Part shown: in pieces, positions 1 to 64,000 of the stretch | Layout: each line of letters starts with the position of its first letter | Numbering within the stretch: position 1 is the first letter of the stretch | Assembly (NCBI GenBank): GCA_003208875.1 | Contig: QCUR01000001.1 | Location: 32,001 to 96,000, forward strand | Length of the DNA: 64,000 bases | Direction: 5' to 3' | Source of the DNA: Prochlorococcus sp. AG-679-M23 | GTDB lineage: Bacteria; Cyanobacteriota; Cyanobacteriia; PCC-6307; Cyanobiaceae | Program-made: the position numbers and the translations under genes | The notes under the pieces: generated by a model | The model's input: the letters and a program-made list of their open reading frames with translations, nothing else | Told to the model about the DNA's origin: nothing | The model's database searches: none

Positions 1-848
1 TTGTCCTTAGGAATAAGATTTTTCATTATTTGCCATTTATCTAATATGAAGGATCTAGTAAACTTTGCATCTTTCTCTGCGTTCCCAAGATATGGAATAA
101 AACCAAATTCTTTATTAAATGATTTGATAGATTTTTCTATACTTTTCACATGATCGTATTTACGTTCAATGTAAATAAATTTTGAGTTGGGAAATAACTC
201 AAGTAATAAGTCAACTCTCGTTGTAAATGCTGGAGCTTTATTGATAAAAACTTTTCCAGGTAAACCATCATGAATCCATGCCCATTCAAGAAGTAATTTT
301 AATTTTTTTTTGAAATCTAATGTAGCTTTCCATTTGTACCATCTTTCTAAATCCTTAGATAATGACTTTCCAAGACCAATTGATGTTGGAGGATGTTCGC
401 AACTCAATCTCATTAATGCAATATCTAACTCTTGAGGTCCCTCTGCTAATAATGGGACCCAATCAAAAAATCTATTTTTATAAGATGGTATAAATTTGCG
501 AAAAAGTTCTTTAAATATTAAGGCTGCCTGAGGGCAACATGAAAACGTATTTTTTATTGTAGCTGCTTTAGTAGCTTTAACTATTTCTGTGTGGAGGTAT
601 GTTGTTCCACTTCTCCATGCACCTATAATAAAAATTGGATCAGGCATATTCTTTGGCTTCTTGTAAAGAATTTTTTGCAACCAATAAAGAGGTTCAGCCA
701 ACCAACCGAGTACAATATTCTGGAATAAATAAAAAGAAATAATAGGAAATCTATTAGCTTTTTTTAACAACTCAAACTGAACAGAAGGTCTTAAGCATCC
801 AATAATAATTAAGCGTGGATTGAAAAACAATAATCTATTTATATTCAA
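1..848 (-). CDS. Sulfotransferase family protein (3' part runs off the window start)
   Basis: Manually translated open frame, absent from the ORF track, containing PDPIFIIGAWRSGTTYLH (5'-PSB PAPS-binding loop) and FINKAP...LLELFPNSKFIYIER; probable TTG start at 848. Confidence 0.8.
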   Translation of the reverse strand, partial: MNINRLLFFNPRLIIIGCLRPSVQFELLKKANRFPIISFYLFQNIVLGWLAEPLYWLQKILYKKPKNMPDPIFIIGAWRSGTTYLHTEIVKATKAATIKNTFSCCPQAALIFKELFRKFIPSYKNRFFDWVPLLAEGPQELDIALMRLSCEHPPTSIGLGKSLSKDLERWYKWKATLDFKKKLKLLLEWAWIHDGLPGKVFINKAPAFTTRVDLLLELFPNSKFIYIERKYDHVKSIEKSIKSFNKEFGFIPYLGNAEKDAKFTRSFILDKWQIMKNLIPKD

Positions 849-980
849 AATAAAGATTATCTATGGAACTTTCGATAAGTCAATCAGTACTTATTTCTTT
901 TGTAAGATACTCAAACTAATCTTTACATCTCTATGAAAGTAAAGTAATAAATATTTTTTCTTAAGGTTCGTTGCCTACTA

Positions 981-1200
981 GGTTTCACGTGGGTTTCACG
1001 TGGCGGAATACGTGTTATAATATGTTCAGACCCATTGATATAACTGTCTTTTTTATTAACCTTTTTGGAGGGACTATTGAGTGGGAGTAACTAAAGAGGT
1101 ATAAACCTTGTCATAGTCTAAAAAACTCGGTTAAACGTGAGAATCTCTTATCCTATTTGCAATGGATCTCAACAACGAGGTTAAACGTAGGTTACACGTG
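981..1200 (+). repeat. att-like junction A: 11-bp repeats flanking a guaA 3'-end copy
   Basis: GGTTTCACGTG at 981 and 992; CCATTGATATAAC at 1032; core GGAGGGACTATTGAGTGGGAGTAA (GGTIEWE*) 1067-1090; AAACCTTGTCATAG 1103-1116; GGTTAAACGTG 1129, GGTTAAACGTA 1179, GGTTACACGTG 1190. Confidence 0.8.
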
Positions 1201-1263
1201 AGGGTAAAATCTCATCTCTATAGAGAAATCGTAGAGTTTTAAATTTCTCTACACCTTAATAAA

Positions 1264-1581
1264 TTAGTTAATTATTTTTTTAATTTTTTCTAAATTCCAT
1301 TTATCAAATATTAATTTCATTTCTCTTTCGTAGTATCTTACTTTTTTTGAGAAAGGTAGTTGTTGAATAATTATCCCAAAGGGAAATTTAAAAAAAGAAG
1401 AAACATAAACAATATAAAACTCGACAAATGAAGGTTTTGGTGGGAGAGGTAAATTTTTTAAATATGCCCAATCAATGCATGGTTTTAGTTGCTGATCACT
1501 AGCAGCAATATTTTTTCTACATCTCCAGTAAGAGAATAGATAAATGCCAATAAAAATCGGTAAAGGAAGAAGTCGTAACAT
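1264..1581 (-). CDS. Hypothetical protein with hydrophobic N-terminus
   Basis: 105-aa ORF with ATG start; no recognisable motif. Confidence 0.6.
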   Translation of the reverse strand: MLRLLPLPIFIGIYLFSYWRCRKNIAASDQQLKPCIDWAYLKNLPLPPKPSFVEFYIVYVSSFFKFPFGIIIQQLPFSKKVRYYEREMKLIFDKWNLEKIKKIIN

Positions 1582-1741
1582 TAAATATCAAGGATGATTT
1601 TTCTTCTCATTTACTCATATACCTGTTTGATAATAAATGGATAGTTTAGTTTTTATGGAAATTTTGCTTAAATGATTTTTAGAATTTTCAATTATTTTAT
1701 GCGATATCTCTATACAAATCTCCTAGATTTTTAAATCAAAA

Positions 1742-1951
1742 TCATTCAAAAAGTATTTCTTCAGGATTTCTGTATTGAATTAAACCTTCATATTCTGAAT
1801 CAACCTTTTTAAGATATTCTGCTACATGCTTATAACCTTGATCAAAAACAATTTCAATAACCAATTCAGCAAGTTTTTTGCCATTAATTAACAAAAGAGG
1901 ATATTTATCTTCAAGAATTTCAATCCTTTATCTGTTTTGTGAAAAGAAATA
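1742..1951 (-). pseudogene. C-terminal remnant of an Mrr-catalytic (MspJI/AspBHI-like) restriction endonuclease
   Basis: Minus frame reads YFFSQNR*RIEILEDKYPLLLINGKKLAELVIE...YEGLIQYRNPEEILFE*, resembling the EDxYPxxLxxGxxLAE...RPEEIL terminus of that family; in-frame stop at 1928-1930 and no N-terminus. Confidence 0.6.
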
Positions 1952-2000
1952 GTGTGTAAAAATCACACTGAATTGAAATCTTTTTCATTAGATTAAAAGA

Positions 2001-2070
2001 ATCAGAAACTCCTCACACACTAATTTCTGATCACTAAACGCCCCGATTCGAAAGAATTAGGGTGTTTTTT
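2001..2070 (+). ncRNA. Yfr1/Yfr10-like sRNA
   Basis: Conserved undecamer ACTCCTCACAC at 2008-2018 in hairpin ATCAGAAA/TTTCTGAT; -10-like TAGATT at 1989-1994; intrinsic terminator with T-run at 2037-2070. Confidence 0.8.
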
Positions 2071-2170
2071 AATGCAATTAAGTCTTTTAGGTCGTAACTG
2101 GTATATGTGACAATTAAGTATTATTACTCACCCCTTCCACGAAAAAGAAAGATATGTAATGAATATTTTT

Positions 2171-2267
2171 GTGTGTAGGAGAGGTTTTGCTGAAACAGTG
2201 GAAACAAGGAAACACTTGATTTAGTAAAACCAGGAAATGACCTCTATAAATAGGGATCTTTTTTTTT
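2171..2267 (+). ncRNA. yfr2: Yfr2-family (Cyano-1) sRNA
   Basis: 5' GTGTGTAGGAGAG; stem 2183-2194/2220-2231 enclosing two GGAAACA motifs (2200, 2208); terminator hairpin plus T-run. Confidence 0.85.
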
Positions 2268-2307
2268 GCCTAATTTTTTCGAACGAATACTTAAATTTAA
2301 ACAAAAT

Positions 2308-2331
2308 AAAGGGGGATTTGTTTGCCCCTTT
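2308..2331. terminator. Possible bidirectional terminator hairpin
   Basis: AAAGGGG...CCCCTTT inverted repeat. Confidence 0.45.
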
Positions 2332-2509
2332 CGATTCTTATGTAATCATTATCTAAAAAGTCGGTGAGTGCTACTTACTCCTGAATTATTTCTACTCCTG
2401 TTGAATGGGAAAATATAGTCGTGACAACCACAAAGCACTTCTATTCGAGTAAAAATACTCTATGAATTTTTAGTTAATAGGTAGAAAATAAAGATATATA
2501 GGAGGTTTT

Positions 2510-2692
2510 ATGAAACTATTTAATCAATTTAATATCCTTCCAAAATATTTAACGGCATTTAACTATGCAGGTTTAAATCTGAATGAAACTCCAAACGAAC
2601 TTGAGCAATGTCCTATAGAGTTTCAAACTTACTGGGATAAAGAATGTAGGGATAATCCAACTAATCAGAATTGTTTAATTTATTGCGACTGA
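2510..2692 (+). CDS. Small protein with CP12-like C-terminal cysteine pair
   Basis: Strong AGGAGG RBS; ends WDKECRDNPTNQNCLIYCD (C-x8-C-x-IY-x-D as in the CP12 C-terminus). Confidence 0.7.
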   Translation: MKLFNQFNILPKYLTAFNYAGLNLNETPNELEQCPIEFQTYWDKECRDNPTNQNCLIYCD

Positions 2693-2736
2693 GTTATTAA
2701 TTTTTATTATTTATCTAATAAATTTTTTTAAAAAGT

Positions 2737-2894
2737 GGTTTCACACGGGTTTCTCACGAGATAATATTTAAAATTATCCCTTGAGATACACTGCTATGAC
2801 TGTATTTTTAATTTTAATTATTGGCGGTAACATAGAGTGGGAATGAAAATAAGCTATAGACCTAGTTATAGTTAAAAAAAATAGGTTTCAAGTA
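2737..2894 (+). repeat. att-like junction B
   Basis: GGTTTCACACG 2737, GGTTTCTCACG 2748; CACTGCTATGAC 2789; core GGCGGTAACATAGAGTGGGAATGA (GGNIEWE*) 2823-2846; AGACCTAGTTATAG 2858-2871; GGTTTCAAGTA 2884. Confidence 0.75.
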
Positions 2895-3003
2895 GGTTTC
2901 AAGTAGGTTTCACTTAGAAAAATTTGTGTTATAATTAACTCAAAACCATTGCTATAACTAATTTTTTATTCACTTTTTTGGAGTGACTATTGAGTAGGAA
3001 TAA
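2895..3003 (+). repeat. att-like junction C (terminal, decayed guaA-end copy)
   Basis: GGTTTCAAGTA 2895, GGTTTCACTTA 2906; CCATTGCTATAAC 2946; core GGAGTGACTATTGAGTAGGAATAA (GVTIE*E*) 2980-3003; no repeats on its right side. Confidence 0.75.
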
Positions 3004-3047
3004 AAAATACTTTAATTTTTTATCTTTAACTTTTTTACAAAATTATT

Positions 3048-3761
3048 ATGGATGAAACCATTAAATTAAGTAGGTCTACTGTTGAAAAATATCTTAATTG
3101 CCCTAGATGTTGCGTTCTTGATAAAAAACATAAAATAAAACCTCCATCATTACCATTCACCTTAAATATTGCTGTAGATAATTTATGTAAAAATGAGTTT
3201 GATTATTATCGTGAAAGACAGGAATCTCATCCTTTATTTATTGAGCATAATATTGATGCTGTACCTTTTAAACATAAAGATATAGATATTTGGAGAAGTA
3301 ATTTTAAAGGAATAAGATATAAATCTACTGAACATAATTATGATTTTGGTGGTGCGGTCGATGATGTCTGGGAAAAAAAGAATGGAGAGTTAATTATTGT
3401 TGATGTAAAAGCAACATCTAGAAATAATTTTGATTGGTTTGAAACTTTCAATAAATATGATTATGCAAAAGCATATAAAAGACAATTAGAAATGTATCAG
3501 TGGTTATTTAGAAAAAATGGTTTCAAAGTTGCAGATGAAGCCTATCTTCTTTATTTTAACGGAAAAAAGAATGAGAAATTTTTTAATAATCAGTTAAAAT
3601 TCGATGTGCATTTTATTAAGTTAAAGTGTTCTGCGACATGGGTAGAAGGCAAAGTTATTGAAACAGTAAAACTGCTCAGATCTAATATGTTCCCTTCACC
3701 ATCTTTTAAATGTGAATATTGTAATTATTTAAAAAAGCGTTGGCAGTTGTCACAAAATTAA
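3048..3761 (+). CDS. PD-(D/E)XK nuclease, RecB/Cas4-like
   Basis: GAVDD...IIVDVK...QLEMY nuclease motifs; N-terminal CPRC and C-terminal CEYC. Confidence 0.85.
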   Translation: MDETIKLSRSTVEKYLNCPRCCVLDKKHKIKPPSLPFTLNIAVDNLCKNEFDYYRERQESHPLFIEHNIDAVPFKHKDIDIWRSNFKGIRYKSTEHNYDFGGAVDDVWEKKNGELIIVDVKATSRNNFDWFETFNKYDYAKAYKRQLEMYQWLFRKNGFKVADEAYLLYFNGKKNEKFFNNQLKFDVHFIKLKCSATWVEGKVIETVKLLRSNMFPSPSFKCEYCNYLKKRWQLSQN

Positions 3762-3850
3762 TTAATCACATTGAAAAATAATATTATTGGATAATTCTGG
3801 AAAAATTTTTAAATAAAGATAATCTTTAAGTAGACAATAAATTTTAGATT

Positions 3851-4459
3851 TTGGTTAAACCGAAAAGTCCTGATAATAAAATTAGCAATCATTTACAACA
3901 AGATGTTGTAAAAATTGCAGGCAAAACAATCTTTATTAATCCATTTTTGTATTGGAGAAGGTTTGATGAAAATACCAATAGATGGTTAAGAGAACCAGGA
4001 CAGATGTCAGAAGAGCAAATCCAGTCAAACAGAAATCGGTTTTATCCTGAAATTGACTGGGCTGATTTAAGTCAAGATCAAAAGCTCGTAAAAGATGCAA
4101 GTATAGAAATGTTTCTGAAGACTTTGGAGCTTATAAGCACATTTCATCCTCAGCTTAACTCTGGACAACTATTAGAAGTTGAGAGGAAAATGGCAATTAC
4201 AAAAAAGCTACCTTTTGAAAGGTGGGTAACAAAGTCTTTTGCTAAAAAAGCTAGAGCTGAAGAAAATGAGAAAAGGAAATTTCAAAGAGATAGATTTATC
4301 AGAAGTTGGAAGGAATGGCTAAGCCTTGAAAATACTCAACAAGCTCTACTACCTATAATTATCATTGTATTTGTCTCAGCATTTATTGGTTGGTCTTCAG
4401 GTGTTTCAAAAAACAGTTGTAATCCTTACTTTGAACAAAATTTAGATCAGTCAATATAA
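3851..4459 (+). CDS. Conserved hypothetical protein with C-terminal TM helix
   Basis: 202-aa ORF; hydrophobic segment LLPIIIIVFVSAFIGW. Confidence 0.75.
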   Translation: MVKPKSPDNKISNHLQQDVVKIAGKTIFINPFLYWRRFDENTNRWLREPGQMSEEQIQSNRNRFYPEIDWADLSQDQKLVKDASIEMFLKTLELISTFHPQLNSGQLLEVERKMAITKKLPFERWVTKSFAKKARAEENEKRKFQRDRFIRSWKEWLSLENTQQALLPIIIIVFVSAFIGWSSGVSKNSCNPYFEQNLDQSI

Positions 4460-4564
4460 ACCTTTTATTAAAATAGAATAGAATATTATTTTGATGATTT
4501 GTGCTTTATTATTTGGGGTAATATAAAAGAAGTTTAGTTTTTAAGTTAACTTATTATTTGATTT

Positions 4565-4717
4565 ATGGATAACAAAGAGCAAGAAAAAGATATATCAAGT
4601 TTAGAATTTGATAAAGGTACGACTCGCAATGATTATAAATTTTTAGTGCAAAAATTAAAAAATATAAAGGAGATTATTACTTTGTTAGAAAACAAGTTTT
4701 TGCAGAAAGAGATGTAA
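4565..4717 (+). CDS. Small hypothetical protein (50 aa)
   Basis: ATG..TAA open frame MDNKEQEKDISSLEFDKG...; ends 4 nt before mrdA. Confidence 0.55.
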   Translation: MDNKEQEKDISSLEFDKGTTRNDYKFLVQKLKNIKEIITLLENKFLQKEM

Positions 4718-4721
4718 ATTT

Positions 4722-6512
4722 TTGAAAAATAGTAACTTCAATAATAAGTTCCCCTCTTTGATTAGGCAGCCTTTGGTTTTCTATTTAATTACTACTTTTA
4801 CTTTTTTATTAATATTAATTAGATTAATTTTTCTTCAATTATTAAATCATGAGACTTATAAAAAAATGTCTGATGAAAATAGAATTAGGCTAATTTCTAC
4901 TCAACCAATTAGAGGCAGGATACTAGATAAGAATGGATTAATATTGGCAGATAGCCGTTTTAAGTACTCTTTAATAATTAAACCTCAATACGTCAGCAAA
5001 GAAGCATGGCAGCAATATAAATCGAAGATTTCGAAATTATTCAATATTTCATCTGATTCACTTCAAAAGAAATATTCTGATGGTTTAAAAAATAAAAATT
5101 TTTCAATAACTCTATTAGATGATTTAAAAGTTGATCAAGTTATCAAATTTAAAGAAAATGAAAATATCTTAAATGGCTTAGAGATTTCAACAAAAATGAT
5201 TAGAAATTATCCTTATAAAACAGTTGCTTCTCATGTGATTGGTTATACCCAACCCATTACAGATTCTGAATTTAATATTTTGTCAAAAAAGGGTTATAAA
5301 TTAAATGATTTAATAGGAAGAACTGGAATTGAGTTTGTTTATGAAGATCATATAAGAGGAGAATGGGGAGGAGAAATGATTGAAGTGAACTCTTCCGGCA
5401 CTTTTACAAAATCTTTAGGTATTAAACCATCAAAACAAGGGAAAGACGTTGAATTGACAATTGATTTGAATTTACAATTAATCGCCGAAGAAGTACTTAA
5501 AGATAAAAATGGAGGAGCAATAATAGTTATGGATCCAAGAGATGGTGCTATAAGAGCAATGGCTAGTAAACCAACTTTTGACTTGAATTTTTTTTCAAAA
5601 GAATTTAAACCAGAAAAAGAATATAATGCTCTATTTAATTCTCCTGCTAAACCATTATTTAATAGAGCTTTAAATGCATATGATCCAGGAAGTGTTTGGA
5701 AAATTGTAACTGCCATAGCTGGTTTAGAAAGTGGAAGGTTTCCTCCTGAAACTTTTTTAGAAACTAAACCTTGTATTACATATGGAAGTCAATGTTTTAG
5801 AGAACATAATGACTTAGGGTTCGGAACAATAGGTTATGAAGATGCATTGCGAGTTTCAAGTAATACTTTTTTTTATCAAATTGGCTATGGCGTAGGTGTA
5901 GATGAAATTTACAATGTTTCTAAAAAGCTTGGCTTTGCCGCACTATCTGGAATCGAAATTTCCGAACAAGAAAATGAAGGTTTAGTGGCAAGTAGTCAAT
6001 GGGCTAAAAAAGGGAGAGGCTGGGGGGAACCAGGAAGAACGCCTTGGGTTCCAGAGGATATCGCTAGTATGTCTATCGGTCAATTTGTTGTCCAAGTTAC
6101 CCCTATTCAAATAGCTCGTGCATATGCCGCAATCGCGAATGGTGGCTATTTAGTCACTCCTCATTTATCTAAAAAAGAAGATCAAATATTAATAAATCAA
6201 AAGCGTATAAAAATTGATATTGATCCAAATAATCTTCAGTTAGTGAAAAACGGATTAAGAAAAGTAGTTGAATCTGGAACAGGAGTCTCTATTAATTATG
6301 GTGTATCTAATCTTCCTCCAATTTCAGGCAAAACTGGTACTGCTGAAGATGGAGAAGGAGGTTCAGATCATGCATGGTTTGTTTGCTTTACTCCTTCTGA
6401 TAAAAGTGAGTTGTTAATAGTTGCTTTTGCACAAAATACGCCTGGAGGAGGATCTGTTCATGCACTACCTATGGCTAGAGAAATTTTAAAAGTTTGGAAT
6501 GAAAATAAATAA
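4722..6512 (+). CDS. mrdA: Penicillin-binding protein 2
   Basis: N-terminal TM, RGRILDKNG, SVWK (SxxK), SSN (SxN), KTG motifs. Confidence 0.92.
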   Translation: MKNSNFNNKFPSLIRQPLVFYLITTFTFLLILIRLIFLQLLNHETYKKMSDENRIRLISTQPIRGRILDKNGLILADSRFKYSLIIKPQYVSKEAWQQYKSKISKLFNISSDSLQKKYSDGLKNKNFSITLLDDLKVDQVIKFKENENILNGLEISTKMIRNYPYKTVASHVIGYTQPITDSEFNILSKKGYKLNDLIGRTGIEFVYEDHIRGEWGGEMIEVNSSGTFTKSLGIKPSKQGKDVELTIDLNLQLIAEEVLKDKNGGAIIVMDPRDGAIRAMASKPTFDLNFFSKEFKPEKEYNALFNSPAKPLFNRALNAYDPGSVWKIVTAIAGLESGRFPPETFLETKPCITYGSQCFREHNDLGFGTIGYEDALRVSSNTFFYQIGYGVGVDEIYNVSKKLGFAALSGIEISEQENEGLVASSQWAKKGRGWGEPGRTPWVPEDIASMSIGQFVVQVTPIQIARAYAAIANGGYLVTPHLSKKEDQILINQKRIKIDIDPNNLQLVKNGLRKVVESGTGVSINYGVSNLPPISGKTGTAEDGEGGSDHAWFVCFTPSDKSELLIVAFAQNTPGGGSVHALPMAREILKVWNENK

Positions 6513-6544
6513 AATTAATTCGCCTAAATTTTTATAAAAATAAT

Positions 6545-7069
6545 TTATATTTTCAATTTTTTCATTTGTGAAAGTCGTTGAATTATATCTTCTATTGTTT
6601 TTATATCCACTGGTTTACTAAATGAAGATAACATTTGTCTACCCAAGACTTGACTTCCTAAATGTACTAATTGAATTCGTAATGAGGTTAATAACTCTAA
6701 TCCAACTCCACCAGAAAAAGTTGCAATTGCAATTGGCTGACCATTAAATAAATTTCTAAAATCATCTCCTGATACGGATAGCCATGCTATAAGATTAGAA
6801 AGAATTGGAGGTATCGAACCGTTATATTCAGGAGCACATATAATCCATTTTTCTGTAGCAAAAAGCTTTTCTTTTATTTCAATTATTTCGACAGGAATAT
6901 TTTCTTTTGTATGAATTCGTGGATTGAATAAAGGTATATCAAAAGTAGTTAGATCCAAAATTTCAGAATTGAATTTTAGTTCATTACTTTTTTTTTGAAA
7001 TTTTTTTGCAAGTTCTAGATTTTTTCCACAACTTGCTGAAATGATTATTAGATTTTTTGAATCAGGCAT
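6545..7069 (-). CDS. NADPH-dependent FMN reductase
   Basis: PEYNGSIPPILSN flavodoxin-like motif; downstream of the flavodiiron pair. Confidence 0.88.
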   Translation of the reverse strand: MPDSKNLIIISASCGKNLELAKKFQKKSNELKFNSEILDLTTFDIPLFNPRIHTKENIPVEIIEIKEKLFATEKWIICAPEYNGSIPPILSNLIAWLSVSGDDFRNLFNGQPIAIATFSGGVGLELLTSLRIQLVHLGSQVLGRQMLSSFSKPVDIKTIEDIIQRLSQMKKLKI

Positions 7070-7087
7070 AAATAAAAATAATTTGGT

Positions 7088-8890
7088 TTAGTAGTTAGCT
7101 CCACTCTTACGGTGATGAACGGCAGTTAGACTATCGGATTTTAATATATTCCCGTGCAAAACCTCAGCATATATTACCCAATGATCTCCGCATTCCATTC
7201 TTTCTTTTACAGAGGCATCCAACCACGCTAATGACTTAGGAATTATTACTTGATCATTAGGTGTGAATTCAATATCTAAACCTTCAAATCGATCTTCCCC
7301 TGGTGAGAAAGGTTTTGTAAACCTTTTTAAAGGTTCCCTGAAATCTTTTTCGCAAAGAATATTTAAGGCGAAAGAGTCCCCTTTTTGAAGAAGTGATTCT
7401 ACTGATCTATCTTTTGCTACTGAAATACTCAATCCAGGAGGAGAAAAACTTGCTTGGCTTACCCAAGATGCAAGCATAGCTCCTTTTACATTATTTTCAT
7501 CTTTTCCTTTTGATGCAGTTAGAACACACAGTGAACCAAGTACTCTTCCTAAAGCTTGCAATGTTGGATCAGTTTTACTGGATATCATTCCGGTATCTGA
7601 TTTTCTGATATTTTGTTTTGCTTTTTTTAAAATTTTTCTCCCAAAATGAGTACCAATTTCTTCTAGTTCTTTAATCTTTGGTTTATTAGGACTAAATTTT
7701 ATTCTTATTGGATCAAAACTAAATTTAAATCCACCATCTTTTAATTTTGTCTCAAGCAAATCTATTGCTTCTCCGCTCCATCCAAAACTACCGAAGATGC
7801 CTACTGGTTTATCTCTATTACCCTCTGATAACAAAGTTCCTAGAGCACTTACTATTGGAGTTGGGGCATGTCCCCCTAAAGTAGGTGATCCGATTAGATA
7901 TCCATCAGCTTTTTGAATAGATTTTATAAGTTCATCATTAGATGTAAATTCACAATTAATACTTTCAACTTCTACTGAAGTTCTATTTACACCTTTCGCT
8001 AATGCATCACCTATTGAGGCTGTATTGCCATAAGCACTAGCGTATATCAAGACGATTTTAGGATTGTTTGTTGAAAGATTTTCTCCCCATCTAATGTAGT
8101 CATTTAAAAAGCTTTTTAAGCTGTACTCAATTGCTGGACCGTGCAGTGGAGCAATAGTTTTAATGTCTAATTCAGAAATTTTTTCAGATATTGATACGAT
8201 TTGATTAGACATTGGTGCCATAAGACAATCATAAAAATGTTTTCTATCAATTTCTGTACTCATTCTGTTGCTTTCTGACCATTCTTCAGAGGCTAAATGT
8301 GCAGAAAATATTTTTTCACTTAAAAGAATTTCTTGATTCTCTTCATATATGATTAATCCACCCGGCCACCGGGCAGTTGGTACAGGAATTAGTTTTAATG
8401 CAATATTTTCTAGTTCTAGATAAAGTTCTTTTCTTACGATGTTAATTTCAGGTAATTCTCGCTCAATAAAAGTTTTTGAATTTGGATTTTTTTGATTCCA
8501 AAGTTCACTAATAAGCTTAAAACCAGGATTCGAACATGTGAGAGTTAAGTTACTGAATTGGACACTGATTGACTTTATAGTTTCAATAATTTTAGGATTT
8601 ACATGACCAGTAATTATGTTAATTTTGTTGAATTTGAACTCATCATGAAAATTTGAAATTACTTCATTAATTAATTTTGAATATTCTTTTTCAGGTGGAT
8701 GAACAATGAAAAAATCATTATTACTTATGATTAAAAAGGTATTAAATGAAGTTCCTTTCTCAAGATTAAATTCGAGCTCAAACCTTTCTTTGTTTTGATC
8801 AAGAAATCTGATGCAAATAAAATTTTCAGTTATTTCATATATCGATAAGTTTTTATTTTCTAAAAGTGAACTTGTATTAATTACTGACAT
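7088..8890 (-). CDS. flv1: Flavodiiron (diflavin) flavoprotein, Flv1-type
   Basis: Beta-lactamase-like, flavodoxin (YASAYGNT) and flavin reductase domains; non-canonical di-iron ligands. Confidence 0.85.
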   Translation of the reverse strand: MSVINTSSLLENKNLSIYEITENFICIRFLDQNKERFELEFNLEKGTSFNTFLIISNNDFFIVHPPEKEYSKLINEVISNFHDEFKFNKINIITGHVNPKIIETIKSISVQFSNLTLTCSNPGFKLISELWNQKNPNSKTFIERELPEINIVRKELYLELENIALKLIPVPTARWPGGLIIYEENQEILLSEKIFSAHLASEEWSESNRMSTEIDRKHFYDCLMAPMSNQIVSISEKISELDIKTIAPLHGPAIEYSLKSFLNDYIRWGENLSTNNPKIVLIYASAYGNTASIGDALAKGVNRTSVEVESINCEFTSNDELIKSIQKADGYLIGSPTLGGHAPTPIVSALGTLLSEGNRDKPVGIFGSFGWSGEAIDLLETKLKDGGFKFSFDPIRIKFSPNKPKIKELEEIGTHFGRKILKKAKQNIRKSDTGMISSKTDPTLQALGRVLGSLCVLTASKGKDENNVKGAMLASWVSQASFSPPGLSISVAKDRSVESLLQKGDSFALNILCEKDFREPLKRFTKPFSPGEDRFEGLDIEFTPNDQVIIPKSLAWLDASVKERMECGDHWVIYAEVLHGNILKSDSLTAVHHRKSGANY

Positions 8891-8907
8891 CTTTAAAGAT
8901 TTATTTT

Positions 8908-10683
8908 TTAGTAGTGATTAGCAACTTTCCTATGATGAACGGCTGTTTTACAGGATAAATCAGAAACGCTCCCATTTTTAACTATACCGTAAATAATCCA
9001 ATGATCTGGAGTTTCTAATCGTGAACTTACTTTACAATCTAAAAATGCGAGAGAATCAGAAAGTACTGGTCCACCATTTGCGATATTGTTCACTACATCT
9101 ACATCAGCAAATCTATCTGCTCCAGGTGCAAATCTTTTTAAAAAATGTCTAAACATTTTTTGATAGTTATCTTCTCGTAAGATATTAACTACAAAACCTT
9201 CTCCAACTTGCATATAAGATTCAATAGCTCTATCTTTTGCTACTGCAACTGTAATGCCTGGCGGACTGAAACTTGCCTGACTGACCCAGCTTGCTACCAT
9301 CGCGCTTTGTCTAAAAGTCGAACCTTCTCCCTGGCTAGCTGTAACTACATATAAACCCCCACTTAATCTCCCTAAAGCTTTATCCAGATTTGAATCAAGG
9401 CTTTTCATTGAAGCAATATTTTTCTTCTTATTAATTAATTGTCCCAAGTCGGTTCCAGCTTCTTCAAATTGTTGATAGATAATAGGATCTGGAATATTTT
9501 TAACTCTTAGAGGTGAAAAGGCTTCTTTTTGTCCTAATTCTCTCAACTTGCTTGCTAATGAGTCTATCGGTTCATCATTTCCTCCAAAAGCATCGTAAAC
9601 TGCCGTAAATTGTTTAGGCTTTAATGCGGCAAAAAGAGTGCCAAAAGACTCTTTTAATTCATTATCAGACTTAACTGGCCAGGTTGGGATTACTACGGCT
9701 TTAGATTCTGAAATTAAACCTGTTAATTCCTGAGAATCTGAAGATCTTAAATCAATTAATTGAACCTGTGCATCTGCCTTACTTATTCCGTGAGATATAG
9801 CTTGACTTAATCGATCACAATATCCATAATCACTGATGTAGCAAACAGATACAAATTCATTGCCTTTACTCTTGTTACTACTCCACTCTGAATACTTTTC
9901 TTTCCAAAAATTTACTTGATTGTGAAGTAATGGCCCATGACCCACAGCTATAGTTTTAAGTCTAGGTAACTTATCTATTCGTTTGATAGCTTGTAGAACA
10001 CTTCTTGCGTTCGGGCCCATAAGGCAATCGTAATAAAAACGAAAATCTTCATAAATTTCTTTTTGATCATTATCAAAAAATTCATCAGAGCAATAATGTA
10101 ATCCAAAAGCATCGCATGTGTATAAAACATTCGTACCGTGATCGTAGGAGAAAATGGTATCTGGCCAATGTAAATTTGGCGCACTTATAAATTCAATATT
10201 ATGATTTACTCCACTTGTGAGGTTAGTTCCAAGATCTAAATATTGTCCACTTTTTACTTCTAAACTTTTAAATGGAATATGTATTTGATCCTCAATAAAT
10301 TTAAGCGCTAATTTTGAACCAACTACTATTATTTGTGGATTAAGAGTTAAAAGGTTTCCAATTAAACCTGAGTGGTCTGGCTCTGTATGACTTGTAATTA
10401 AATAATCAATTTCTTTGGGATTTACTTCTCTAAGTAATTGCTCAAACCATAGTTTTTCAAATTTAGCGTGGCTTGTATCAATTATTGCTAGTTTTTGGCC
10501 CTTAATGATAAAACTATTATAAGTAGTTCCATTTCTTAATCCAAATTCAATATCAAATCTACTTCGATCCCAGTCAAGAGATCTAATTGCAATTGTGTCA
10601 TCTGCAAAAACTTTCTGTTGCACAGATAATTTTTGCTCAACTTTATTCATCTCTGAAGTACTTGTTTTTGCAGAAGTTATCAT
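8908..10683 (-). CDS. flv3: Flavodiiron (diflavin) flavoprotein, Flv3-type
   Basis: Canonical HTEPDH, HWPD, CDAFG, GHG ligands; ATG at 10683 preferred as start. Confidence 0.88.
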   Translation of the reverse strand: MITSAKTSTSEMNKVEQKLSVQQKVFADDTIAIRSLDWDRSRFDIEFGLRNGTTYNSFIIKGQKLAIIDTSHAKFEKLWFEQLLREVNPKEIDYLITSHTEPDHSGLIGNLLTLNPQIIVVGSKLALKFIEDQIHIPFKSLEVKSGQYLDLGTNLTSGVNHNIEFISAPNLHWPDTIFSYDHGTNVLYTCDAFGLHYCSDEFFDNDQKEIYEDFRFYYDCLMGPNARSVLQAIKRIDKLPRLKTIAVGHGPLLHNQVNFWKEKYSEWSSNKSKGNEFVSVCYISDYGYCDRLSQAISHGISKADAQVQLIDLRSSDSQELTGLISESKAVVIPTWPVKSDNELKESFGTLFAALKPKQFTAVYDAFGGNDEPIDSLASKLRELGQKEAFSPLRVKNIPDPIIYQQFEEAGTDLGQLINKKKNIASMKSLDSNLDKALGRLSGGLYVVTASQGEGSTFRQSAMVASWVSQASFSPPGITVAVAKDRAIESYMQVGEGFVVNILREDNYQKMFRHFLKRFAPGADRFADVDVVNNIANGGPVLSDSLAFLDCKVSSRLETPDHWIIYGIVKNGSVSDLSCKTAVHHRKVANHY

Positions 10684-10797
10684 ACTATTATTCTTTTGTA
10701 TTATGACTTTAGTTAAATACAATATAAATCCGCGTGAATCTAAGTGTGGAATTACCGAATTTGTTTTTTAATCACTTCATTATTGATACTGTTATAA

Positions 10798-13458
10798 ATG
10801 AAATCTCAAACTAAAAAAACTCCAATTACAGGTGATGAGATAAGAAAAGAATTTTTAAATTTTTACCATGAAAAATTACATAAAATTATTCCAAGTGCAT
10901 CTTTAATTCCTGATGATCCTACAGTTATGCTCACTATTGCTGGAATGCTGCCTTTTAAGCCAGTTTTTTTAGGATTGAAAGAAAGGCCATCAAAAAGAGC
11001 CACATCTAGTCAAAAGTGTATAAGAACAAACGATATTGAAAATGTTGGAGTTACTGCTCGACATCATACCTTCTTCGAGATGCTTGGTAATTTTTCTTTT
11101 GGAGATTATTTTAAGAAAGAGGCTATTGAGTGGGCTTGGGAATTAGTTACTGATATTTATGGACTTTCTGCTGAGAATATTATAGTGAGCGTGTTTCATG
11201 AAGATGATGATTCGGTAAAGATTTGGAAAGAAGATATCGGGATTCATCCACAAAGGATAATTAAGCTTGGAGAAAAAGATAATTTCTGGTCTTCAGGGAA
11301 AACAGGTCCTTGCGGACCATGTTCAGAATTATATTATGACTTTAAACCAGAAAAAGGTCTTCAGAATATTGATTTAGAAGATGGTGATCGGTTTATAGAA
11401 TTTTATAATCTTGTATTTATGCAATATAACCGTGACCCTGATGGTCAATTGACAGATTTGAAATACAAAAATATTGATACTGGAATGGGGCTTGAAAGAA
11501 TGGCTCAAATATTGCAAAAGAAGAAGAATAATTACGAAACAGATTTGATTTTTCCAATTATTCAAAAAGCTTCTGAGATCTCCAAAATTGATTATTATTC
11601 TTCAGATGAAAGAACTAAAATCTCTTTAAAAATTATTGGAGATCATATAAGAGCAGTTATACATTTAATTTCTGATGGGGTAGTAGCAAGTAATCTTGGA
11701 AGGGGATACATTTTAAGAAGACTGATTCGAAGAATGGTTAGACATGGAAGATTGTTAGGCTTAAAAAATGAATTTTCATCGAAACTTGCAAGTGTAGGTA
11801 TTAAATTAATGCAAGAGAATTATCCAGATTTAAAAAATAATTATGACCATATATTGAGTGAGATAAAAATTGAAGAAATAAGATTTAGAGAAACTCTTGA
11901 TAGAGGAGAGAAATTACTAGATGAATTGATTTCATCTGGTCAGAAAATGATTACTGGGTTTAAAGCATTTGAACTTTATGATACTTATGGCTTTCCATTA
12001 GAACTAACAGAAGAAATTGCTCAAGAAAACAATATTGGTGTTGATGTTAAGGGTTTTGAAAAAGAAATGTCTGCACAAAAAGAAAGGGCCAAAGCTGCTT
12101 CTCAAATCATTGATTTGACATTAGAGGGTTCATTAGAACGCGAAATAGACTTATTTGATAACACTCTTTTTAATGGTTATGATTCACTCGATTCAGATGC
12201 AGAAATTAAGGGTATATTTTTGGAGTCAACCTTGGTTAAGCAAGCAAGTGAAGGACAGAAAGTTTTAATTGTCCTTGATCAGACTTCTTTCTATGGAGAA
12301 TCTGGAGGTCAAGTTGGTGATATTGGAAAGATATTCTCGAATGATCTAGAAGTTTTAGTTGATAACGTCATACGCAAGAAAAACGTTTTTCTGCATTATG
12401 GAATAGTTAAAAAAGGAATATTAAGTCTGGGACAAAAAGTTAAAACTAAAGTAAATGATTTGGCTAGAGCTAAGGCTGCGGCAAATCATACTGCTACTCA
12501 TTTACTACAATCTGCTCTCAAAGTAGTTGTTAATAAAAGCGTTGGACAAAAAGGCTCATTAGTCGCATTTAATAAATTACGATTTGATTTCAATTCTTCT
12601 CAACCTATTACAAAAGATCAAATTTTCAAAGTTGAGACTTTAGTTAATTCTTGGATTTTAGAAAATCATTCTCTTGATATTAAAAACATGGCCAAAAGTG
12701 AGGCTCTCGAGAGAGGCGCAGTGGCTATGTTTGGAGAGAAATATGATGATGTAGTAAGAGTTGTTGATGTGCCATGTGTTTCGATGGAACTATGCGGTGG
12801 TACACATGTAAAAACAACATCTGAATTAGGTTGTTTTAAAATAATTAGTGAAGAAGGAATTTCAGCGGGCGTAAGAAGAATCGAAGCATTGTCAGGGCAA
12901 TCAGCCTTTGAATACTTTAGTGATAAAAATTCTCTCGTAAGTCAACTAAGTGATTTGTTAAAAGCAAATCCTAATCAACTCCTGGATAGGGTTAATTCTT
13001 TGCAATCAGAGTTGATTAATAAAAATAAAGAAATACAAAAAATGAAGGATGAAATTGCTTATTTTAAATACTCTTCGCTAGGTTCTTCTGCAAATAAAAT
13101 TGGATCTTTTTCGCTGATTATTAGTCAACTTGATGGACTAGATGGAAATTCTCTACAATCTGCAGCATTAGATTTAACTTCTAAATTGGGAGATAAGTCG
13201 GTTGTGATTCTTGGAGGAATACCAGATAAGGAAAATAGAAAATTGTTATTTGTTGTCTCTTTTGGGGAAGACTTAGTTAAAAGAGGTATGCATGCAGGGA
13301 AATTAATTAATGATATTTCACGTATTTGCTCTGGGGGCGGGGGAGGTAAACCTAACTTTGCACAGGCAGGTGCCAAAGATATTGATAAATTAAATGATGC
13401 TTTGGAATATGCAAGAAAAGATTTGAGGACAAAACTCCTTAGTTATTCTGATAAGTAA
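10798..13458 (+). CDS. alaS: Alanine--tRNA ligase
   Basis: [40 protein letters not shown] motifs. Confidence 0.98.
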
Positions 13459-15389
13459 CTACTTTTTCTTAAACTGGTTTCTATTTGGTCAATTAACTTT
13501 CGTGCTTCTTGAATAGTCAAAGTTTTATTATTGATAGCAGATTCAGTATTGACTCTTATTGATTCAACTAAATCATCTGAACTGTAATCTAATAACTCTA
13601 AAATTTCTGATTTGCTATTTTCTTTAATAATGTTTTTAATCTTATAAGAATTATCATCATTTATATCAATATGAATAACATTTGTATTTCCAAATAAATT
13701 ATGGAAATTTCCTAATGCTTCTTGATATGCTCCTGCCATAAAGATTCCTATTAGATAATCATTATTTTTTTCTGGAGGATGTAAATTTAAAAGTGATTTG
13801 ATCTTTCCATTGTCAATAAAACTATTCAGCTTGCCATCAGAATCACAAGTTAAATCCGCAAAGTTTCCCTTACAAAAGGGCTCTTCTAAGTGTCTATGAA
13901 TTGGAATAATTGGAAAAACTTGATTAATTGCCCAGGTATCAGGAATAGATTTAAAAACTGATAAATTTGCGTAATATGTTGATGCAAGCGTGTCGGTTAT
14001 TTCAGATAAATCTGGATGGTTAATTTCATCACTCTCCAATTGATTTGCAATCTCTTTTGCACAAGCCCATGTAAGTTCTTCCGCATACGCACGTTCTTCT
14101 AAACAAATAAATCCCAATCTAAAAGCGACTAAGCAATCCTCTTTAAATTTTTTAGCGTCATTCCATAATTCTATTATTTCAGATAAATCTTCTTTTTTAT
14201 ATCTAAGATTTTTTAGCTGATTAAGGGTTTCTATCAGATTTGTGATGATTAATGATTGTTTTTTGTTATCGGATACTTTGACTTGGGAGTTGACATGGCT
14301 TGTCCCTAAAATATTGAAAATTAAAACTGAACAATGACTGATTATCGCTCTACCACTTTCTGAGATTATGATTGGATGTTGAATATTATTTACTTCACAT
14401 GAATCTTTTACTGTTGCAATAACGTCATTTGCGTAGTTTTGAAGAGAATAATTTGTCGAAGTATTGGAGGACGTTTTAGTTCCATCGAAGTCTATTCCTA
14501 AGCCGCCTCCAACATCTATATATTTCATTGGTGCGCCTAACTTAGATAATTCAACAAATATTTGACTAGCTTCTTGTAATGCATCTTTAATTACTTTTAT
14601 ATCACTGATTTGGCTTCCAACATGGAAATGCAGCAACTTCATTTCATTTATTAGATTTGCTTCTTTGAGCTCTTTTATTGTTAGCATTATTTCTGGAATT
14701 GATAATCCAAATTTGGAATTATCTCCCACTGATTTACCCCACCTTCCACTACTCTTACTTGATAATTTTGATCTAATTCCAAGTATGGGGGTTGCTTTGA
14801 GATTTTTTACAGCTTCTATAATTCTTTGAACTTCATCTCTTTGCTCAATTACTATAATTGGCTGTTTACCAAGTTTTCTCGCTAATATTGCGCTCTCAAT
14901 ATACTTTTTATCTTTATATCCATTACAAATTAAAAGTGATTTTTGATTTTCAAGGATTGATAATCCAATTAATAATTCTGATTTACTTCCTACTTCTAAA
15001 CCAAAATTCCAAGGATCCCCATATTCAATGATTTTTTCCAAGACATTTTTTTGCTGATTACATTTAATAGGAAAAACTCCTTGATAAATATTTTTGTAGT
15101 TATAAGTTTCTATAGCTTGGCAGAAGGCATTATTTAATTCCGTAATTCGGTCTTTTAAAATATCGTTGAATCTTATTATTAAGGGAGTATTGATTTCTCT
15201 ACTTTTAAATTCCTTAACAAGTTTAAAAAGATCGACTTTTTTTTTGGATTTTCTATTTGGGCTTATCGATATATTGCCATCTGAATTAATTGAAAAATAT
15301 TTTTCTCCCCATTGATCAATGCCATATGTAGAAATACTATCTTCTATAGTCCAATTTTTATTTAATTTTTTTGTATCAAAATCGGTCAA
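13443..15389 (-). CDS. speA: Biosynthetic arginine decarboxylase
   Basis: [30 protein letters not shown] motifs. Confidence 0.96.
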
Positions 15390-15510
15390 TTTTAGTTTGG
15401 TGATTTATATAAGTTTTTGAAAATTACTCAAAACAATATCTTTTATTTTAATGATTACTTGCCAAGTTACCACCTAAAAGAAGAATATACATAGAGAGAT
15501 TACTAATTAA

Positions 15511-15969
15511 ATGATCAAAGAGAGAACGTTTCTTGCAATTAAACCAGATGGAGTTCAGAGAGGATATGTTTCGGAGATTATTGGAAGGTTTGAAAAAAAA
15601 GGCTTTAAATTGGTAGGTTTAAAACAATTAATTCCATCCAAGCAAATTGCTCAAGACCATTATGGGGTACATAGAGAGAGACCTTTCTTTAAGGATTTAG
15701 TCGACTTCATATCAAGTGGTCCTGTGGTTGCGATGATTTGGGAAGGAGAAGGGGTAATCCTAAGCGCAAGAAAACTAATTGGGGCTACAAAACCACTTGA
15801 GGCTGAACCTGGTACTATAAGAGGAGATTTAGCTATTGATATAGGTAGAAATATAATTCATGGTTCAGATGGAGAAGAAACTGCAAAATTTGAGATAAAT
15901 TTATGGTTTGATGAAGATGAAATATGCGATTGGGAAACTTCTGATTCTGAATGGCGATCAGAAAATTAA
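15511..15969 (+). CDS. ndk: Nucleoside diphosphate kinase
   Basis: [16 protein letters not shown]. Confidence 0.98.
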
Positions 15970-15981
15970 AGAAATTTATAT

Positions 15982-17085
15982 TTAAAATCTATTGAAACTA
16001 AATTTTTTAAGGAAAGTAGTTTCAATATTGTTGAGGGTTTTTTCTTGAATTAATTTGAACATAATATCGCTTGTAATTGCTGAAAAGAGCACTCCATTTC
16101 TGTAATGTCCAGTAGCCACATAAAGGTTGACGATTTGAGTTTTTCCAATTATTGGCTTTAAGTCAGGTGTACAAGGCCTGAATCCCCACCAATGTTCCAT
16201 TTGTGGCCAGTTTAATGCTTCTGGTAATAAAGATTTAATACCCTCTTGAAGTTGATTTATGCCCTTTGGGGTATTTCCTTGATTAAATTCGGCCTTATCT
16301 TCAACGGTTGCTCCAACAACTATAAGACCATCGTCTCTAGGAACTAAGTAAGTATTAGGACCAAAAAGAACTCTTTTAATAGAATTTTCTGGACCTTGTA
16401 TTGACAGCATTTGTCCCTTGACAGGAAAGATTGGTAAATTATTTAAAACTTTTTTACTCCAAGCACCGCAGCATAAAATTACTTTTTCCCCAAAAATATT
16501 TTTTATTTCTCCAGTAGCGTTTAAAACTTTTGCACCAAGAATTTTATTCTTTTCTAAAATTAATTCTTTTACATCTGCTCCTTCTTGGAACTTGACCCCA
16601 TGCAAAGAACATGCACGCTCAAGAGCACGCATAAGTCTCCTTCTATTATCTATTTGGCCGTCTTGTTCAAAAAGTAATCCATGCTTCCAATTTGTATTGA
16701 TTCCACTGATTTCTTTCTTTAGGTTTTTCTGATTTAAATATTTTCCATATTTATAAGTTTTGAATTTTTTCAATTTTTTTAAATTTTCAAACGGTACTAT
16801 TATTCCACATTTTTTTAATCCACAATCAATGCCACTATCTTGTTCGATATTTTTAATCCATTCTGGAATTAAATTTTGACTGTGTTGCCCAAATATGAAT
16901 AATTCATCTGTCAGTCCCTCAGCATGGGTGGCTAGCATTCCTGCCGCAACGAATCCAGCAGATTCGCTTCTGTTTTTACTTAAAACTTCAACTTTAAATT
17001 TTTTACGTGCAAATTCATAAGCAATAGATAAACCTATTAATCCTCCACCAATAATTAAAATTGTATTTTTAGTTTCTGATTCCAT
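15982..17085 (-). CDS. thiO: Glycine oxidase (FAD-dependent)
   Basis: GGGLIG, AAGML, GFRP, GHYRNG motifs. Confidence 0.88.
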   Translation of the reverse strand: MESETKNTILIIGGGLIGLSIAYEFARKKFKVEVLSKNRSESAGFVAAGMLATHAEGLTDELFIFGQHSQNLIPEWIKNIEQDSGIDCGLKKCGIIVPFENLKKLKKFKTYKYGKYLNQKNLKKEISGINTNWKHGLLFEQDGQIDNRRRLMRALERACSLHGVKFQEGADVKELILEKNKILGAKVLNATGEIKNIFGEKVILCCGAWSKKVLNNLPIFPVKGQMLSIQGPENSIKRVLFGPNTYLVPRDDGLIVVGATVEDKAEFNQGNTPKGINQLQEGIKSLLPEALNWPQMEHWWGFRPCTPDLKPIIGKTQIVNLYVATGHYRNGVLFSAITSDIMFKLIQEKTLNNIETTFLKKFSFNRF

Positions 17086-17165
17086 TTAATTATTTTTATA
17101 ATTTAGATATGTTTTGATCCTCTTTTACCTTATATCCAATAAGATTAAGAGAGGAATATTTAATA

Positions 17166-18638
17166 ATGAAAAATTTTGAACCTTGGGAAGCTGTTATCGG
17201 TTTAGAAACCCATGTCCAGCTTAATACTAAAAGTAAAATATTTACATCGGCATCAACTGCTTTTGGTGATGAACCTAATACTCATATTGATCCTGTTGTT
17301 TGTGGTTTACCAGGAACTCTCCCTGTTTTAAATAAGACTGTTTTAGAGTATGCAGTAAAAACTTCTTTAGCTTTAAATTTAAATGTGGCAGAGCATTGTA
17401 AATTTGATAGAAAACAATACTTTTACCCTGATTTACCTAAAAACTATCAAATCTCTCAATTCGATCAACCTTTAGCAGAAAATGGCTGGTTAGAAGTTGA
17501 AATAGCAGAAAAAGATAAAAAAACTTACTTAAAAAAAATAGGTATAGAAAGACTTCATATGGAAGAAGATGCTGGTAAATTAGTTCATGTAGGAAGCGAT
17601 CGATTGGCTGGCTCTAAATATTCATTGGTTGATTACAACCGCGCAGGTATAGCACTTGTTGAGATCGTAAGTAAACCAGACATTAGGACAGGTAGAGAGG
17701 CATCAGAATATGCTTCAGAAATAAGAAGAACTGTTAGATACCTTGGTGTTTCAGATGGAAATATGCAGGAGGGTTCACTAAGGTGCGATGTAAACATTTC
17801 AGTTAGGAGAGGTCCTAATGCCCCTTTCGGGACCAAAGTTGAAATAAAGAATATGAATTCTTTCTCTGCTATTCAAAAGGCTTGTGAGTATGAAATAGAA
17901 AGACAAATTGATGCCTATGAGAATGGAGGTGAAATTTATCAAGAAACTAGACTATGGGACGAAGCTAAGCAATTAACAAAAAGTATGAGATTAAAGGAGG
18001 GAAGTAGTGATTATAGATATTTCCCAGATCCTGATCTTGGCCCGATTGAAATATCAAAAGAACAAAAAGATCAATGGCTTAATGAATTGCCTGAATTACC
18101 TTCTAAGAAAAGACAAAAATATGTCAAAGAATTAGGCTTATCTCCATATGATTCAAGGGTTATTTCGGATGAAGTCTTTATGGCAAACTTCTTTGAAGAG
18201 ACCGTGGCAAACGGTGCCGATCCTAAACTTGCATCAAATTGGATAACAAGTGATATTGTTGGTTATTTGAAATCAAATAAACAAAGTTTTGCTGACTTAA
18301 AGCTAAGCCCTATTAACCTTGCAGAGATGATTAATATGATTTCTAAGAAAGTTATTAGTGGAAAAATAGCAAAAGAAATCTTACCAGAATTAATTCAAGA
18401 TAATATTTCTCCACAAAAGATAGTTGAAGAAAAAGGCTTGGCTATGATATCTGATTCTGCAAGTATTTTGGTAATTATTGAAGAACTTATTATTGAATAT
18501 CCTAAAGAAGTTAAATCTTTTAAAGAGGGAAAAACTAAACTACTTGGTTTTTTCGTAGGACAGCTTATGAAAAAAACTAAAGGTAAAGCAGATCCCAAAC
18601 TTGCTAATAAACTCATTTCTGAAAAACTAAATAGTTAA
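17166..18638 (+). CDS. gatB: Asp/Glu-tRNA amidotransferase subunit B
   Basis: IGLETHVQL, YFYPDLPK, DYRYFPDPD. Confidence 0.98.
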   Translation: MKNFEPWEAVIGLETHVQLNTKSKIFTSASTAFGDEPNTHIDPVVCGLPGTLPVLNKTVLEYAVKTSLALNLNVAEHCKFDRKQYFYPDLPKNYQISQFDQPLAENGWLEVEIAEKDKKTYLKKIGIERLHMEEDAGKLVHVGSDRLAGSKYSLVDYNRAGIALVEIVSKPDIRTGREASEYASEIRRTVRYLGVSDGNMQEGSLRCDVNISVRRGPNAPFGTKVEIKNMNSFSAIQKACEYEIERQIDAYENGGEIYQETRLWDEAKQLTKSMRLKEGSSDYRYFPDPDLGPIEISKEQKDQWLNELPELPSKKRQKYVKELGLSPYDSRVISDEVFMANFFEETVANGADPKLASNWITSDIVGYLKSNKQSFADLKLSPINLAEMINMISKKVISGKIAKEILPELIQDNISPQKIVEEKGLAMISDSASILVIIEELIIEYPKEVKSFKEGKTKLLGFFVGQLMKKTKGKADPKLANKLISEKLNS

Positions 18639-18641
18639 TTT

Positions 18642-19256
18642 CTAGACAAGTTTTTTTATTGTATTTATCCATACTTTTTTATCATCTGAATTATCTAATA
18701 TTACATCAGAAAATTTAGATTTATCTTCAAAATTTAATTGAAGATTTATAATTTTCTCAGCCTCACCATCACTGATTTTATTTCTTTTCATAAGTCTTTT
18801 TTTTTGGATATCTTTTGGACATTTTACTAACCATATTTCAGTACAAAGATCCGTAAATTTTGCTTCAAATAGCAATGGGATAACTAAAAGTATAATTTTA
18901 TTTTTATCAAATTGATTACATTCTTCTATCATTTCTTCCTTTATTAATGGATGGAGAAGATTTTCAATCCATGATCTATGTATAGAATTTTCAAAAATAA
19001 TTTTTTTTAATAATGCTCTGTTTATTTCATTTCCTGAAGAATGCTGATCAACTATTTGAGGTCCAAAATAAGCGACAACTTTTTTATAGCAATTACTTTT
19101 CGGCTTGATTAGATCTTTTGAATATTGATCTGCATCCAATATTGGAATGTCTATATATTTTTTTATGTATTTGGCTATAGTAGATTTTCCACTTGCAATG
19201 CCTCCAGTAAGACCTATTCTTCGTTGTTTATTGTTTAATTTTGGGTGGATGCTCAT
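18642..19256 (-). CDS. coaE: Dephospho-CoA kinase
   Basis: GLTGGIASGKST, DAD, IPLLFE. Confidence 0.95.
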   Translation of the reverse strand: MSIHPKLNNKQRRIGLTGGIASGKSTIAKYIKKYIDIPILDADQYSKDLIKPKSNCYKKVVAYFGPQIVDQHSSGNEINRALLKKIIFENSIHRSWIENLLHPLIKEEMIEECNQFDKNKIILLVIPLLFEAKFTDLCTEIWLVKCPKDIQKKRLMKRNKISDGEAEKIINLQLNFEDKSKFSDVILDNSDDKKVWINTIKKLV

Positions 19257-19330
19257 AAATTTAATAAGAATCTATATTGCAGTGTTTTAATAGAAAGAAT
19301 AGTTATTATGAATTTAATTTATAAAAAAGA

Positions 19331-20569
19331 TTGATTCAGCTTGAGACTAATTGGTCATTTGTGAGCGATGGTGAAGAAAAACCTGATGGTTTTTCTTTCG
19401 CAGGGATTGCTGCGGGATTAAAGAATTCGAATAAGAAAGACTTGGCTTTAATATTAGCCCCAGAGAATAGCATTTGTAGTGGCTTGTTTACACAATCAAT
19501 AGTTCGAGCATCCTGTGTAGATATTTGTGAACAAAGGATTAAAAAGTCTTCAGGTCTTATAAGAGCAATATTAATAAACTCTGGACAAGCAAATGCCTGT
19601 ACAGGTGATTATGGTATTCAACATACTTTGTGTGCTACGAAGGAGGTCTCACAATTATTAGGAATAAATGAAGAAGAAGTTTTAATGTGCTCAACGGGTG
19701 TAATTGGTATACCCATTCAAATAAAAAATTTAATTGATAATTTACCTAAATTAGTCAAGGAGTTAAAAACAAATAGTTTTCAGAATGCTGCAGAAGCTAT
19801 TTTAACTACTGATTTAGTTGACAAAAAAATAACTATAGAAACATTTATTGAAGGGAGAAAGGTAAAGATATCTGGTTTTGCAAAAGGATCAGGAATGATT
19901 TATCCAAATATGGCTACTATGTTGGCTTTTGTTACATGTGATGTTGGTGTTGATAAAGAACTTTGGGACAAGATGATTTCTATTGCTGTTAAAAAGTCTT
20001 TTAACGCTATTTCGGTGGATGGAGAGACAAGTACTAATGATGCCTTTATAGGAATAAATTCAGGGAAAAAAATTGATAAGAAATTTTTATCAAAGATTCA
20101 AACAGGTATCGATATTGTATGCCAAAGTTTGGCAAAAAATATCGCTAGAGATGGAGAAGGCGCAAATTGCTTGCTAGAGGTTTTGGTTGAGGGAGCAAAG
20201 AATAATTCAGATGCAATTAAGATAGCTAAATCTATATGTAATTCTTCACTGGTAAAAACTGCAATTCATGGTTGTGATCCAAATTGGGGCAGAATTATTT
20301 CAGCTGCTGGTAACTCTGGAATTGATTTTAAATTAGATGTCGTTGATTTATATATTGGAGACTTTCAGATTTTGGAAAAGGGTAAGTTAAATAAATATGA
20401 TTCCAAAAAAGTTGCCAATTACATAAGTACAAAAATGAATGGTAAATATTTAGTTGAGGATATAGTACGTATAGCTCTTAATCTTAATTCTGGTTCAGAA
20501 AAAGGAACTGCTTGGGGTTGTGATTTGTCTAAAAAGTACGTTGAAATAAATAGCGAGTATACGACCTAA
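19331..20569 (+). CDS. argJ: Bifunctional ornithine acetyltransferase/N-acetylglutamate synthase
   Basis: NSGQANACTG, KGSGMIYPNMATML, DGETSTND, DPNWGR; ends VEINSEYTT. Confidence 0.97.
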   Translation: MIQLETNWSFVSDGEEKPDGFSFAGIAAGLKNSNKKDLALILAPENSICSGLFTQSIVRASCVDICEQRIKKSSGLIRAILINSGQANACTGDYGIQHTLCATKEVSQLLGINEEEVLMCSTGVIGIPIQIKNLIDNLPKLVKELKTNSFQNAAEAILTTDLVDKKITIETFIEGRKVKISGFAKGSGMIYPNMATMLAFVTCDVGVDKELWDKMISIAVKKSFNAISVDGETSTNDAFIGINSGKKIDKKFLSKIQTGIDIVCQSLAKNIARDGEGANCLLEVLVEGAKNNSDAIKIAKSICNSSLVKTAIHGCDPNWGRIISAAGNSGIDFKLDVVDLYIGDFQILEKGKLNKYDSKKVANYISTKMNGKYLVEDIVRIALNLNSGSEKGTAWGCDLSKKYVEINSEYTT

Positions 20570-20649
20570 CCCCAAATCCCCTCTGGCACAGTTGATTACA
20601 GAGATATCATAAAGCAGATACCACTAAAATACCACTAAATTTTCATCTA

Positions 20650-21876
20650 TCAATATTTAAAGTTATTTTTTCTGAGGTCTCTATTTAGTGAATTGAAATC
20701 AGTTTTATTTGATGCCAAATCCTTTGACTGCACACTTCCTAGTGCGACTTTCTCTAATCTTTCTAATCTTGCTAAAAGTTGTTTGTTTGTTTCTTCAAGA
20801 GAAATAATTTGTGTCTCAAATTCTTTTTTCTCCTTCATACTAATAAGCGTAGGTTTTACTGGTTTGCCTAATTGCCAGATAAATCCTGCTCTAGCAGAAA
20901 ACTGATCTTCAAAATCACCTGGATAATCTTGACCAGGCATTGTCATTGAAGCAGCGTAATTAATTGATAGTTTTTCATTAACTTTTGAAGCGCAACCTCC
21001 AGAAAAAGCAAAATCTCCTCCATGTGTTCCTGTTCCAAAACCACATGCAAGAGTTGTATCAGTAGGAACTGTTGGTAAACCTGTTAAAGCAGCACTCAAT
21101 GCTCCAACATTATTGATTGATTGTTCTACATCTCTACCATTTATTAATAATTTAGTTCCATTTGTATAGTCAATAGGAATTGGATTTCCTGCAGCATCTT
21201 TTGCATAAACTTTTTGTCTACCATTCTCCTCTTTTGTAATCCAAGAGTTTTCACCTATATGAAGTTCATTCCCTACATATTTAACAAGACTTTTACCGGT
21301 TGACCCTCCCTGACTTATTCCATCATTATCAATTCTAAGTAATTCATCAGTTCCTTCTCCTCCCAATGAAACGAATTTCGTATCTGAGGAATCATCACAG
21401 TCACTGTCTGTTGAGTCACATTTTTTCTCAATAGTATCGTTTAATTTCTGTATCACACCCATATTGATTGGAGTTGCCCCGCTTGGTAATCCTGTTACAT
21501 CAATGTATCCTTCAAATGCGTTTGTATCGATATCATATTTCCGATATCTTTTTCCTTGACCGCCCCCACGATCCCCTTCAAGAAAATAAATTTTTCCATT
21601 ACGCTCATCAACAGTAAAGTCATTAGATGTGAAATTATTAGTACTCACATCTGGAAATATATCTTGTTTTAGTAAAGTTACTGCACCATTTGAAGAAAGT
21701 TTATATAAATTTGAAGTTGAATCTCCTCCATCATTTACTTTAGTAGGATCTTCAGCAACGAAGAATCCTAAATCAGTGGTATTTGTGGAAACTTCACCTG
21801 CTAATGAAGTAAAAGGCGATAAAAGTAATGTAGAAGTAAAAAGAGAACTAACAAGTTTTTTTGAAAAGTTTTTCAT
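20650..21876 (-). CDS. Secreted protein with YadA-like membrane-anchor domain (putative adhesin)
   Basis: Signal peptide MKNFSKKLVSSLFTSTLLLSPFTSLA; GALSAALTGLP...CGFGTGTHGGDFAFSGG...ARAGFIW anchor-like region, then a coiled-coil tail. Confidence 0.7.
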   Translation of the reverse strand: MKNFSKKLVSSLFTSTLLLSPFTSLAGEVSTNTTDLGFFVAEDPTKVNDGGDSTSNLYKLSSNGAVTLLKQDIFPDVSTNNFTSNDFTVDERNGKIYFLEGDRGGGQGKRYRKYDIDTNAFEGYIDVTGLPSGATPINMGVIQKLNDTIEKKCDSTDSDCDDSSDTKFVSLGGEGTDELLRIDNDGISQGGSTGKSLVKYVGNELHIGENSWITKEENGRQKVYAKDAAGNPIPIDYTNGTKLLINGRDVEQSINNVGALSAALTGLPTVPTDTTLACGFGTGTHGGDFAFSGGCASKVNEKLSINYAASMTMPGQDYPGDFEDQFSARAGFIWQLGKPVKPTLISMKEKKEFETQIISLEETNKQLLARLERLEKVALGSVQSKDLASNKTDFNSLNRDLRKNNFKY

Positions 21877-22249
21877 GAGACACAACTTTTTTAAAAAGTG
21901 ATATTGACTTATTAATAATTTAAGTGTAAATACTTAATGATTTAACTATTGCTTAATATTTGTTATTTTTCCAGAAAAATAACTTTTTATGTTCTTACAT
22001 AAGATATTTAATAATTATCAAATTGAGGCAGAAAAAAGTTAAATTAAATAGCAAGTTAATCTTTTAATTAATACTTAAAAAATAAATACTAAACTTAAAA
22101 AATATTTTTAATTGAAACTTTCCATACCGGTTTTATAACACCTATGTAGTGGTATCAATGGATTTCACTTGTAAAAAAAGTTTTGTACCACTAAGATACC
22201 ACCAAATTTCCGAGTAAAAACCTTGTCATAGCAATGCTTTTCAAGGTTG

Positions 22250-22279
22250 GTTGAAATCAATAGCGAATACACTACTTAA
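22250..22279 (+). repeat. Duplicated argJ 3' end (attR-like)
   Basis: GTTGAAATCAATAGCGAATACACTACTTAA encodes VEINSEYTT*; 25/30 identical to 20540-20569. Confidence 0.9.
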
Positions 22280-22514
22280 TTTTTAGCAGCTCAATTGGTA
22301 AATATTCGTTTATATAAAGAAAGAGGATTGAAATAGTTCCTATTACAGAACCAATAAAACTTCCAATAAAATAATTTAATATCTTGGGTTGTTTGATTTG
22401 TGAGTTTTCTCCATTTTCTATTTCAAAAGCAGGAGAATCAACTACTTTTAGGCGCTGATTAGTTGTTGGTTGTTTAAGTTGTTGGTGTCGGATGAGTGCT
22501 TCGAAATCAGGCAT
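22272..22514 (-). CDS. Small protein with C-terminal TM helix, downstream of and overlapping the ParA gene
   Basis: ATG at 22514, MPDFEALIRHQQLK...YFIGSFIGSVIGTISILFLYI. Confidence 0.6.
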   Translation of the reverse strand: MPDFEALIRHQQLKQPTTNQRLKVVDSPAFEIENGENSQIKQPKILNYFIGSFIGSVIGTISILFLYINEYLPIELLKIK

Positions 22515-23119
22515 GGAATTTGAGATGCAATAGAACAATAGGCAGACCAGCCCGTCATTCGACGAGGATCTGATCTTCCTAAATCGTCTACAGCTTCAAA
22601 TACTGCATTTCCAGAGGCTTCTGCTTTATCAAATGCTGAAAGTAAAGGAATAAATGTATCAAAAACGTGTAAACCGAAATTTTCTAACGCTCCCTTAGCT
22701 TGTTGAGCTGCTTTTTGTTGTCTAAAATCTACTTTTACAATTACAACTGCATGGTTAACTTTTAAAGTATTTAATAAGCTGGCTAATTCAACAGTTAATT
22801 CAACAGACCTCGCTTTTGCGGTTGTGGGTAGAATTACTAAATCTGATCCGTATGCAAGATGTTTAAGTTCTTCTGTATCACTGCTTGCTTGCCCATCTGT
22901 AATAACAATTTCCGAGGATCTTGAGGCTTTTGCGGCTGAACTAACTGGAAACACGGGAAATGGAAGGTTTCCTCTGGATGAGTAGGCTAATGCTGATCTG
23001 TTTTTATCAGCATCAACTATACATACCTTTTTGCCTTCAGAATGCCATACACTTGCAAGGTGAATACTTGTACAAGTTTTAGCAACCCCTCCTTTTTGAC
23101 CGCAAACAGTAATAAACAA
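22448..23119 (-). CDS. Orphan ParA/MinD-family ATPase
   Basis: Deviant Walker A QKGGVAKT, VDADKNRS, ITDG. Confidence 0.9.
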   Translation of the reverse strand: MFITVCGQKGGVAKTCTSIHLASVWHSEGKKVCIVDADKNRSALAYSSRGNLPFPVFPVSSAAKASRSSEIVITDGQASSDTEELKHLAYGSDLVILPTTAKARSVELTVELASLLNTLKVNHAVVIVKVDFRQQKAAQQAKGALENFGLHVFDTFIPLLSAFDKAEASGNAVFEAVDDLGRSDPRRMTGWSAYCSIASQIPCLISKHSSDTNNLNNQQLISA

Positions 23120-23269
23120 TTTTTTACTAATATTTTCCTTACTTTGGAGAATAATTTCTTATTGTCAATAGGTAATTATTTGAAAAGTTTTAAAACTTAT
23201 ATTTCCTAAATACTCTTTTGTGGGATATAAAGTTTCGAGTAATCTTAAAAGTATGTTTAAAAACAGTAA

Positions 23270-24232
23270 GTGAAAAAAAGAATTGGATTAGGAACATGGT
23301 CTTGGGGAAATCAAGTTTTTTGGGACTATCAAATTAGTAATGATGATGATTTACGTGAGACTTATAAAGAAGCGTTAAAAAGAGGTTTTAACTTAATTGA
23401 TAGTGCAGATTCTTATGGAACTGGAAAACTTAATGGAAGAAGTGAAGAACTTTTAGGAAAATTTTTATTAGATACTCCTACTTTTCAAAAAAAACGAATT
23501 CAAATAGCAACAAAGCTTGCTCCTTATCCATGGAGATTTGGGAATAAAGGCTTCACTAAACCGTTTCTCAAAAGTTTAGAAAGATTAAATAATAAATTAG
23601 ATATAGTCCAAATACATTGGTCAACCGCAAAATATAATCCTTGGCAAGAATTACAATTATTAAATAATCTTTGCGATTTAATTGATCAAGGTTTTAATTT
23701 TCAAATTGGATTATCAAATATTGGACCCCAAAGATTAAAGAAAATAATTCAATACTTATCAAAAAGAGATAAAAAAGTTAAAAGTGTTCAAATTCAGTTT
23801 TCTTTATTGTCTCCAGATTTCCTAAAAAATATAAATGTAAAAAGAATTTGTGAAAATAATAATATTGATTTTTTAGCCTATAGTCCTTTATCTTTTGGAA
23901 TACTATGTATAGATCCTGAAAAAGATGAAGATAAGCAAAATTCTTTTCTACGAAGTTTGATTTTTAAAAACTATAAAAAATCAAGCATTGAATTAAGGAG
24001 ATGTCTTAAAAAAATTGCTGTTTCAAGATCAGTTTCACAAGCTCAAGTAGCAATCAATTGGTGTTGTTACCAAGGAGCCATACCTCTTGTAGGAATGAGA
24101 AAAAGGTCTCAAGTTATTGATATATCGAATGTTTTTAAATGGAACTTAAATCAAAAAGAATTTGGAATGCTTCAAGAAGCTTCTCAAAAGTGTTTGAAAA
24201 AGATGCCAAGTAATCCTTTTTCAAGCTTGTAA
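23270..24232 (+). CDS. Aldo/keto reductase
   Basis: GLGTWSWG, DSADSYG, IATK, AYSPL motifs. Confidence 0.92.
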   Translation: MKKRIGLGTWSWGNQVFWDYQISNDDDLRETYKEALKRGFNLIDSADSYGTGKLNGRSEELLGKFLLDTPTFQKKRIQIATKLAPYPWRFGNKGFTKPFLKSLERLNNKLDIVQIHWSTAKYNPWQELQLLNNLCDLIDQGFNFQIGLSNIGPQRLKKIIQYLSKRDKKVKSVQIQFSLLSPDFLKNINVKRICENNNIDFLAYSPLSFGILCIDPEKDEDKQNSFLRSLIFKNYKKSSIELRRCLKKIAVSRSVSQAQVAINWCCYQGAIPLVGMRKRSQVIDISNVFKWNLNQKEFGMLQEASQKCLKKMPSNPFSSL

Positions 24233-24540
24233 AAGAGAATAAAATAAATTTTATGCAGATATTTTTTTAAGATTTTTTATTTGATTATTGCTCCAAAGTT
24301 CTGCTGGAAAGTTCGAGCCTGTAAATCTTAAGACCTTAGGTTTTAAGTTTATTAATAAGTCATTGATGTTATTTTTTGTGCTCATTTGTATTGAGAATTT
24401 TTAATACGTTAAAATATTTTTTTCGTAATCTTTTCAGTATTTATACTCATAAAATTCAAAAAATAATTTCTAATACATTCTTTTGAAGTAAATTTTACAA
24501 ATTAACAAATTATCTAATACCAAACTTGGTCAATTTAAAA

Positions 24541-24798
24541 TGGTGGAGCCCTTCCAGGCTCCTTGGATCACTTGGTTGATAAGGCTGATATCACCCCATC
24601 TCCTTTGAGATCAAGCAGCAACTGGTGCTGTTTGACGGGAGAAACTAACGATTTTGTTAGCGTTTGTGTTTTTGCTCTAACCGAGCAGGCTTCAGTCATC
24701 TTCCTTACGCCCCGTCGAAACCATTACAACCCCAAAAGGAAATGGAGTTGAGCGGAATCGAACCGCTGTCCGAAACATCGGTTGAGATCACCTAGTCC
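24541..24798 (-). ncRNA. ssrA: Two-piece (circularly permuted) tmRNA
   Basis: T-arm/acceptor CAGCGGTTCGATTCCGCTCAACTCCA (ending 24743) precedes GGGGTTGTAATGGTTTCGACGGGG (starting 24733); tag ANKIVSFSRQTAPVAA* at 24661-24611; outer ends approximate. Confidence 0.93.
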
Positions 24799-24870
24799 AA
24801 TTGGACATTTATATTCTGGCAGGCAAAATGAGTATTGAATAGTTATTTCATTAATTTTTTAAATATATAT

Positions 24871-25995
24871 ATGTATGTAATTGCATCATCACCTGAAGGT
24901 TTAGAAAAATATTTAGCAAGTGAAATTATTGATTTGGGTGGATTTAATATTAATACCTATAAAAGATCAGTTTCTTTTGAATGTGATTATGCCACTTTTT
25001 ATAGAATTCATTTTTTTTCAAGAGTTGCGTTTCGTTTTTATAGAGAAGTTGCACGTTTTGCATGCTCCGACAGGCTTTCTTTATATGAGGGAGTTAGAGA
25101 TTCATTTGACTGGTTAAAATGGTTACCTTCTGAAAAAACATTCAATGTTCAAGTAACCGGCAGAACTTCATCGTTAAGTCATTCTCATTTCACGGCTCTC
25201 GAGGTTAAAAATTCAATTACAGATCTCCAAAAATCTGTTTGGAATAAAAGATCTAATATTTCTTTAGATAATCCTGATTTGATAGTTCATTTACATTTAA
25301 ATAATGATCGTGGGGTTCTCAGTCTGCAGAGCACTTTTGAAAGTCTTCATAAAAGAGGCTACAGACCTGCTATTGGAGATGCTCCCCTTAAAGAAAATTT
25401 AGCTTCTGGTTTATTAAAAATGACTGAATGGAAAGGAACTAAACCTTTGGTTGATCTTATGTGTGGTTCGGGAACCTTTTTAATAGAGGCTATTAATCAA
25501 ATCCTTGAAGTTCCACTTAAATCTCAACAATTTTATCTTTTCGAAAATTGGCTCGATTTTAATAAAAATATTTATCTAGAAGAGAAAAGTAAGGCTCAGA
25601 AAAAAGTTATTGCCTTTGAGAAATTATCACAAATTATTGGTTGTGAGATTAATAAAGATGTTTTTGATCAAGCAAAAGTCAACATAAAACTAGCAGGACT
25701 TGAAAATTATATTCAATTACAAAATGATGATTTTAAAAATATTCAATTTAAATCTTCAGAAGGATTAGTTTTATGTAATCCACCTTATGGAAAAAAACTA
25801 GGTGATGAAAACGAATTAATTACTTTATATGAGGATATGGGTGAATTTTTGAAGAGAAATTTTTCTGGTTGGGAATTCTGGTTACTAAGTGGGAATCCAA
25901 AACTTACAAGATATTTAAAAATGAAATCTTCTTTAAAAATACCGGTAAGCAATGGAGGTATTGATTGTAGATGGATTAAATATTTAATAAGATAA
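24871..25995 (+). CDS. THUMP-domain RNA methyltransferase (RlmL-like)
   Basis: SLHKRGYR, APLKENLA, DLMCGSGT, NPPYG. Confidence 0.92.
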   Translation: MYVIASSPEGLEKYLASEIIDLGGFNINTYKRSVSFECDYATFYRIHFFSRVAFRFYREVARFACSDRLSLYEGVRDSFDWLKWLPSEKTFNVQVTGRTSSLSHSHFTALEVKNSITDLQKSVWNKRSNISLDNPDLIVHLHLNNDRGVLSLQSTFESLHKRGYRPAIGDAPLKENLASGLLKMTEWKGTKPLVDLMCGSGTFLIEAINQILEVPLKSQQFYLFENWLDFNKNIYLEEKSKAQKKVIAFEKLSQIIGCEINKDVFDQAKVNIKLAGLENYIQLQNDDFKNIQFKSSEGLVLCNPPYGKKLGDENELITLYEDMGEFLKRNFSGWEFWLLSGNPKLTRYLKMKSSLKIPVSNGGIDCRWIKYLIR

Positions 25996-25996
25996 T

Positions 25997-26383
25997 TTAT
26001 TTTTTTCCTAATACTGCTTTTGTTGTTTTCCCCAACCCCTCTATTGTCTGGGGTAGATAAGGTCCTTTAGCTAGTTTTCCTCCAAGCTTTAAGCTTAAAC
26101 CTGCAAGAAATAAATCAACAAATATTATTAAAAGTAAATTATATTCTGTCGCCCAATTATTACTCTTACTAAGAGTGAGATAAAAAATAATATGAATACA
26201 AATTAAAACTAATAATAATAAAATTCCACCTATCGCAATAAATACTCCCCCACTTATTAATCTTCTCTTTTCTCTATCGACTTCTTGAAGTGCTATTCGG
26301 ACATGCAAATCCATTACAGAACTCGCGATTGCAGAGATTCTTGAAGCTGTATTGGCAAAGTTTTTGTTTTTAGGTTTATCCAT
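25997..26383 (-). CDS. YqjE-like (holin-like family) membrane protein
   Basis: Two TM helices; paired with a YqjD-like gene. Confidence 0.7.
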   Translation of the reverse strand: MDKPKNKNFANTASRISAIASSVMDLHVRIALQEVDREKRRLISGGVFIAIGGILLLLVLICIHIIFYLTLSKSNNWATEYNLLLIIFVDLFLAGLSLKLGGKLAKGPYLPQTIEGLGKTTKAVLGKK

Positions 26384-26845
26384 TTATTTATTTCTACTAT
26401 TAATTAAACTACCTATAAATAATCCTATACCAGCAGCAATAGCAATAGATAAAATTGGTTTTTTTCTAATTGGGGTTTCTATTTTTGGCCTTAATGTACT
26501 GTTCAGTTCATCTAGTAACTCTTCTAATTGACTTTCGATTGGTGCTATTTTATCTGCAATTTCCCAATTATTTTCTTGAATTGAATCAATGATTTGAAAT
26601 AATTGATTTTTAATACCACTAGCAGATGATCCAGTATGGCTTGCTATTACTTCAACTAAATCATCAATACTCCCTTTTGCAGTCTCAAGAGTTTGTTGTG
26701 CAATATTAGGCCATTTTTCTTGTATTAACGGTATCAAACTATCGATTTTTTCACGCAACCATTTTTCTGATATACCTTCTTCCTTTGGCAGTGCAGAATC
26801 ATCAATTGTCTCTTTAACTTCTTTGGGAGGATGAAAAGCTTCCAT
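26384..26845 (-). CDS. YqjD/DUF883-like tail-anchored protein
   Basis: C-terminal IRKKPILSIAIAAGIGLFIG motif. Confidence 0.7.
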   Translation of the reverse strand: MEAFHPPKEVKETIDDSALPKEEGISEKWLREKIDSLIPLIQEKWPNIAQQTLETAKGSIDDLVEVIASHTGSSASGIKNQLFQIIDSIQENNWEIADKIAPIESQLEELLDELNSTLRPKIETPIRKKPILSIAIAAGIGLFIGSLINSRNK

Positions 26846-27034
26846 TAATCCACCAGCATTTCTTTTAGAGTAGTTCGTATTTTCTTAATTTGAAACCCTT
26901 CTATTTAGATTTGTTTTTAATAAAAAATTATCGACATATAAAATTTTATTTACATTTCATTTATCTCCCCTGTTCTGTAATAAGGTTTTGTTAAGCTATT
27001 ACTGACTTTATTAAATTAAGTTTTTTATTTCATC

Positions 27035-27172
27035 ATGGATATCACATTTGCAGCAATTATTTTTGCATCCCGTACAATTCCAACTGATTTTGGATTGGTA
27101 GCAGCAGCTATTGCAGGAGCTGGAAGTTTGCTATTTATTGCTTTGAGATTTGTTCCTGATGCGGGTAACTAG
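27035..27172 (+). CDS. Small membrane protein (45 aa)
   Basis: MDITFAAIIFASRTIPTDFGLVAAAIAGAGSLLFIALRFVPDAGN*; below the ORF-track cutoff. Confidence 0.7.
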   Translation: MDITFAAIIFASRTIPTDFGLVAAAIAGAGSLLFIALRFVPDAGN

Positions 27173-27259
27173 GTTTTTCCTTTTTTAAGATGCGCTAACT
27201 TGTTAGCTCATCTTAATGATTGATTATTTATATAAAATAATTTATTGATGTACTAGATA

Positions 27260-27622
27260 ATGAATCGATGGGTTTTACTCGAACATAAGATCCTAGGTAG
27301 TAAATTAATTGATATTCACTATGATTTTCTTGTTGAAGATCAATTAGATTGTTTAACTTGGAAATTTCACGAAATTCCATCACTAAATAAGGGTGTTGTT
27401 AAAATAGTAAAACAACCAAATCATAGATTGGTGTGGCTTTCTAGGGTTGAATATCAACTTTCTAATGATAGAGGTTTAGTAAAAAGAATTGATCATGGAA
27501 TTTTCTCTTTTATTTCTCATAATCAAGACTCTCAAAAATTAAAAATTATATTGAATGGTAAATTGTTAAACGGTTTGTTCATAATTGATGGAAATTTTTG
27601 TCAATTAACGAAAAATAATTAA
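27260..27622 (+). CDS. Hypothetical protein resembling the LigD N-terminal phosphoesterase domain
   Basis: VLLEH...HYDFLVE...LTW...HRLVWL...RGLVKRIDHG pattern. Confidence 0.6.
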   Translation: MNRWVLLEHKILGSKLIDIHYDFLVEDQLDCLTWKFHEIPSLNKGVVKIVKQPNHRLVWLSRVEYQLSNDRGLVKRIDHGIFSFISHNQDSQKLKIILNGKLLNGLFIIDGNFCQLTKNN

Positions 27623-27698
27623 TTTGTTTTTAGAAATAATCTTAATAATTCTCTTGAGATTTTTTGAAAAGTAGCTATTCTTACTTAGCTATTGTGAC

Positions 27699-30600
27699 TT
27701 GCGATTGGTATACATCAATCAGGTCGAGTTTGAAAATTTTAAATCTTTTGGAGGAAGTGTAAAAATTCCTCTTGAAGAGGGTTTTACAGTGGTGACTGGT
27801 CCAAATGGATCTGGGAAAAGTAATATTTTGGATGGAATTTTATTCTGTTTAGGTTTGGCAAATAGTAGAGGTATGAGAGCAGAGAGATTACCAGATTTAA
27901 TAAATAATTCTAAAGTAAAAGAAGGTAAATCTTCCGAAACATTTGTTTCCGTTAAATTCAATATTGAAGATTGGTCGCCAAGGGAAGATGTTCCACCTTT
28001 GGATTTAGAAGAAGATGATATCGCTCTTAAAAGAGATCAAAAAGAATGGATAGTTTCCAGAAAATTGCGGCTAATGCCTGGTGGATCATATGCATCGACT
28101 TATACCTCTGACGGACGCCAGTGCACTTTACAACAAATACAGAGAGTTCTTAGAGATATAAGTGTTGATCCAGAAGGCAGTAATGTTGTGATGCAGGGAG
28201 ATGTCACAAGAATAGTATCAATGAATAATAAAGAGAGGAGAACACTTATTGATGAATTGGCAGGGGTAGCTCTTTTTGATAGCAGAATTGAACAAACGCA
28301 TTCCAAACTTAATGATGTTTTTGAAAGACAAGAAAGATGCGAGATTCTAGAAAACGAACTGCAATCTAGTAAAGTAAAGCTTGAAAAAGAATGTGAAAAA
28401 GCAAAAAAATATAAAGAGTTGAAGGCAAAACTTTTTCATATAAAGGAGATTGAAAAAGTACTTTTATTCGATAAACAAGTTCAAAACATTGAATTAATTA
28501 AGAAAAAAGCTATTAACTTGGATAAGAGTAAGATTTTATTTAATCAACAAAAAGAATCTCTTGGTAAAGAAATACAAGTATTGCAAGATGCAATGCAAAT
28601 CATGGTTACAGAATTAAAAGAGAAAGGAGAAGATAAATTAATCAAAGTAAATTCTGATATTGGGAGTATAAATTCTAATTTAAGGGAATTAGAAAGAATA
28701 GCAGTTGTCAATAAAGAGGAGGGCATTAAACTGCAAGATCAACGCGATAAAATTGCAATATTTAAAAAAAGTACGGAGCTAGAAAAGAATCAACAAGAGG
28801 ACTTTAATGATAATTATCTAGAAAAATTGAACATCGAGATTCAAGATTTAACCTTAAAACACAAGCTATCTAGAAAAAAACTTTCTGATGCTGCAGGTGA
28901 ATCAGGTGAATTTTCAAAGCAAAGTATAAAGCTCAATAATGAGTTGGAAAATATAAAATCTTTAGTACAACCTCTTGAAACTAGTAAAAGGAATATTGAA
29001 GAGGAAATTATACAAATTAATATTCAAAGAGAAGAAATAGTATCTCAAAATGATCTTTTAAAGTTAGAAAAACAAAAACTATCAGAATTTAATCAAAATA
29101 ATGAAAAATCAACGGATATAAAAAATCGTAATTTGAGCAGTATTAGATCTGAGATTGATACTTTAAAAATTGAAATAGATTTGTTAAATAAAACTAAACT
29201 AAGGCTAAACAACGAACAATTAAGGCTTGAAAAAGATTTATCAAGATGTGAAAGCAGAAAAGAAGCTCTAAATGAAACGAGGGGATCATATGCATTAAGA
29301 ATACTTTTAGAGGCAGGTTTAGAAGGTATACATGGATATGTTGCTCAATTAGGTGCCGTTAATGAAAAGCACAGGTATGCATTGGAAATTGCAGCTGGTA
29401 ATAGACTTGGGCAAATAGTTGTTGATAGTGACACTATTGCTTCAAAAGCTATTGAAATTCTTAAAAAAAAGAAAGCAGGGAGATTAACCTTTCTTCCACT
29501 TAATAGAATTAAAACCTATAAAAAAAATTTCGCGCTTAAAAGATTTGAGAATTTTAAAGAGAATGGATTTTTAGATAAGGCTATTAATTTAATTGATTGT
29601 GATGAGGTTTATGATGATGTTTTTAAATACGTTTTTGGAGATACAGTAGTCTTTTCAGATTTAGAGTCAGCGAAATCATCTAAACAAAAAATTAGAATGG
29701 TTACTTTGAGTGGAGAACTTTTAGAAGTTAGTGGTGCAATTACGGGAGGTAGTAAAGTTAATAAAGATCTTGCTTATAGGTTCGGAACTAATAATGATAT
29801 TGATGAGGCTCATCCCATAAAAGAAAGACTATCTATCATTGAAGAAGCTTTGAAGAAATCAGATAATGATATTTTAAATAAAACTAATAACTTTAATAAA
29901 CTAAATTTTAATCAAAGGGAAATATTAGAGGATTACGTATCTTCTAATAAAGAAATTGAAGTAAATAATAATTCTTTGAAAGTTTCTATGAAAAGAATTG
30001 ATGATAACAATTTGAGGCTTAATAAGCTTACGTCTCAAAATAATTTATTAAAAGATAAGTTGGATAATATTCAAAATGAAATAAAACCATTTAAAAAAAA
30101 GTTGGATGAATTGGAGATGATCCTTAAAAAGAATTATGAAGATAATCAAACATCCTCTTTAATGACTCATAATAATGATTTTGAAAAGTTAGATAAAAAA
30201 CTTGAATTAATGAGTCAAGAGAAAGATGAATTATTAAATAAAAAGAATCAATTTGTTTTAAATCAAGAACGTATAAATAATCAATTAAATCTAATATCTC
30301 TACAAGAAAAGAATCTACAAGAATCAGTTAAAGAGCTTTCTAATGCTCATAATGAATGGATAAAGAAAAGAGATGATTATAAAAGTGAGCTTGTGAGTCT
30401 TGATGGTCAAAAATCATTGCTTGAAAAGGATCTCGGAATATTAAGAAGAAAAAGGGATGAGTTGAATTCATCTATTTCCAATAAAAGACAAGAAATAAAT
30501 CAGTTGACTCTTAAGTTGGAATATCTTGAAAGAGACATAAGTTCTCTGAATGAAGAAATGCGTAGCGAAACTATCAAGTTAGAAAATTATAAAAAACAGC

Positions 30601-31289
30601 TACCTGATCCTTTGCCCAGCTTTGGAGAATATGAGACTATAACTCTTGATTTATTACAATCAGAGATCGTTGTGATTAATACGAAATTGGAAAGTTTAGA
30701 ACCGGTAAATATGTTGGCTTTAGATGAACTCGAGGAATTGACAGAAAGATTAAATGATTTGATAGAAAGACTGGAAGTTTTATCTAATGAAAGATCGGAG
30801 TTGTTATTGAGAATAGAAACTGTTTCAACTATGCGACAAGAAGCATTTATGCAGGCATTCATAGAGGTTGATAAGCATTTTAGAGAGATCTTTGCCAATT
30901 TATCAGATGGAGATGGGTTCCTTCAGCTCGAAAATCCAGAAGCTCCTTTAGAGGGAGGTTTGACTTTAGTGGCTCATCCTAAAGGAAAAAATGTTAGAAG
31001 ATTAGCTTCAATGTCGGGGGGTGAGAAATCATTAACGGCCCTAAGTTTTTTATTTGCTTTGCAAAAATATAAGCCTTCTCCCTTTTATGCATTAGATGAA
31101 GTAGATAGTTTTTTAGATGGTATTAACGTTGAAAGATTATCAAAATTAATAACAAGTCAGTCATCAAATGCTCAATTTATAGTCGTAAGCCATAGAAGAC
31201 CTATGATAAGTGCATCTGAACGAACAATTGGTGTTGCTCAAGCAAGAGGTGCTAATACTCAAGTTGTTGGATTACCAAATGCTGCATAA
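27699..31289 (+). CDS. smc: Chromosome segregation protein SMC
   Basis: NFKSF, GPNGSGKSN, hinge GRLTFLPL, MSGGEKS, LDEVD; long coiled coils. Confidence 0.97.
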   Translation: MRLVYINQVEFENFKSFGGSVKIPLEEGFTVVTGPNGSGKSNILDGILFCLGLANSRGMRAERLPDLINNSKVKEGKSSETFVSVKFNIEDWSPREDVPPLDLEEDDIALKRDQKEWIVSRKLRLMPGGSYASTYTSDGRQCTLQQIQRVLRDISVDPEGSNVVMQGDVTRIVSMNNKERRTLIDELAGVALFDSRIEQTHSKLNDVFERQERCEILENELQSSKVKLEKECEKAKKYKELKAKLFHIKEIEKVLLFDKQVQNIELIKKKAINLDKSKILFNQQKESLGKEIQVLQDAMQIMVTELKEKGEDKLIKVNSDIGSINSNLRELERIAVVNKEEGIKLQDQRDKIAIFKKSTELEKNQQEDFNDNYLEKLNIEIQDLTLKHKLSRKKLSDAAGESGEFSKQSIKLNNELENIKSLVQPLETSKRNIEEEIIQINIQREEIVSQNDLLKLEKQKLSEFNQNNEKSTDIKNRNLSSIRSEIDTLKIEIDLLNKTKLRLNNEQLRLEKDLSRCESRKEALNETRGSYALRILLEAGLEGIHGYVAQLGAVNEKHRYALEIAAGNRLGQIVVDSDTIASKAIEILKKKKAGRLTFLPLNRIKTYKKNFALKRFENFKENGFLDKAINLIDCDEVYDDVFKYVFGDTVVFSDLESAKSSKQKIRMVTLSGELLEVSGAITGGSKVNKDLAYRFGTNNDIDEAHPIKERLSIIEEALKKSDNDILNKTNNFNKLNFNQREILEDYVSSNKEIEVNNNSLKVSMKRIDDNNLRLNKLTSQNNLLKDKLDNIQNEIKPFKKKLDELEMILKKNYEDNQTSSLMTHNNDFEKLDKKLELMSQEKDELLNKKNQFVLNQERINNQLNLISLQEKNLQESVKELSNAHNEWIKKRDDYKSELVSLDGQKSLLEKDLGILRRKRDELNSSISNKRQEINQLTLKLEYLERDISSLNEEMRSETIKLENYKKQLPDPLPSFGEYETITLDLLQSEIVVINTKLESLEPVNMLALDELEELTERLNDLIERLEVLSNERSELLLRIETVSTMRQEAFMQAFIEVDKHFREIFANLSDGDGFLQLENPEAPLEGGLTLVAHPKGKNVRRLASMSGGEKSLTALSFLFALQKYKPSPFYALDEVDSFLDGINVERLSKLITSQSSNAQFIVVSHRRPMISASERTIGVAQARGANTQVVGLPNAA

Positions 31290-31334
31290 TCACACTTTTT
31301 TAAATTTTTACGTCAGAATATTAGAAAGATATTA

Positions 31335-32363
31335 ATGAGTTTGTCGAACACATCCACAAATAATAATGGCCGCAATTCCGTACCTAGCGAACGTCTATGG
31401 TTAAGATCGGAACTTATGGGAACCCAAGTCATTACTACTGATACTGGTAGGAGATTAGGGGTTGTAGGTGAAGTAGTAGTTGATATTGATAGAAGAGAGG
31501 TGGTTGCTCTAGGTCTTAGAGATAATCCTCTCACAAGATTTTTGCCAGGTTTACCTAAATGGATGCCTCTTGAAAGTATAAAGCAGGTTGGTGATGTAAT
31601 TTTAGTGGATTCTTTAGATTCTTTGAGCGACGGTTTTTCTCCTGAAAGATATGGGAAAGTTATAAATTGCCAGGTAATTACGGAATCTGGTCAGCTTCTT
31701 GGAAGAGTTCTTGGATTTTCTTTCGATATTGAGACGGGGGATTTAATTTCTCTTGTTATGGGTGCAGTAGGTGTTCCTCTTTTAGGTGAAGGTGTTTTAA
31801 GTACTTGGGAAATTCCTGTAGATGAGATAGTCAGCAGTGGTACTGACAGAATAATTGTTTATGAAGGCGCAGAGGAAAAACTAAATCAACTAAGTAGTGG
31901 ATTACTCGAGAAACTTGGGGTTGGTGGTTCCTCGTGGGAAGAAAGGGAAGCAAATAGGTACACAGCAAATCTTGTTCCAGTGGAGAATCAGCTTTTGTCA
32001 GGTTCTGAATCAGAAGAACAAAATAATTTTATGGAAGAAATTAAAGAAGAAGAATTTATAGAAGAAGAAGAAGAAGAGTATGAAGAAGAACTTGAATATG
32101 TAGAAATTAAAACTGCAAGAGAAAAAATAAATAATAAAAAACAACTTTATTTGGATAATGACTCCTCTGAACAATTAAACAATCAAACTGATGAAGAAAA
32201 TACGACAGAATTTGCTGTTAAAAGGTCATCTATGTCTAATCGGGCTTCAAAGAGACCTATTCAAAGGTCACAAGAACCTTTAGATATTGAACCTGTTGAA
32301 GAGAAAAAAATAGTTATAGAAAATCCTCAATCAGAATCCGTAGAAATTGATGATCCTTGGTAA
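31335..32363 (+). CDS. PRC-barrel domain protein with acidic tail
   Basis: Two PRC barrels (GTQVITTDTGRRLGVV; VITESGQLLGRV). Confidence 0.88.
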   Translation: MSLSNTSTNNNGRNSVPSERLWLRSELMGTQVITTDTGRRLGVVGEVVVDIDRREVVALGLRDNPLTRFLPGLPKWMPLESIKQVGDVILVDSLDSLSDGFSPERYGKVINCQVITESGQLLGRVLGFSFDIETGDLISLVMGAVGVPLLGEGVLSTWEIPVDEIVSSGTDRIIVYEGAEEKLNQLSSGLLEKLGVGGSSWEEREANRYTANLVPVENQLLSGSESEEQNNFMEEIKEEEFIEEEEEEYEEELEYVEIKTAREKINNKKQLYLDNDSSEQLNNQTDEENTTEFAVKRSSMSNRASKRPIQRSQEPLDIEPVEEKKIVIENPQSESVEIDDPW

Positions 32364-32374
32364 TTATTTAGTAA

Positions 32375-33643
32375 TTAACTAAGTCTTTTGATCGAATTAA
32401 AAATTATGTAAGCTAATTTTTTAACTGCACCAGTTTCCCCTCGTTGTTTTGATAAATTATCTTTTTGCTTTTTTAAATATTTTTTATTTTTTATCAGAAA
32501 TATAGCTTCATTAGCGATTTGTTTTGGTGAAATCTTGCCTATTCTTTCTGGGATAATTAACTTATTAGCTTTTATATTTGGCCAAGCAAAAAATTTTTTC
32601 TGCTTTAAGTGCCAATTTTTAATTAAAAAAGTGAAGAATTTATTGATAAAAGAAATTTTCCCAATTATTCCGAAGATACCGTCCCAAGCGTTCATTACAT
32701 TCAAATGTTGAGTGGGTAGAATAACTATCATAGGTAAAGTAAGCGAAGCTAATTCTGCAGTATTTGCTCCAACTGTGGTAATTGCAAGATCACATTTTTT
32801 TAGTACTTCATAGCAAGGATGTTTATTTATTAAATAAATTTTAGTATTATTTTTGGTTTCAATAACATAATCAAAAACGGAACTTTTAATTTGTTTAATT
32901 TGTTTTATTTTGGAAGAATAATATTTTGTAATGGGATTTTTATTACTTTGAAAGAATAAATATTCGCTTGTACTTGTAGTTGGCGCTATGGGAATAATTA
33001 AATTAATATTTTTATTGTTTTTATGAATATGATCAGCCATTTCAAGAAAGAAAGGAATGCCTACTGTAAGCTTTGCTTTTTTAGAACCTGGTAGTAAAGC
33101 AATCCAATTTTTTTCTTCAAGATTTAAAGTAATTTCTTTTTTATTCGTAATGTCTGCCATTAAATCGCCAATAATTTTACATTTATATCTATATTTTGAT
33201 GGAATGCTTTTCTTGACGTTTTTATTCATTGCTGCAATTACATTGTTCCAACGTGGCCATCTTGAAATCCATTCAGCATATGTGATGTTGATATAACCTA
33301 ATCTTTTTGCTAACAAAACACTCCAAAATTGATCCCCTCCAAGAAAAATAACGATCCCTTTTTGAGGCCATTTTGCATATTGAGTAGGCCTGATTAATAA
33401 TTTCCAAAAAGTATTTGCTTCTGTAACTAATTCAAATTTGTGCCATGATTTTGCAACTTCATATTCTTTACCAGTAGCATTTGGACACGGTACTAAAACT
33501 AATCTTATGGAGAAATTCAGTTTATCAATATTTTTCGAATCATTATTTATCTTATTTAAATAATCCACTACAGGCTTTACCCACGTTGATAATTCCCCAG
33601 GCCCATTAGAAATAATTACAACTGCAATTGATTTTTTTTTCAT
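32375..33643 (-). CDS. Lipid-A-disaccharide synthase-like glycosyltransferase
   Basis: SNGPGEL, ALLPGS, GANTAEL; true start taken as ATG 33643 because the longer ORF overlaps the tRNA. Confidence 0.8.
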   Translation of the reverse strand: MKKKSIAVVIISNGPGELSTWVKPVVDYLNKINNDSKNIDKLNFSIRLVLVPCPNATGKEYEVAKSWHKFELVTEANTFWKLLIRPTQYAKWPQKGIVIFLGGDQFWSVLLAKRLGYINITYAEWISRWPRWNNVIAAMNKNVKKSIPSKYRYKCKIIGDLMADITNKKEITLNLEEKNWIALLPGSKKAKLTVGIPFFLEMADHIHKNNKNINLIIPIAPTTSTSEYLFFQSNKNPITKYYSSKIKQIKQIKSSVFDYVIETKNNTKIYLINKHPCYEVLKKCDLAITTVGANTAELASLTLPMIVILPTQHLNVMNAWDGIFGIIGKISFINKFFTFLIKNWHLKQKKFFAWPNIKANKLIIPERIGKISPKQIANEAIFLIKNKKYLKKQKDNLSKQRGETGAVKKLAYIIFNSIKRLS

Positions 33644-33668
33644 TGCAGTTAATCCAAAATACATTAAA

Positions 33669-33750
33669 TGCGGACGGCGAGACTTGAACTCGCAAGGCCT
33701 AAGCCACACGCTCCTTAGACGTGCGCGTCTACCAATTCCGCCACGTCCGC
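33669..33750 (-). tRNA. trnL: tRNA-Leu (AAG)
   Basis: GCGGACGTGGCGGAATTGGTAGACGCGCACGTCT-AAG-GAGCGTGTGGCTTAGGCCTTGCGAGTTCAAGTCTCGCCGTCCGCA; long variable arm. Confidence 0.97.
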
Positions 33751-33861
33751 AAAGGGTTTTCGAGCACCAGCGGGTGTCTAAACTATAAAAATATCATACA
33801 TTATTGACTGAAATTAGGGGTGCAGTCGACGCATCCGCCATATAAAGTAAAGTTTTTAGTT

Positions 33862-35154
33862 TTAGAATTTAAACGCTGCTTCAACCCCTATCGCAGTCCA
33901 ATCATAGAGATAAAATTCGACATCATCAGTAGTCGTTGTACTTGCATGATCAGTAGGCAATGTAATAGTAATTCCAGGCTTTATTTGTAGTGAATCGTTA
34001 ATATTATGTGTGTAGTAAAACTCCACATAACTTCCTATTTCATCGCCCGCAATTTTATTTTCATTCAAGTCTGGGATTTTATAGAATGGATATGTTCTCC
34101 AAGACGCTGAAAGTACTCCATTTTCTATTTCGTGATCTACGCCAAATTGAAAATCAGCAATATGATCAATATCTAATCCTATAGCTTCGACATCAACTAA
34201 GTTAGTCGTAGCACTTAAGGTAGTTCTATTTGTAGGTCTCCAATAACCTCCAATCGAAGTATTTATATATCCTTCATCAAGTGGTCCTGTAATTCCTAAT
34301 TCATTGCACGCATCTGTAACTAAATTATCAACAAGATTACATAGGGAATCTGATTTAGAGTATATAATTCCACCTCCGAAATTTGTGGCGTCATATCCTA
34401 AAGAAAGGGTTAATACATCTATCCCCTCTTTTGTTAAAAATCCAGAACGAGTTGAGGCACCAGTACCAATAATACTTCCAGATAGATTGAGCCCGTTATC
34501 GAATATTTTTGCTACTGCTATGCCAGAACCCGTACCTTGAGTTACATAGTAATTAGATTTAAGTCCAGAATAACCACCTAAGAAAAACTCATCTGAATAT
34601 GTAGATGTAGTAGTTGGCATTAAGTCATCAACATCTAGTAATGTTCCTGTTGCAATTTGCCAACTTCCTAAAGGAAATTGATAATAAAGCGATGTAACTT
34701 TTAGAGTATCACCGCCAGAGTTGGAGCTATCAAGAACAAAATTAGCCCCTGAGAAATCAGAACCTCCATTTCCAGCTTCTATACCAATATATAAATTATC
34801 TTCACCGTTAATACTGGTATTAAGATCGATATCATAAGCGTAAGTTGCAGTAACTGCCTCAGTTCTGTCGCCTTGCTCGACAGCGCCCACTTGAAAAGAA
34901 GCAGAGCCCCTCATAGTGGTTGTTTCAGAAAAAGAACCAGCTTCAAAAGTAGTTAATTGTATTTCTGATCTATCTAAATCTTTTTTAGTTACTTCAATTT
35001 CTTTAACAGGATTGAATTGGTGAATACTTCGAACTGCCTTTGATGAAGAGTAACTAGAAACTTCTATTAAATTAGTTTCACCTGCTGTGATGGATAATGG
35101 AGATAATAAACCTAATGCTGCTGGAGCTACCAACAAATTTCTGAAAAGTTTCAT
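33862..35154 (-). CDS. Outer-membrane porin (Som/OprB-like)
   Basis: MKLFRNLLVAPAALGLL signal, FEAGSFSETTT motif, beta-strand pattern, terminal AFKF. Confidence 0.88.
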   Translation of the reverse strand: MKLFRNLLVAPAALGLLSPLSITAGETNLIEVSSYSSSKAVRSIHQFNPVKEIEVTKKDLDRSEIQLTTFEAGSFSETTTMRGSASFQVGAVEQGDRTEAVTATYAYDIDLNTSINGEDNLYIGIEAGNGGSDFSGANFVLDSSNSGGDTLKVTSLYYQFPLGSWQIATGTLLDVDDLMPTTTSTYSDEFFLGGYSGLKSNYYVTQGTGSGIAVAKIFDNGLNLSGSIIGTGASTRSGFLTKEGIDVLTLSLGYDATNFGGGIIYSKSDSLCNLVDNLVTDACNELGITGPLDEGYINTSIGGYWRPTNRTTLSATTNLVDVEAIGLDIDHIADFQFGVDHEIENGVLSASWRTYPFYKIPDLNENKIAGDEIGSYVEFYYTHNINDSLQIKPGITITLPTDHASTTTTDDVEFYLYDWTAIGVEAAFKF

Positions 35155-35363
35155 TAAATTTCACACACAAAATTTTAATAAGCATATTTTTACAAAATTC
35201 TTTCTAGAAAACTAGCACTTGTCTTCCAATCAAATTAAAAAAAGAAGGTTATTTTCCTCATCCGCCGTACGTATTCAACTGTTGCAGATGTGGATGGTTG
35301 AGAAATAATAAAGGGACTGGCGTTTTAATCTAATCCCTGTATGGGTGCATTATTTTTACGCCT

Positions 35364-35419
35364 GCTCCTTAGACGTGCGCCTCTACTAATTCCGCCAAGT
35401 CAGCAAAGGGTTTTCGAGC
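35364..35419 (-). pseudogene. Degenerate 5' half of tRNA-Leu plus upstream flank (att remnant)
   Basis: 52/56 identical to 33710-33765; stops just after the anticodon loop. Confidence 0.9.
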
Positions 35420-35711
35420 GCAAGGGTGTTCTTGAACCACTAAAACAAAATACATTAATCGCATTAATTTGCGATAATATTTTACAAATCTGCTAGGTTT
35501 TAATTCTTAAAACATTGGTTTTTAATTAACTAAGTTTTAAATACTAAATAATGACTAATTTTTTCTATTGCATAAATAAATAATTATCCACATATAACGT
35601 TTTAGGTTGTATTGTTAACCAATGCATTCTTGAAATTCAAAAATTTTATTGAATACTCTTTAAAGTATTTTCAATTTAAATTAATTTTTATTTCTTTAAT
35701 TTAATTTTGTA

Positions 35712-37061
35712 ATGGTTGAAAAAGTTTTAATTGCTAATCGTGGAGAAATAGCTTTACGAATTATCAGAAGTTGTAGAGAGCTTGATATTGCAACTGTTGC
35801 TGTTTATAGCACTGTAGATAAAAAGGCTTTGCATGTGCAATTAGCAGATGAAGCAGTTTGCGTTGGGGATTCACTAAGTAACAAGAGTTATTTAAATATT
35901 CCAAATATCTTAGCTGCTGCTACATCAAGAGGAGTTGATGCTATTCATCCTGGTTATGGTTTTCTTGCGGAGAATGATAAATTTGCAGAAATGTGTAACG
36001 ATCATGGCATAACTTTTATTGGTCCATCTCCCAATGCTATTAGATCAATGGGAGATAAATCTACTGCTAAAGAGACAATGGAGAGAGTCGGAGTACCAAC
36101 TGTTCCAGGAAGCAAAGGTTTATTGTCGAATGTTGAGGAGGCCTACGAAATGGCACAAGAGATTGGATATCCCGTAATAATAAAAGCTACAGCTGGAGGA
36201 GGAGGTAGAGGAATGAGATTGGTTGAAAATAAGGCTAACTTAGAAAAAATGTTTAAAGCAGCTCAAGGAGAAGCAGAAGCGGCATTTGGAAATGATGGTT
36301 TATATATGGAGAAATTTATAAAAAAGCCAAGACATGTAGAAATTCAAATCCTTGCTGACAGGTCAGGTAATGTGGTTCATCTAGGAGAGAGAGATTGTTC
36401 TGTACAAAGGAGACACCAAAAATTATTAGAAGAGTCTCCCAGTCCAGCTATAAACCATTCTCTTAGAAAAAAAATGGGTAATGCAGCCATTGCTGCTGCA
36501 AAAAGTATTAGTTATGAAGGGGCGGGAACTGTTGAATTTTTAGTAGATGATGATAATAATTTTTACTTTATGGAGATGAATACCAGGATTCAAGTGGAAC
36601 ACCCCGTAACTGAAATGGTTACTGGTGTTGATCTAATCGCTGAACAAATCAAAATAGCTGGAGGTGACAATTTAGGATTTACTCAAGACGATATTCAATT
36701 AAACGGTCATGCTATTGAATGCAGAATTAATGCTGAAGACCCCTCACATAATTTTCGCCCATCGCCCGGCAAAATAACTGGATGGCTGCCTCCAGGAGGG
36801 CCTGGAGTAAGGGTTGATAGTCATGTTTATACTGGTTATGAAATACCCCCATTTTATGATTCACTTATAGGTAAATTAATAGTCTGGGGTAAAGATCGTA
36901 ATACTGCTATTAAAAGAATGAATAGAGCTTTAAATGAATGTGCAGTAACAGGAATCCCAACAACAATTAACTTTCATTTATCTCTTCTCAATAAAAGAAA
37001 ATTTATGGAAGGCAAAATTCATACAAAATACGTTGAGGAAGAATTATTACCTAACTATTAA
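35712..37061 (+). CDS. accC: Acetyl-CoA carboxylase, biotin carboxylase subunit
   Basis: [34 protein letters not shown]. Confidence 0.97.
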
Positions 37062-37078
37062 TGAAATATGATACCTTC

Positions 37079-37384
37079 TTAACTTATACTCTGTTGGATA
37101 GCTAATTTGATTAAACCTTGTTGACCAACTAATATTTCTCTTAGAAAACTTATTATTCCTATCCAAATTACTGGACTAACATCGACGCCTCCAATGGGAG
37201 GAATCAATTTTCTTGTAAAGTTTAAAATAGAACTTGTTGGGATTGCAATTAATAACCAAAAACCTTTATTTAAATCAACTTTTGGGTACCAAGTTAATAT
37301 TAATCTTATTAAAAAGACTAAGGTTAGAAATGATAAAAGAATTCCTAGGGTAAGATCTAAAGCATGTAAATAATTTTGAGACAA
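37079..37384 (-). CDS. YggT/YlmG family membrane protein
   Basis: IPPIGGVDVSP motif. Confidence 0.88.
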   Translation of the reverse strand: MSQNYLHALDLTLGILLSFLTLVFLIRLILTWYPKVDLNKGFWLLIAIPTSSILNFTRKLIPPIGGVDVSPVIWIGIISFLREILVGQQGLIKLAIQQSIS

Positions 37385-37474
37385 TGAAATAACAATTATT
37401 TAATCCATCTTAATAAATATCCCATAAGTTAGGATTTAATTCGTATTATAAATTCAGAATTTAATTTTAAAAAA

Positions 37475-37663
37475 GTGATTCAAATTTCAAATCTGATATT
37501 AGCGGCTGATGTTTCCCCAGAAGTGGCTGGTAGTTCTGGTTTTAATATGATAGCGAGTTTCTTCGCAGCAGCATTACTTATAGTTATTCCAGCAGCAGCT
37601 TTTTTGATCTTTGTTAGCCAAAAAGATTCACTTGAACGTACTTCAGCTACACGTAGACGCTAG
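37475..37663 (+). CDS. psbX: Photosystem II protein PsbX
   Basis: [17 protein letters not shown] motif. Confidence 0.9.
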
Positions 37664-37741
37664 TTTTTATAAAAGTTTTAAGTAAACTATATATAAAGGT
37701 GTTTTATTGCACCTTGAAAAAATAAGTTTTGGAGAAAAAAA

Positions 37742-38674
37742 GTGGTCAATGCTAGTCTAAATTGGGCGAGTATTGTAGGCATCGTACTAGCTGTATGTGG
37801 GGGCGGCCTATATTTTTTGAGGTCATTTAAACCTGCGCTGGCAAGAGATTATGATGTTTTCTTTGCGGCAATAGGTCTTTTATGTGGAGGAATATTATTT
37901 TTTCAAGGATGGAGATTAGATCCTATTTTGCAATTTGGGCAGTTTTTGTTAGCAGGAACGACGGTATTCTTTGCATATGAAAGTGTTCGATTAAGAGGTG
38001 TTGCAACTGACCAAGCAAGAAGATCTTCTTATTTTGAAGATGATCAGATTCCAGATATGCCTAGAAATTCTTCTAGAAATAGATTTAATGAGGATTATGA
38101 TCAATTTGAAGATTCTGATAGACCTTCTAGAAGATTCAAACCTCAAGATGATGATTTAGAAGATGATTATATGGAAGGTAGATCGCAAAGGAGAAATATA
38201 TCGAGAACTATCCCTGAGTCTGCAGTAAGCAGGAGGCGTCCTTCTTTGAGAGATTCTAATCGATTTGAGAATGATGAACCTAAGAGAAGAAGAAATCAGC
38301 CTGAAGATAATCGGATGAGAAACGAGGATAGAAGAGGAAGTTTTGGAGAAAGAAGATCATCAAGAAGTGAAATCAAAAGAGGCTCTCGGCCATTATCTAA
38401 TCAAGAAGTTTCTAGAAAATCAAATAATACCTCTCTTAAGGATTCTTCTCCCTCCTCTAATAACACAACAAGATCATCTATAAGATCTCAGACTACAAGA
38501 GAAAAAGTAGAAGATGCATCATTTTCTTCCAATATAAATGAAGTAAAAAAGCCTCGTCAAACAAGAAGTACAGCTGCTAGTGCAAGATCAACCTCTAAAA
38601 ATAAAACTGGAAGATATACTGTAGGCACAAAAAAAAATAAACCCAGAGATAACAGCTCTAGATTTGATGACTAA
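37742..38674 (+). CDS. ycf66: Ycf66 family protein
   Basis: LARDYDVFF...FQGWRLDPILQFGQ; disordered R/D-rich tail. Confidence 0.9.
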   Translation: MVNASLNWASIVGIVLAVCGGGLYFLRSFKPALARDYDVFFAAIGLLCGGILFFQGWRLDPILQFGQFLLAGTTVFFAYESVRLRGVATDQARRSSYFEDDQIPDMPRNSSRNRFNEDYDQFEDSDRPSRRFKPQDDDLEDDYMEGRSQRRNISRTIPESAVSRRRPSLRDSNRFENDEPKRRRNQPEDNRMRNEDRRGSFGERRSSRSEIKRGSRPLSNQEVSRKSNNTSLKDSSPSSNNTTRSSIRSQTTREKVEDASFSSNINEVKKPRQTRSTAASARSTSKNKTGRYTVGTKKNKPRDNSSRFDD

Positions 38675-38908
38675 TTAAAATATCCCAGCCCAATTAAGAA
38701 ATGATTTTTGACTTATTAATTCAATTAAAATAATTGTTAAAAATCCAAGCATTGCAAATCTTCCATTTGTTATTTCTGAATAATTGCTCCATCCAAACTT
38801 ATATCTATCTTCAATTTCAATTGATTGCTCATCAATATTAATTTCTTCAGAATTTGTTTTTTCTACATCCATAGTTTCCTCATTATTTTGTTCTTGATTT
38901 GAATTCAT
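38675..38908 (-). CDS. hli: High-light inducible protein
   Basis: SEITNGRFAMLGF chlorophyll-binding motif. Confidence 0.9.
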   Translation of the reverse strand: MNSNQEQNNEETMDVEKTNSEEINIDEQSIEIEDRYKFGWSNYSEITNGRFAMLGFLTIILIELISQKSFLNWAGIF

Positions 38909-38917
38909 GATTTTAAT

Positions 38918-40900
38918 CTAATTTTTAAAATTATACTTATCTGTAGTAAATAATTTCCAGTCTCCTTTTCCATTTAATTCTAAAATGTTCTCATGAAAAT
39001 CCTTTAAACTAGGCCTATGTCCCACACTTATCAACGATAATTCTCTGTCTCTTAATAAATTATATAGTTTTTTTTCAGTTTTAATATCTAGTGCACTAGT
39101 AGCTTCATCTAACACAGCAAATCTCGGAGAATTGAGTAATAATCTGGCAAAGGCTAATCTTTGCTGCTCTCCTAATGAAAGTATTCTTGGCCAATCTTGT
39201 TTGACGTCAAGGTTGGGATATCTATCAACAATAGAATTTAAATTTACCTCATTAAGAACAGAAATTAAGTGGTCATCACTAAATTTGTCAACTTCTGTTG
39301 GATAACACAATTGTTCCCTTAAAGAACCCAATAGCATATAGGGTTTTTGAGGTATAAAAAGCAAATCACCTGTCTTTGGTTTTTTAATCGTTCCTTGATT
39401 GGGTTCCCATAATCCACTGATCATTCTTAATAAAGAGGTTTTGCCACAACCAGATGGGCCTACCACTAATAATGATTGATTTGTTTCTATACTCAGATTT
39501 AAGTTTTTGATAATAGCTTGATCAGATCCAGGCGGGAAAAGATCAGCATTGTTGATAAGGATAGAAGAATAATCAGAAATTATATTTTGATTGTCTATCG
39601 GCTTGGTTTGACTGATACTTTCAACTTTTGACTGAAAACCCTCTAATCTTCCAATTCCTGCTGTGAACTTTGCAAGTTCCTCTATTTGATTAACTATAAA
39701 AAATAACGAACCCTCTACCATCCCAAATGCAAAGCTTGCTTGAATAAATCGACCATAATCAATATCTCCTCTAAAGTAAGGAATTGCCATTATTAGATAT
39801 GGAAAGAAGTTGCCAGCATAATTAATAGAACGTCTCATTACATCAATAATTACTCTCCAAATTATTAGTAAGTTAAAGTTTCTTACCACTTCTCCCAATC
39901 TTCTCTCTGTTTCACTTTTTTCTGGTTTTTCACCCGAATAAAAAGCTATTGATTCAGCATTATCTCTAATATGAACTAATCCATATCTAAAGTCTGCCTC
40001 ATATCTAAGTTGATCGAAATCAATTTTTACAAGATTTTTTCCAGCAATTAATAAGATAGCAGTAGCAAATGCTGCGTATCCAAATAATGAAAAGGTTAAT
40101 GTTGTACTAATGCTCCATAGTATTAGAATGTTCAGAGAAAAAGTAAGAAGTGCATCAAAAACTCCCAAAGTAAAGGATAAGCTTTGACCAGTAAAAGCTC
40201 TGGTATCATCTGTTATTCGTTGGTCAGGATTATCTACATCTGTTTGTTCTTCATCATTAGGATTTAGTTGGTAGTATGCTTTATTAGTCATGTAGTCTTT
40301 AACTAAGCTTTTTGAAAGCCAATCTCTCCAAATTATTCCTAATTTATAAGTAAAGAATATTTGAGAAACCCGAATTGGGAGCGCTACAGCAAAGCAACAA
40401 GCATAGATTCCTAAAATCCTATAAAATCCATCTTGTTGTTTCTCTACTAAAGCATTTGTTAAGTCTCTAGCAATAAATCCTATTCCTGCATTAATTCCAT
40501 TTACTGCCAAAAGCATTAATACTATGACTGCTAGGAATAACCAATGTACCCATCTGCGATTCTTAAGTTGACGCCTTAAACTAAAAAAACTTCCTGAACC
40601 GATAAGAAATAATCCTGAAAACAATAATCCCCACCAGCCAGACCATATTGTATTAACAGTATTAACTACTCCTCCAAAATATTTATCAAGAAAAATAGGT
40701 TGAATGCTTTCAAAAAAACTAATTATGCCTGTAAGGCCTACAAGAACAATACCGCCTACGCAAAATAAAAGAGATATTAAAAGCCATATAAATTGAAAGC
40801 CATTACATTGATCAATCGGTAAGAAAAATGGTTGGGCTAATCTTCTTAACTTTTGTAGTTGATAAAATATTTTAGATTTATTTTGCACTACATTATTCAT
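38918..40900 (-). CDS. ABC transporter fused permease/ATPase (ABCD/YddA-like)
   Basis: DNPDQRI, GPSGCGKTS, LSLGEQQR, LDEATSA. Confidence 0.93.
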   Translation of the reverse strand: MNNVVQNKSKIFYQLQKLRRLAQPFFLPIDQCNGFQFIWLLISLLFCVGGIVLVGLTGIISFFESIQPIFLDKYFGGVVNTVNTIWSGWWGLLFSGLFLIGSGSFFSLRRQLKNRRWVHWLFLAVIVLMLLAVNGINAGIGFIARDLTNALVEKQQDGFYRILGIYACCFAVALPIRVSQIFFTYKLGIIWRDWLSKSLVKDYMTNKAYYQLNPNDEEQTDVDNPDQRITDDTRAFTGQSLSFTLGVFDALLTFSLNILILWSISTTLTFSLFGYAAFATAILLIAGKNLVKIDFDQLRYEADFRYGLVHIRDNAESIAFYSGEKPEKSETERRLGEVVRNFNLLIIWRVIIDVMRRSINYAGNFFPYLIMAIPYFRGDIDYGRFIQASFAFGMVEGSLFFIVNQIEELAKFTAGIGRLEGFQSKVESISQTKPIDNQNIISDYSSILINNADLFPPGSDQAIIKNLNLSIETNQSLLVVGPSGCGKTSLLRMISGLWEPNQGTIKKPKTGDLLFIPQKPYMLLGSLREQLCYPTEVDKFSDDHLISVLNEVNLNSIVDRYPNLDVKQDWPRILSLGEQQRLAFARLLLNSPRFAVLDEATSALDIKTEKKLYNLLRDRELSLISVGHRPSLKDFHENILELNGKGDWKLFTTDKYNFKN

Positions 40901-40936
40901 ATTTTTTCTATATCTTTATAGTAGTAGATTATATCT

Positions 40937-41224
40937 TTATGAAGATGATTGACCAAATCCTATTAGAGAAAGTGCCCAATCAGGAAGGTTAAAATATGTT
41001 AATAATTTTAAATCAAATTCATGGACCTTAATAATCGACATATCCATAAGCCACCATATTAGAAAAGGTAAATTAAATAAAATCTGTAGTTGCCATTTGT
41101 AAGTTAATACTTTCCAAATTTTAGTTAAAACTAACTTCTGAGGTTCATCTAAACTCTCCCAATTTGAAGCAATTAGATCTAGTAAATTTTTAGATTTATT
41201 ATTAAGGGATTCTGGAGAATTCAT
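40937..41224 (-). CDS. Hypothetical protein
   Basis: 95-aa ORF in an operon-like run. Confidence 0.65.
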   Translation of the reverse strand: MNSPESLNNKSKNLLDLIASNWESLDEPQKLVLTKIWKVLTYKWQLQILFNLPFLIWWLMDMSIIKVHEFDLKLLTYFNLPDWALSLIGFGQSSS

Positions 41225-41270
41225 GTTTAATTTTTCTTATTTATAGCTAAAAAGAAACTCTTTTGAGAGT

Positions 41271-41612
41271 TTAACCAGGCGGCCAACTCATTTTTCTACC
41301 AGCTATGAAATGTATATGTAAATGAAATACGGTTTGTCCAGATTCTTCACCGGTATTGATAACAGTTCTCCAATTTTTTAATTTCTTAGATTTGGCAATA
41401 TTTTTTCCTATTAAAAGAAGATGTCCTAATAAATCTTTATCTTCTTCCATACACTCGCATAAACTGACTAATGGTTTTTTAGGAATTACTAAAAAGTGAA
41501 CTGGAGCTTGAGAGGCAATATCATTAAATGCTAAACAAAGCTCATCTTCATGAAGCTTTTCGCAGGGAATCTCACCATTTATTATTTTGCTAAAGATCGT
41601 AGTTTCAGCCAT
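41271..41612 (-). CDS. Histidine triad (HIT) nucleotide-binding protein
   Basis: GQTVFHLHIH, WPPG end. Confidence 0.95.
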   Translation of the reverse strand: MAETTIFSKIINGEIPCEKLHEDELCLAFNDIASQAPVHFLVIPKKPLVSLCECMEEDKDLLGHLLLIGKNIAKSKKLKNWRTVINTGEESGQTVFHLHIHFIAGRKMSWPPG

Positions 41613-41632
41613 TGTTTTATTGAATAATTAAA

Positions 41633-42238
41633 TCAGTTGATTGGTATTACATCTTTTTGATGAAATCCTTCTTTGATGAGTTCTTTATTCAAATCTTCTT
41701 TTGAAGTAACTCTATCAACAAATAAAACTCCATTGAGATGATCCATTTCATGTTGAATGCATCTTGCTAAGAGTCCATCAGCTTTCATTTTTCTTGGCCT
41801 GCCCATTTCATCTCTAAATCTTAATTTAATTGTTGATGGTCTTACAACGTTTAAATAAACTCCTGGGATACTTAGACAACCCTCTTCATATGAATTTAAA
41901 GTTGTTCCATAATCAGTAATTTCTGGATTTATTAAAATTAATGGTTCAGCAGCAGCATCTTCAAAATTTACATCAATTACAAGTAGCTCTTTCTTGATTC
42001 CTATTTGCGGAGCAGCAAGTCCAATTCCTTTGGCTGCATACATACTTTGAAGCATGTCTTTAGCTAAATTTCTTATGGAATTATCAACTTTACTTATTCT
42101 TTTAGCATTTTCTCTCAATACATCATCACCAAGTTTATATATTTCTAGTGATGGAGTTCCTGTTTGTTCTTTAGATACCTTTTCTGTAGGACTGTTTGCT
42201 TTTGACTTTCTTGCTAGTTGTGAGAAATTGTTTGCCAC
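41633..42238 (-). CDS. def: Peptide deformylase
   Basis: GIGLAAPQ, EGCLS, QHEMDH. Confidence 0.97.
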   Translation of the reverse strand: MANNFSQLARKSKANSPTEKVSKEQTGTPSLEIYKLGDDVLRENAKRISKVDNSIRNLAKDMLQSMYAAKGIGLAAPQIGIKKELLVIDVNFEDAAAEPLILINPEITDYGTTLNSYEEGCLSIPGVYLNVVRPSTIKLRFRDEMGRPRKMKADGLLARCIQHEMDHLNGVLFVDRVTSKEDLNKELIKEGFHQKDVIPIN

Positions 42239-42317
42239 GGTAAAAAAAATTATTTACTCAACAGTTAAGCTATAAAAATATTAGCACTTTAAATACATCT
42301 TGAAATAAAATTTCTAA

Positions 42318-44246
42318 ATGAATAATTCTAAGAATTTAAAAATTAAGCAAATAGATAAAAAAAATATATCTTTTAAAGAGTTATCTCTTATTAAGAATAT
42401 AATCTTCTGGGTAGATATTATTCCTGGAGATCAAACACATAAAAATGCTATTTTTGCCAAGCCATTTAATGATAAAAATGCAATTCCACAGAAATTAACG
42501 GGCGATAATTTTTATATTAAAAGCAATTTTCATGGTTATGGGGGGAAATCATATCAATGTATAGAGGTGAATGATCAAATTTATTTGATATGGGTCGATC
42601 AACTTTCAAAAGCAATGTGGTTAAAAATTTTAAAAGTCCAAGAAAAAGTACCTAAAAAGGATAATGAATATCTGCTATGCGAAATGGAACCAAGACAACT
42701 GACTGAGTCAATAAAAACCAATTTTGATACTTCATTTGTTATTTCTAAAAACAATCTTTTATTCGGTTTATGTGAGATAAAACATAGAGATTATTTATTC
42801 TCATTAAATTTAAAAAAAACTAAACAAGAAATCCGCATAATAAAAAGATTTGATAATTTTGCGGGGAATTTATCTTCTAATATTTCAGCTGATTTATTTT
42901 CCTGGATAGAGTGGAATGCTGGCTCCATGCCTTGGGAAAGAAATGAGCTATTTTTTGCAATTATTGATAATAATGGAGAGATACAATACATAAAAAAATT
43001 TTCTAATAAATTTGTTAATGAAGAGAAAAATGTTTCTTTCTTTCAACCTTACTGGATAAGTGATACTACTTTAGTCTGTTCTGAAGATAGTTCAGGCTGG
43101 TGGAATTTATTATTTCTCGATTTAACTGATATTAAAAATATTATTCTAAAAAAAAGAATAATTAAACCTTTGACTGAGTATGGATCCCCTCAGTGGGTTT
43201 CTGGAATTTCATTTTTTTCTGGAAATATTGAAAATCTATTTTGTGTTGCAAAAAAAGATAATAGATGGGTACTAGAACATTATCAGAATTGTGAATGTAT
43301 TAAAGAATTTAAATTACCATTTTGTTCAATAGGTGATTTAGATGTTTGTGATCGAAAATTAGTTATTAGAGGTAGTAGTTTTGGTTCTTTCGACGAATTA
43401 TTTGAGTTTGATTTTGCAGAGAAAAGCCAAACTAAATTATTAAATGAGATATTCCTTGAGTCTATAAACGAATATTCAAGACCAGAATCTTTTTGGTTTA
43501 AAGGTTTTAATAATCAACCCACACATTCTTTTATTTATAAGCCTCTATTTGAAAGATTTATTAAGTCACCATTAATCGTTAAGGCACATAGTGGCCCTAC
43601 TGCTTGCTTTGATGGGTCTTTCAATTCGGAAGTGCAGTATTGGACTTCGATAGGATTTACAGTTGCGGAAGTGAATTATGGTGGTTCCTCGGGTTTTGGA
43701 AGAGAGTACAGGGAGAGATTAAATTATAAATGGGGCATTCTTGATTCATATGATTGTAAAGTATTGGTACTTGATTTAATTAGGTTAAATATAGTTGATA
43801 GCACCAAAGTCGCAATTTTAGGCAATAGTGCTGGTGGTCTAACTGCAATTAATGCTTTATGTGAAGGTGATTTGTTTAAAGTAGCGATTTGTAAATATCC
43901 TGTTTTGGATTTAAACGATATGCATCAACAAACTCATAGATTTGAGAAAGGTTATTTAAATTCTCTTATAGGTAGATATTCAAAATTTCAAAATGAGTAT
44001 CAACTTCGATCACCAATTTTTAAAATTAATCAATTAAAAAAACCAGTTTTATTATTTCATGGAAAAAAAGATTTAGTTATTTCATATAAAAAAACCCTGC
44101 AAATCAAAGAAAAACTTCTTAAAAATAATAAAAATTCAGAAGTCATAATTTATGAAAATGAAGGTCATGGTTTTAAAAATACTAATAATAAAAAACAAGT
44201 TCTTATTAAAACTCAGGAGTTTTTAGAGAAAACTTTAAATATTTAA
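42318..44246 (+). CDS. S9 family peptidase (prolyl oligopeptidase/acylaminoacyl peptidase)
   Basis: GNSAGG nucleophile, HGKKD, EGHGF. Confidence 0.9.
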   Translation: MNNSKNLKIKQIDKKNISFKELSLIKNIIFWVDIIPGDQTHKNAIFAKPFNDKNAIPQKLTGDNFYIKSNFHGYGGKSYQCIEVNDQIYLIWVDQLSKAMWLKILKVQEKVPKKDNEYLLCEMEPRQLTESIKTNFDTSFVISKNNLLFGLCEIKHRDYLFSLNLKKTKQEIRIIKRFDNFAGNLSSNISADLFSWIEWNAGSMPWERNELFFAIIDNNGEIQYIKKFSNKFVNEEKNVSFFQPYWISDTTLVCSEDSSGWWNLLFLDLTDIKNIILKKRIIKPLTEYGSPQWVSGISFFSGNIENLFCVAKKDNRWVLEHYQNCECIKEFKLPFCSIGDLDVCDRKLVIRGSSFGSFDELFEFDFAEKSQTKLLNEIFLESINEYSRPESFWFKGFNNQPTHSFIYKPLFERFIKSPLIVKAHSGPTACFDGSFNSEVQYWTSIGFTVAEVNYGGSSGFGREYRERLNYKWGILDSYDCKVLVLDLIRLNIVDSTKVAILGNSAGGLTAINALCEGDLFKVAICKYPVLDLNDMHQQTHRFEKGYLNSLIGRYSKFQNEYQLRSPIFKINQLKKPVLLFHGKKDLVISYKKTLQIKEKLLKNNKNSEVIIYENEGHGFKNTNNKKQVLIKTQEFLEKTLNI

Positions 44247-45520
44247 GAATTTAGTTTTAAAAAACTAATAGTTTCCTTAAGTTTTTCGATAAAAGTATTT
44301 ATATCTTCTTTGGTAGTTGTGAAATTCATACTAACTCTAGCTGTTGAATTTATTCCGATATGTCTATGCAGAGGTTGACAACAGTGATGTCCACTTCTTA
44401 TACAAATACCTTTAGAATCAAGAATTTCAGCGATATCGTTCGAATGTATTTCTTTAACATAAAATGTTGCTAATGATGCCCTGTTAGGATCTATTCTCGG
44501 AGAAGGACCTATTATTTCAAGATCCTCTATTTGATTTAATTTTTTAAATAAATATTTTGTAATCTCCTTTTCATATTCACGGATTCGATCTAACCCTATA
44601 TTGTTAATGTAATTAATCGCGGCAGCTAATCCTATTGCTTCAGCAATAGCTGGAGTACCAGCTTCAAATTTATGAGGGAGTTCAGCCCAAGTACTTTTCT
44701 CTTCAAAAACATCTTGAATCATCTCACCACCACCAAAAAAAGGAGGAATTTTTTCTAAAATTTCTTTTCTGGACCATAAGAAACCTATGCCTGTTGGACC
44801 ACATAGTTTATGTCCTGAACCGGCTAAAAAATCTATACCTAGTTCATGAATATCTAACTTTTGATGGGCTAAACTTTGACAAGCATCAAGCAGAACTAAA
44901 GAACCCTTATCCTTAGCTAATTTAGTTATTTCTTTTATTGGATTACAGCACCCCAAAGTGTTGCTTATATGTAATAAGCTTACTATTTTTGTTTTCGTTG
45001 TTAATTTTGACTTGAAATCATTTATATCTAATTTTCCGTCTTGATCTATGCCCACAAATTTCAGTTTACATTTGTTTTTTGCAGCTACCATTTGCCAAGG
45101 AACAATATTACTGTGATGCTCCATTATTGATAGAAGAATTTCATCATTCTTTTTTAAAGTAAATTCTCCCCATGATCTGGCAACCAGATTTATAGCTTCA
45201 GTTGCATTTCTTGTAAAAATTATTTCCTTTGTTGAATAAGCATTAATATATTTTGCAATTAAAGATCTTGAATTTTCAAACTCTTCTGTTGCTTTTGCAC
45301 TTAATTGATGAGCTCCTCTATGAACATTTGCATTGAAATTCTTATAGTATTCATCAATTTTTTTAAGAACTTGGATTGGTTTTTGGGTTGTTGCAGCATG
45401 ATCTAGATAAATAATTGTATTTTTGCTTTTGAAACTATTTTCTAATAAAGGAAAGTCTTTTTTATCTATTAAAGGCAGGTTTTTTTTATCAATTCTCGGG
45501 AAATTTTTAATTGTTTCCAT
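44243..45520 (-). CDS. sufS: Cysteine desulfurase
   Basis: YLDHAATTQKP, SGHK, RSGHHC. Confidence 0.96.
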   Translation of the reverse strand: METIKNFPRIDKKNLPLIDKKDFPLLENSFKSKNTIIYLDHAATTQKPIQVLKKIDEYYKNFNANVHRGAHQLSAKATEEFENSRSLIAKYINAYSTKEIIFTRNATEAINLVARSWGEFTLKKNDEILLSIMEHHSNIVPWQMVAAKNKCKLKFVGIDQDGKLDINDFKSKLTTKTKIVSLLHISNTLGCCNPIKEITKLAKDKGSLVLLDACQSLAHQKLDIHELGIDFLAGSGHKLCGPTGIGFLWSRKEILEKIPPFFGGGEMIQDVFEEKSTWAELPHKFEAGTPAIAEAIGLAAAINYINNIGLDRIREYEKEITKYLFKKLNQIEDLEIIGPSPRIDPNRASLATFYVKEIHSNDIAEILDSKGICIRSGHHCCQPLHRHIGINSTARVSMNFTTTKEDINTFIEKLKETISFLKLNS

Positions 45521-46737
45521 TAATTTTCTTTTAAAATTTTATCAAGCAAATCCCATCTCTCTTTTGAAATAGGAATACTTGAAATAATTTCTTGTATATA
45601 AGAACTTAATTGTAGTTTACTTGCTTCTGCTAACGTGAGTCCTCTTGATCTCATATAGAAAAGTTCTTCTTCGTTTAATTGTGAAATGGTTGCACCATGT
45701 TTGCATTTTACATCGTCAGCAATTATTTCTAATTGAGGTTTAGTGTCTATTTTTGCATGTCTCGATAAAAGTAGATTCCTACTTAATTGTGACGCATCGG
45801 TCTTTTGCGCAATTTTTGGAACAATGATGGAACCTTCAAAGACTGCATGTGATTTATCATCTGCCAAGGATTTATTAATTTGATCTAAAAATCCATTAGG
45901 ACCGTTAAATTGAATTTTTGTATAAGTAGCTATTTGGTCATTATTTTTTGTTATTTGAATTCCTTTTAAATTTGTTTTAGCATTTCCATCTAATTGATTA
46001 ATACGGATTTCAAATCTTGCATAATTAAATTTAAAATGAAGTGATCCTAGGCTGTACTCACTGTTGGTCTTTTGAATTACATTTAAAGAATTTAATAAAT
46101 TAGATTTGCTTTCTCCATAGGAAACTACACCATGATTAACCGAAGTATTTTCTTCTAGACACAAATAAGTTGATTGAGATAGTGAGGAATTTTTGTTTCC
46201 GAGATTAATTTGTATTAGATCGACCTTAGTATTCTTTTCAAAGAATAAAATAAGTGTTTTAGCATTAAAAGAGTCGGGTGAGGAAGCACTAAATATCTCA
46301 AGAGGAGGAATTTTATTACCAGAAATATTTAAACCTAAGATGTTTTCTTTAGAACTTAAACAATGATTTAGTAAGTCACTCCAATGATCATTTTGATCAG
46401 AATTAGATATGTTTTTTTTTATATAGTCTACTATTTCGATCTCTTTTAATTTTTTTATTGAATAGTTTTCTTTTTCTAAATTAATTGAGTTATTCTCTCC
46501 GATAATCAGTCTAATTATATTTTGAGAGGCTTTTTTATATGGGAGATTAACTTTAGATTCTTTATTCTTACTTGAATGGTCTAAAAAACTTGAAAATTTA
46601 GATTTATTTGAAAGTCTCCAGTATTCACTTTTGATATTTGGTAATGGATTTGATTTTAATTTATCAAGACAAATTTTTTGTATTTCAGATGGATTACTAA
46701 TTAATTCATTCTTTTTGATTTCTTCAATAATTTGCAT
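45520..46737 (-). CDS. sufD: Fe-S cluster assembly protein SufD
   Basis: KPQLEIIADDVKCKHGAT; operon context. Confidence 0.93.
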   Translation of the reverse strand: MQIIEEIKKNELISNPSEIQKICLDKLKSNPLPNIKSEYWRLSNKSKFSSFLDHSSKNKESKVNLPYKKASQNIIRLIIGENNSINLEKENYSIKKLKEIEIVDYIKKNISNSDQNDHWSDLLNHCLSSKENILGLNISGNKIPPLEIFSASSPDSFNAKTLILFFEKNTKVDLIQINLGNKNSSLSQSTYLCLEENTSVNHGVVSYGESKSNLLNSLNVIQKTNSEYSLGSLHFKFNYARFEIRINQLDGNAKTNLKGIQITKNNDQIATYTKIQFNGPNGFLDQINKSLADDKSHAVFEGSIIVPKIAQKTDASQLSRNLLLSRHAKIDTKPQLEIIADDVKCKHGATISQLNEEELFYMRSRGLTLAEASKLQLSSYIQEIISSIPISKERWDLLDKILKEN

Positions 46738-46741
46738 TGAT

Positions 46742-47527
46742 TTATTGCTCTTTTATAAAATTATCAGTCCATTCATATCCATTTTTTTCAAGTTCTAGGG
46801 CAAGATCACTGTCTCCAGTTTTTATTATTTGACCGTCTGCCATTACATGTACATAATCGGGCTGTATCTCGTCTAATAATCTCTGATAGTGAGTGATTAA
46901 TATAATTCCGGTTTGTTCATTAGATATCTTCTTAATACCTGAGGCAACTATCCTAAGTGCATCAATATCTAAACCTGAGTCAGTTTCATCCAAAATTGCA
47001 ATTTTTGGTTCTAATAATGCCATTTGTAATATTTCATTCCTTTTCTTTTCTCCACCTGAAAATCCTTGATTAATACTTCTCGATAAAAAAGCAGAATCCA
47101 TTTTGACTAAGTCTAGTTTTTCTTTTACTAAGTCTTCAAAATCAAAAGTATCAAGTTCTTCTTTATTAAGAAATTTTCTTCTTGCATTTGTCGCAACTCT
47201 AAGAAATTCTAGATTACTTACTCCTGGAATTTCAATCGGATATTGAAAACCTAGAAAAATACCAGATTGAGCTCTCTCTTCTGGCTCTAAAGATTGAATA
47301 TCGTTTCCAGTAAATTTTATTTCACCTTTAGTTATTTTGTATGATGGATGACCCGCAATGATCTTGGAAAGAGTACTTTTGCCACATCCATTTCTTCCCA
47401 TGATTGCGTGAATTTCGCCAGGATTAACTGAAATGGTAACACCTTTTAAAATAGGAAGATTTTCTATAGATGCAAAAAGATTATTTACTTCTAATATTGG
47501 ATCTAGTTCTTTCGTTTTGCTTTGCAT
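46742..47527 (-). CDS. sufC: Fe-S cluster assembly ATPase SufC
   Basis: [28 protein letters not shown]. Confidence 0.97.
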
Positions 47528-47548
47528 CGCACTTTAGAGATTAATTGA

Positions 47549-48991
47549 TTATCCAACGGAACCTTCTAATTTGAGGGCAAGGAGCTTATCTGCTTCAGCC
47601 GCAAATTCCATTGGTAGTTGATTGAATACATCTCTACAAAAGCCACTTACCATCATTGATACAGCCTCTTCAAATTCAATACCTCTGCTTTGTAAATAAA
47701 AAAGTTGATCTTCAGAAATTCTACATGTACTTGCTTCATGCTCAATTTCTGAATTTGGTTGTTGAGATTGAATATAAGGAAATGTATTCGCAGCAGCTTG
47801 ATCGCCTATTAACATTGAATCACATTGACTATAGTTTCTTGATCCAGAAGCTTTTGAACCCATTTTCACTAGACCTCTGTAACTATTAACCGAATTACCA
47901 GCACTAATACCTTTACTAACTATTGTTGATTTAGTTCTTGGACCGATGTGAATCATTTTTGTACCTGTATCGGCTTGTTGAAGGTTATTAGTAAGAGCTA
48001 CAGAATAAAATTCCCCTACCGATTCTTCTCCTAAAAGAAGACAGCTAGGATATTTCCATGTTATGGCAGATCCTGTTTCAACTTGGGACCAACTTATTTT
48101 ACTTCTCTTACCTAAACATTTTCCCCTTTTGGTGACAAAATTAAAAATTCCTCCAACTCCCTCTTCGTTTCCAGCATACCAATTTTGTACTGTTGAATAT
48201 TTAATTGAGGCATCGTCTAAGGCAATAAGTTCTACTACCGCCGCGTGCAAAGTATTGGTATCAAACATTGGAGCTGTACATCCTTCAAGATAGCTGACGG
48301 AGCTATATTCTTCTGCGATGATTAGAGTTCTTTCAAACTGACCAGAATCCCCACTATTGATCCTAAAATAGGATGAAAGATCCATCGGACATTTAACCCC
48401 TTTTGGGATGTAAACGAATGAACCATCACTAAAAACAGCAGAGTTTAATGCAGCAAAGTAATTATCATTTGCCGGTACTACAGAACCTAAATATTTTTCT
48501 ATTAAATGTGAGTAATTTTTGACTGCTTCACTTATCGAACAAAATATTACTCCATGCTCGGCAAGTTCTTTTCTGAAGGTTGTTGCAATTGATACACTAT
48601 CAAATACTGCATCAACTGCAACGTTTGTAAGTTTTTTTTGTTCAGTAAGAGGAATTCCTAATTTATCAAAAGTTTCTAGGAGCTTGGGATCAACTTCATC
48701 TAAGCTAGAGATTTTTTCTTTTTGTTTGGGTGCAGAATAGTAAATTATATCTTGATAATCAATCTTTTTGTAACCTAGATCTGCCCAGTTAGGCTCCTTC
48801 ATTTTTTGCCATTTCCTAAAGGCATTAAGTCTAAAATTAAGAAGATATTCAGGCTCTCCTTTTTTTTCTGAAATTAATCGAATTGTATCTTCATTTAGCC
48901 CTTTGGAAATCTTTTCAGTTTCGATATCGGTAACGAAACCATATTTGTATGGTTCAGATACGACATCTTTAACTAAATTTTCACTTACCAT
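47549..48991 (-). CDS. sufB: Fe-S cluster assembly protein SufB
   Basis: [31 protein letters not shown] end. Confidence 0.97.
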
Positions 48992-49087
48992 AATTTCTAT
49001 AAATTAATCTATTACAATTAGTTTTCTATACTTTAGCTATATATGTGCCCAATATTGAGTTTTTATCCTTAATTAAATCAAAAATTA

Positions 49088-49450
49088 ATGTCTAATCAAA
49101 CAAATTCTTTTCCAAGTCCGTTAAGCGATGAGATCGCGAAAAATATAGATCAACTGAATTTGCCCATAATCAAAAAGCACCATGTCAGATTGCTTGCTCA
49201 CTGTCTTGAAATCTTCAAAGAAATAGGAAAAGATGAAAAATCCCTATTTGAAGAAGATGAACTCCTTAAAAAATGGTGTGAAAAAAAATCCCAAAAGTTC
49301 AATGATAAAAATTTCAATCAACTTTTTTATGAACAAATGTCTCTTGCTGCTAAAAAAATAAACTTTTTTTCTAAAAGTATTAAAAAAAATTTCAAAGAAT
49401 TGGAACTTGACGATTTAATCAGTTTAGTTGAACAAAATCAGGAAAATTAA
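49088..49450 (+). CDS. Conserved hypothetical protein
   Basis: 120-aa ORF with KHHVRLLAHCL motif. Confidence 0.7.
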   Translation: MSNQTNSFPSPLSDEIAKNIDQLNLPIIKKHHVRLLAHCLEIFKEIGKDEKSLFEEDELLKKWCEKKSQKFNDKNFNQLFYEQMSLAAKKINFFSKSIKKNFKELELDDLISLVEQNQEN

Positions 49451-49714
49451 TATGAAGTGATCCCGAAGAAAAAATATATTTTTGTTGAGTTCTTAACAAT
49501 TCAAGGTAATAAAATTTAAAAAAATAGAAAATTAATTTACAAGTTATAGATTTCTAGATTTCTTAAAAATTCAATTATACCAGTTATTTATAAGAAAATT
49601 GTAAAATTTAGAAACTTGGAAGTAGTCAGAAGATCCTGACGACTGCCTCTAATGTCACCCAAACTGCAAAAAAAAAGAACATACTGATCCCATGCAATTT
49701 ATGGAGTTTTAAAA

Positions 49715-50821
49715 GTGGTTGATGGGATCAAGAATAAAGAATATTTACTTAGTCTAACCCTCAGACAACTGCGACAAGAAGCTAGTAAATTATCTGTCCC
49801 TTTATACAGTAGAAAGACAAAAGCTGTACTCATTGATCTCATTCATAAATATCAACAAAATTCTTCTAAAACCTACAATAAAACCTTACCAAAAAACTCT
49901 TCTCCAAAAATCTCTAATCTTTCTTCTCAATCAGCAAAAGAAGAAGTTTATACAAAACTAGTATTTTTGCCTAGAGACCCTGAATGGGCATATGTATTTT
50001 GGCAAATTTCAGAAAGTGATAGAGATAAAGCTCAGTCTTTAGGTGCTAATAAATTATGTCTACGTTTATATGACGCTTCAGGTATTGGTGAAGGGAATCT
50101 AAATCAAGGTACTTTAAGAGAAATTGCTGTAGATAGTCATAGTACCGAATGGTATTTGCCCATTCCTCTAGCGGATAGGGATTATAAGGTTGAATTGGGT
50201 TACAAATATGGCTTTAAATGGATGTCATTAGCTTTTTCCTCTGTAAGTCATGTACCAGGTACACAACCTTCAGAGCAGATTTTAGATAAATTTGTTCCTT
50301 TTAACTTAGACACTCCTTCATCATCTGAGCCTCCTTCGATTTTGAAAAGCCCAAAGGTACAAGAAGCTAATGGTTTGCATGAGCGCTTATACCAAGCAGC
50401 AACAAGTTTTCCTACAAGAAGAAAAGTAGGTTCTGAAGAATTCATGGAAAACATGAATTCAAAAAATTTAAACTCAAATCTCACTGATTCTGGTGCAGGA
50501 CAATGGTCTTCAGGCTTAAATGAATCTGGTAGTGGAATAGTTAAAAATAAATCTTTTTGGTTAGTTGCTGATTCGGAATTAATTGTTTATGGAGCAACAG
50601 ATCCATCTGCCAAATTAACTATTGGTGAAGAAGAAGTTCCTTTGGCTGCAGATGGTACTTTTAGGCTTCAAGTTCCTTTTAGGGATGGCTCTCAAAAATA
50701 CGAAATTAAAGCTGTTGATGCTTCTGGTGATCAAGAAAAAAGTATTACAATGAAATTCGATAGATTTACTCCTCTTGACGATACAAACGATAAAGATAAT
50801 GCTGAGACAGAATGGTTTTAA
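49715..50821 (+). CDS. DUF4912 protein with Rho-N-like N-terminal domain
   Basis: LTLRQLRQEAS..LYSRKTK; LPRDPEWAYVFW; FWLVADSELIVYGAT. Confidence 0.85.
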   Translation: MVDGIKNKEYLLSLTLRQLRQEASKLSVPLYSRKTKAVLIDLIHKYQQNSSKTYNKTLPKNSSPKISNLSSQSAKEEVYTKLVFLPRDPEWAYVFWQISESDRDKAQSLGANKLCLRLYDASGIGEGNLNQGTLREIAVDSHSTEWYLPIPLADRDYKVELGYKYGFKWMSLAFSSVSHVPGTQPSEQILDKFVPFNLDTPSSSEPPSILKSPKVQEANGLHERLYQAATSFPTRRKVGSEEFMENMNSKNLNSNLTDSGAGQWSSGLNESGSGIVKNKSFWLVADSELIVYGATDPSAKLTIGEEEVPLAADGTFRLQVPFRDGSQKYEIKAVDASGDQEKSITMKFDRFTPLDDTNDKDNAETEWF

Positions 50822-50833
50822 ATAAATAAATTA

Positions 50834-51004
50834 ATGCTAAAAAAATTTGTTGCTCTTACCCCTTTATTTGGAGCTTTAACTTTCCCTTTGATAGTTCCTA
50901 TTACAATTTCTAAATTTGGAGTCAATTATGGAATTCTAAGTGCATTAGTTGTTTCCTCCTTATGGTTTATCGCTATGTTAAGAACATCCGAAATGCCCCA
51001 TTAA
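50834..51004 (+). CDS. Small membrane protein (56 aa)
   Basis: MLKKFVALTPLFGALTFPLIVP...LWFIAMLRTSEMPH*; fills the gap before pgm. Confidence 0.7.
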   Translation: MLKKFVALTPLFGALTFPLIVPITISKFGVNYGILSALVVSSLWFIAMLRTSEMPH

Positions 51005-51037
51005 TTTAGTTAGATTTTTCTAAGTTTTATAGAATTT

Positions 51038-52675
51038 ATGCCTGAAGTTAATGTTATTAATATAATAAATCCTTTTCTAGATCAGAAACCAGGCACTTCT
51101 GGTTTAAGAAAAAGTACTTTGAAATTTCAAGAAGAGCATTACTTAGAAATATTTATAGAAGCAATTCTTAAATCACTTAAAAATCTCCGAGGGTCAACTT
51201 TAGTTGTCGGTGGGGATGGTAGATATGGGAATATCGAAGCAATCAAGAAGATTATCCAAATATGCGTAGCTCATAAAGTTGGAAAAATTATTATTCCAAA
51301 AAGTGGTTTATTATCTACGCCTGCAGCATCTCATTTGATTAGAAAAGAAGAGGCTCTTGGAGGAATTATTCTTTCGGCAAGTCATAATCCTGGTGGTATT
51401 GACGGGGATTTCGGAATTAAATTAAACACTGCTAATGGTGGGCCTGCTTCTGAGTCAATTACAAATCAAATATTCGAATATTCTCAATCACTTAAGAGTT
51501 ACAAAATTAGCAATATTAAAATCCCAGACTTAGATAAATTTGGTGTATTCTCGTTTGGTGAAACTTCATTAGAAATAATTGATGGATTAAAGGATTATTC
51601 AAATTTAATGGAGAATATTTTTGATTTAGATCAAATAAGTGATTTTTTGAAAAAGGATTTCTCTTTAATTTTTGATGCAATGAATGCAGTTACTGGTCCA
51701 TATGCAAAAAATATTTTTGTTGAAAAAATGGGTCTCATAGATGATTGTGTCATGAATGGAATACCCCTAGAGGATTTTGGAGGTTTACATCCTGATCCAA
51801 ATCTTACTTATGCGTCTAAATTGGCTGATTTATTATTAGTTAAAAAAGCTTATAGTTTTGGGGCTGCATGTGATGGTGATGGTGATAGAAATATGATCTT
51901 AGGTCAGGGATGTTTTGTAAATCCGAGTGATAGTCTGGCAGTTATTACTGCTAATACAAATTGTGTGCCAGGATATAAAGATGGTATTGCTGGTGTTGCA
52001 CGATCTATGCCTACGAGTTCAGCAGTAGACTTTGTTGCTAGTGCTTTAAATATTCCTTGTTTTGAGACACCAACTGGATGGAAATTTTTTGGAAATCTTT
52101 TAGACTCTAATTTAATCACTATTTGTGGAGAGGAAAGCTTTGGAACTGGTAGTAATCATGTCAGAGAAAAAGATGGCTTATGGGCGGTTTTATATTGGTT
52201 ACAAATTTTAGCTGTAAAAAATTGTTCAGTTAGTGAATTAATTCAAAACCACTGGAAACAATATGGAAGAAATTATTATTCAAGGCATGATTATGAAGCT
52301 ATTCCTTCTACTATTGCAAATCAAATATTCAATAATTTATCTTCTATGCTTCCAAGTTTAAAAAACAGTAGGTTTGCTGGAAATCTAGTAAAACAAGCAG
52401 ATAACTTTGAATATTTAGATCCAGTAGATAATTCTATTAGTAAAAATCAAGGATTAAGAATCATACTCGAGGATAATTCCAGAGTAATCTTACGTTTGTC
52501 AGGTACTGGTACAAAAGGTTCAACTTTAAGATTATATTTCGAAAAATTTGCAAGTTCTCAAAATAATTTAGCTTTAAATCCTCAAATTGCTCTAAAAGCT
52601 TTAATTAATGATTTAGATCATTTATTAAATATTTCAAAACTTACTAAAATGGAAAAACCTACTGTTATTACATAA
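51038..52675 (+). CDS. pgm: Phosphoglucomutase
   Basis: DQKPGTSGLRK, SASHNPGG, DGDGDRN, GEESFG. Confidence 0.96.
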   Translation: MPEVNVINIINPFLDQKPGTSGLRKSTLKFQEEHYLEIFIEAILKSLKNLRGSTLVVGGDGRYGNIEAIKKIIQICVAHKVGKIIIPKSGLLSTPAASHLIRKEEALGGIILSASHNPGGIDGDFGIKLNTANGGPASESITNQIFEYSQSLKSYKISNIKIPDLDKFGVFSFGETSLEIIDGLKDYSNLMENIFDLDQISDFLKKDFSLIFDAMNAVTGPYAKNIFVEKMGLIDDCVMNGIPLEDFGGLHPDPNLTYASKLADLLLVKKAYSFGAACDGDGDRNMILGQGCFVNPSDSLAVITANTNCVPGYKDGIAGVARSMPTSSAVDFVASALNIPCFETPTGWKFFGNLLDSNLITICGEESFGTGSNHVREKDGLWAVLYWLQILAVKNCSVSELIQNHWKQYGRNYYSRHDYEAIPSTIANQIFNNLSSMLPSLKNSRFAGNLVKQADNFEYLDPVDNSISKNQGLRIILEDNSRVILRLSGTGTKGSTLRLYFEKFASSQNNLALNPQIALKALINDLDHLLNISKLTKMEKPTVIT

Positions 52676-52709
52676 TTTTTAAAGTGATTTATTTGTTAGA
52701 TTAAAAAAT

Positions 52710-53999
52710 ATGGAGTCAGATAATTTATTTAGTAATAGTTATCGATTACAAAGTAACGCGCCATTAGCTGATAAATTAAGACCAAAAAACTTAGATGACT
52801 TTTTCGGTCAAGAATCTATCTTAGGAAATAATTCTTTATTGAGAAATTCAATCTTGAATGACAAGGTTGGTAATATTATTTTTTCTGGACCACCTGGTGT
52901 AGGTAAAACAACTTTAATTGAGATTATATCTTCTAATACTCGTTCCTCTTTAATTAAGTTGAATGCTGTTTTGTCTAGTATTAAGGAGTTAAGAACTGAG
53001 ATTGCTAATGCGAAGGAAAGGTTAATTAGTACAAATAGGAAAACAATTTTATTTATTGATGAGGTACATAGATTCACCTCAGTCCAACAAGATGCTTTGT
53101 TGCCCTCAATTGAAAATGGCACCATTACTTTTATTGGTGCTACTACAGAAAACCCTTTCTTTGCAGTAAATAAAGCTCTAATTAGTAGATCTCGTATTTT
53201 CTCATTACATCCTCTAAATAAAAATGATTTGAAGAAAATAATTGAAAAAGTAATAAATTATTACTCTTGCCTTCAAGATTCCAAAGCTATTGAAATCAAA
53301 GAAGAGGCAATGAATCATTTAATAAAATTTTCTGGAGGGGATGCCAGGAATCTCATAAACGCTTTAGAGTTTAGTATAAGTATTACCAAGGAAAATAAAG
53401 AAAATATAGTTGTTATTGATCTTCCAATAGCTGAAGATTCAATCCAAAAGAAAAATATTGTATACGACAAAAATGGACAAAACCATTTTGATGTTATTAG
53501 TGCATTTATAAAATCTATTAGAGGTTCAGACCCAGATGCGACTTTATATTGGCTTGCCAATATGGTAGAAGCTGGTGAAGATCCAAATTTTATTTTTAGA
53601 AGACTTTTGATTTCTGCTTGTGAGGATATAGGTCTTGCAGATCCTAATGCAATAGTTGTTGTGCAATCATGTTGTGATGCTTTTGATCGAGTTGGTTTCC
53701 CTGAAGGATTATTTTTTCTTTCACAAGCTTCTTTATATTTAGCAATTTCTCCAAAAAGTAATAGTACCAAATCAGTTTTTAAAGCGGTAGAAGCAATTAA
53801 GGCTACTCGTTTATCTTTAGTTCCCAATCATCTGAAAAATAATGCTAGTAATTACTTAAATCCACATAATTATCAAGGGAAGTGGTTGCAACAAGAATAT
53901 CTGCCAAAAGATTTAAAAGGAATGAAGTTTTGGAAACCAAAAGATTCTGGATGGGAAAAAAATAAATATGAGGATTTACAAAAAAAACAAAAAAGTTAG
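52710..53999 (+). CDS. rarA: Replication-associated recombination AAA+ ATPase RarA/MgsA
   Basis: PLADKLRP, GPPGVGKTT, IDEVHRF, ATTENP, SIRGSDPD. Confidence 0.92.
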   Translation: MESDNLFSNSYRLQSNAPLADKLRPKNLDDFFGQESILGNNSLLRNSILNDKVGNIIFSGPPGVGKTTLIEIISSNTRSSLIKLNAVLSSIKELRTEIANAKERLISTNRKTILFIDEVHRFTSVQQDALLPSIENGTITFIGATTENPFFAVNKALISRSRIFSLHPLNKNDLKKIIEKVINYYSCLQDSKAIEIKEEAMNHLIKFSGGDARNLINALEFSISITKENKENIVVIDLPIAEDSIQKKNIVYDKNGQNHFDVISAFIKSIRGSDPDATLYWLANMVEAGEDPNFIFRRLLISACEDIGLADPNAIVVVQSCCDAFDRVGFPEGLFFLSQASLYLAISPKSNSTKSVFKAVEAIKATRLSLVPNHLKNNASNYLNPHNYQGKWLQQEYLPKDLKGMKFWKPKDSGWEKNKYEDLQKKQKS

Positions 54000-54652
54000 A
54001 CCATTTTTGAGCTGCAAATAATATTAGGTATAAAGCGACAGGTATCTTTATAAGCTAAAGAGATAGTCCATTTATATAAATTAATTTGGGTAAATTTTAA
54101 CTTCAGTTTCTTCTTTTTATGAAATAGGATTTTGTCATTCTCAGAATATTGCCATTCTTTTATGTCTTCAGCTAACTTGCCATGGTCCCATTTTATGGCG
54201 GCCTCAACTGCACACCATTGATTTAAGATGGTTTTTTTACATGATTCGTTCTTAGTATTTGAACTATTAGATTTGAAGAAATATTTTTTTGCTAATTTCG
54301 TATAATTGAAATCTCTATCAAGTCTCTCAATATCAATCCCAATTTTTTTTTCATGCCAAACTAATATAATTGCATCATCGCAATGACTAAAACTACAATA
54401 CCCCATCCCTTTTGGTAATTCAGGAGGTTCTCCTGGATTTGCAATTAAGGGTACCTCTAATGGATTTAAATTGAACAGATTTCCCAAACATTGTCTTGTA
54501 TAAGCTCTGCTTTCTAAAAAAATATTTGCTCTAGGTCTAGAAAGCTTTTTTGCGATTTCAAGTTCTTTCAGTGTTGCGACATCTTGTACACCTTTTATCT
54601 CATGAAACCAGATTTTTGGTATTTTATATTCATAGTTATTTAATAATGTCAA
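53996..54652 (-). CDS. 4'-phosphopantetheinyl transferase (Sfp/HetI-like)
   Basis: SFSH, IGIDIE, WCAVEAAIK; start uncertain. Confidence 0.85.
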   Translation of the reverse strand: MTLLNNYEYKIPKIWFHEIKGVQDVATLKELEIAKKLSRPRANIFLESRAYTRQCLGNLFNLNPLEVPLIANPGEPPELPKGMGYCSFSHCDDAIILVWHEKKIGIDIERLDRDFNYTKLAKKYFFKSNSSNTKNESCKKTILNQWCAVEAAIKWDHGKLAEDIKEWQYSENDKILFHKKKKLKLKFTQINLYKWTISLAYKDTCRFIPNIICSSKMV

Positions 54653-55119
54653 TGGCTCTTAAGGTTGGTGATAAAGCACCAGAATTTAATTTAAAAGACT
54701 CTTTTGAAAAAGATGTATCTTTAAAAGATTTTAAAGGTAAAAGAATAATACTATATTTTTATCCAAAAGATAATACTCCAGGATGTACTAAGGAGGCTTG
54801 TAATTTTAAAGAAAATTGGGATTTACTTAAGGAAAATAACTTCGTAGTTCTGGGAATTAGTAAAGATAGCGCTGCTTCACATCAGAAATTCATTGAAAAA
54901 TTTGACTTACCTTTTGTTCTTTTGACTGATCCTGAACCTTATAAAACATCTTCTGATTATGATAGTTATGGCCTTAAAAAATTTATGGGAAAGGAATATA
55001 TGGGAATGATGAGAAATACTTTTTTAATTGATGTTGATGGTAAAGTCGAAAAAATTTACTTTAAGGTTAAAGCAGCTATTATGGCAGACCATATTATTTC
55101 AGATTTAGGATTAAGGTAA
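54652..55119 (+). CDS. bcp: Peroxiredoxin Bcp/PrxQ
   Basis: YFYPKDNTPGCTKEAC; start taken at ATG 54652 (54646 possible). Confidence 0.93.
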   Translation: MALKVGDKAPEFNLKDSFEKDVSLKDFKGKRIILYFYPKDNTPGCTKEACNFKENWDLLKENNFVVLGISKDSAASHQKFIEKFDLPFVLLTDPEPYKTSSDYDSYGLKKFMGKEYMGMMRNTFLIDVDGKVEKIYFKVKAAIMADHIISDLGLR

Positions 55120-55124
55120 ATATT

Positions 55125-55805
55125 CTAATGATTGAAGTGTGTGATCATACCTTGCATAACTAAATTAGGGGCGATAATAATTTCTTCTTTTTTTTGCTTT
55201 AATAGACTACCAATTAATTCAGAGTCGCCTCCGCACATAATCAAAATATCCTTAGTAGGGTTAAATGATAAATTAATCACACCCATTAGAGAGTTAGATA
55301 CTCCTTTTAACATTGAATCTTCTGTATTAATTAAAAAATCTTGAAGAGGAATATCATATTTTTTAGGAGCTTCGAGATTCTTGGTGTATTTCTCCATAGA
55401 TTTTAGCTGTGTCAGAAAACCAGGTGTTATTTGCCCACCGATAATAGAACCTTGTGCAGTTAACTTCGTAAGAGACATAGTTGTTCCAAAATCTGCTATT
55501 AATAATTCTTTTCTGGATGGGTTATCTATTATTCTTAAAGCTTCCAAACAACCAAGAGCTCTATCAACCCCAAAATGATTTGGAAGGTTTTTTAATTTAA
55601 TATCTTGAGTTGAGATTCTATTTTCTTGCTTAAGACACAAATCTGGTAATTCCCCTACTGATGCCCAAATTAAATTATTTAAATTGATATTTTGAGGCAT
55701 ATTATTATTTTTTTGTGTGTGAAAAAACTTATACTTTGTTTGTAAATTTTCTGCCCAGTGAAGCCTGCTATTGCCAACTAAAAGGAAATTAATATCATCG
55801 ATCAT
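55125..55805 (-). CDS. coaX: Type III pantothenate kinase
   Basis: VGNS, GVDR, DFGT, GGQITPG, GGD motifs. Confidence 0.88.
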   Translation of the reverse strand: MIDDINFLLVGNSRLHWAENLQTKYKFFHTQKNNNMPQNINLNNLIWASVGELPDLCLKQENRISTQDIKLKNLPNHFGVDRALGCLEALRIIDNPSRKELLIADFGTTMSLTKLTAQGSIIGGQITPGFLTQLKSMEKYTKNLEAPKKYDIPLQDFLINTEDSMLKGVSNSLMGVINLSFNPTKDILIMCGGDSELIGSLLKQKKEEIIIAPNLVMQGMITHFNH

Positions 55806-55822
55806 AGTCCTGAAAGAAAAAT

Positions 55823-56545
55823 TTAATTTTCAGTATGGATTCCACATTCTTGCTTCATCCCGCCAAATCTTGTTGTCCTGCCCTCGTTATCAATACTTTC
55901 AGGAGAACTGGAATGCCAATCTCCAACAGTTGAATAACCTTTTGAGAAAAGTGGATGTGACGGTAATTGATTTTCTTTCATGTAATAAAAAATATCTTTG
56001 TTTTTCCAGTTGAGTAAGGGCCTTAAAGCAAGTCGTTTGCGTATTACGTCAACAAAATTCATTTTATTCCTATTATTCGTTTGTTCCGATCTCACACCGC
56101 TAGCCCAGCAGATTATGTCGTGTTTATCTAAAGCATTTTCTAAAGGTTTAATTTTTCTTATGTCATGGTATTTATCTAAATCACTAGATTTATTAGTTTC
56201 CCAAAGTTTTCCATAAAGGGATTCCATTCTTGCTGGAGATAGCTCACTTTGTAAAACCTCAATTTCTAAAGATAAATCATTAATTAGTCTCTCTGCATAC
56301 TTATAAGTCTCTGAGGGTAAGTAACCTGTGTCTATCCAAAAAATTTTAATTTTTTTTTCTAGTGAGTATTTATGCACCATATGTAAAATAACTGATGACT
56401 GTATCCCAAAGCTTGTTGTAATAGCAAAGTGATTATCAAAGTTTTTATAACCCCATAATATTATTTCTTTGGGGGTCATATCTTTTAATTTTTTATTATG
56501 TTCTTCTAAATTAAGTTGAATACTTTCTAGCGTTTTCTCAATCAT
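55823..56545 (-). CDS. cysH: Phosphoadenosine phosphosulfate reductase
   Basis: TSFG, DTGYL, GYSTVGD, ECGIH. Confidence 0.95.
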   Translation of the reverse strand: MIEKTLESIQLNLEEHNKKLKDMTPKEIILWGYKNFDNHFAITTSFGIQSSVILHMVHKYSLEKKIKIFWIDTGYLPSETYKYAERLINDLSLEIEVLQSELSPARMESLYGKLWETNKSSDLDKYHDIRKIKPLENALDKHDIICWASGVRSEQTNNRNKMNFVDVIRKRLALRPLLNWKNKDIFYYMKENQLPSHPLFSKGYSTVGDWHSSSPESIDNEGRTTRFGGMKQECGIHTEN

Positions 56546-56640
56546 TATCAAAGGTAGTTAGGGATTAGAGGTTATTTCGCTCAGTTTGAATATTATTCGT
56601 TTAATTTAATAATACATTTAGGTTTAACAATATATCCTTC

Positions 56641-57825
56641 ATGAAATCAATAAAAAAACCAATAGTAATAGTTGGCGCAGGCTTTGGAGGTATGACAGTT
56701 GCTTCAAACTTAAAAAGACTTAATCCTTCTTTGCCAATCCTAGTCGTTGATTCTGAAGCAAACTTTATATTTAAACCTTTAATGTATGAAGTTTTAAGCG
56801 AAGAATTATCAATTTGGGAGACTGCTCCTGAATTTTCAAATATATTTTCAAATTTAGGTATTACTTTTCTAAGAAATTGTTTAACTAAAATTAGATTTGA
56901 TGAAAAGATTCTCGAATTTAGTGATGGTTTAAATATAGGTTATGAATGTTTGATTCTTTGTACAGGATCCTTATCTAGTAATTTTTCAGTGAAAGGCGTA
57001 GATGAAAATTGTTATTTTTTTAATAATTTAAATGATCTAAAAAAATTAAAGTCGTTTTTACAAAAATTTCAGAATGACAAAATTAAGAGAAACTTATTTG
57101 TAATTGGAGCTGGTCCTTCTGGGGTAGAGATCGCATGCAAAATTAATGATGTATATAAAAATAAATTTGATATAAGTATTGTTGAAAAGTCTAATGAAAT
57201 TTTAGGTCGAAATAAGATTTTTAATCGAGAAGAAGCGGAGAAAGCTTTAGAAAGAAGAGAAATAAATGTTCTTTTAAATTCAACTGTTCAAGAAATTTCT
57301 GATCAAAAAATTAGTATTTTGGATGATTCTGAGATTAAAGACTTAGATCAAGATGTTGTGATCTGGACAGCTGGGGTCAAACCTAACCTTCCATACATTG
57401 ATGAACAAGTCACACAAAAAGACGGAAGAATTCTCGTGAATGAAAATTTTCAGATAGATAATTATGTAAACTCTTTTGCTATTGGAGATATTGCAATCGT
57501 TAAAAGTATGGAGGATTTGCCTTTGACCGCTCAAGTTGCCATGCAACAAGGAAATCATCTTGCTAAAAATATCGAATTACTCTTTCAAGAAAAAGAGCTT
57601 TTACCTTTTGATTTTGAGGACAATGGTGAAATGATTAGTTTAGGAATTGGTGAAGCATCCATTTCTGCTTTAGGTGTAACTTTATCGGGTAAATTAGCAT
57701 TTGAAGCAAGAAGATTGATTTATGCTTCAAAAATGCCTGATATTAGTAAAAGCTTAAAATCTACCGCTTCTTGGTTATTTCAAAAAAAATCTACTATAAA
57801 TAACCTTATCAATAAAAAACCATAA
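56641..57825 (+). CDS. Type II NADH dehydrogenase-like FAD oxidoreductase
   Basis: GAGFGG, GAGPSGVE, WTAG, AIGD, TAQVAMQQG. Confidence 0.9.
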   Translation: MKSIKKPIVIVGAGFGGMTVASNLKRLNPSLPILVVDSEANFIFKPLMYEVLSEELSIWETAPEFSNIFSNLGITFLRNCLTKIRFDEKILEFSDGLNIGYECLILCTGSLSSNFSVKGVDENCYFFNNLNDLKKLKSFLQKFQNDKIKRNLFVIGAGPSGVEIACKINDVYKNKFDISIVEKSNEILGRNKIFNREEAEKALERREINVLLNSTVQEISDQKISILDDSEIKDLDQDVVIWTAGVKPNLPYIDEQVTQKDGRILVNENFQIDNYVNSFAIGDIAIVKSMEDLPLTAQVAMQQGNHLAKNIELLFQEKELLPFDFEDNGEMISLGIGEASISALGVTLSGKLAFEARRLIYASKMPDISKSLKSTASWLFQKKSTINNLINKKP

Positions 57826-57884
57826 ACAAGTTTAAACTCTTGTGACCTATTGTTTATAGGTATATTGAGTTAAATAAGTTTGAT

Positions 57885-59693
57885 ATGAATCTGATTTCTT
57901 TTTTTAGTAATAATTTAGATGCACTAATAACAGTATTAGTTTTATTTCTGTCATTAATTTTATTTATAAGAAATACTATAGCTCCTGAATTAACTGGTTT
58001 ATTATGCGTTGGAATATTTATTGTCACTGGAGTTCTAACCCCTGAAAAAGCCTTATCTGGATTTGGAAGCCCATCTTTAATCACTTTGATGGGTTTATTC
58101 GCAGTCTCATCTGCATTATTTAAAAGTGGTGCGTTAGACAGAGTAAGGGAACTTATATCTTCTGAAAATATTAAAACACCTAGAAAATTAATTTTACTTA
58201 TAACTTTTTTAATAGCTCCAATATCTGGAATCGTTCCTAATACGCCAGTTGTAGCATCCCTTTTGCCTTTAATTGAAGGCTGGTGTGAACGACGAAATAT
58301 TTCACCTTCCAAAGTCCTTTTACCTTTATCTTTTGCAACTCTATTAGGAGGAACACTTACATTATTAGGTAGCTCAGTAAATCTGCTAGTAAGTGATATT
58401 AGTCAGCAATTAGGCTATGGGTCTCTTGAATTATTTAGCTTGACTTCAATAGGGATTCCAGTTTGGTTAATAGGCACAACATATATGATCTTAGTCTCTG
58501 ACGTTCTTTTGCCTGATAGAGGAAGAAATAAAGATTTTATTAAAAATGGTAATATGAATATCTATTTTACAGAAGTTACCATTCCTTCTTCCTCCGAATT
58601 AGTTGGCCAATCAGTAAGAAATAGTAGATTACAAAGAAGATTTGATGTTGATGTTCTTGAGTTGCAAAGAAACGGAAAAGTAATATTACCTCCTCTTGCA
58701 GATCGTAAATTTGAGCCTGAAGATAGATTGATAGTACGTGTTACGAGGGCGGATTTATTACGATTACAACAAGAACATACAATTTTGTTAGCTGAAAATA
58801 AGAGATCTATTGTCGGTACAAATCTTCTCTCTAATGAAGAAGGTACCAAAACTTTCGAGGCTTTGCTCCCTTCAGGATCAACTTTAGCAGGAGCAAGCTT
58901 GAGAGAACTTAGATTTAGGCAACGTCATAATGCCACAGTTTTAGCCCTCAGAAGAGGACAACAAACTGTTCAGGAAAGATTAGGTCAAGCCGTTTTAAGA
59001 GCAGGAGATGTTTTGTTACTTCAGGCACCTTTAGACTCAATAAGAGGTCTGCAAGCAAGTAACGACTTATTAATTTTAGATCAATTTGAAGATGATTTAC
59101 CATTTTTAATTAGAAAACCAATTGCAATTGCAATTGCAATTGGTATGGTTCTCTTGCCTTCTCTAACTAGTATTCCATTAGTAGGGTCAGTTCTTTTAGC
59201 AGTTATAGCGATGGTTGCTTTTGGATGTTTGCGTCCTGCAGAAATACAAAGGTCAATTAGGTTAGATATTATTTTATTATTAGGTTCACTATCAAGCTTC
59301 AGTGTAGCTATGCAAGTCACTGGATTGGCAGATCTAATAGCCATAAATTTGGATTTTGTCCTAAGTGGAATGCCACTCTATTTTGCTTTAATAGTAATTT
59401 TTATATCTACTGTAATACTTACTCAATTTATAAGTAACGCTGCTTCTGTCGCGTTGATATTGCCTGTAGCTATTCAGTTTTCAAGCGTTCTAGGGATCTC
59501 ACCAAATGCCCTGATAATGCTTGTATTGTTCGGTGCAAGTCAATCATTCTTAACTCCAATGGGTTATCAAACAAATTTAATGGTTTATGGACCTGGGAGA
59601 TATAGATTTTTTGATATTGCAAAATATGGGGCGGGTTTAACACTTATAATGTCTTTGATTGTACCAGCTTTGATAATTTTAAATTTTAAATAA
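57885..59693 (+). CDS. SLC13/DASS family permease with TrkA-C domains
   Basis: Multi-TM protein; GGTLTLLGSS, TPMGYQTN. Confidence 0.9.
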   Translation: MNLISFFSNNLDALITVLVLFLSLILFIRNTIAPELTGLLCVGIFIVTGVLTPEKALSGFGSPSLITLMGLFAVSSALFKSGALDRVRELISSENIKTPRKLILLITFLIAPISGIVPNTPVVASLLPLIEGWCERRNISPSKVLLPLSFATLLGGTLTLLGSSVNLLVSDISQQLGYGSLELFSLTSIGIPVWLIGTTYMILVSDVLLPDRGRNKDFIKNGNMNIYFTEVTIPSSSELVGQSVRNSRLQRRFDVDVLELQRNGKVILPPLADRKFEPEDRLIVRVTRADLLRLQQEHTILLAENKRSIVGTNLLSNEEGTKTFEALLPSGSTLAGASLRELRFRQRHNATVLALRRGQQTVQERLGQAVLRAGDVLLLQAPLDSIRGLQASNDLLILDQFEDDLPFLIRKPIAIAIAIGMVLLPSLTSIPLVGSVLLAVIAMVAFGCLRPAEIQRSIRLDIILLLGSLSSFSVAMQVTGLADLIAINLDFVLSGMPLYFALIVIFISTVILTQFISNAASVALILPVAIQFSSVLGISPNALIMLVLFGASQSFLTPMGYQTNLMVYGPGRYRFFDIAKYGAGLTLIMSLIVPALIILNFK

Positions 59694-59698
59694 ATAAA

Positions 59699-61102
59699 GT
59701 GAAAATAAAGAACGTTGTTTATAAATTAAAAGAAATATACAGAAAGTTATCTGTACCTCAATTCACAATTGTCACGGGTTTAATTATTATTATTTTTGGA
59801 ACCTTAATTTTAAGTTCCCCATTATGTTCTTCAGCGGATGTGGGTCTTTGGGAAGCATTCTTTACGTCTACTTCTGCAATAACCGTTACTGGATTAACTA
59901 TCATTGATATAGGGGTTGATTTAAATATTTTTGGGCAAATTTTCTTGGCTTTAATGCTTTTATCAGGTGGTTTAGGCTTAATGGCTATTACAACTTTCTT
60001 GCAAGGATTTGTTGTGAAAGGGACTCAGCTTAGAACTAGATTGGATAAAGGCAAGACTCTTGATGAATTTGGGGTTGGTGGAATTGGTAGAACTTTTCAA
60101 AGCATCGCTATTACTGCAACTTCTATTATTTCTTTTGGAGCAATAGTATTATATTTTTTTGGGTTTTTAGAAATTCAAAATAATTGGCAAAGATTATGGT
60201 CTGCAATTTTTCATAGCATTTCTGCATATAACAATGCAGGTTTTTCTTTATGGTCTAATAGCCTCCAAGATTATCGATCTAATTTTGTTGTTAATGTTGT
60301 ATTTATTTTTTTAATTGTGATGGGAGGACTTGGTTGGAGAGTTATTGACGATATATGGAGTAATAGAAAAAATCTTTCATATAAAAAATTAAGTCTTCAT
60401 TCTAGATTAGTAATTAGGACAAGTTTTTCCTTAATAATGTTTGGATCATTAGGTTTCTTCGTAACAGAGACATTATTAAATAGTCAATTTTTTAGCGATC
60501 TAAATTTCTTTGAGAAAATTTTATCATCTATTTTCGAGACTGTGAGTGCAAGAACAGCGGGATTTACAAATTTTCCAATATCTTTAAATTCAATATCAGA
60601 TACTGGTCTCTTGCTACTAATGACGTTGATGTTTATTGGAGCTAGCACCGGTGGTACTGGTGGAGGAATCAAAACTACAACTTTTATTGCCTTAATGGCA
60701 GCAACTAGATCAACGTTAAGGGGACAAAAAGATGTAATTATTAGTAATAGATTAATTTCAGATAAGGTTATTTTGAAAGCAGTTGGAATAACTGTTGGCT
60801 CTTTACTTTTTGTTCTCTTGATGGCTATGTTATTAAGTACTACGAATACTTTTATTAAAAAAGAATCATTTACATTTCTGGAAATTCTTTTCACATGTAT
60901 TTCTGCATTTGCAACTGTAGGTTTTGATATCGGTTTGACAGCAAAATTAAATCATTTTGGTCAATTTATTTTAATTATTGGTATGTTCGTGGGAAGACTT
61001 GGGATTCTTTTGCTTTTAAGTGCTCTGTGGCAAGCTCTATATAAGAGTAGAATAGAAAGACAAAAAAGAATTGGCTATCCGAAAGCTGATCTTTATGTTT
61101 AG
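59699..61102 (+). CDS. ktrB: Trk/Ktr potassium uptake membrane subunit
   Basis: SAITVTGL, NNAGF, RTAGF, GGGIK, ATVG pore motifs. Confidence 0.92.
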   Translation: MKIKNVVYKLKEIYRKLSVPQFTIVTGLIIIIFGTLILSSPLCSSADVGLWEAFFTSTSAITVTGLTIIDIGVDLNIFGQIFLALMLLSGGLGLMAITTFLQGFVVKGTQLRTRLDKGKTLDEFGVGGIGRTFQSIAITATSIISFGAIVLYFFGFLEIQNNWQRLWSAIFHSISAYNNAGFSLWSNSLQDYRSNFVVNVVFIFLIVMGGLGWRVIDDIWSNRKNLSYKKLSLHSRLVIRTSFSLIMFGSLGFFVTETLLNSQFFSDLNFFEKILSSIFETVSARTAGFTNFPISLNSISDTGLLLLMTLMFIGASTGGTGGGIKTTTFIALMAATRSTLRGQKDVIISNRLISDKVILKAVGITVGSLLFVLLMAMLLSTTNTFIKKESFTFLEILFTCISAFATVGFDIGLTAKLNHFGQFILIIGMFVGRLGILLLLSALWQALYKSRIERQKRIGYPKADLYV

Positions 61103-61120
61103 CCTTTACTAATATTTATT

Positions 61121-61825
61121 ATGGCTGATTGGTGGCAATGGTCTCAACAAAAAGAAGAGCAATCTCTAACTTTCGCAGTTGTAGGAGTTGGAAGATTTGG
61201 AACGGCTGTTTGTAGAGAACTTATAAGCAATGGTGTAGATGTTTTAGCTGCAGATGCTTCTGAGAAGGCTATTGATGATTTAAGACAATTAGAACCTTCT
61301 ATTGAAGCCAGAGTAATAGATTGTACTGATGAGGAATCAATGAAGGAATCAGGTATCTTAGAGATGAATACAGTTGTGGTCGGTATTAGTGAGCCTATTG
61401 AAGCAAGTATTACTACTACTCTTATTGCTAAGGATAGTGAAGGAACAAAAGTAAAAAGAGTAATTGCAAGAGCCACAAGTGATTTGCATGAAAAGATGTT
61501 AAAAAGAGTAGGTGCTGATAAGGTCGTTTTCCCTTCTAGAATGCAAGGTGAAAGGTTAGGTTTAGAACTTGTTAGACCAAATCTAATTGAAAGATTAGAA
61601 TTGGATAATCAAACTGGAATAGATGAATTAACAGTTCCAGAAGAATTTATTGGTAGATCTTTAAGAGATTTAAATTTAAGAAAAAATTATTTAGTTAACG
61701 TTCTTGCTGCTGGTCCTCCAGAACAATTAACAGTAAATCCTCCTGCGAAATATATTCTTGAGAGAGGAAATATTTTGGTAGTTATGGGGAAAACTTTAGA
61801 TTTACAAAAATTACCTCAAAATTAA
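61121..61825 (+). CDS. ktrA: Trk/Ktr potassium uptake NAD-binding subunit
   Basis: GVGRFG; RCK-N and RCK-C domains. Confidence 0.92.
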   Translation: MADWWQWSQQKEEQSLTFAVVGVGRFGTAVCRELISNGVDVLAADASEKAIDDLRQLEPSIEARVIDCTDEESMKESGILEMNTVVVGISEPIEASITTTLIAKDSEGTKVKRVIARATSDLHEKMLKRVGADKVVFPSRMQGERLGLELVRPNLIERLELDNQTGIDELTVPEEFIGRSLRDLNLRKNYLVNVLAAGPPEQLTVNPPAKYILERGNILVVMGKTLDLQKLPQN

Positions 61826-62134
61826 TTATTTATTCTCGGATTTTTTCGTATATCTAATCCTTTGAGGAGCCCCTTTTAATCTTTTAATACTATGTCTTTC
61901 TAATGTATCCCGGAAATACTCGGTATTAATTGTAGTTTCTGATGTTTGTGATTTTGCTTCTCTTTTGAGACGATTTTTAATTCCTTGCTGAATTAATACC
62001 TTGGCCATATTGCTGACAGTTCTTGATTCATTCTCAGCTAAAATATTTAGTTGCTCACAAATCAATTCTGGAAGAACTACCTGTATTCTAGGGGATTTTG
62101 GCTTCCCATTAGTTGAGTTTTGGCGGGTTGCCAT
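61826..62134 (-). CDS. Ribbon-helix-helix domain protein
   Basis: PRIQVVLP...LAENESRTVSNMAKVLI. Confidence 0.8.
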   Translation of the reverse strand: MATRQNSTNGKPKSPRIQVVLPELICEQLNILAENESRTVSNMAKVLIQQGIKNRLKREAKSQTSETTINTEYFRDTLERHSIKRLKGAPQRIRYTKKSENK

Positions 62135-62250
62135 TAGTCAAACTGAATAACTGTTACTTATTAGTATACACAGTTAGTCAAGGGTAGTATCTTTGTGTAT
62201 ATTAATAGTAAGGATATAAGCCTTTGATTAATTTGTTCCTTGTGTAAATT

Positions 62251-62589
62251 ATGAAAAATTCAAGAAATCTTGATTCTTCTCAAAGATCAACAATTGATAA
62301 AAAGAAAAAAAAATTAATACAGTCTGAGCCTTTAAGTAACGAGAATAGTGATGTATTAGTATCTGCAGTGATCAGTCCGTATTTGTTGACACATCTGCAT
62401 CAAATTTTGCAACGTTCTGAATATTATGCTCAGAAAGATGGAAGAATATCTCATGCTGCTAATTTTGCAAAGCTTAGGAAAGTTCTATGTTTAGATGCAA
62501 GAAGTATGGCAGATGCCTCAGCCAAAGAAATAAAAGATACTGATCATGATTTTTCTATAAATAAAAATAATGAACAAAATGTAGCTTGA
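62251..62589 (+). CDS. Conserved hypothetical protein
   Basis: 112-aa ORF divergent from the RHH gene. Confidence 0.7.
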   Translation: MKNSRNLDSSQRSTIDKKKKKLIQSEPLSNENSDVLVSAVISPYLLTHLHQILQRSEYYAQKDGRISHAANFAKLRKVLCLDARSMADASAKEIKDTDHDFSINKNNEQNVA

Positions 62590-62624
62590 GGGAATAGTCT
62601 ATAGATATCAATTAATAGAAACTA

Positions 62625-62855
62625 ATGACTAGTAATGTTGAAAAACTCTACAATTTAATAGCCGATGATTCAAGAAAAAAACAAAGTTTATTTTTGATGG
62701 CTCTTAATAATCCAAAATCAGCTCTTGAAAAAATTTGCGAGATTGGTAGAGAAGTAGATATTCAGGTTACTAGAGAAGAGGTAATAGAGTATTTGTCGAC
62801 TATTGATGACGAAGCAACTAAATTATGGTTGATCAAGGCTCGAGGAGGTCTTTAG
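62625..62855 (+). CDS. Hypothetical protein, weakly Nif11-leader-like
   Basis: 76 aa, helical, ends ARGGL. Confidence 0.65.
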   Translation: MTSNVEKLYNLIADDSRKKQSLFLMALNNPKSALEKICEIGREVDIQVTREEVIEYLSTIDDEATKLWLIKARGGL

Positions 62856-63005
62856 CAAAAGATTTTGTGTAGTTCCTTCTTTTAATGTTGGGGTTATTCT
62901 TTTGTTGTAACCTCCACCACCAGCCAATGTCCAAAAAAACCAGTAACTTGGAATTGCCAATGCTGCAGCTATGAAAATTACCACGATTTGTTCTATTCTT
63001 TTCAT
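62823..63005 (-). CDS. Small membrane protein
   Basis: 60-aa ORF with one TM helix. Confidence 0.6.
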   Translation of the reverse strand: MKRIEQIVVIFIAAALAIPSYWFFWTLAGGGGYNKRITPTLKEGTTQNLLLKTSSSLDQP

Positions 63006-63076
63006 ATAACAATTTTATTCCACAAAAATTATTTTGGTAAAAAGTCTCTAAGTTTGTAAATTCAATTTTTTTAAAA

Positions 63077-64000
63077 GTGATTAGATTTGATAATGTAAGT
63101 AAAATTTACTCTACTGATGTTGTTCTAAAAAATATTAATTGGGAAATTAGGAAGGGAGAAAAGATAGGGTTAGTTGGTTCTAATGGAGCAGGTAAATCTA
63201 CCCAGTTCAAAATCTTAATTGGAGAGGAGGATCAAACAAGTGGACTTGTTCATAAAGAAGGAAGTCCCAAAATTTCCCACTTAAAACAGGAATTGGATTG
63301 TAATTTAAATCGAACAGTCAGAGAAGAGTTAGAAAGTTCTTTTAAAGATATTCAAGTAGTTTCAAATAAACTTCTAGAGATTGAAAATGAAATGAAATTT
63401 TTAGAAATTAGTAAAGACTCTGAAAAACTTGATCATCTTGTAAATCAACTAGCCAAATTTCAAGAAAAGTTTGAAGTTTTAGGTGGCTATCAAATGCAGG
63501 CAGACGTAGAGAAGATACTGCCAAAACTAGGTTTTTCTCAGGATGATGCAGACAAATTGGTAGGTAATTTTTCTGGGGGTTGGCAAATGAAAGTTGCTCT
63601 TGGAAAAATTATTTTGCAAAAACCTGATTTACTTTTACTCGATGAGCCAACTAATCATTTAGATTTGGAAACAATTTTTTGGCTAGAGGAATATTTAATA
63701 TCTCTAAAAATATCCATCATATTAATTAGTCATGATCGATATTTTTTAGATAAACTATGTAAAAAAATTATTTTTATAGAAAGAGGAATTTCTGAAACAT
63801 ATAATGGGAATTATTCTTTTTTTATTGAACAAAAGTCTTTAAATGAAGCAACTCAAATTAAAGCTTTTGAGTTGCAGCAAAAAGAGATTGAAACACAAAA
63901 AAAGTATATTGAAAGATTTCGAGCTAGTGCGACAAGGAGTACTCAAGCTAAAAGTAGGGAGAAGCAATTAAAAAAGATTGTAAAAATTGATGCACCTATT
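63077..64000 (+). CDS. ABC-F family ATPase (partial, runs off the window end)
   Basis: GTG start; GLVGSNGAGKST, FSGGWQMK, LLLDEPTNHLD, SHDRYFLD. Confidence 0.92.
   Translation, partial: MIRFDNVSKIYSTDVVLKNINWEIRKGEKIGLVGSNGAGKSTQFKILIGEEDQTSGLVHKEGSPKISHLKQELDCNLNRTVREELESSFKDIQVVSNKLLEIENEMKFLEISKDSEKLDHLVNQLAKFQEKFEVLGGYQMQADVEKILPKLGFSQDDADKLVGNFSGGWQMKVALGKIILQKPDLLLLDEPTNHLDLETIFWLEEYLISLKISIILISHDRYFLDKLCKKIIFIERGISETYNGNYSFFIEQKSLNEATQIKAFELQQKEIETQKKYIERFRASATRSTQAKSREKQLKKIVKIDAPI

Follow-up and report, generated by a model that had tools for sequence, protein, structure and literature searches.

Proteobacterial guaA islands insert in the last codons of guaA, lie between direct repeats around ACAATNGAGTGGGAAT and restore the end of the gene (PMC7775301, ICERspD18B), and the 8-bp sequence GAGTGGGA is given as the cutting site of their integrase (PMC7775301, citing Song et al. 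2012). As outlined in the cited text, they carry a P4-type integrase together with AlpA, and often conjugation genes. From Prochlorococcus, tycheposons have been described as small cargo-bearing elements in which an inward-facing terminal tyrosine integrase is combined with a small serine recombinase and a small replication module; as they integrate again and again at one site, older material is pushed on into an island (bioRxiv 10.1101/2020.12.28.424599). According to the same preprint text, their sites are seven tRNA/tmRNA genes, besides otherwise unnamed "non-tRNA-associated" recombinases, and the integrase-carrying elements make up a few per cent of island DNA, the remainder being ascribed to imprecise excision of flanks (bioRxiv 10.1101/2020.12.28.424599). 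The terms guaA and GMP have no occurrence in that preprint text, the journal version or supplements of which may name guaA. Our literature search for Prochlorococcus with guaA returned no paper on integration at this gene. The match obtained for Prochlorococcus, GMP synthase and integrase together concerned Rheinheimera only.

Streptococcal ICEs and IMEs provide another model, tandem accretion, in which att-bounded units without recombination or transfer genes (CIMEs) are stacked with autonomous relatives at one attB. As with CIMEs, the same att scaffold flanks both integrase-bearing elements and integrase-less cassettes at the locus described here, and the mobilization of CIMEs by the integrase of an autonomous partner may have a counterpart here, of which the position shuffling and the transfer between diverged lineages set out below are indirect signs. 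Unlike CIMEs, the locus has no conjugation system, and its cassettes are many, small and diverse, have their own arm-repeat variants and far outnumber the autonomous elements.

The window analyzed here is the whole stretch of 64,000 nucleotides taken from Prochlorococcus sp. AG-679-M23 (contig QCUR01000001.1, C1 in what follows, positions 32,001 to 96,000). Taking the data as a whole, the best explanation, in which we have considerable confidence, is that the window holds the last three junctions of a non-autonomous tandem array of four cassettes at the 3' end of guaA, likely served by a helper integrase. The array spans 10.7 kb (G000:C1:24305-35003), and its left boundary is the genuine stop codon of an intact guaA of 528 amino acids on the + strand, which ends TIEWE* (last base C1:24304) and is followed directly by four GGTTACACGTG repeats. 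An initial annotation, made from the letters of the window, had placed a guaA just left of the window and suggested looking there for a + strand copy followed by right-arm motifs. Gene, strand and motifs were found, but guaA ends 7.7 kb before the window start, with two further cassettes in between. Likewise, the three cores that it had recognized are all real, but the array has five, since the end of guaA (C1:24281-24304) and an extra core at C1:26141-26164 have to be added to cores A, B and C. The order reads guaA-O-P' / cassette / P-O-P' / cassette / ... / P-O-B'. The cargo of the four cassettes consists of HsdS; mreB and murA paralogues plus a sulfotransferase; sRNAs and small ORFs; and an empty remnant. 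Profile search and tblastn found no integrase gene in the array, as had been claimed, and a homologue of the cognate integrase is absent from the entire genome. The features, in window coordinates, are the following.

1-1066: distal end of cassette 2 (entire cassette C1:26165-33066, ~6.9 kb)
3-848 (-): sulfotransferase gene (PF13469) in cassette 2
981-1002 (+): P arm of cassette 2, two tandem 11-mers GGTTTCACGTG
1013-1021 (+): TGTTATAAT, a P-arm motif that resembles an extended -10 and points across the core
1033-1044 (+): P-arm box CATTGATATAAC
1067-1090 (+): core A, P-O-P' junction of cassettes 2 and 3, with the 8-bp overlap GAGTGGGA at 1079-1086
1091-2822: cassette 3, 1.73 kb
1107-1116: box' in the P' arm of cassette 3, which also has 11-mers at 1129-1139 and 1179-1200 and a spacer motif at 1149-1165
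1215-1226: palindrome TCTCTATAGAGA of the same P' arm, with an inverted partner at 1243-1252
1264-1581 (-) and 2510-2692 (+): cargo ORFs of cassette 3
2001-2080 (+): Yfr10 sRNA, cargo of cassette 3
2169-2236 (+): Cyano-1 RNA, cargo of cassette 3
2737-2758: degenerate P arm at the right end of cassette 3, with its box at 2789-2800
2823-2846 (+): core B, junction of cassettes 3 and 4, overlap GAGTGGGA at 2835-2842
2847-2979 (+): cassette 4, an "empty" unit whose two flanking cores have their starts 157 bp apart
2862-2871: box' of cassette 4, which also has three 11-mers at 2884-2916 (P' and P arms fused), TGTTATAAT at 2927-2935 and a box at 2947-2958
2980-3003 (+): core C, P-O-B' junction closing the array, overlap mutated to GAGTAGGA (2992-2999)
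from 3004 (+): native B' flank, with the same sequence as in the empty site of G015 (L178)
3048-3761 (+): PD-(D/E)XK nuclease-family gene, which follows guaA as the next gene where the site is empty

When re-read, the cores at 1067-1090, 2823-2846 and 2980-3003 translate as GGTIEWE*, GGNIEWE* and GVTIE*E*, as claimed. The reported spacing held too: the starts of the tandem 11-mers (981, 2737 and 2895) are 86, 86 and 85 bp 5' of cores A, B and C, the boxes (1033-1044, 2789-2800 and 2947-2958) lie 34, 34 and 33 bp 5' of the same cores, and an extra 11-mer follows 39 bp after core A (1129) and 38 bp after core B (2884), with only native flank to the right of core C. Tandem 11-mer pairs generally precede the cores, but in the pair of core B the second copy is degenerate. 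Core C had been taken for the displaced original end of guaA, which is right for its stop codon and right flank (the host B' half, identical to the G015 empty site) but not for its left half, GGAGTGACTATT, which is element-derived. Two other origins for this region were rejected. There is no tRNA gene within C1:20001-36000 (16 kb) to which an island could be linked, and mreB and murA are not core genes of a rearranged chromosome, as second copies of them, 87% and 54% identical, lie elsewhere in the genome and cores delimit the block on both sides.

The core pattern is present three times in the window (mean of 0.00 over 100 shuffles), and the 11-mer with at most one mismatch four times (shuffle mean of 0.34, with 0 of 100 shuffles reaching four). 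Over the whole genome, the exact GGTT[TA]CACGTG has nine copies, all of them on the + strand inside C1:24343-33200. Among 150 other genomes of the genus, which are mutually related so that counts do not come from independent samples, 20 contain the tandem 11-mer (none with the reversed control), and in all 19 examined of these 20 it is found inside an array beginning at the guaA stop. At least two exact cores were tabulated for 52 of the 150 genomes, the reversed control giving 8 matches in 151 genomes. The tandem 11-mer arm pattern had no match in viral contigs. Since the palindrome CACGTG is part of the 11-mers, which are located 3' of a housekeeping gene, these could be read as host regulatory repeats (CACGTG boxes), or the repeated cores as a segmental duplication of the guaA end, in either case without mobile DNA. 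We give this reading hardly any credence: the empty sites are devoid of any such feature, the 11-mers vary by cassette and travel with the cargo, and different genomes have mostly unrelated cargo (of 78 cassettes, 64 are singletons).

Empty sites were found in four of the seven single-core genomes examined (G015 and three more). The one in G015, a close relative, consists of the guaA-left sequence of the window genome running directly into the flank that lies right of core C here, which demonstrates insertion and its boundaries. Cargo turnover in relatives falls exactly at the cores in the cross-genome comparison, as had been proposed, and together with the empty sites it backs the successive integration of small elements at the end of guaA. 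Junctions could be mapped through single-base differences in two cassette families, demonstrating the crossover interval in both. At four left and three right junctions of the mreB cassette, and at two left and two right junctions of a C5-methylase cassette, the sequence switches from context to cassette exactly at both edges of GAGTGGGA. Strand exchange maps to these 8 bp, within the guaA codons E-W-E. Insertion at the guaA 3' end with restoration of the gene, and direct repeats containing GAGTGGGA, are thus common to this locus and the guaA islands as outlined by Song et al. 2012, whereas the P4-type integrase, AlpA and conjugation genes of the latter are not found in this array; the host here is picocyanobacterial, the integrase family a generic PF00589/Xer-like one and most units are integrase-less.

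The same junctions bear on a second alternative, according to which cargo is swapped by homologous recombination, with cores and arms serving as homology patches and no integrase being involved for the integrase-less units. Within one repeat family, the arms of different cassettes are indeed alike over about 90-200 bp. However, all examined junctions switch at one and the same 8 bp, the adjoining base on each side being already context-specific, and left of the core the homology between a first position (guaA coding sequence) and a second position (foreign P arm) amounts to about 15 bp at most. Such a route appears improbable to us.

The layout of the junctions resembles a lambda-type attP, with tandem 11-bp arm repeats, box and core. 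Their geometry is constant over six full P-O-P' sites from hosts ranging from GC-31% to GC-48%, and the arm-type repeats differ from the core, are present on both arms and keep fixed distances. The box-like motif past cores A and B, described as reversed in the initial annotation, may be so or may be a direct copy: the motif is almost a palindrome, and the two boxes of L081, a relative richer in GC, are direct repeats. A length of about 230-300 bp, directly repeated arm sites on both sides, fixed core distances and a short overlap are shared with attP sites of the lambda, Tn916 and Tn1549 type; unlike in those systems, IHF or Xis partners were not identified here. The geometry suggests that the 11-mers are bound by the integrase.

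The array had been called integron-like, a term that remains useful as a functional analogy, since both are platforms of flexible genes made of small integrase-less cassettes in a row, between which a recombination site of fixed geometry recurs. Taken literally, that is, as a resident integrase capturing promoterless cassettes through folded attC-like sites, the comparison has already failed on the features tested, and we regard a true integron platform as very improbable. The intI, attI and Pc of integrons are absent. No integrase lies in or beside the array, and the genome has a single clear tyrosine recombinase, encoded by a conserved gene of 386 aa that lies between hemH and cobO on another contig (PF00589 has no match on contig C1, and the only matches in the genome are on C4 and C6). 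Where an integrase does occur, it is located inside a cassette-like element. The att sites are duplex sites rather than folded attC hairpins, as six junction strands treated as ssDNA gave z values from +1.17 to -1.39 and none of the six beat shuffles by 2 sd. The cassettes, finally, are multi-gene, with genes on both the + and the - strand.

In 4 of the 150 genomes of the genus, as well as in GC-48% metagenome contigs, the guaA site is occupied by autonomous relatives. Their genes include a tyrosine integrase of ~455 aa, a small serine recombinase and a Rep-like gene; in L081, L168, L169 and L170 the integrase is at the guaA side, with the Rep-like gene, a ~320-aa gene, and the serine recombinase at the far end. 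The order in L081, a GC-48% metagenome contig, is guaA end, P' arm, integrase (457 aa, PF00589, E 4.7e-10), Rep-like gene, resolvase, P arm, core and native flank. The search for guaA-adjacent integrases with tandem 11-bp arm repeats suggested in the initial annotation was fruitful, as relatives have repeats of like design and L081 has the GTTTCACGTG repeat itself. Strong integrase homologues in G099, G009, G030 and G023 are all immediately 3' of guaA, and guaA ends ~200 bp before the integrase in nine of the ten integrase loci of the searched genome contigs. Tycheposons, as presented in the preprint text, come from the same host genus and share their gene set with the autonomous relatives L081, L168, L169 and L170, but this set is not found in the four cassettes of the window genome, the attachment site is guaA instead of a tRNA/tmRNA gene, and neither att-bounded cassettes nor arm repeats are described in that text.

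The integrases of the relatives match PF00589 only, Xer-type NCBIfam models being matched far below their cut-offs. A structure model (pLDDT 81.5) has Tn1549 Int and lambda Int as its nearest structures. A separate N-terminal domain of four strands and a long helix is predicted at residues about 10-90; folded alone (pLDDT 75), it had no clear structural relative (best Z 6.2), and no arm-binding domain, such as that of lambda or Tn916, was among the 50 structural matches listed. No AlpA-like match was found among the scanned neighbors of these integrases. As regards the tycheposon-specific clade of tyrosine recombinases, the single link is a weak similarity to the conserved core-gene integrase (43% over 42 aa). 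Other weak integrase matches (~500 aa, 20-24% identity) were rejected as members of the guaA family. No tRNA adjoins them, and three follow a flavoprotein-like gene and therefore belong to other docking sites.

In the mechanism that we propose, an element would enter as a circle bearing attP. Its P arm would consist of two tandem 11-mers, ~30 bp, the box, ~20 bp and the core, and its P' arm of a box, two plus two tandem 11-mers and the inverted-repeat block of TCTCTATAGAGA. A guaA-specific family of tyrosine integrases of picocyanobacteria would exchange strands at the 8-bp overlap GAGTGGGA. On integration, the end of guaA would be rebuilt from the copy that the element brings along, older insertions would be shifted to the right, and each cassette would retain its former attP split over both ends, with its own arm-repeat variant.

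Three lines of evidence argue for mobilization in trans. First, arm repeats match within the ends of a cassette and not across a junction: own P' and P repeats are at least 20/22 identical in 26 of 61 cassettes, a level reached by none of 22 pairs taken across a junction and by 39 of 394 random pairs, and the P-arm 11-mers of cassette 2 match its left-arm repeats (C1:26203-26285) at 21/22 positions. Second, identical cassettes hold different array positions, which demonstrates shuffling. The mreB cassette (cassette 2) is second here but first, directly after guaA, in L037 and L038, and the methylase cassette is the second of five in L040 and the first of one in L042. Third, the methylase cassette is 97.4% identical between genomes in which the adjoining guaA is 82.7% identical, demonstrating transfer between diverged lineages; the values for the mreB cassette are 98.8% and, for the adjoining guaA, 93.3-96.9%. 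The cassettes therefore likely move by means of a matching integrase acting in trans, or in cis from a neighboring autonomous element, and some vehicle would carry them between cells. Metagenome contigs contain the direct joins guaA/cassette 2 and cassette 2/flank, and also the join guaA/flank; the population variants in these data have their boundaries at the cores.

Alternatively, all these units could be dead scars, that is, remnants of once autonomous elements that lost their mobility genes in place, are inherited vertically and are immobile as units. Own arms match poorly in 35 of the 61 cassettes, many of which may be dead, and within the window the arms of cassette 3 match at only 12/22 positions, so that its site has probably decayed, the overlap of core C is mutated and cassette 4 is empty. 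The initial annotation had also proposed to look for circular cassette junctions; no excised circle or circular junction was seen in three contig runs and one raw-read run (47 reads, mostly partial), three of the four read-data runs thus being contigs, which drop rare forms. One joint that goes back 1912 shares a contig with one that skips 1912, and represents a mosaic P arm and not a circle. Set against this, 71 of the 78 mapped cassettes show no tblastn trace of integrase, Rep-like, ~320-aa, ~635-aa or serine-recombinase genes, and the changes of array position with exact core boundaries, as well as the methylase cassette just mentioned, do not fit units immobile as such. As a general account, dead scars are unlikely, although they deserve serious weight, and the description is likely true for some individual cassettes, including cassettes 3 and 4 of the window. 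With mobile, integrase-less cassettes still as our preferred reading, the array of the window genome is probably inert now, because the cognate integrase is absent, the arms of cassette 3 and the overlap of core C have decayed, two of the three window junctions being degenerate, and the cargo of cassette 4 is gone.

The genomic islands of Prochlorococcus turn over fast and, to our knowledge, the genus has no plasmids, conjugation or natural competence. What the array adds is the existence of separate units that end exactly at recombination sites and have matching arm repeats but lack mobility genes, one of which moved between lineages with guaA differing by 17%. It illustrates one route by which tiny genomes can acquire defense and surface genes, and guaA becomes a protein-coding attachment site next to the published tRNA sites of the genus. 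If helper integrases act in trans, the 11-mer would tell which integrase moves which cassette, and this would explain the spread of restriction-modification, helicase-nuclease and cell-envelope genes and of sRNAs in an abundant ocean organism. It is conceivable, although we would not yet wager on it, that gene flow here, and perhaps at other islands of streamlined marine bacteria, runs mainly through att-bounded cassettes without an integrase, each keeping a complete attP with arm repeats as a barcode for one lineage of helper integrase. Were that the case, a few rare autonomous elements could move a large hitch-hiking pool of defense, cell-envelope and sRNA cassettes, lambda-type sites located where housekeeping genes such as guaA and argJ end would serve an integron-like function, and for most integrase-free island material of Prochlorococcus "imprecise excision of flanking DNA" would be replaced as the explanation.

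The motif TGTTATAAT is conserved in P arms; a role as an outward promoter is speculative, and a simple promoter scan (9 sites, shuffle mean 11.5) did not call it. As to cassette 4, its cargo would most simply have been lost by deletion between the directly repeated arm 11-mers. Similar empty units of 138-147 bp follow cores in G026, G047, G003, G045 and G132, and another one follows a core in G037, as judged by core coordinates alone.

Six-frame searching for IEWE* located five cores (24-bp repeats of the guaA 3' end) on contig QCUR01000001.1 (C1), the first of which is the end of a complete guaA gene preceded by cbiD and an aminotransferase gene. The initial annotation had placed a plus-strand guaA just left of the window; the gene and its strand were as predicted, but it ends at C1:24304 and therefore 7.7 kb ahead of the window start. 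Four integrase-less units (cassettes 1 to 4) lie between guaA and the native flank.

Order of the guaA array, from left to right
C1:22718-24304, plus strand: guaA, 528 aa
Cassette 1, 1.86 kb: HsdS-like gene
C1:26141-26164: core
Cassette 2, 6.9 kb: mreB paralogue, murA-like, lipoprotein, RHH protein and sulfotransferase genes and small ORFs (Pfam)
Window 1067-1090, plus strand: core A, GGTIEWE*
Cassette 3, 1.73 kb: two sRNAs
Window 2001-2080, plus strand: Yfr10 (79.5 bits), cargo of cassette 3
Window 2169-2236, plus strand: Cyano-1 RNA (69.9 bits), cargo of cassette 3
Window 2823-2846, plus strand: core B, GGNIEWE*
Cassette 4, 157 bp core to core: empty
Window 2980-3003, plus strand: core C, GVTIE*E*
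Native flank

Reading of the window sequence confirmed the three cores together with their surroundings, that is, tandem 11-bp repeats (11-mers) 86, 86 and 85 bp upstream of A, B and C, 12-bp boxes 34, 34 and 33 bp upstream, and an extra 11-mer 39 bp past core A and 38 bp past core B, with nothing comparable to the right of core C. Compared to shuffled sequence, the window held three copies of the core pattern versus 0.00 expected, and four of the 11-mer (one mismatch at most) versus 0.34. All nine exact genome-wide copies of GGTT[TA]CACGTG fall inside 8.9 kb of C1, on a single strand, and 13 of the 20 copies obtained when one mismatch is allowed are in that same 8.9 kb. After the guaA stop come a box, two GGTTACACGTG repeats, a 39-bp spacer, two further GGTTACACGTG and a TCTCTATAGAGA block, a layout that matches that to the right of core A.

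Second genomic copies of mreB (87% identity, on contig C2) and murA (54%, on C6) exist elsewhere, and for this reason the mreB and murA-like genes of cassette 2, which occupy C1:26681-30033 left of the window (6681-10033 of fetched locus L001), are cargo. The murA-like product has 541 aa and a C-terminal extension, and it is unusual for mobile DNA to carry genes for cell wall and cell shape. The cassette is 98.4 to 98.8% identical across three genomes and is covered by metagenomic and metatranscriptomic contigs; the RNA-library contigs show few differences, which suggests, rather than proves, that it is transcribed. Over Yfr10 and Cyano-1, metagenome contig depth peaks, as expected of multi-copy sRNA families.

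The array is an insertion with exact ends. Among seven single-core genomes of the genus that were fetched, four (G004, G027, G137 and G015) had an empty site, with a PD-(D/E)XK gene 45 to 76 bp after guaA, and the remaining three carried diverged P'-type (right) arms after guaA. The G015 sequence equals the guaA end of the window's genome plus the flank to the right of core C. These empty sites in relatives rule out a host duplication of the guaA end. A tRNA island was likewise discarded, as no tRNA gene was found in 16 kb around the array, and an integron was rejected as the identity of the array. Core C had been proposed to be the displaced original end of guaA. The match to the G015 empty site upholds this for the stop codon and the flank, which are the host's, but not for the left half, which derives from an element, nor for the overlap, which is mutated (GAGTAGGA). 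Cassette 4 consists of the P'-side box, three 11-mers and the rest of a P (left) arm. In G026, G047, G003, G045 and G132, units of this make-up, 138 to 147 bp long, come after guaA or a core, and G037 shows the same spacing, judged from core coordinates only; the simplest origin of such empty units would be a deletion between directly repeated arm 11-mers.

Cargo turnover in relatives exactly at the cores had also been anticipated, and the neighbors of two cassettes switch precisely at GAGTGGGA. To the left, the mreB cassette (cassette 2) adjoins cassette 1 in the window's genome and guaA directly in loci L037, L038 and L044; to the right, it adjoins cassette 3, the native flank (L037) or another cassette (L038). 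Without exception, the bases to the left of GAGTGGGA match the left neighbor (ATC versus ATT) and the first base to its right already matches the right neighbor (G versus A). A C5-methylase cassette in L040 and L042 switches in an identical pattern. This places strand exchange within the 8 bp, a usual overlap length of tyrosine recombinases. In guaA islands of proteobacteria, the integrase is stated to cut at the same octamer (PMC7775301, which cites Song et al. 2012).

Integrase-less cassettes also change position. The mreB cassette, second in the window's genome, takes first place in L037 and L038, and the methylase cassette stands alone in L042 but is the second of five in L040. Between genomes the former is 98.8% identical, against 96.9% or 93.3% for the 3' 1.5 kb of guaA, and the latter 97.4%, against 82.7% for guaA. 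Three other arrangements occur in metagenome contigs: cassette 1 is missing and cassette 2 comes straight after the guaA stop; cassettes 3 and 4 are missing and core A meets the flank; or guaA runs directly into the flank, which is the empty site. A circle junction, which the initial annotation proposed to look for, was not seen in the metagenome data.

To characterize the cassettes as units, 78 complete ones were mapped in 51 loci, and 64 were singletons (80% coverage, 80% identity). Integrase and conserved companion genes were found in seven, and the other 71 gave no tblastn trace of either (E ≤ 1e-4); elements that are bounded by att sites and lack mobility genes go by the name of CIMEs. 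Arms were compared by the best 22-mer in cassettes no shorter than 400 bp and with a GC content under 0.40, 61 in all.

Arm identity by type of pair
Own P' and P of one cassette: mean 17.1/22 identical; at least 20/22 in 26 of 61
Two arms flanking one core: mean 13.9/22 identical; at least 20/22 in 0 of 22
Random arm pairs: mean 14.6/22 identical; at least 20/22 in 39 of 394

Identity within a cassette differed from that across a junction (Mann-Whitney, p = 8e-4) and from random pairs (p = 1e-6), values that overstate significance because the genomes are related. There are at least eight arm-repeat families (TTTCACGTG, TTACACGTG, TTTCCCGTG, TTTCCCTCA, TTTCACATG, TTTGTTGCG, TTTGTCACG and TCTCACCC), and in integrase-bearing elements differing integrases go with differing arm repeats. 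In the arrays of relatives (L041, L048, L052, L087 and L168), many single-gene cassettes code for secreted TPR proteins with a common N terminus (MKKRTAFIGAILSL...), and in some of these a peptidase_M10-like part is fused on.

Integrases adjacent to guaA, which the first reading proposed to search for, were found in relatives. In locus L081 (GC 0.48), the guaA end is followed by a P' arm with GTTTCACGTG repeats, a 457-aa tyrosine recombinase, a 101-aa ORF, a Rep-like gene, 317-aa and 635-aa genes, a resolvase, a formyltransferase, a P arm, a core and GC-rich flank. Strong homologues of this integrase occurred in 4 of 150 genus genomes (G099, 62% identity; G009, 59%; G030, 41%; G023, 36%), in each directly after guaA, and the same search found none in the window's genome. 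G030 has one clean insertion of 6.5 kb, and in G099 the integrase element precedes integrase-less cassettes with different arm repeats. Scanning a single genome from each species gave ten loci (six Prochlorococcus sp., a Cyanobium MAG, Synechococcus sp., Shimia sp. and a Stappiaceae MAG), not counted as independent because some may equal the genomes just named; the guaA end lay about 200 bp before the integrase in nine, the exception being Shimia (tblastn on six loci; the other four repeat contexts known from those genomes). At E ≤ 1e-5 the family accounts for 167 clusters of the protein collection, nearly all of them without a name. R276, K313, R384 and Y416, invariant in a 21-member alignment, are probably the catalytic Arg, Lys, Arg and Tyr. 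Tn1549 Int (E 1.7e-9) and lambda Int are the nearest structural matches of the predicted fold (pLDDT 81.5), and Pfam, NCBIfam and PHROGs returned generic integrase/Xer-like matches only, with no P4-type assignment. The Stappiaceae locus (L193) has a guaA (50% identical), then a 363-aa integrase with 27% identity to the family and no NCBIfam match, and another core (ATTGAGTGGGAATAA) 5 kb further downstream, so that related enzymes target guaA in alphaproteobacteria as well. One 16.5-kb metagenome contig (L116, GC 0.48) carries two nearly identical 8-kb integrase-bearing elements in tandem, with a full P-overlap-P' site between them. A conserved TGTTATAAT in the P arm (window 1013-1021 and 2927-2935) points across the core, with 11-mers at the position expected for a -35 element; in a circularized element, transcription from it would run through the P' arm towards the integrase gene. 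It is therefore a possible junction promoter that the integrase would control, and a simple promoter scan did not call it.

Both the guaA target and the octamer are already known from proteobacterial guaA islands. What is new is that guaA is a docking site in picocyanobacteria, served by its own integrase family, and that a large and diverse population of integrase-less cassettes exists with complete lambda-type site halves, each with private arm repeats; there is also evidence for transfer of these cassettes among diverged lineages. For Prochlorococcus tycheposons at tRNA genes, serial integration and decayed remnants have been described in a preprint whose consulted part contains neither guaA nor GMP (bioRxiv 10.1101/2020.12.28.424599).

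The tandem 11-mer was present in 20 of 150 other genus genomes (reversed control, 0). From 19 of these (G108 was left out) 20 regions were fetched, and each of the 19 genomes has its repeats in an array beginning at the guaA stop; the guaA end itself is present in 19 regions, the twentieth being the distal part of the G008 array on another contig. Two or more copies of the exact core pattern were found in 52 of 150 genomes (reversed control, 8 hits in 151 genomes). A metagenome scan yielded 106 stretches, with a core in 57 of the 78 loci with sequence. The five GC-richest core-less loci (GC 0.61 to 0.67) look unrelated, and the same scaffold appears in seven loci of GC about 0.48 to 0.51.

A cassette of the same site design lies at the argJ 3' end (window 20540-22279), with tandem 11-mers ATACCACTAAA past the gene end. 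The argJ end then occurs a second time, preceded by GTACCACTAAG/ATACCACCAAA and by a box, AACCTTGTCATAG, nearly identical to the guaA P' box. The window also holds a flavoprotein-like gene (8911-10011, minus strand), whose orthologue ends in ...HHRKVANHY. Tyrosine recombinases of about 490 to 505 aa directly follow the orthologue in G056, G083 and G135 (loci L163, L164 and L165), with no tRNA genes near them and 20 to 24% identity to the guaA integrase, which suggests that the end of this gene is a third protein-coding-gene docking site.

Follow-up and report, generated by a model that had tools for sequence, protein, structure and literature searches.

Prochlorococcus is the most abundant phototroph, and the movement of its flexible genes is only partly understood. 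Phage 21 and e14 integrate into icd and bring with them a replacement 3' end with synonymous differences, and in streptococci CIMEs and tandem accretion are known at ICE and IME att sites, for instance at the 3' ends of fda, guaA and rpsI. For Prochlorococcus itself, the main text of the tycheposon preprint (10.1101/2020.12.28.424599) names seven tRNA or tmRNA targets only, and argJ, guaA and the term 'protein-coding' do not occur in it. Here we describe an insert at the 3' end of argJ in a 64,000-nucleotide stretch of the genome of Prochlorococcus sp. AG-679-M23 (G000; hereafter the window). The argJ end is a previously undescribed attB: a first-pass annotation of the window had not known argJ as a described integration target, and full-text literature searches, like the main text of that preprint, yielded no such description. 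The insert is very probably an integrase-less cassette, produced by site-specific recombination at the argJ attB by an integrase of the A2 type whose attP carries a pseudo-argJ end.

The duplicated argJ end and its cassette

In the window, argJ (19331..20569, + strand; 412 aa in the ORF list; Pfam ArgJ, E 1.8e-131) takes its last codons and stop from the insert. Its final 30 bp (20540..20569, +) recur at 22250..22279 (+), and direct sequence comparison revealed differences between these copies at five of the 30 positions (ATA/ATC, GAG/GAA, TAT/TAC, ACG/ACT and ACC/ACT), every one a third codon position, with VEINSEYTT* as the common translation. The solely synonymous divergence recorded in the first-pass annotation is thus borne out, and would follow from an element end that restores the argJ reading frame. 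Homology between the two window copies does not extend 5' of the 30-mer. The left copy, attL, consists of an argJ-type 5' part (GTTGAAATA...) and an element-derived 3' part (…GAGTATACGACCTAA), and the right copy, attR, of an element-derived 5' part (…ATC) and a chromosomal 3' part (GAATACACTACTTAA, identical to the empty allele L050); the element therefore supplies only the last codons of argJ and its stop. The right copy had been taken for the original chromosomal end and the element for the source of a new C-terminus; the latter holds for the last few codons and the stop, but neither copy is purely original.

Tandem 11-bp repeats were found where they had first been annotated, inside both ends. 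The P' arm (20570..20642, +) holds a pair at 20617-20627 and 20628-20638, 48 and 59 nt past the core 30-mer, and the P arm (22184..22249, +) a pair at 22184-22194 and 22195-22205, 66 and 55 nt before the core; positions 20619-20642 and 22186-22209 are 92% identical (family D4 in a repeat search of the window). A sequence search also recovered the inverted single copy already noticed at 22147 (22147..22156, - strand). Between repeats and core, the P arm contains the motif CCTTGTCATAGCAATG (22221-22236, +), and related motifs are likewise placed in other arms. As a chance control, the 30-mer was searched at up to 5 mismatches and the 24-mer at up to 2: each matched just two sites, the same insert edges, whether in the 64-kb window or across the full 1.65-Mb genome, and 100 dinucleotide shuffles of the window gave no match to either (mean 0.0, maximum 0).

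The cargo gene (20650..21885, - strand; true start likely the ATG at 21876) encodes a protein that is secreted and combines a YadA-like membrane-anchor domain with a coiled-coil tail. Its Pfam YadA_anchor score is 22.8 bits at a cut-off of 22.7 (E 1e-4), and its relatives in other cassettes reach 37.6 bits. Upstream of the gene lies an AT-rich region (21886..22146; GC about 0.20-0.24). No integrase was found within the insert by ORF list and Pfam, nor did Pfam reveal a primase, helicase or polymerase of a replication module. The flank outside the insert contains a conserved gene for a small TM protein (22272..22538, -; no Pfam family) and a conserved ParA/CbiA-type ATPase gene (22448..23119, -; Pfam CbiA, E 9.7e-13) that stands beside every allele. 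As observed earlier, the stop codon of the convergent TM gene falls inside the second core copy. Empty alleles have an 8-bp overlap between argJ and the 3' end of this gene; in L049, for instance, argJ ends at 670 and the TM ORF spans 663-905.

Empty, occupied and tandem alleles

The first-pass annotation had proposed looking in other strains for empty alleles, for alternative cargo or an integrase at this site, and for the repeats at insert edges; all of these, along with arrays, are present in other genomes. Among 33 same-genus relatives with a match, the site is empty in 14, holds an insert of about 0.15-9 kb in 17 and is undetermined in two, and a wider scan of 285 genomes of the genus gave uninterrupted matches in 89 of the 245 that matched. 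Two empty alleles (G008 and G015) have flanks 97% identical to those of the window. The empty alleles L049 and L050 hold a single core copy each, and some occupied alleles are arrays with three to four. Cassette gain and loss are probably fast relative to core-genome divergence.

Tallies from the tabulated borders (38 leftmost and 39 rightmost copies) revealed a regular asymmetry. Leftmost copies combine an argJ start with a variable end: 33 of the 38 begin with the exact argJ 9-mer, the other five differ from it by 1 nt, and only two end in the chromosomal 9-mer. Rightmost copies combine a variable start with a chromosomal end, since 35 of 39 terminate in the chromosomal 9-mer ACTACTTAA and none begins with the argJ 9-mer. 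Such hybrid copies, present at every cassette border, are the attL/attR pattern of site-specific recombination.

Cargo varies among the occupied alleles. Seventeen cassettes carry YadA-anchor cargo with Pfam support, others carry restriction and nuclease genes, and one allele (L034) encodes a 297-aa DnaB_C protein; the frequency of this variable YadA-anchor cargo and the presence of restriction and nuclease genes elsewhere point to variation in the cell surface and in defence. The nearest copy of the window cassette and its cargo gene (L055) is only 82% identical at the DNA level, which gives no indication that it was transferred recently.

Contig depth in four marine metagenome runs was 450-6500 over the flanks and 0-430 over the insert. 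Loose contig ends fall exactly at 20569 and 22250, and some join argJ sequence to the right copy. A single contig of low depth (X1; depth 5.2, side 24) connects 20642 with 22217 through seven other letters; it would be an arm-only allele, a reading too weak to count. No excised circle of the window cassette, or of another integrase-less cassette, was seen among the metagenome contigs.

Integrases, arm sites and the origin of the cassette

Two clades of large tyrosine integrases, A1 and A2, are tied to the argJ site; these are proteins of 450-570 aa with weak Pfam Phage_integrase scores (17-42 bits). All four A1 loci in the Prochlorococcus genome scan begin 130-180 bp past the argJ stop, the integrases of L163 and L165 share this placement, and A1 hosts include clades whose argJ ends in INADYTT or INADYHT. 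The A1 elements examined carry a ParB_N and methylase fusion and a small recombinase. The A2 integrase of L059 lies at the right end of a 9-kb insert, and integrases are likewise present at the argJ site in L064 and L073-L076; L073-L077 and L173-L176 contain no tRNA. Among 80 A2 loci from metagenomes, 43 have a pseudo-argJ end (...IN[SA][ED]YTT*) that lies 140-200 bp upstream of the integrase and is encoded on the other strand, three further such ends were spotted by eye (L081, L119 and L120), and two loci (L096 and L097) also extend to a real argJ. Two contigs with a pseudo-argJ attP are circular or tandem: L077, with a period of 6,612 bp, and L107 (7.2 kb), with identical att sequences at 94 and 7282. 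An A2 protein query matched 1 of the 285 genus genomes at E<=1e-15 and an A2 profile 14 of them at E<=1e-6, most located at other genes. No relative of A1 or A2 was found anywhere in G000, where a scan gave only a core 386-aa recombinase and a 189-aa fragment and neither A2 search had a match; IMG/VR scans returned no A1 relatives and 0 matches to the argJ core pattern.

The integrases group by target gene in a quick tree (SH-aLRT 100 for A2, 100 for A1, 99 for flv and 100 for trmD), with sister clades at the 3' ends of guaA, a flavoprotein gene (flv), trmD and ylqD. In L176, a 454-aa integrase lies directly after guaA, accompanied by tandem repeats of the GGTTTCCCGTG type that resemble those at 975-1202 of the window, and falls outside both argJ clades in that tree; this supports the earlier suggestion that the guaA locus is parallel in architecture and, having a different repeat, uses a different integrase. 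A structure model of an A2 protein (pLDDT 75) aligns over residues 92-491 to XerH, Tn1549 Int and lambda Int with Z scores of 16.6-17.7 (lambda Int 16.6, Tn1549 Int 17.1). Residues 9-86 are modelled as an extra four-strand sheet plus helix ahead of the core-binding domain, and in the whole-model search (residues 92-491) the lambda Int alignment rows reach A2 residues 53/58 only at an rmsd of about 10.

The attP spans about 250 bp and consists of a short core with repeated sites in either arm, each at a fixed distance from it. Repeat words in A2 attP sites (29 loci) lie at -128/-117, then at -78/-67 or -67/-56, and at +47/+58; the TACCAC pairs of the window, at -66/-55 and +48/+59, match the -67/-56 and +47/+58 offsets of A2 elements. 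Among the loci collected for this analysis, TACCAC pairs occur in 11 distinct ones (13 rows; L001/L002/L011, which overlap the window, L031, L035). The arm word differs by integrase clade (TGTTCAC, TGCTTAC, TAGTCAC, TGCTCAC, GTGTCAA, GCTTACG and GGTAACA), co-varying with the element-borne integrases and not with the host.

We propose that attB corresponds to the last argJ codons and that exchange would take place inside AATAG[C/T]GA[A/G]TA. The 1.7-kb insert would have arisen from attB and an attP bearing a pseudo-argJ end, through an argJ-specific integrase of clade A2, a large tyrosine recombinase of the lambda type. This enzyme would bind the core, and its extra N-terminal domain is predicted to bind the 11-bp site pairs at fixed distances on both sides; arrays would be built by repeated integration at the same core. 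If a single cut site is assumed, the window and L059 alleles leave about 2 nt for the exchange point, which is smaller than a normal overlap region; either the cut site is not the same in every clade, or subsequent changes have obscured it. The window insert retains the two att sites together with the inner arm pairs but has no integrase. This non-autonomous unit, with one YadA-anchor surface-protein gene, would either be the reduced descendant of a full element or be mobilised in trans by a cognate integrase that reads TACCAC.

Such an insert might instead be an inert scar, the remnant of a decayed integrase element that moves or is lost only through homologous recombination of its flanks or deletion between repeats. 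We regard this as rather unlikely, although several observations would be consistent with it: 36 of the 38 complete occupied alleles, the window included, are integrase-less; an integrase with TACCAC arm sites is absent from the 285 genus genomes and 80 metagenome loci sampled, the pairs never standing beside an integrase start; the outer -128/-117 arm pair is absent from the window insert; the nearest copy is as divergent as noted above; and the main text of the tycheposon preprint (10.1101/2020.12.28.424599) likewise views most island material as left-behind DNA. However, many integrase-less cassettes, of several arm types, retain the two inner arm pairs and both cores at exact offsets. The same right arm also occurs with different cargo, positions 22015-22249 of the window being 89.5% identical (235 bp) to the right end of L053; arm-only inserts without cargo exist (L044, about 185 bp); and in the array L037 the same arm type flanks an internal core at 7198 on either side.

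Capture of cassettes by a resident host enzyme, the conserved 386-aa tyrosine recombinase, in an integron- or Xer/dif-like manner would account for the resemblance of integrase-less arrays to integron arrays, and such an enzyme is expected in every genome (in G000 it lies between hemH and cobO). This is nevertheless very improbable. The gene is not adjacent to the argJ site, it matches an A1 integrase only weakly (about 100 C-terminal residues, 29% identity, pairwise E 6e-4), and it sits on a very long branch in the quick tree. Furthermore, the arm words follow the element integrase clades, no attC-like hairpin is defined, and the cargo gene has its own upstream region of 260-370 bp. The site lies about 54-64 kb into the records of three complete genomes (G004, G015 and G024), far from the terminus only if these records start near the origin, as we assume; on this position and the distance of the host recombinase, the dif/Xer reading was set aside.

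The absence of any site-specific event (chance duplication, an assembly artefact or a homologously exchanged replacement island) is refuted by the allele borders, the pseudo-argJ loci and the shuffle control, for although short AT-rich repeats are common in a genome of 31% GC, both repeats are genome-unique, the same structure recurs in dozens of independent assemblies, and this core is also the one to which integrases and circular attP forms are linked.

A possible cassette-exchange system and known systems

The 3' ends of housekeeping genes (argJ, guaA, the flavoprotein gene, trmD and ylqD) might serve as dedicated docking sites of cassette exchange in Prochlorococcus and related picocyanobacteria, in which rare and transient integrase elements with a clade-diversified 11-bp 'address' would move abundant single-gene cassettes in trans. 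We offer this wider reading tentatively, and would not yet favor it. It would explain the exact arm geometry of integrase-less cassettes, which would be retained because they are still moved in trans, and would imply that surface-protein and defence genes form a pool like that of integrons, but with no resident integrase. New in this analysis are a protein-coding integration target, argJ, at which roughly half or more of the sampled genomes carry an insert; two integrase clades cognate to it, reaching higher-GC (INADYTT-type) hosts; and a precise attP anatomy, with a core and 11-bp arm pairs at fixed offsets.

The argJ integrases resemble lambda-type heterobivalent integrases in their tyrosine-recombinase fold, extra, putatively arm-binding N-terminal domain, fixed two-arm repeats and hybrid attL/attR, but are proteins of 450-570 aa with weak Phage_integrase scores whose arm sites are strict 11-bp tandem pairs. 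As with phage 21 and e14 at icd, the element carries a substitute gene end with silent differences that leaves the target intact, although about 7 codons are replaced rather than about 50, and the elements are small, non-phage and mostly integrase-less. Like CIMEs, the cassettes are non-autonomous, att-bounded units without recombination genes that form arrays at the 3' end of a housekeeping gene, whether or not an integrase-bearing element stands next to them; unlike them, they belong to a different host phylum and another integrase clade, are mostly single-gene and occur in roughly half or more of genomes. Integrons likewise gather mostly single-gene cassettes into arrays at one place in the chromosome, but the argJ site, flanked by argJ, the small TM gene and the ParA-like gene, has no adjacent intI or attI, and its cassette borders are coding-end copies with duplex arm repeats, not folded attC, around cargo with its own upstream region.

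Tycheposons and island remnants flanked by partial tRNAs, as presented in the main text of the preprint (10.1101/2020.12.28.424599), share with the argJ system the host genus, site-specific tyrosine integrases, tandem integrations split by partial target copies and mostly integrase-less islands. Tycheposons differ in target, which is one of seven tRNA or tmRNA genes and not the argJ coding end, and in their primase and helicase modules, where A1 elements have the ParB-methylase fusion and small recombinase. The tRNA-Pro island of G000 has a similar att layout (a full tRNA, followed about 50 bp downstream by a tandem 11-bp pair, then another pair and a partial tRNA copy), which is only a hint that A1 or A2 might belong to the tycheposon integrase clade. 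Given the sister clades at the guaA, flv, trmD and ylqD ends, small variable 'islets' beside core genes may share an origin with the large tRNA islands.

An integrase-less cassette at the argJ 3' end

Our analysis identified the insert as an integrase-less cassette at a real and widely used attB in the 3' end of argJ in this low-GC marine picocyanobacterium. The argJ gene (19331-20569; Pfam ArgJ, 1.8e-131) is followed by a 411-aa ORF on the opposite strand (20650-21885), a small transmembrane ORF (22272-22538, minus strand) and a ParA/CbiA-type ATPase gene (22448-23119, minus strand; Pfam), with coaE also among the surrounding genes in the ORF list and Pfam results. As described in the first-pass annotation, the 30-bp argJ end, or core (20540-20569), recurs at 22250-22279 with five differences at third codon positions, both copies encoding VEINSEYTT*; tandem 11-bp repeats lie at both ends (20617/20628 and 22184/22195; a further copy, at 22147, is inverted), and the stop codon of the transmembrane gene falls within the right core copy. 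The core repeat and the arm repeat were each unique in the 64-kb window and the 1.65-Mb genome, and neither was found in any of 100 dinucleotide shuffles. The same genome contains, at another position (G000 C4:121083-121530), a paralogue of the cargo gene's anchor region (84% DNA identity).

The empty alleles, alternative inserts and conserved edge repeats envisaged for other strains were all recovered. Of 36 same-genus genomes searched at the DNA level, 33 gave a match: the flanks overlapped by the 30-mer in 14, lay ~0.15 to 9 kb apart in 17, and were cut by contig ends in two. The two closest relatives, with flanks 97% identical, are empty, which points to recent gain or loss of the insert. 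A query with an empty allele matched 245 of the 285 genus genomes, including 89 uninterrupted junctions among the matches listed, the remainder being split or partial. Retrieval of 37 occupied, one partial and two empty alleles showed a core copy at each end of every occupied allele, as well as arrays of 3-4 copies. In contigs from four marine metagenome runs, depth was 450-6500 over the flanks versus 0-430 over the insert, and loose ends lay exactly at 20569 and 22250, some of these ends joining argJ sequence directly to the right core copy.

Integrases of the argJ site

No integrase was present in 36 of the 38 complete occupied argJ alleles; the integrase anticipated at this site was found in the other two. 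One (L064) encodes a 457-aa integrase directly after attL, together with a resolvase, in a 4.7-kb unit, and the other (L059) a 527-aa integrase at the right end of a 9-kb insert. These enzymes, 22% identical over their full length, typify two large tyrosine-integrase clades tied to the argJ end, A1 (L064 type) and A2 (L059 type).

A1 comprised 118 clusters in a large protein collection, mostly on contigs of 2-12 kb, and in a scan of species-representative genomes all four Prochlorococcus loci had the integrase starting 130-180 bp after the argJ stop. The A1 loci include clades with argJ ending in INADYTT or INADYHT, and, besides the integrase, the elements code for a small tyrosine recombinase or resolvase and for a ParB_N-methylase fusion. 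The sequence of a fifth A1 contig (L077) recurs every 6,612 bp and includes an attP encoding NADYTT*; this circular or tandem 6.6-kb element is recorded as part of a Methanobacteriota archaeon MAG, most likely because a free element was misbinned. In locus L075, the array that follows argJ includes two A1-clade integrase genes (7001-8389 and 13031-14374), each paired with a ParB-methylase fusion or small recombinase.

Genomes of the genus seldom contain A2 integrases (1 of 285 at E<=1e-15). In 43 of the 80 A2 loci yielded by a metagenome scan, the opposite strand has a pseudo-argJ end (...IN[SA][ED]YTT*) at a distance of 140-200 bp upstream from the integrase; inspection by eye added three further metagenome loci, and many of the remainder are cut within the integrase. 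In two A2 loci (L096 and L097) the sequence extends into true argJ as well, so that the elements measure 6.9 and 5.2 kb, and another (L107) has identical att at both contig ends.

Hybrid core copies, arms and cargo

Leftmost core copies carry the argJ 9-mer at their start in 33 of 38 cases, with a one-base difference in the remaining five, and the chromosomal ACTACTTAA at their end in only two of 38. Rightmost copies end in ACTACTTAA in 35 of 39 cases and start with the argJ 9-mer in none of the 39. These tallies are the attL (B-O-P') and attR (P-O-B') pattern, placing exchange within the invariant centre AATAG[C/T]GA[A/G]TA. Some cores are recoded to AAC TCG for AAT AGC, still N-S (e.g., L047, L061, L072 and the right copy of L059); together with the window's own differences, they would, on the assumption that every enzyme cuts in the same way, bracket the exchange to around GA at positions 16-17.

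Many integrase-less cassettes have 'type B' arms similar to those of A1 elements, which contain GTGTGATTAT-type repeats. Across 29 loci, A2 arms carry a 7-mer word at -128/-117, then at -78/-67 or -67/-56, relative to the core 30-mer, and the same word at +47/+58 where sequence is present; it varies by clade (TGTTCAC, TGCTTAC, TAGTCAC, TGCTCAC, GTGTCAA, GCTTACG, GGTAACA). The window's TACCAC pairs lie at -66/-55 and +48/+59 from the core. Such arms recur in eight fetched argJ loci of other genomes and one metagenome locus, and among the fetched argJ and metagenome loci they were never beside an integrase. The left arms of five alleles (L045, L034, L036, L062 and L063) have a palindrome of form aaatccattgcagggcaatggattt right after the core, with compensating changes between alleles; it may act as a protein site or form a hairpin.

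Secreted proteins with a YadA-like anchor are the most frequent cargo (Pfam; 22.8 bits in the window protein, 18.8-37.6 bits in 16 others). Other cassettes encode a Mrr/ResIII helicase, an EcoRII-C/Dcm/Vsr set, an HNH nuclease, PD-(D/E)XK-trypsin-TPR proteins, LemA/DUF3137, a PEBP protein, a thiamine-binding protein, a DnaB_C protein or a glycosyltransferase, and one insert (L044) consists of arms only (~185 bp). In its right arm the window cassette shares 89.5% identity with L053, an allele with different cargo.

Other gene ends and known systems

The A2 profile matched in 14 of 285 genus genomes. Related integrases lie directly downstream of a flavoprotein gene (window 8908-10722, minus strand; eight loci in eight genomes, one broken), trmD (L173 and L175, in two genomes), guaA (L176, a 454-aa integrase) and the YlqD-family gene ylqD (L174). 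A scan of the four extended loci L173-L176, which cover the trmD, guaA and ylqD contexts, found no tRNA nearby. In a quick ML tree the integrases group by target (SH-aLRT 100 for A2, 100 for A1, 99 for flavoprotein and 100 for trmD). The flavoprotein gene end (8890-8910), where another integrase clade attaches, is empty in the window.

The parallel drawn with the guaA locus was supported, the arm of the guaA element matching repeats and spacer at window 975-1250. This second hotspot downstream of guaA spans window 850-4700 (G000 C1:24304-36700), guaA itself lying 9 kb before the window. Pseudo-guaA ends (…ACTATTGAGTGGGAGTAA) occur near 1063-1088, 2828-2850 and 2980-3003, each flanked by GGTTTCACGTG-type tandem 11-bp repeats; of the Rfam matches in the window (Yfr10, Cyano-1 and cyanobacterial tmRNA), the first two are inside the hotspot. 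Two modules of ~400 bp (1253-1663 and 2283-2722), with a 105-aa ORF and a 60-aa Cys-rich ORF, recur at the argJ site of other genomes (L031, L034, L041, L043, L047, L057 and L065; 79-94% identity), in either orientation and inside cassettes with different arms. This sharing of modules between differently armed sites implies that cargo shuffles between hotspots by a route other than the att sites.

The tRNA-Pro(tgg) site (G000 C3:117523-118855) has the same layout as the argJ site, with a GTGCCCA-type tandem pair ~50 bp downstream of the tRNA, another pair 1 kb further along and then a partial tRNA copy; a similar CCAAACT repeat pair lies beside an unidentified repeated gene end (G000 C11:10609 and 13422). 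The tRNA-Pro layout links argJ-type sites to the tRNA islands of the tycheposon preprint, the main text of which names seven tRNA/tmRNA targets and contains no occurrence of argJ, guaA or 'protein-coding' (10.1101/2020.12.28.424599). Consistent with the suggestion that argJ is an undescribed target, full-text searches of one literature library found no paper that connects argJ with integrases or att sites, or that connects Prochlorococcus, guaA and an integrase.

The insert was probably produced by lambda-type tyrosine integrases. In a structural model of the A2 enzyme (pLDDT 75), residues 92-491 align with XerH (Z 17.7), Tn1549 Int (17.1) and lambda Int (16.6), and an extra four-strand sheet and helix are predicted outside this region, at residues 9-86. 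Lambda-type enzymes have their arm-binding domain at the matching N-terminal position.

What the first reader, a model, noticed from the sequence alone, without database searches (positions are those of the whole stretch)
22218..22240. Identical 14-mer shared by att regions of two unrelated integration loci: candidate accessory-factor site
Seen: AAACCTTGTCATAG occurs at 1103-1116 (12 bp after guaA core A) and at 22218-22231 (18 bp before the argJ copy), each between the core and the 11-bp repeats. The longer form AAACCTTGTCATAGCAATGCTTT is pseudo-palindromic. Its reverse complement (CATTGCTATGAC) matches the boxes at 1033, 2789 and 2947. Weaker variants lie at 2858 and about 20574-20595. Inference: a common DNA-bending or architectural protein site (IHF/Xis-like role) used by different integrases. 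It may overlap the PRE1 island repeat reported for Prochlorococcus; I cannot verify that here.
Basis: partly seen in the sequence, partly recalled or inferred. Interest (0 to 1): 0.72.

Follow-up and report, generated by a model that had tools for sequence, protein, structure and literature searches.

The report
Shared motif in picocyanobacterial att arms
The identical 14 bases at two gene-insertion sites are copies of a short conserved DNA signal that many different mobile gene cassettes of marine picocyanobacteria carry next to their recombination point, most likely a docking site for a still unknown helper protein.

Summary
AAACCTTGTCATAG occurs exactly twice in the 1.65-Mb genome, at window 1103 and 22218. 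Each copy lies between an integration core and short tandem repeats. It is a variant of a family motif, consensus AAACCYAGTYATAG, often continued by CAATGC.

In 151 genomes of the genus the degenerate 14-mer matched 43 times. By my reading, 39 matches lie in att-arm, iteron or tRNA-flank settings. These carry at least 10 kinds of flanking tandem repeat, at the guaA 3' end, the argJ 3' end, tRNA-Ala(ggc) and tRNA-Met. Two further cases occur in other genera, one beside tRNA-Ser.

Empty guaA sites lack the motif, and metagenome breakpoints fall at 20569 and 22250. So it belongs to the mobile arm, not to the crossover core. Two integrases found at these loci share no detectable similarity.

The best reading is a common accessory-protein site, placed like the IHF H' site of lambda. 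No binding was tested. It does not fit the IHF consensus as I recall it, and the protein is unknown. Genome-wide frequency is not raised; the signal lies in placement. Not every arm has the motif. The PRE1 link could not be checked.

The parts
1103..1116 (+). Motif copy 1 (AAACCTTGTCATAG) in the P'-type arm of an internal guaA att unit. It lies 12 bp after the core copy, and TCTAAAAAACTC and the 11-bp repeats follow it.
   Evidence: The same position holds the family motif with 0-1 mismatch in 15 of 22 sampled guaA arms.
22218..22236 (+). Motif copy 2 with its CAATG extension (AAACCTTGTCATAGCAATG) in the P-type arm of the argJ cassette. It lies 11 bp after the 11-bp repeats, and the 14-mer ends 18 bp before the core copy.
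   Evidence: Of 8 P arms of this type in other genomes, 7 keep AGTYATAS + CAATS here, six of them with C at the Y position.
1073..1090 (+). Copy of the guaA 3' end (ACTATTGAGTGGGAGTAA), the crossover core of the guaA att unit.
   Evidence: The true guaA ends at C1:24304, outside the window.
981..1002 (+). Two tandem 11-bp repeats (GGTTTCACGTG x2), putative arm-type sites of the P-type arm.
1033..1044 (-). Box CATTGATATAAC. Its reverse complement is the right half of the extended motif (GTTATATCAATG).
   Evidence: 1 mismatch to GTYATAGCAATG
1129..1200 (+). P'-type arm repeats: GGTTAAACGTG (1129-1139), GGTTAAACGTA (1179-1189) and GGTTACACGTG (1190-1200).
2789..2800 (-). Box CACTGCTATGAC (reverse-complement half motif) in the second att unit.
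2858..2871 (+). Motif variant AGACCTAGTTATAG, 11 bp after the degenerate core copy at 2830-2846.
2947..2958 (-). Box CATTGCTATAAC (reverse-complement half motif, exact) before the last core copy at 2986-3003.
2830..3003 (+). Cargo-less att unit. In order: core copy, motif, A-run, three 11-bp repeats (2884-2916), TGTTATAAT (2927-2935), box, core copy. The PD-(D/E)XK gene follows.
   Evidence: Empty guaA sites in 4 of 30 genomes join guaA directly to the sequence that follows 3003.
20540..20569 (+). 3' end of argJ, the core at the gene-proximal border of the argJ cassette.
   Evidence: Metagenome contigs break at 20569.
20618..20639 (+). Two tandem 11-bp repeats (ATACCACTAAA x2) of the P'-type arm.
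22185..22206 (+). Two tandem 11-bp repeats (GTACCACTAAG ATACCACCAAA) of the P-type arm.
22250..22279 (+). Displaced copy of the argJ 3' end. It differs from the gene's end at 5 of 30 positions and marks the distal border of the cassette.
   Evidence: Metagenome contigs break at 22250, and depth rises about 100-fold from there.

Best explanation
**What it is.** The 14-mer is one copy of a conserved arm element, consensus AAACCYAGTYATAG, often continued by CAATGC. The element belongs to the mobile, attP-derived arms of site-specific integrative cassettes and tycheposon-like elements of marine picocyanobacteria.

**Where it sits.** It lies 12-45 bp from the crossover core, usually between the core and class-specific short tandem repeats. 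I read those repeats as arm-type integrase sites; that is inferred.

**How it most likely works.** It is the docking site of a common, sequence-specific accessory protein that helps integrases of different specificity. The protein would bend the arm so that repeat-bound integrase reaches the core, or it would set the direction of the reaction.

**Shown.** Conservation, placement, membership of the mobile arm, and the spread across att classes.

**Inferred.** That a protein binds, that it bends DNA, and whether the host or the element encodes it.
For: 1. **Footprint across classes.** Of 43 matches to AAACCTWGTYATAG in 151 genomes, I read the following settings:
   - 23 in guaA arms;
   - 2 in argJ arms;
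   - 6 in tRNA-Ala(ggc) arms;
   - 5 beside other tandem repeats (ATCTGTTCACA, TATACCAGC, AGGTGCA, AATCGTGAATA);
   - 2 between iteron-like repeats near a DnaB-type helicase gene;
   - 1 after tRNA-Met.

   The flanks differ between classes while the 14-mer stays.
2. **One variant dominates.** 31 of the 43 are AAACCTAGTTATAG, where a quarter would be expected.
3. **Objective repeat test.** 27 of 42 distinct contexts have a tandem 8-13-bp repeat within 90 bp. The same holds for 575 of 4000 random genome positions.
4. **Unbiased samples.**
   - 22 of 30 guaA ends carry the arm, and 15 of those 22 have the motif with 0-1 mismatch at a fixed offset. AGTTATAG and the following A-run are conserved, while motif position 6 and most of the spacer towards the stop codon vary.
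   - 7 of 8 argJ P arms keep it.
5. **Not the crossover.**
   - 4 of 30 guaA ends are empty and lack the motif.
   - Metagenome contigs break at 20569 and 22250, with about 100-fold lower depth between these points.
6. **Integrase-bearing elements keep a variant between repeats and core.**
   - The argJ element of G049 has AAACCCAGTTATTG.
   - The guaA element of G030 has GAACCTTGTTATAC.
   - The G049 integrase and the integrase of the guaA element in G023, which has the same arm type as the G030 element, share no significant similarity.
7. **Other genera of the family.**
   - In a locus of 60% G+C the motif lies between TCTCACATAA-type repeats and tRNA-Ser(cga).
   - In another genus it lies beside GACARGGGTTAGA repeats.
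8. **No sign of another cis function at the two window copies.** The scans found no promoter-like or terminator-like site. Folding gave z -1.24 and -0.18. Rfam found no family over the motif.
Against: - No binding evidence of any kind exists.
- The motif is not enriched genome-wide. The genus search gave 43 matches against about 42 for the reversed control (control counted by hand). This genome has 36 hits at up to 2 mismatches against 6-52 for shuffled motifs and 91 for the reversed motif.
- It is not universal.
  - The P' arms of the ATCACACA-type guaA element lack it.
  - I saw none in the flanks of this genome's tRNA-Thr(ggt) element that I read, and none within 2 mismatches there.
  - The argJ P' arm of this window has only a 5-6-mismatch relic.
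- Its orientation relative to the core is not fixed. It points the same way on both argJ arms but is inverted on the two guaA arms.
- At one locus two copies flank the repeats (L011 and L015).
- It fits WATCAANNNNTTR (recalled) at only about 6 of 9 specified positions.
- The genome has a single HU/IHF-family gene that cannot be assigned to IHF or HU.
- No conserved host-regulon site with the motif recurred in the 151 genomes.
- Genomes of one genus are related, so the counts overstate independence.
Confidence: 0.55

Rival explanations
1. The motif is a cis signal for another step of the element's life after excision, not for recombination. Candidates are part of a replication origin, a packaging or vesicle-loading signal, or a transcriptional operator for the outward-reading TGTTATAAT promoter-like box in the P arm.
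For: - In three genomes the motif lies between about 38-bp iteron-like repeats next to a DnaB-type helicase gene (L007, L025 and L060).
- An extended -10-like TGTTATAAT lies in the guaA and tRNA-Ala P arms and points to the core.
- In elements with an integrase, int starts right after the P' arm, so transcripts would cross the motif in the circular form.
Against: - Single-gene cassettes without replication, packaging or integrase genes keep the motif.
- Its place relative to the promoter-like box varies: downstream of the repeats in tRNA-Ala arms, on the other side of the core in guaA units.
- The simple scans found no promoter or terminator at the motif.
Confidence: 0.15
2. The motif has no function of its own. 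It is a piece of an old arm module that spread among att sites by recombination between elements and survives by descent.
For: - The resemblance reaches about 22-29 bp between the argJ arms and the guaA P-arm box read in reverse (AGTTATAGCAATGSWTTTGAG). This looks like homology of a module.
- Several arm classes share the same overall layout.
- Genomes of one genus are closely related.
Against: - Between most classes only the 14-mer is shared, and both flanks are unrelated.
- Within the guaA class the neighbouring spacer varies while the motif does not.
- It is kept in a 60% G+C genome of another genus.
- Neutral relics of 14 bp would not stay at 12-14 of 14 identity across integrase systems with no detectable protein similarity.
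Confidence: 0.12
3. The motif is itself a recombination site, like dif or lox, for the conserved 389-390-aa 'core' tyrosine recombinase found in most of the genomes. Cassettes would be exchanged at the motif.
For: - In guaA arms the sequence reads TATAA-ACCTAG-TTATA, that is, inverted 5-mers around a 6-bp spacer.
- A 389-aa integrase ORF recurs in most of the 151 genomes.
- Most cassettes have no integrase of their own.
Against: - Island borders and population breakpoints lie at the gene-derived cores, not at the motif.
- The TATAA/TTATA symmetry is confined to the guaA class.
- No motif or arm repeat lies near the core integrase gene.
Confidence: 0.05
4. The identity of the two 14-mers in this window is chance.
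For: - Window shuffles give 2 or more near-matches in 18 of 100.
- The exact state of the two variable positions (T at 7, C at 10) is rare in the guaA class. The T at 7 is also rare in the argJ class, where C at 10 is usual. The letter-for-letter identity is therefore partly luck.
Against: - Both copies are members of a family found at the same arm position in many genomes.
- Random 120-bp pairs share 14 or more bases in 55 of 60,000 trials.
Confidence: 0.02

Closest known systems
IHF sites H2 and H' of phage lambda attP (recalled textbook knowledge; no call)
   Same: - A single short site lies next to the core, between core-type and arm-type integrase sites.
- A-tracts lie beside it.
- Comparable architectural sites also occur in iteron-type replication origins.
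   Different: - The sequence does not fit WATCAANNNNTTR.
- Cyanobacteria are not known to me to have IHF, and this genome has one HU/IHF-family gene of unclear type.
- The orientation of the motif varies.
- Binding is untested.
Tycheposons and cryptic integrase elements of Prochlorococcus islands (bioRxiv 10.1101/2020.12.28.424599; I read passages returned by term searches)
   Same: - Site-specific tyrosine integrases are specific to one target each.
- Partial tRNA repeats mark the borders.
- Targets include tRNA-Ala(ggc), one tRNA-Met and tmRNA.
- Cargo is left behind in islands.
- Non-tRNA-associated integrases are mentioned.
   Different: - The passages I saw describe no shared motif in the arms, no arm-type repeats, and no guaA or argJ targets ('guaA' and 'argJ' gave 0 hits).
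- I could not see the supplements or the journal version, and they may bear on this.
CIMEs, cis-mobilizable elements flanked by att sites but lacking an integrase (Streptococcus thermophilus ICESt3 family; recalled, no call)
   Same: The guaA and argJ cassettes are short cargo segments. They are flanked by complete att arms and have no integrase of their own.
   Different: - Mobilisation in trans is not shown here.
- These are arrays at the 3' ends of protein genes in a streamlined cyanobacterium.
Excisionase (Xis/RDF) binding sites in att arms (lambda X1/X2, Tn916 Xis; recalled)
   Same: They lie close to the core in an arm and influence arm geometry.
   Different: - Xis sites are usually specific to one element family.
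- No HTH_17-type gene is present in this genome.
- Pfam named no Xis-like gene among the longer ORFs (about 175 aa and more) that I scanned in the G049 element. For the G023 element I scanned only the integrase and the large cargo gene. Short ORFs, the usual size of a Xis, were not scanned.

Membership tests
IHF-type architectural site of an attP arm | Lies between the crossover core and the arm-type integrase sites. | tested here: met
   - guaA: core, 12 bp, motif, 12 bp, repeats.
- argJ: repeats, 11 bp, motif, 18 bp, core.
- tRNA-Ala: repeats, 21 bp, motif, 13 bp, anticodon stem.
- G030 guaA element: repeats, 27 bp, variant, 44 bp, core.
- That the repeats are arm-type sites is inferred.
IHF-type architectural site of an attP arm | Matches the IHF consensus WATCAANNNNTTR (recalled from memory). 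| tested here: not met
   The best register, on the reverse strand, is TATAAC-TAGG-TTT. By eye it agrees at about 6 of 9 specified positions. No call computed this.
IHF-type architectural site of an attP arm | Bound and bent by an IHF/HU-family protein of the host. | not testable with these tools
   There is one PF00216 gene, at C6:74805. It scores about 82 bits against the IHF-alpha, IHF-beta and HU-beta models alike, below all their cut-offs.
Arm-type integrase-binding site | Occurs in two or more copies per arm and is specific to one integrase class. | tested here: not met
   There is usually one copy per arm. The same 14-mer occurs with at least 10 different tandem-repeat types.
Core / crossover segment (identity block of attB, attL and attR) | Present in the empty target site and at both borders. 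| tested here: not met
   - 4 of 30 guaA ends are empty and lack the motif.
- The argJ gene has no copy upstream of its core.
- Population breakpoints fall at 20569 and 22250.
Excisionase (RDF) binding site | A cognate small DNA-binding gene travels with the site. | tested here: inconclusive
   - This genome has no PF12728 match.
- No Pfam hit of this kind appeared among the longer ORFs scanned in the G049 element, or in the two G023 genes scanned.
- Short ORFs were not examined, and remnants need no such gene.
   - No relevant paper turned up for PRE1 + Prochlorococcus + repeat.
- The journal version of the tycheposon paper is not held.
Intrinsic terminator or structured RNA | A stable hairpin with a T-run, or a match to an RNA family. 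| tested here: not met
   - No terminator-like site was found.
- Folding gave z -1.24 and -0.18.
- Rfam found only Yfr10 and Cyano-1, both elsewhere in the island.
- One unrelated copy, after tRNA-Phe in G111, does form a terminator-like hairpin.

The most novel reading that the evidence does not exclude
A host-encoded, sequence-specific factor recognises this motif. Candidates are the single HU/IHF-family protein and the conserved 389-aa 'core' tyrosine recombinase. Through it, the cell licenses integrases supplied in trans to move integrase-less single-gene cassettes in and out of fixed landing sites. These sites are the guaA 3' end, the argJ 3' end and several tRNAs. That would amount to an integron-like cassette-exchange system in marine picocyanobacteria, with the motif as its common handle.
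Probability: 0.15. Interest if true: 0.85.

Novelty: new variant of a known kind. Interest (0 to 1): 0.62.

Why it matters
How Prochlorococcus islands gain and lose genes is an open question, and tycheposon-type elements are the leading answer. This motif bears on it in three ways.
- A short motif common to att arms of many integrase specificities gives a concrete bait for finding the missing accessory protein, by pull-down or EMSA.
- It is a practical marker for delimiting element arms and cargo-less att units in genomes and metagenomes.
- It is a handle for testing whether the many integrase-less cassettes at guaA and argJ are still mobilised in trans.

If the binder is a host protein, it would be the first sequence-specific recombination host factor described in cyanobacteria, as far as my searches show.

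Tried and rejected
- **Viral contigs.** I read the contexts of 80 loci. Nearly all looked like coding sequence of unrelated viruses, and none showed the att-arm layout, so the scan was uninformative.
- **Rfam.** Nothing lies at the motif.
- **Promoter and terminator scans, and folding.** Nothing at the two window copies.
- **Earlier findings of this scan.** Nothing on this genome or this sequence. Two notes on other phyla did not bear on it.
- **Literature.**
  - PRE1 search: nothing relevant.
  - guaA + genomic island + Prochlorococcus: one unrelated paper.
  - attP + direct repeats + Prochlorococcus: nothing relevant among the 10 papers listed.
  - The journal version by DOI is not held.
- **LexA, NtcA, RpaB or Pho boxes.** Considered from memory and rejected, because the recalled consensus sequences do not resemble the motif. 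No call tested this.
- **tRNA D-arm relic.**
  - In the tRNA-Ala arms the motif's last bases run into a degenerate copy of the tRNA D-arm.
  - That could explain ATAG there.
  - It cannot explain the same 14-mer in guaA and argJ arms.
- **Dif-like crossover site.** Rejected on border positions.
- **Core integrase locus.** It has no motif or arm repeats.
- **Integrase beside ATACCACTAAA-type arms.** None appeared among the 18 ORFs I scanned, out of 42 ORFs of 140 aa or more in 15 loci. The integrase that serves the window's own two arm types therefore remains unidentified.
- **N-padded pattern.** It was meant to print both flanks of every guaA core copy.
- **RNA contigs (X14).** They cover parts of the argJ cassette, but contigs cannot show transcript ends or strand. 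I draw no conclusion about expression.

Full report
**Setting**

The window is G000:C1:32001-96000 of a 1.65-Mb genome with 31% G+C in 16 contigs. No tool named the organism.

**The observation**

AAACCTTGTCATAG lies at 1103-1116 and 22218-22231. These are the only exact copies in the genome. A one-mismatch copy sits in apparent coding sequence on contig 11.

The first copy lies 12 bp after ACTATTGAGTGGGAGTAA (1073-1090) and 12 bp before GGTTAAACGTG. That 18-mer is a copy of the guaA 3' end. The real guaA ends 7.7 kb upstream of the window, at C1:24304.

The second copy lies 11 bp after GTACCACTAAG ATACCACCAAA (22185-22206). It lies 18 bp before a 30-bp copy of the argJ 3' end at 22250-22279. 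argJ itself ends at 20569.

The reverse-complement boxes at 1033, 2789 and 2947 and the variant at 2858 are real. Two sub-claims are weak.
- The 23-mer is a poor palindrome, with 6 of 11 pairs by my count.
- The region 20574-20595 holds nothing better than a 5-6-mismatch match.

By shuffling alone the pair is not striking. Two pre-chosen 120-bp stretches of this genome share 14 or more bases in only 55 of 60,000 trials.

**Anatomy of the two loci**

The guaA island runs from C1:24304 to window 3003.
- It holds core copies at C1:24287, 26147, 33073 (window 1073), about 34830 (window 2830) and 34986 (window 2986).
- Each internal copy has the same layout:
  - two 11-bp repeats;
  - TGTTATAAT;
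  - a box (CCATTGMTATRACTR);
  - the core;
  - 11-12 bp of spacer;
  - the motif;
  - an A-run;
  - two 11-bp repeats;
  - about 40 bp;
  - two more repeats.
- The motif reads AAAGTCAGTCATAG, AAACCTAGTTATAG, AAACCTTGTCATAG and AGACCTAGTTATAG in the four copies.
- I found no integrase among the island's ORFs of 87 aa or more. The cargo includes an HsdS-like gene, mreB, an EPSP-synthase-family gene, an RHH gene and a sulfotransferase.
- Window 2830-3003 is a cargo-less unit.

The argJ cassette (20570-22249) carries one YadA-anchor-domain gene between a P'-type arm and a P-type arm.

**The motif in other genomes**

The degenerate pattern AAACCTWGTYATAG matched 43 times in 33 of 151 genomes of the genus. 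The reversed control matched about 42 times by my hand count. There is thus no genome-wide excess.

The same holds in this genome. It has 36 hits at up to 2 mismatches. Ten shuffled motifs gave 6-52, and the reversed motif gave 91.

The signal lies in where the copies sit and in which variant they are. 31 of the 43 are AAACCTAGTTATAG. My reading of all 43 contexts is as follows.

| Setting | Matches |
|---|---|
| guaA arms, with GGTTTCACGTG-like or GTGCTCACCCGAAG-like repeats | 23 |
| argJ arms | 2 |
| P-type arms in front of partial tRNA-Ala(ggc) copies, with CTGCGAGC or CTGCGACCA repeats (one arm degenerate) | 6 |
| Beside other tandem repeats (ATCTGTTCACA, TATACCAGC, AGGTGCA, AATCGTGAATA) | 5 |
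| Between iteron-like repeats near a DnaB-type helicase gene | 2 |
| After tRNA-Met | 1 |
| In a terminator-like hairpin after tRNA-Phe | 1 |
| No recognisable feature nearby | 3 |

By an objective rule, 27 of 42 distinct contexts have a tandem 8-13-bp repeat within 90 bp. The same holds for 575 of 4000 random positions. These genomes are related, so the counts overstate independence. The number of distinct repeat classes is the safer measure.

Across 150 genomes sampled from the family, almost all from other genera, most matches looked like coding sequence or gene starts. Two fit the pattern.
- One locus of 60% G+C has the motif between TCTCACATAA-type repeats and tRNA-Ser(cga).
- Another genus has it beside GACARGGGTTAGA repeats.

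**Unbiased samples**

I took guaA ends by homology to the coding 3' end, not by the motif, and read 30 of them.
- 4 are empty. guaA there runs straight into the sequence that follows window 3003.
- 2 have other sequence.
- 2 carry an element of another arm type.
- 22 carry the arm.

Of the 22 arms, the mismatch counts to the consensus at the same offset are 0 (5 arms), 1 (10), 2 (1), 3 (1), 4 (3) and 5 (2). In the alignment, AGTTATAG, the A-run and the repeats are conserved, while motif position 6 and most of the spacer between the stop codon and the motif vary.

I took argJ arms by their repeats. 7 of 8 P arms keep AGTYATAS followed by CAATS, six of them with C at the Y position. Some genomes also have a good copy in the P' arm (L216). 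The extended form AGTTATAGCAATGSWTTTGAG there resembles the guaA P-arm box read in reverse. The letter-for-letter identity of the two window copies is therefore partly luck at two variable positions. The family resemblance is what is real.

**The motif belongs to the mobile arm, not to the crossover**

Empty guaA sites lack it.

In three marine metagenomes, contigs break at 20569 and at 22250, and depth between these points is about 100-fold lower than outside. Some of the sequences that replace the window's arm in those contigs carry a related box, for example CCATTGGTATAACTG 15 bp before 22250.

A joint from 20642 to 22217, with 7 other letters between, was seen at low depth (about 5) in two runs. 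It corresponds to a cargo-less unit, of a kind also seen in genomes (L214 and L229).

**Integrases**

This genome has one full tyrosine recombinase of 390 aa, which recurs as a 389-aa ORF in most of the 151 genomes, and one fragment. Neither lies near the two loci.

Relatives hold three integrase-bearing elements.

| Genome | Site | Integrase | Arm repeats | Motif |
|---|---|---|---|---|
| G023 | guaA | 492 aa | ATCACACA-type | Exact copies lie in the guaA-type unit at its distal end; none in its P' arm |
| G030 | guaA | 499 aa | ATCACACA-type | P arm has GAACCTTGTTATAC between repeats and core; none in its P' arm |
| G049 | argJ | 530 aa | TGTTCACA-type | P arm has AAACCCAGTTATTG between repeats and core, about 95 bp upstream of int |

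The G023 (guaA) and G049 (argJ) integrases share no significant BLASTP similarity (best E 0.55). I found no integrase beside the arm types of the window itself.

**Interpretation**

A 14-mer kept at 12-14 of 14 positions has unrelated flanks. It occurs in arms of at least 10 repeat classes and of integrases without detectable similarity. It always lies in the mobile part, and usually between the core and the tandem repeats. This is best explained as the site of a shared trans-acting protein.

Its place matches that of the IHF sites next to the lambda core (recalled knowledge). A-tracts lie beside it in most classes. Its presence in an iteron region also suits an architectural protein.

Several points weigh against a simple IHF reading.
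- The sequence does not fit the recalled IHF consensus.
- The only HU/IHF-family gene cannot be typed.
- The orientation varies.
- Some arms lack the motif.

An element-encoded factor cannot be excluded, nor can another cis function or pure descent. A crossover role is unlikely on border positions. I put 0.55 on the accessory-site reading.

**Novelty**

The tycheposon preprint, of which I saw passages from term searches only, mentions no arm motif, no arm repeats, and neither guaA nor argJ as a target. I found nothing on PRE1. The journal version and the supplements were not available to me. I therefore rate this as a new variant of a known kind of feature, with that reservation.

Noticed in passing
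window 2001-2080 and 2169-2236: Yfr10 (79.5 bits) and Cyano-1 RNA (69.9 bits) lie inside the guaA island, between two att units. They are therefore carried as island cargo here.
   Followed up: no
window 20570-22249; G000:C1:24304-35003; loci L039, L214-L239: The cassettes at the guaA and argJ 3' ends are mostly single-gene or few-gene cargo flanked by complete att arms. Cargo includes YadA-anchor, PEBP, SAD/SRA-HNH, DUF4379, restriction/modification and helicase genes. They have no integrase of their own, which resembles cis-mobilizable elements or an integron-like array.
   Followed up: partly
window 1013-1021 and 2927-2935; L008, L009 and L041 upstream of the tRNA-Ala arm repeats: An extended -10-like TGTTATAAT lies in P-type arms and points towards the core. 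In a circular, excised form it would read across the core into the P' arm. In G023 and G030 the integrase gene starts right there. The simple promoter scan did not flag it, because no -35 box is present.
   Followed up: partly
window 2830-3003; metagenome joint 20642 to 22217: Cargo-less att units exist in genomes, with the order core, motif, repeats, box, core. At low depth (about 5) they also appear in two metagenome runs.
   Followed up: partly
window 20600-22210: In three marine metagenomes the depth over the argJ cassette is about 100-fold lower than over argJ and over the sequence after 22250. Many different sequences replace it. Some carry AGGTGCA-type repeats or a CCATTGGTATAACTG box.
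   Followed up: partly
window 22219-22225 and 22242-22248: A perfect 7-bp inverted repeat, AACCTTG / CAAGGTT, spans the motif and its extension. Its folding is not better than that of shuffles (z -1.24).
   Followed up: yes
window 24520-24832: The tmRNA gene, a reported tycheposon target (preprint passage), lies 2.2 kb from the argJ cassette. Only a ParA-like gene and an aldo/keto-reductase gene lie between them.
   Followed up: no
G000:C1:357149-361732 (outside the window): Two full tRNA-Thr(ggt) genes lie 4.4 kb apart. An integrase-like N-terminus follows one of them. No motif copy lies within 2 mismatches there.
   Followed up: partly
L038:5759 (G023): The start of the 492-aa guaA integrase gene reads ATGGGTTTCCGTGG. 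It thus overlaps a sequence like the GGTTTCCCGTG arm repeat. This could be chance or an autoregulatory site.
   Followed up: no
L011 and L015 (G116, G037): Two motif copies in inverted orientation flank a pair of ATCTGTTCACA repeats. They are AAACCTAGTTATAG and, about 75 bp on, CTATTACTAGGTTT. Here the motif is not simply 'between repeats and core'.
   Followed up: no
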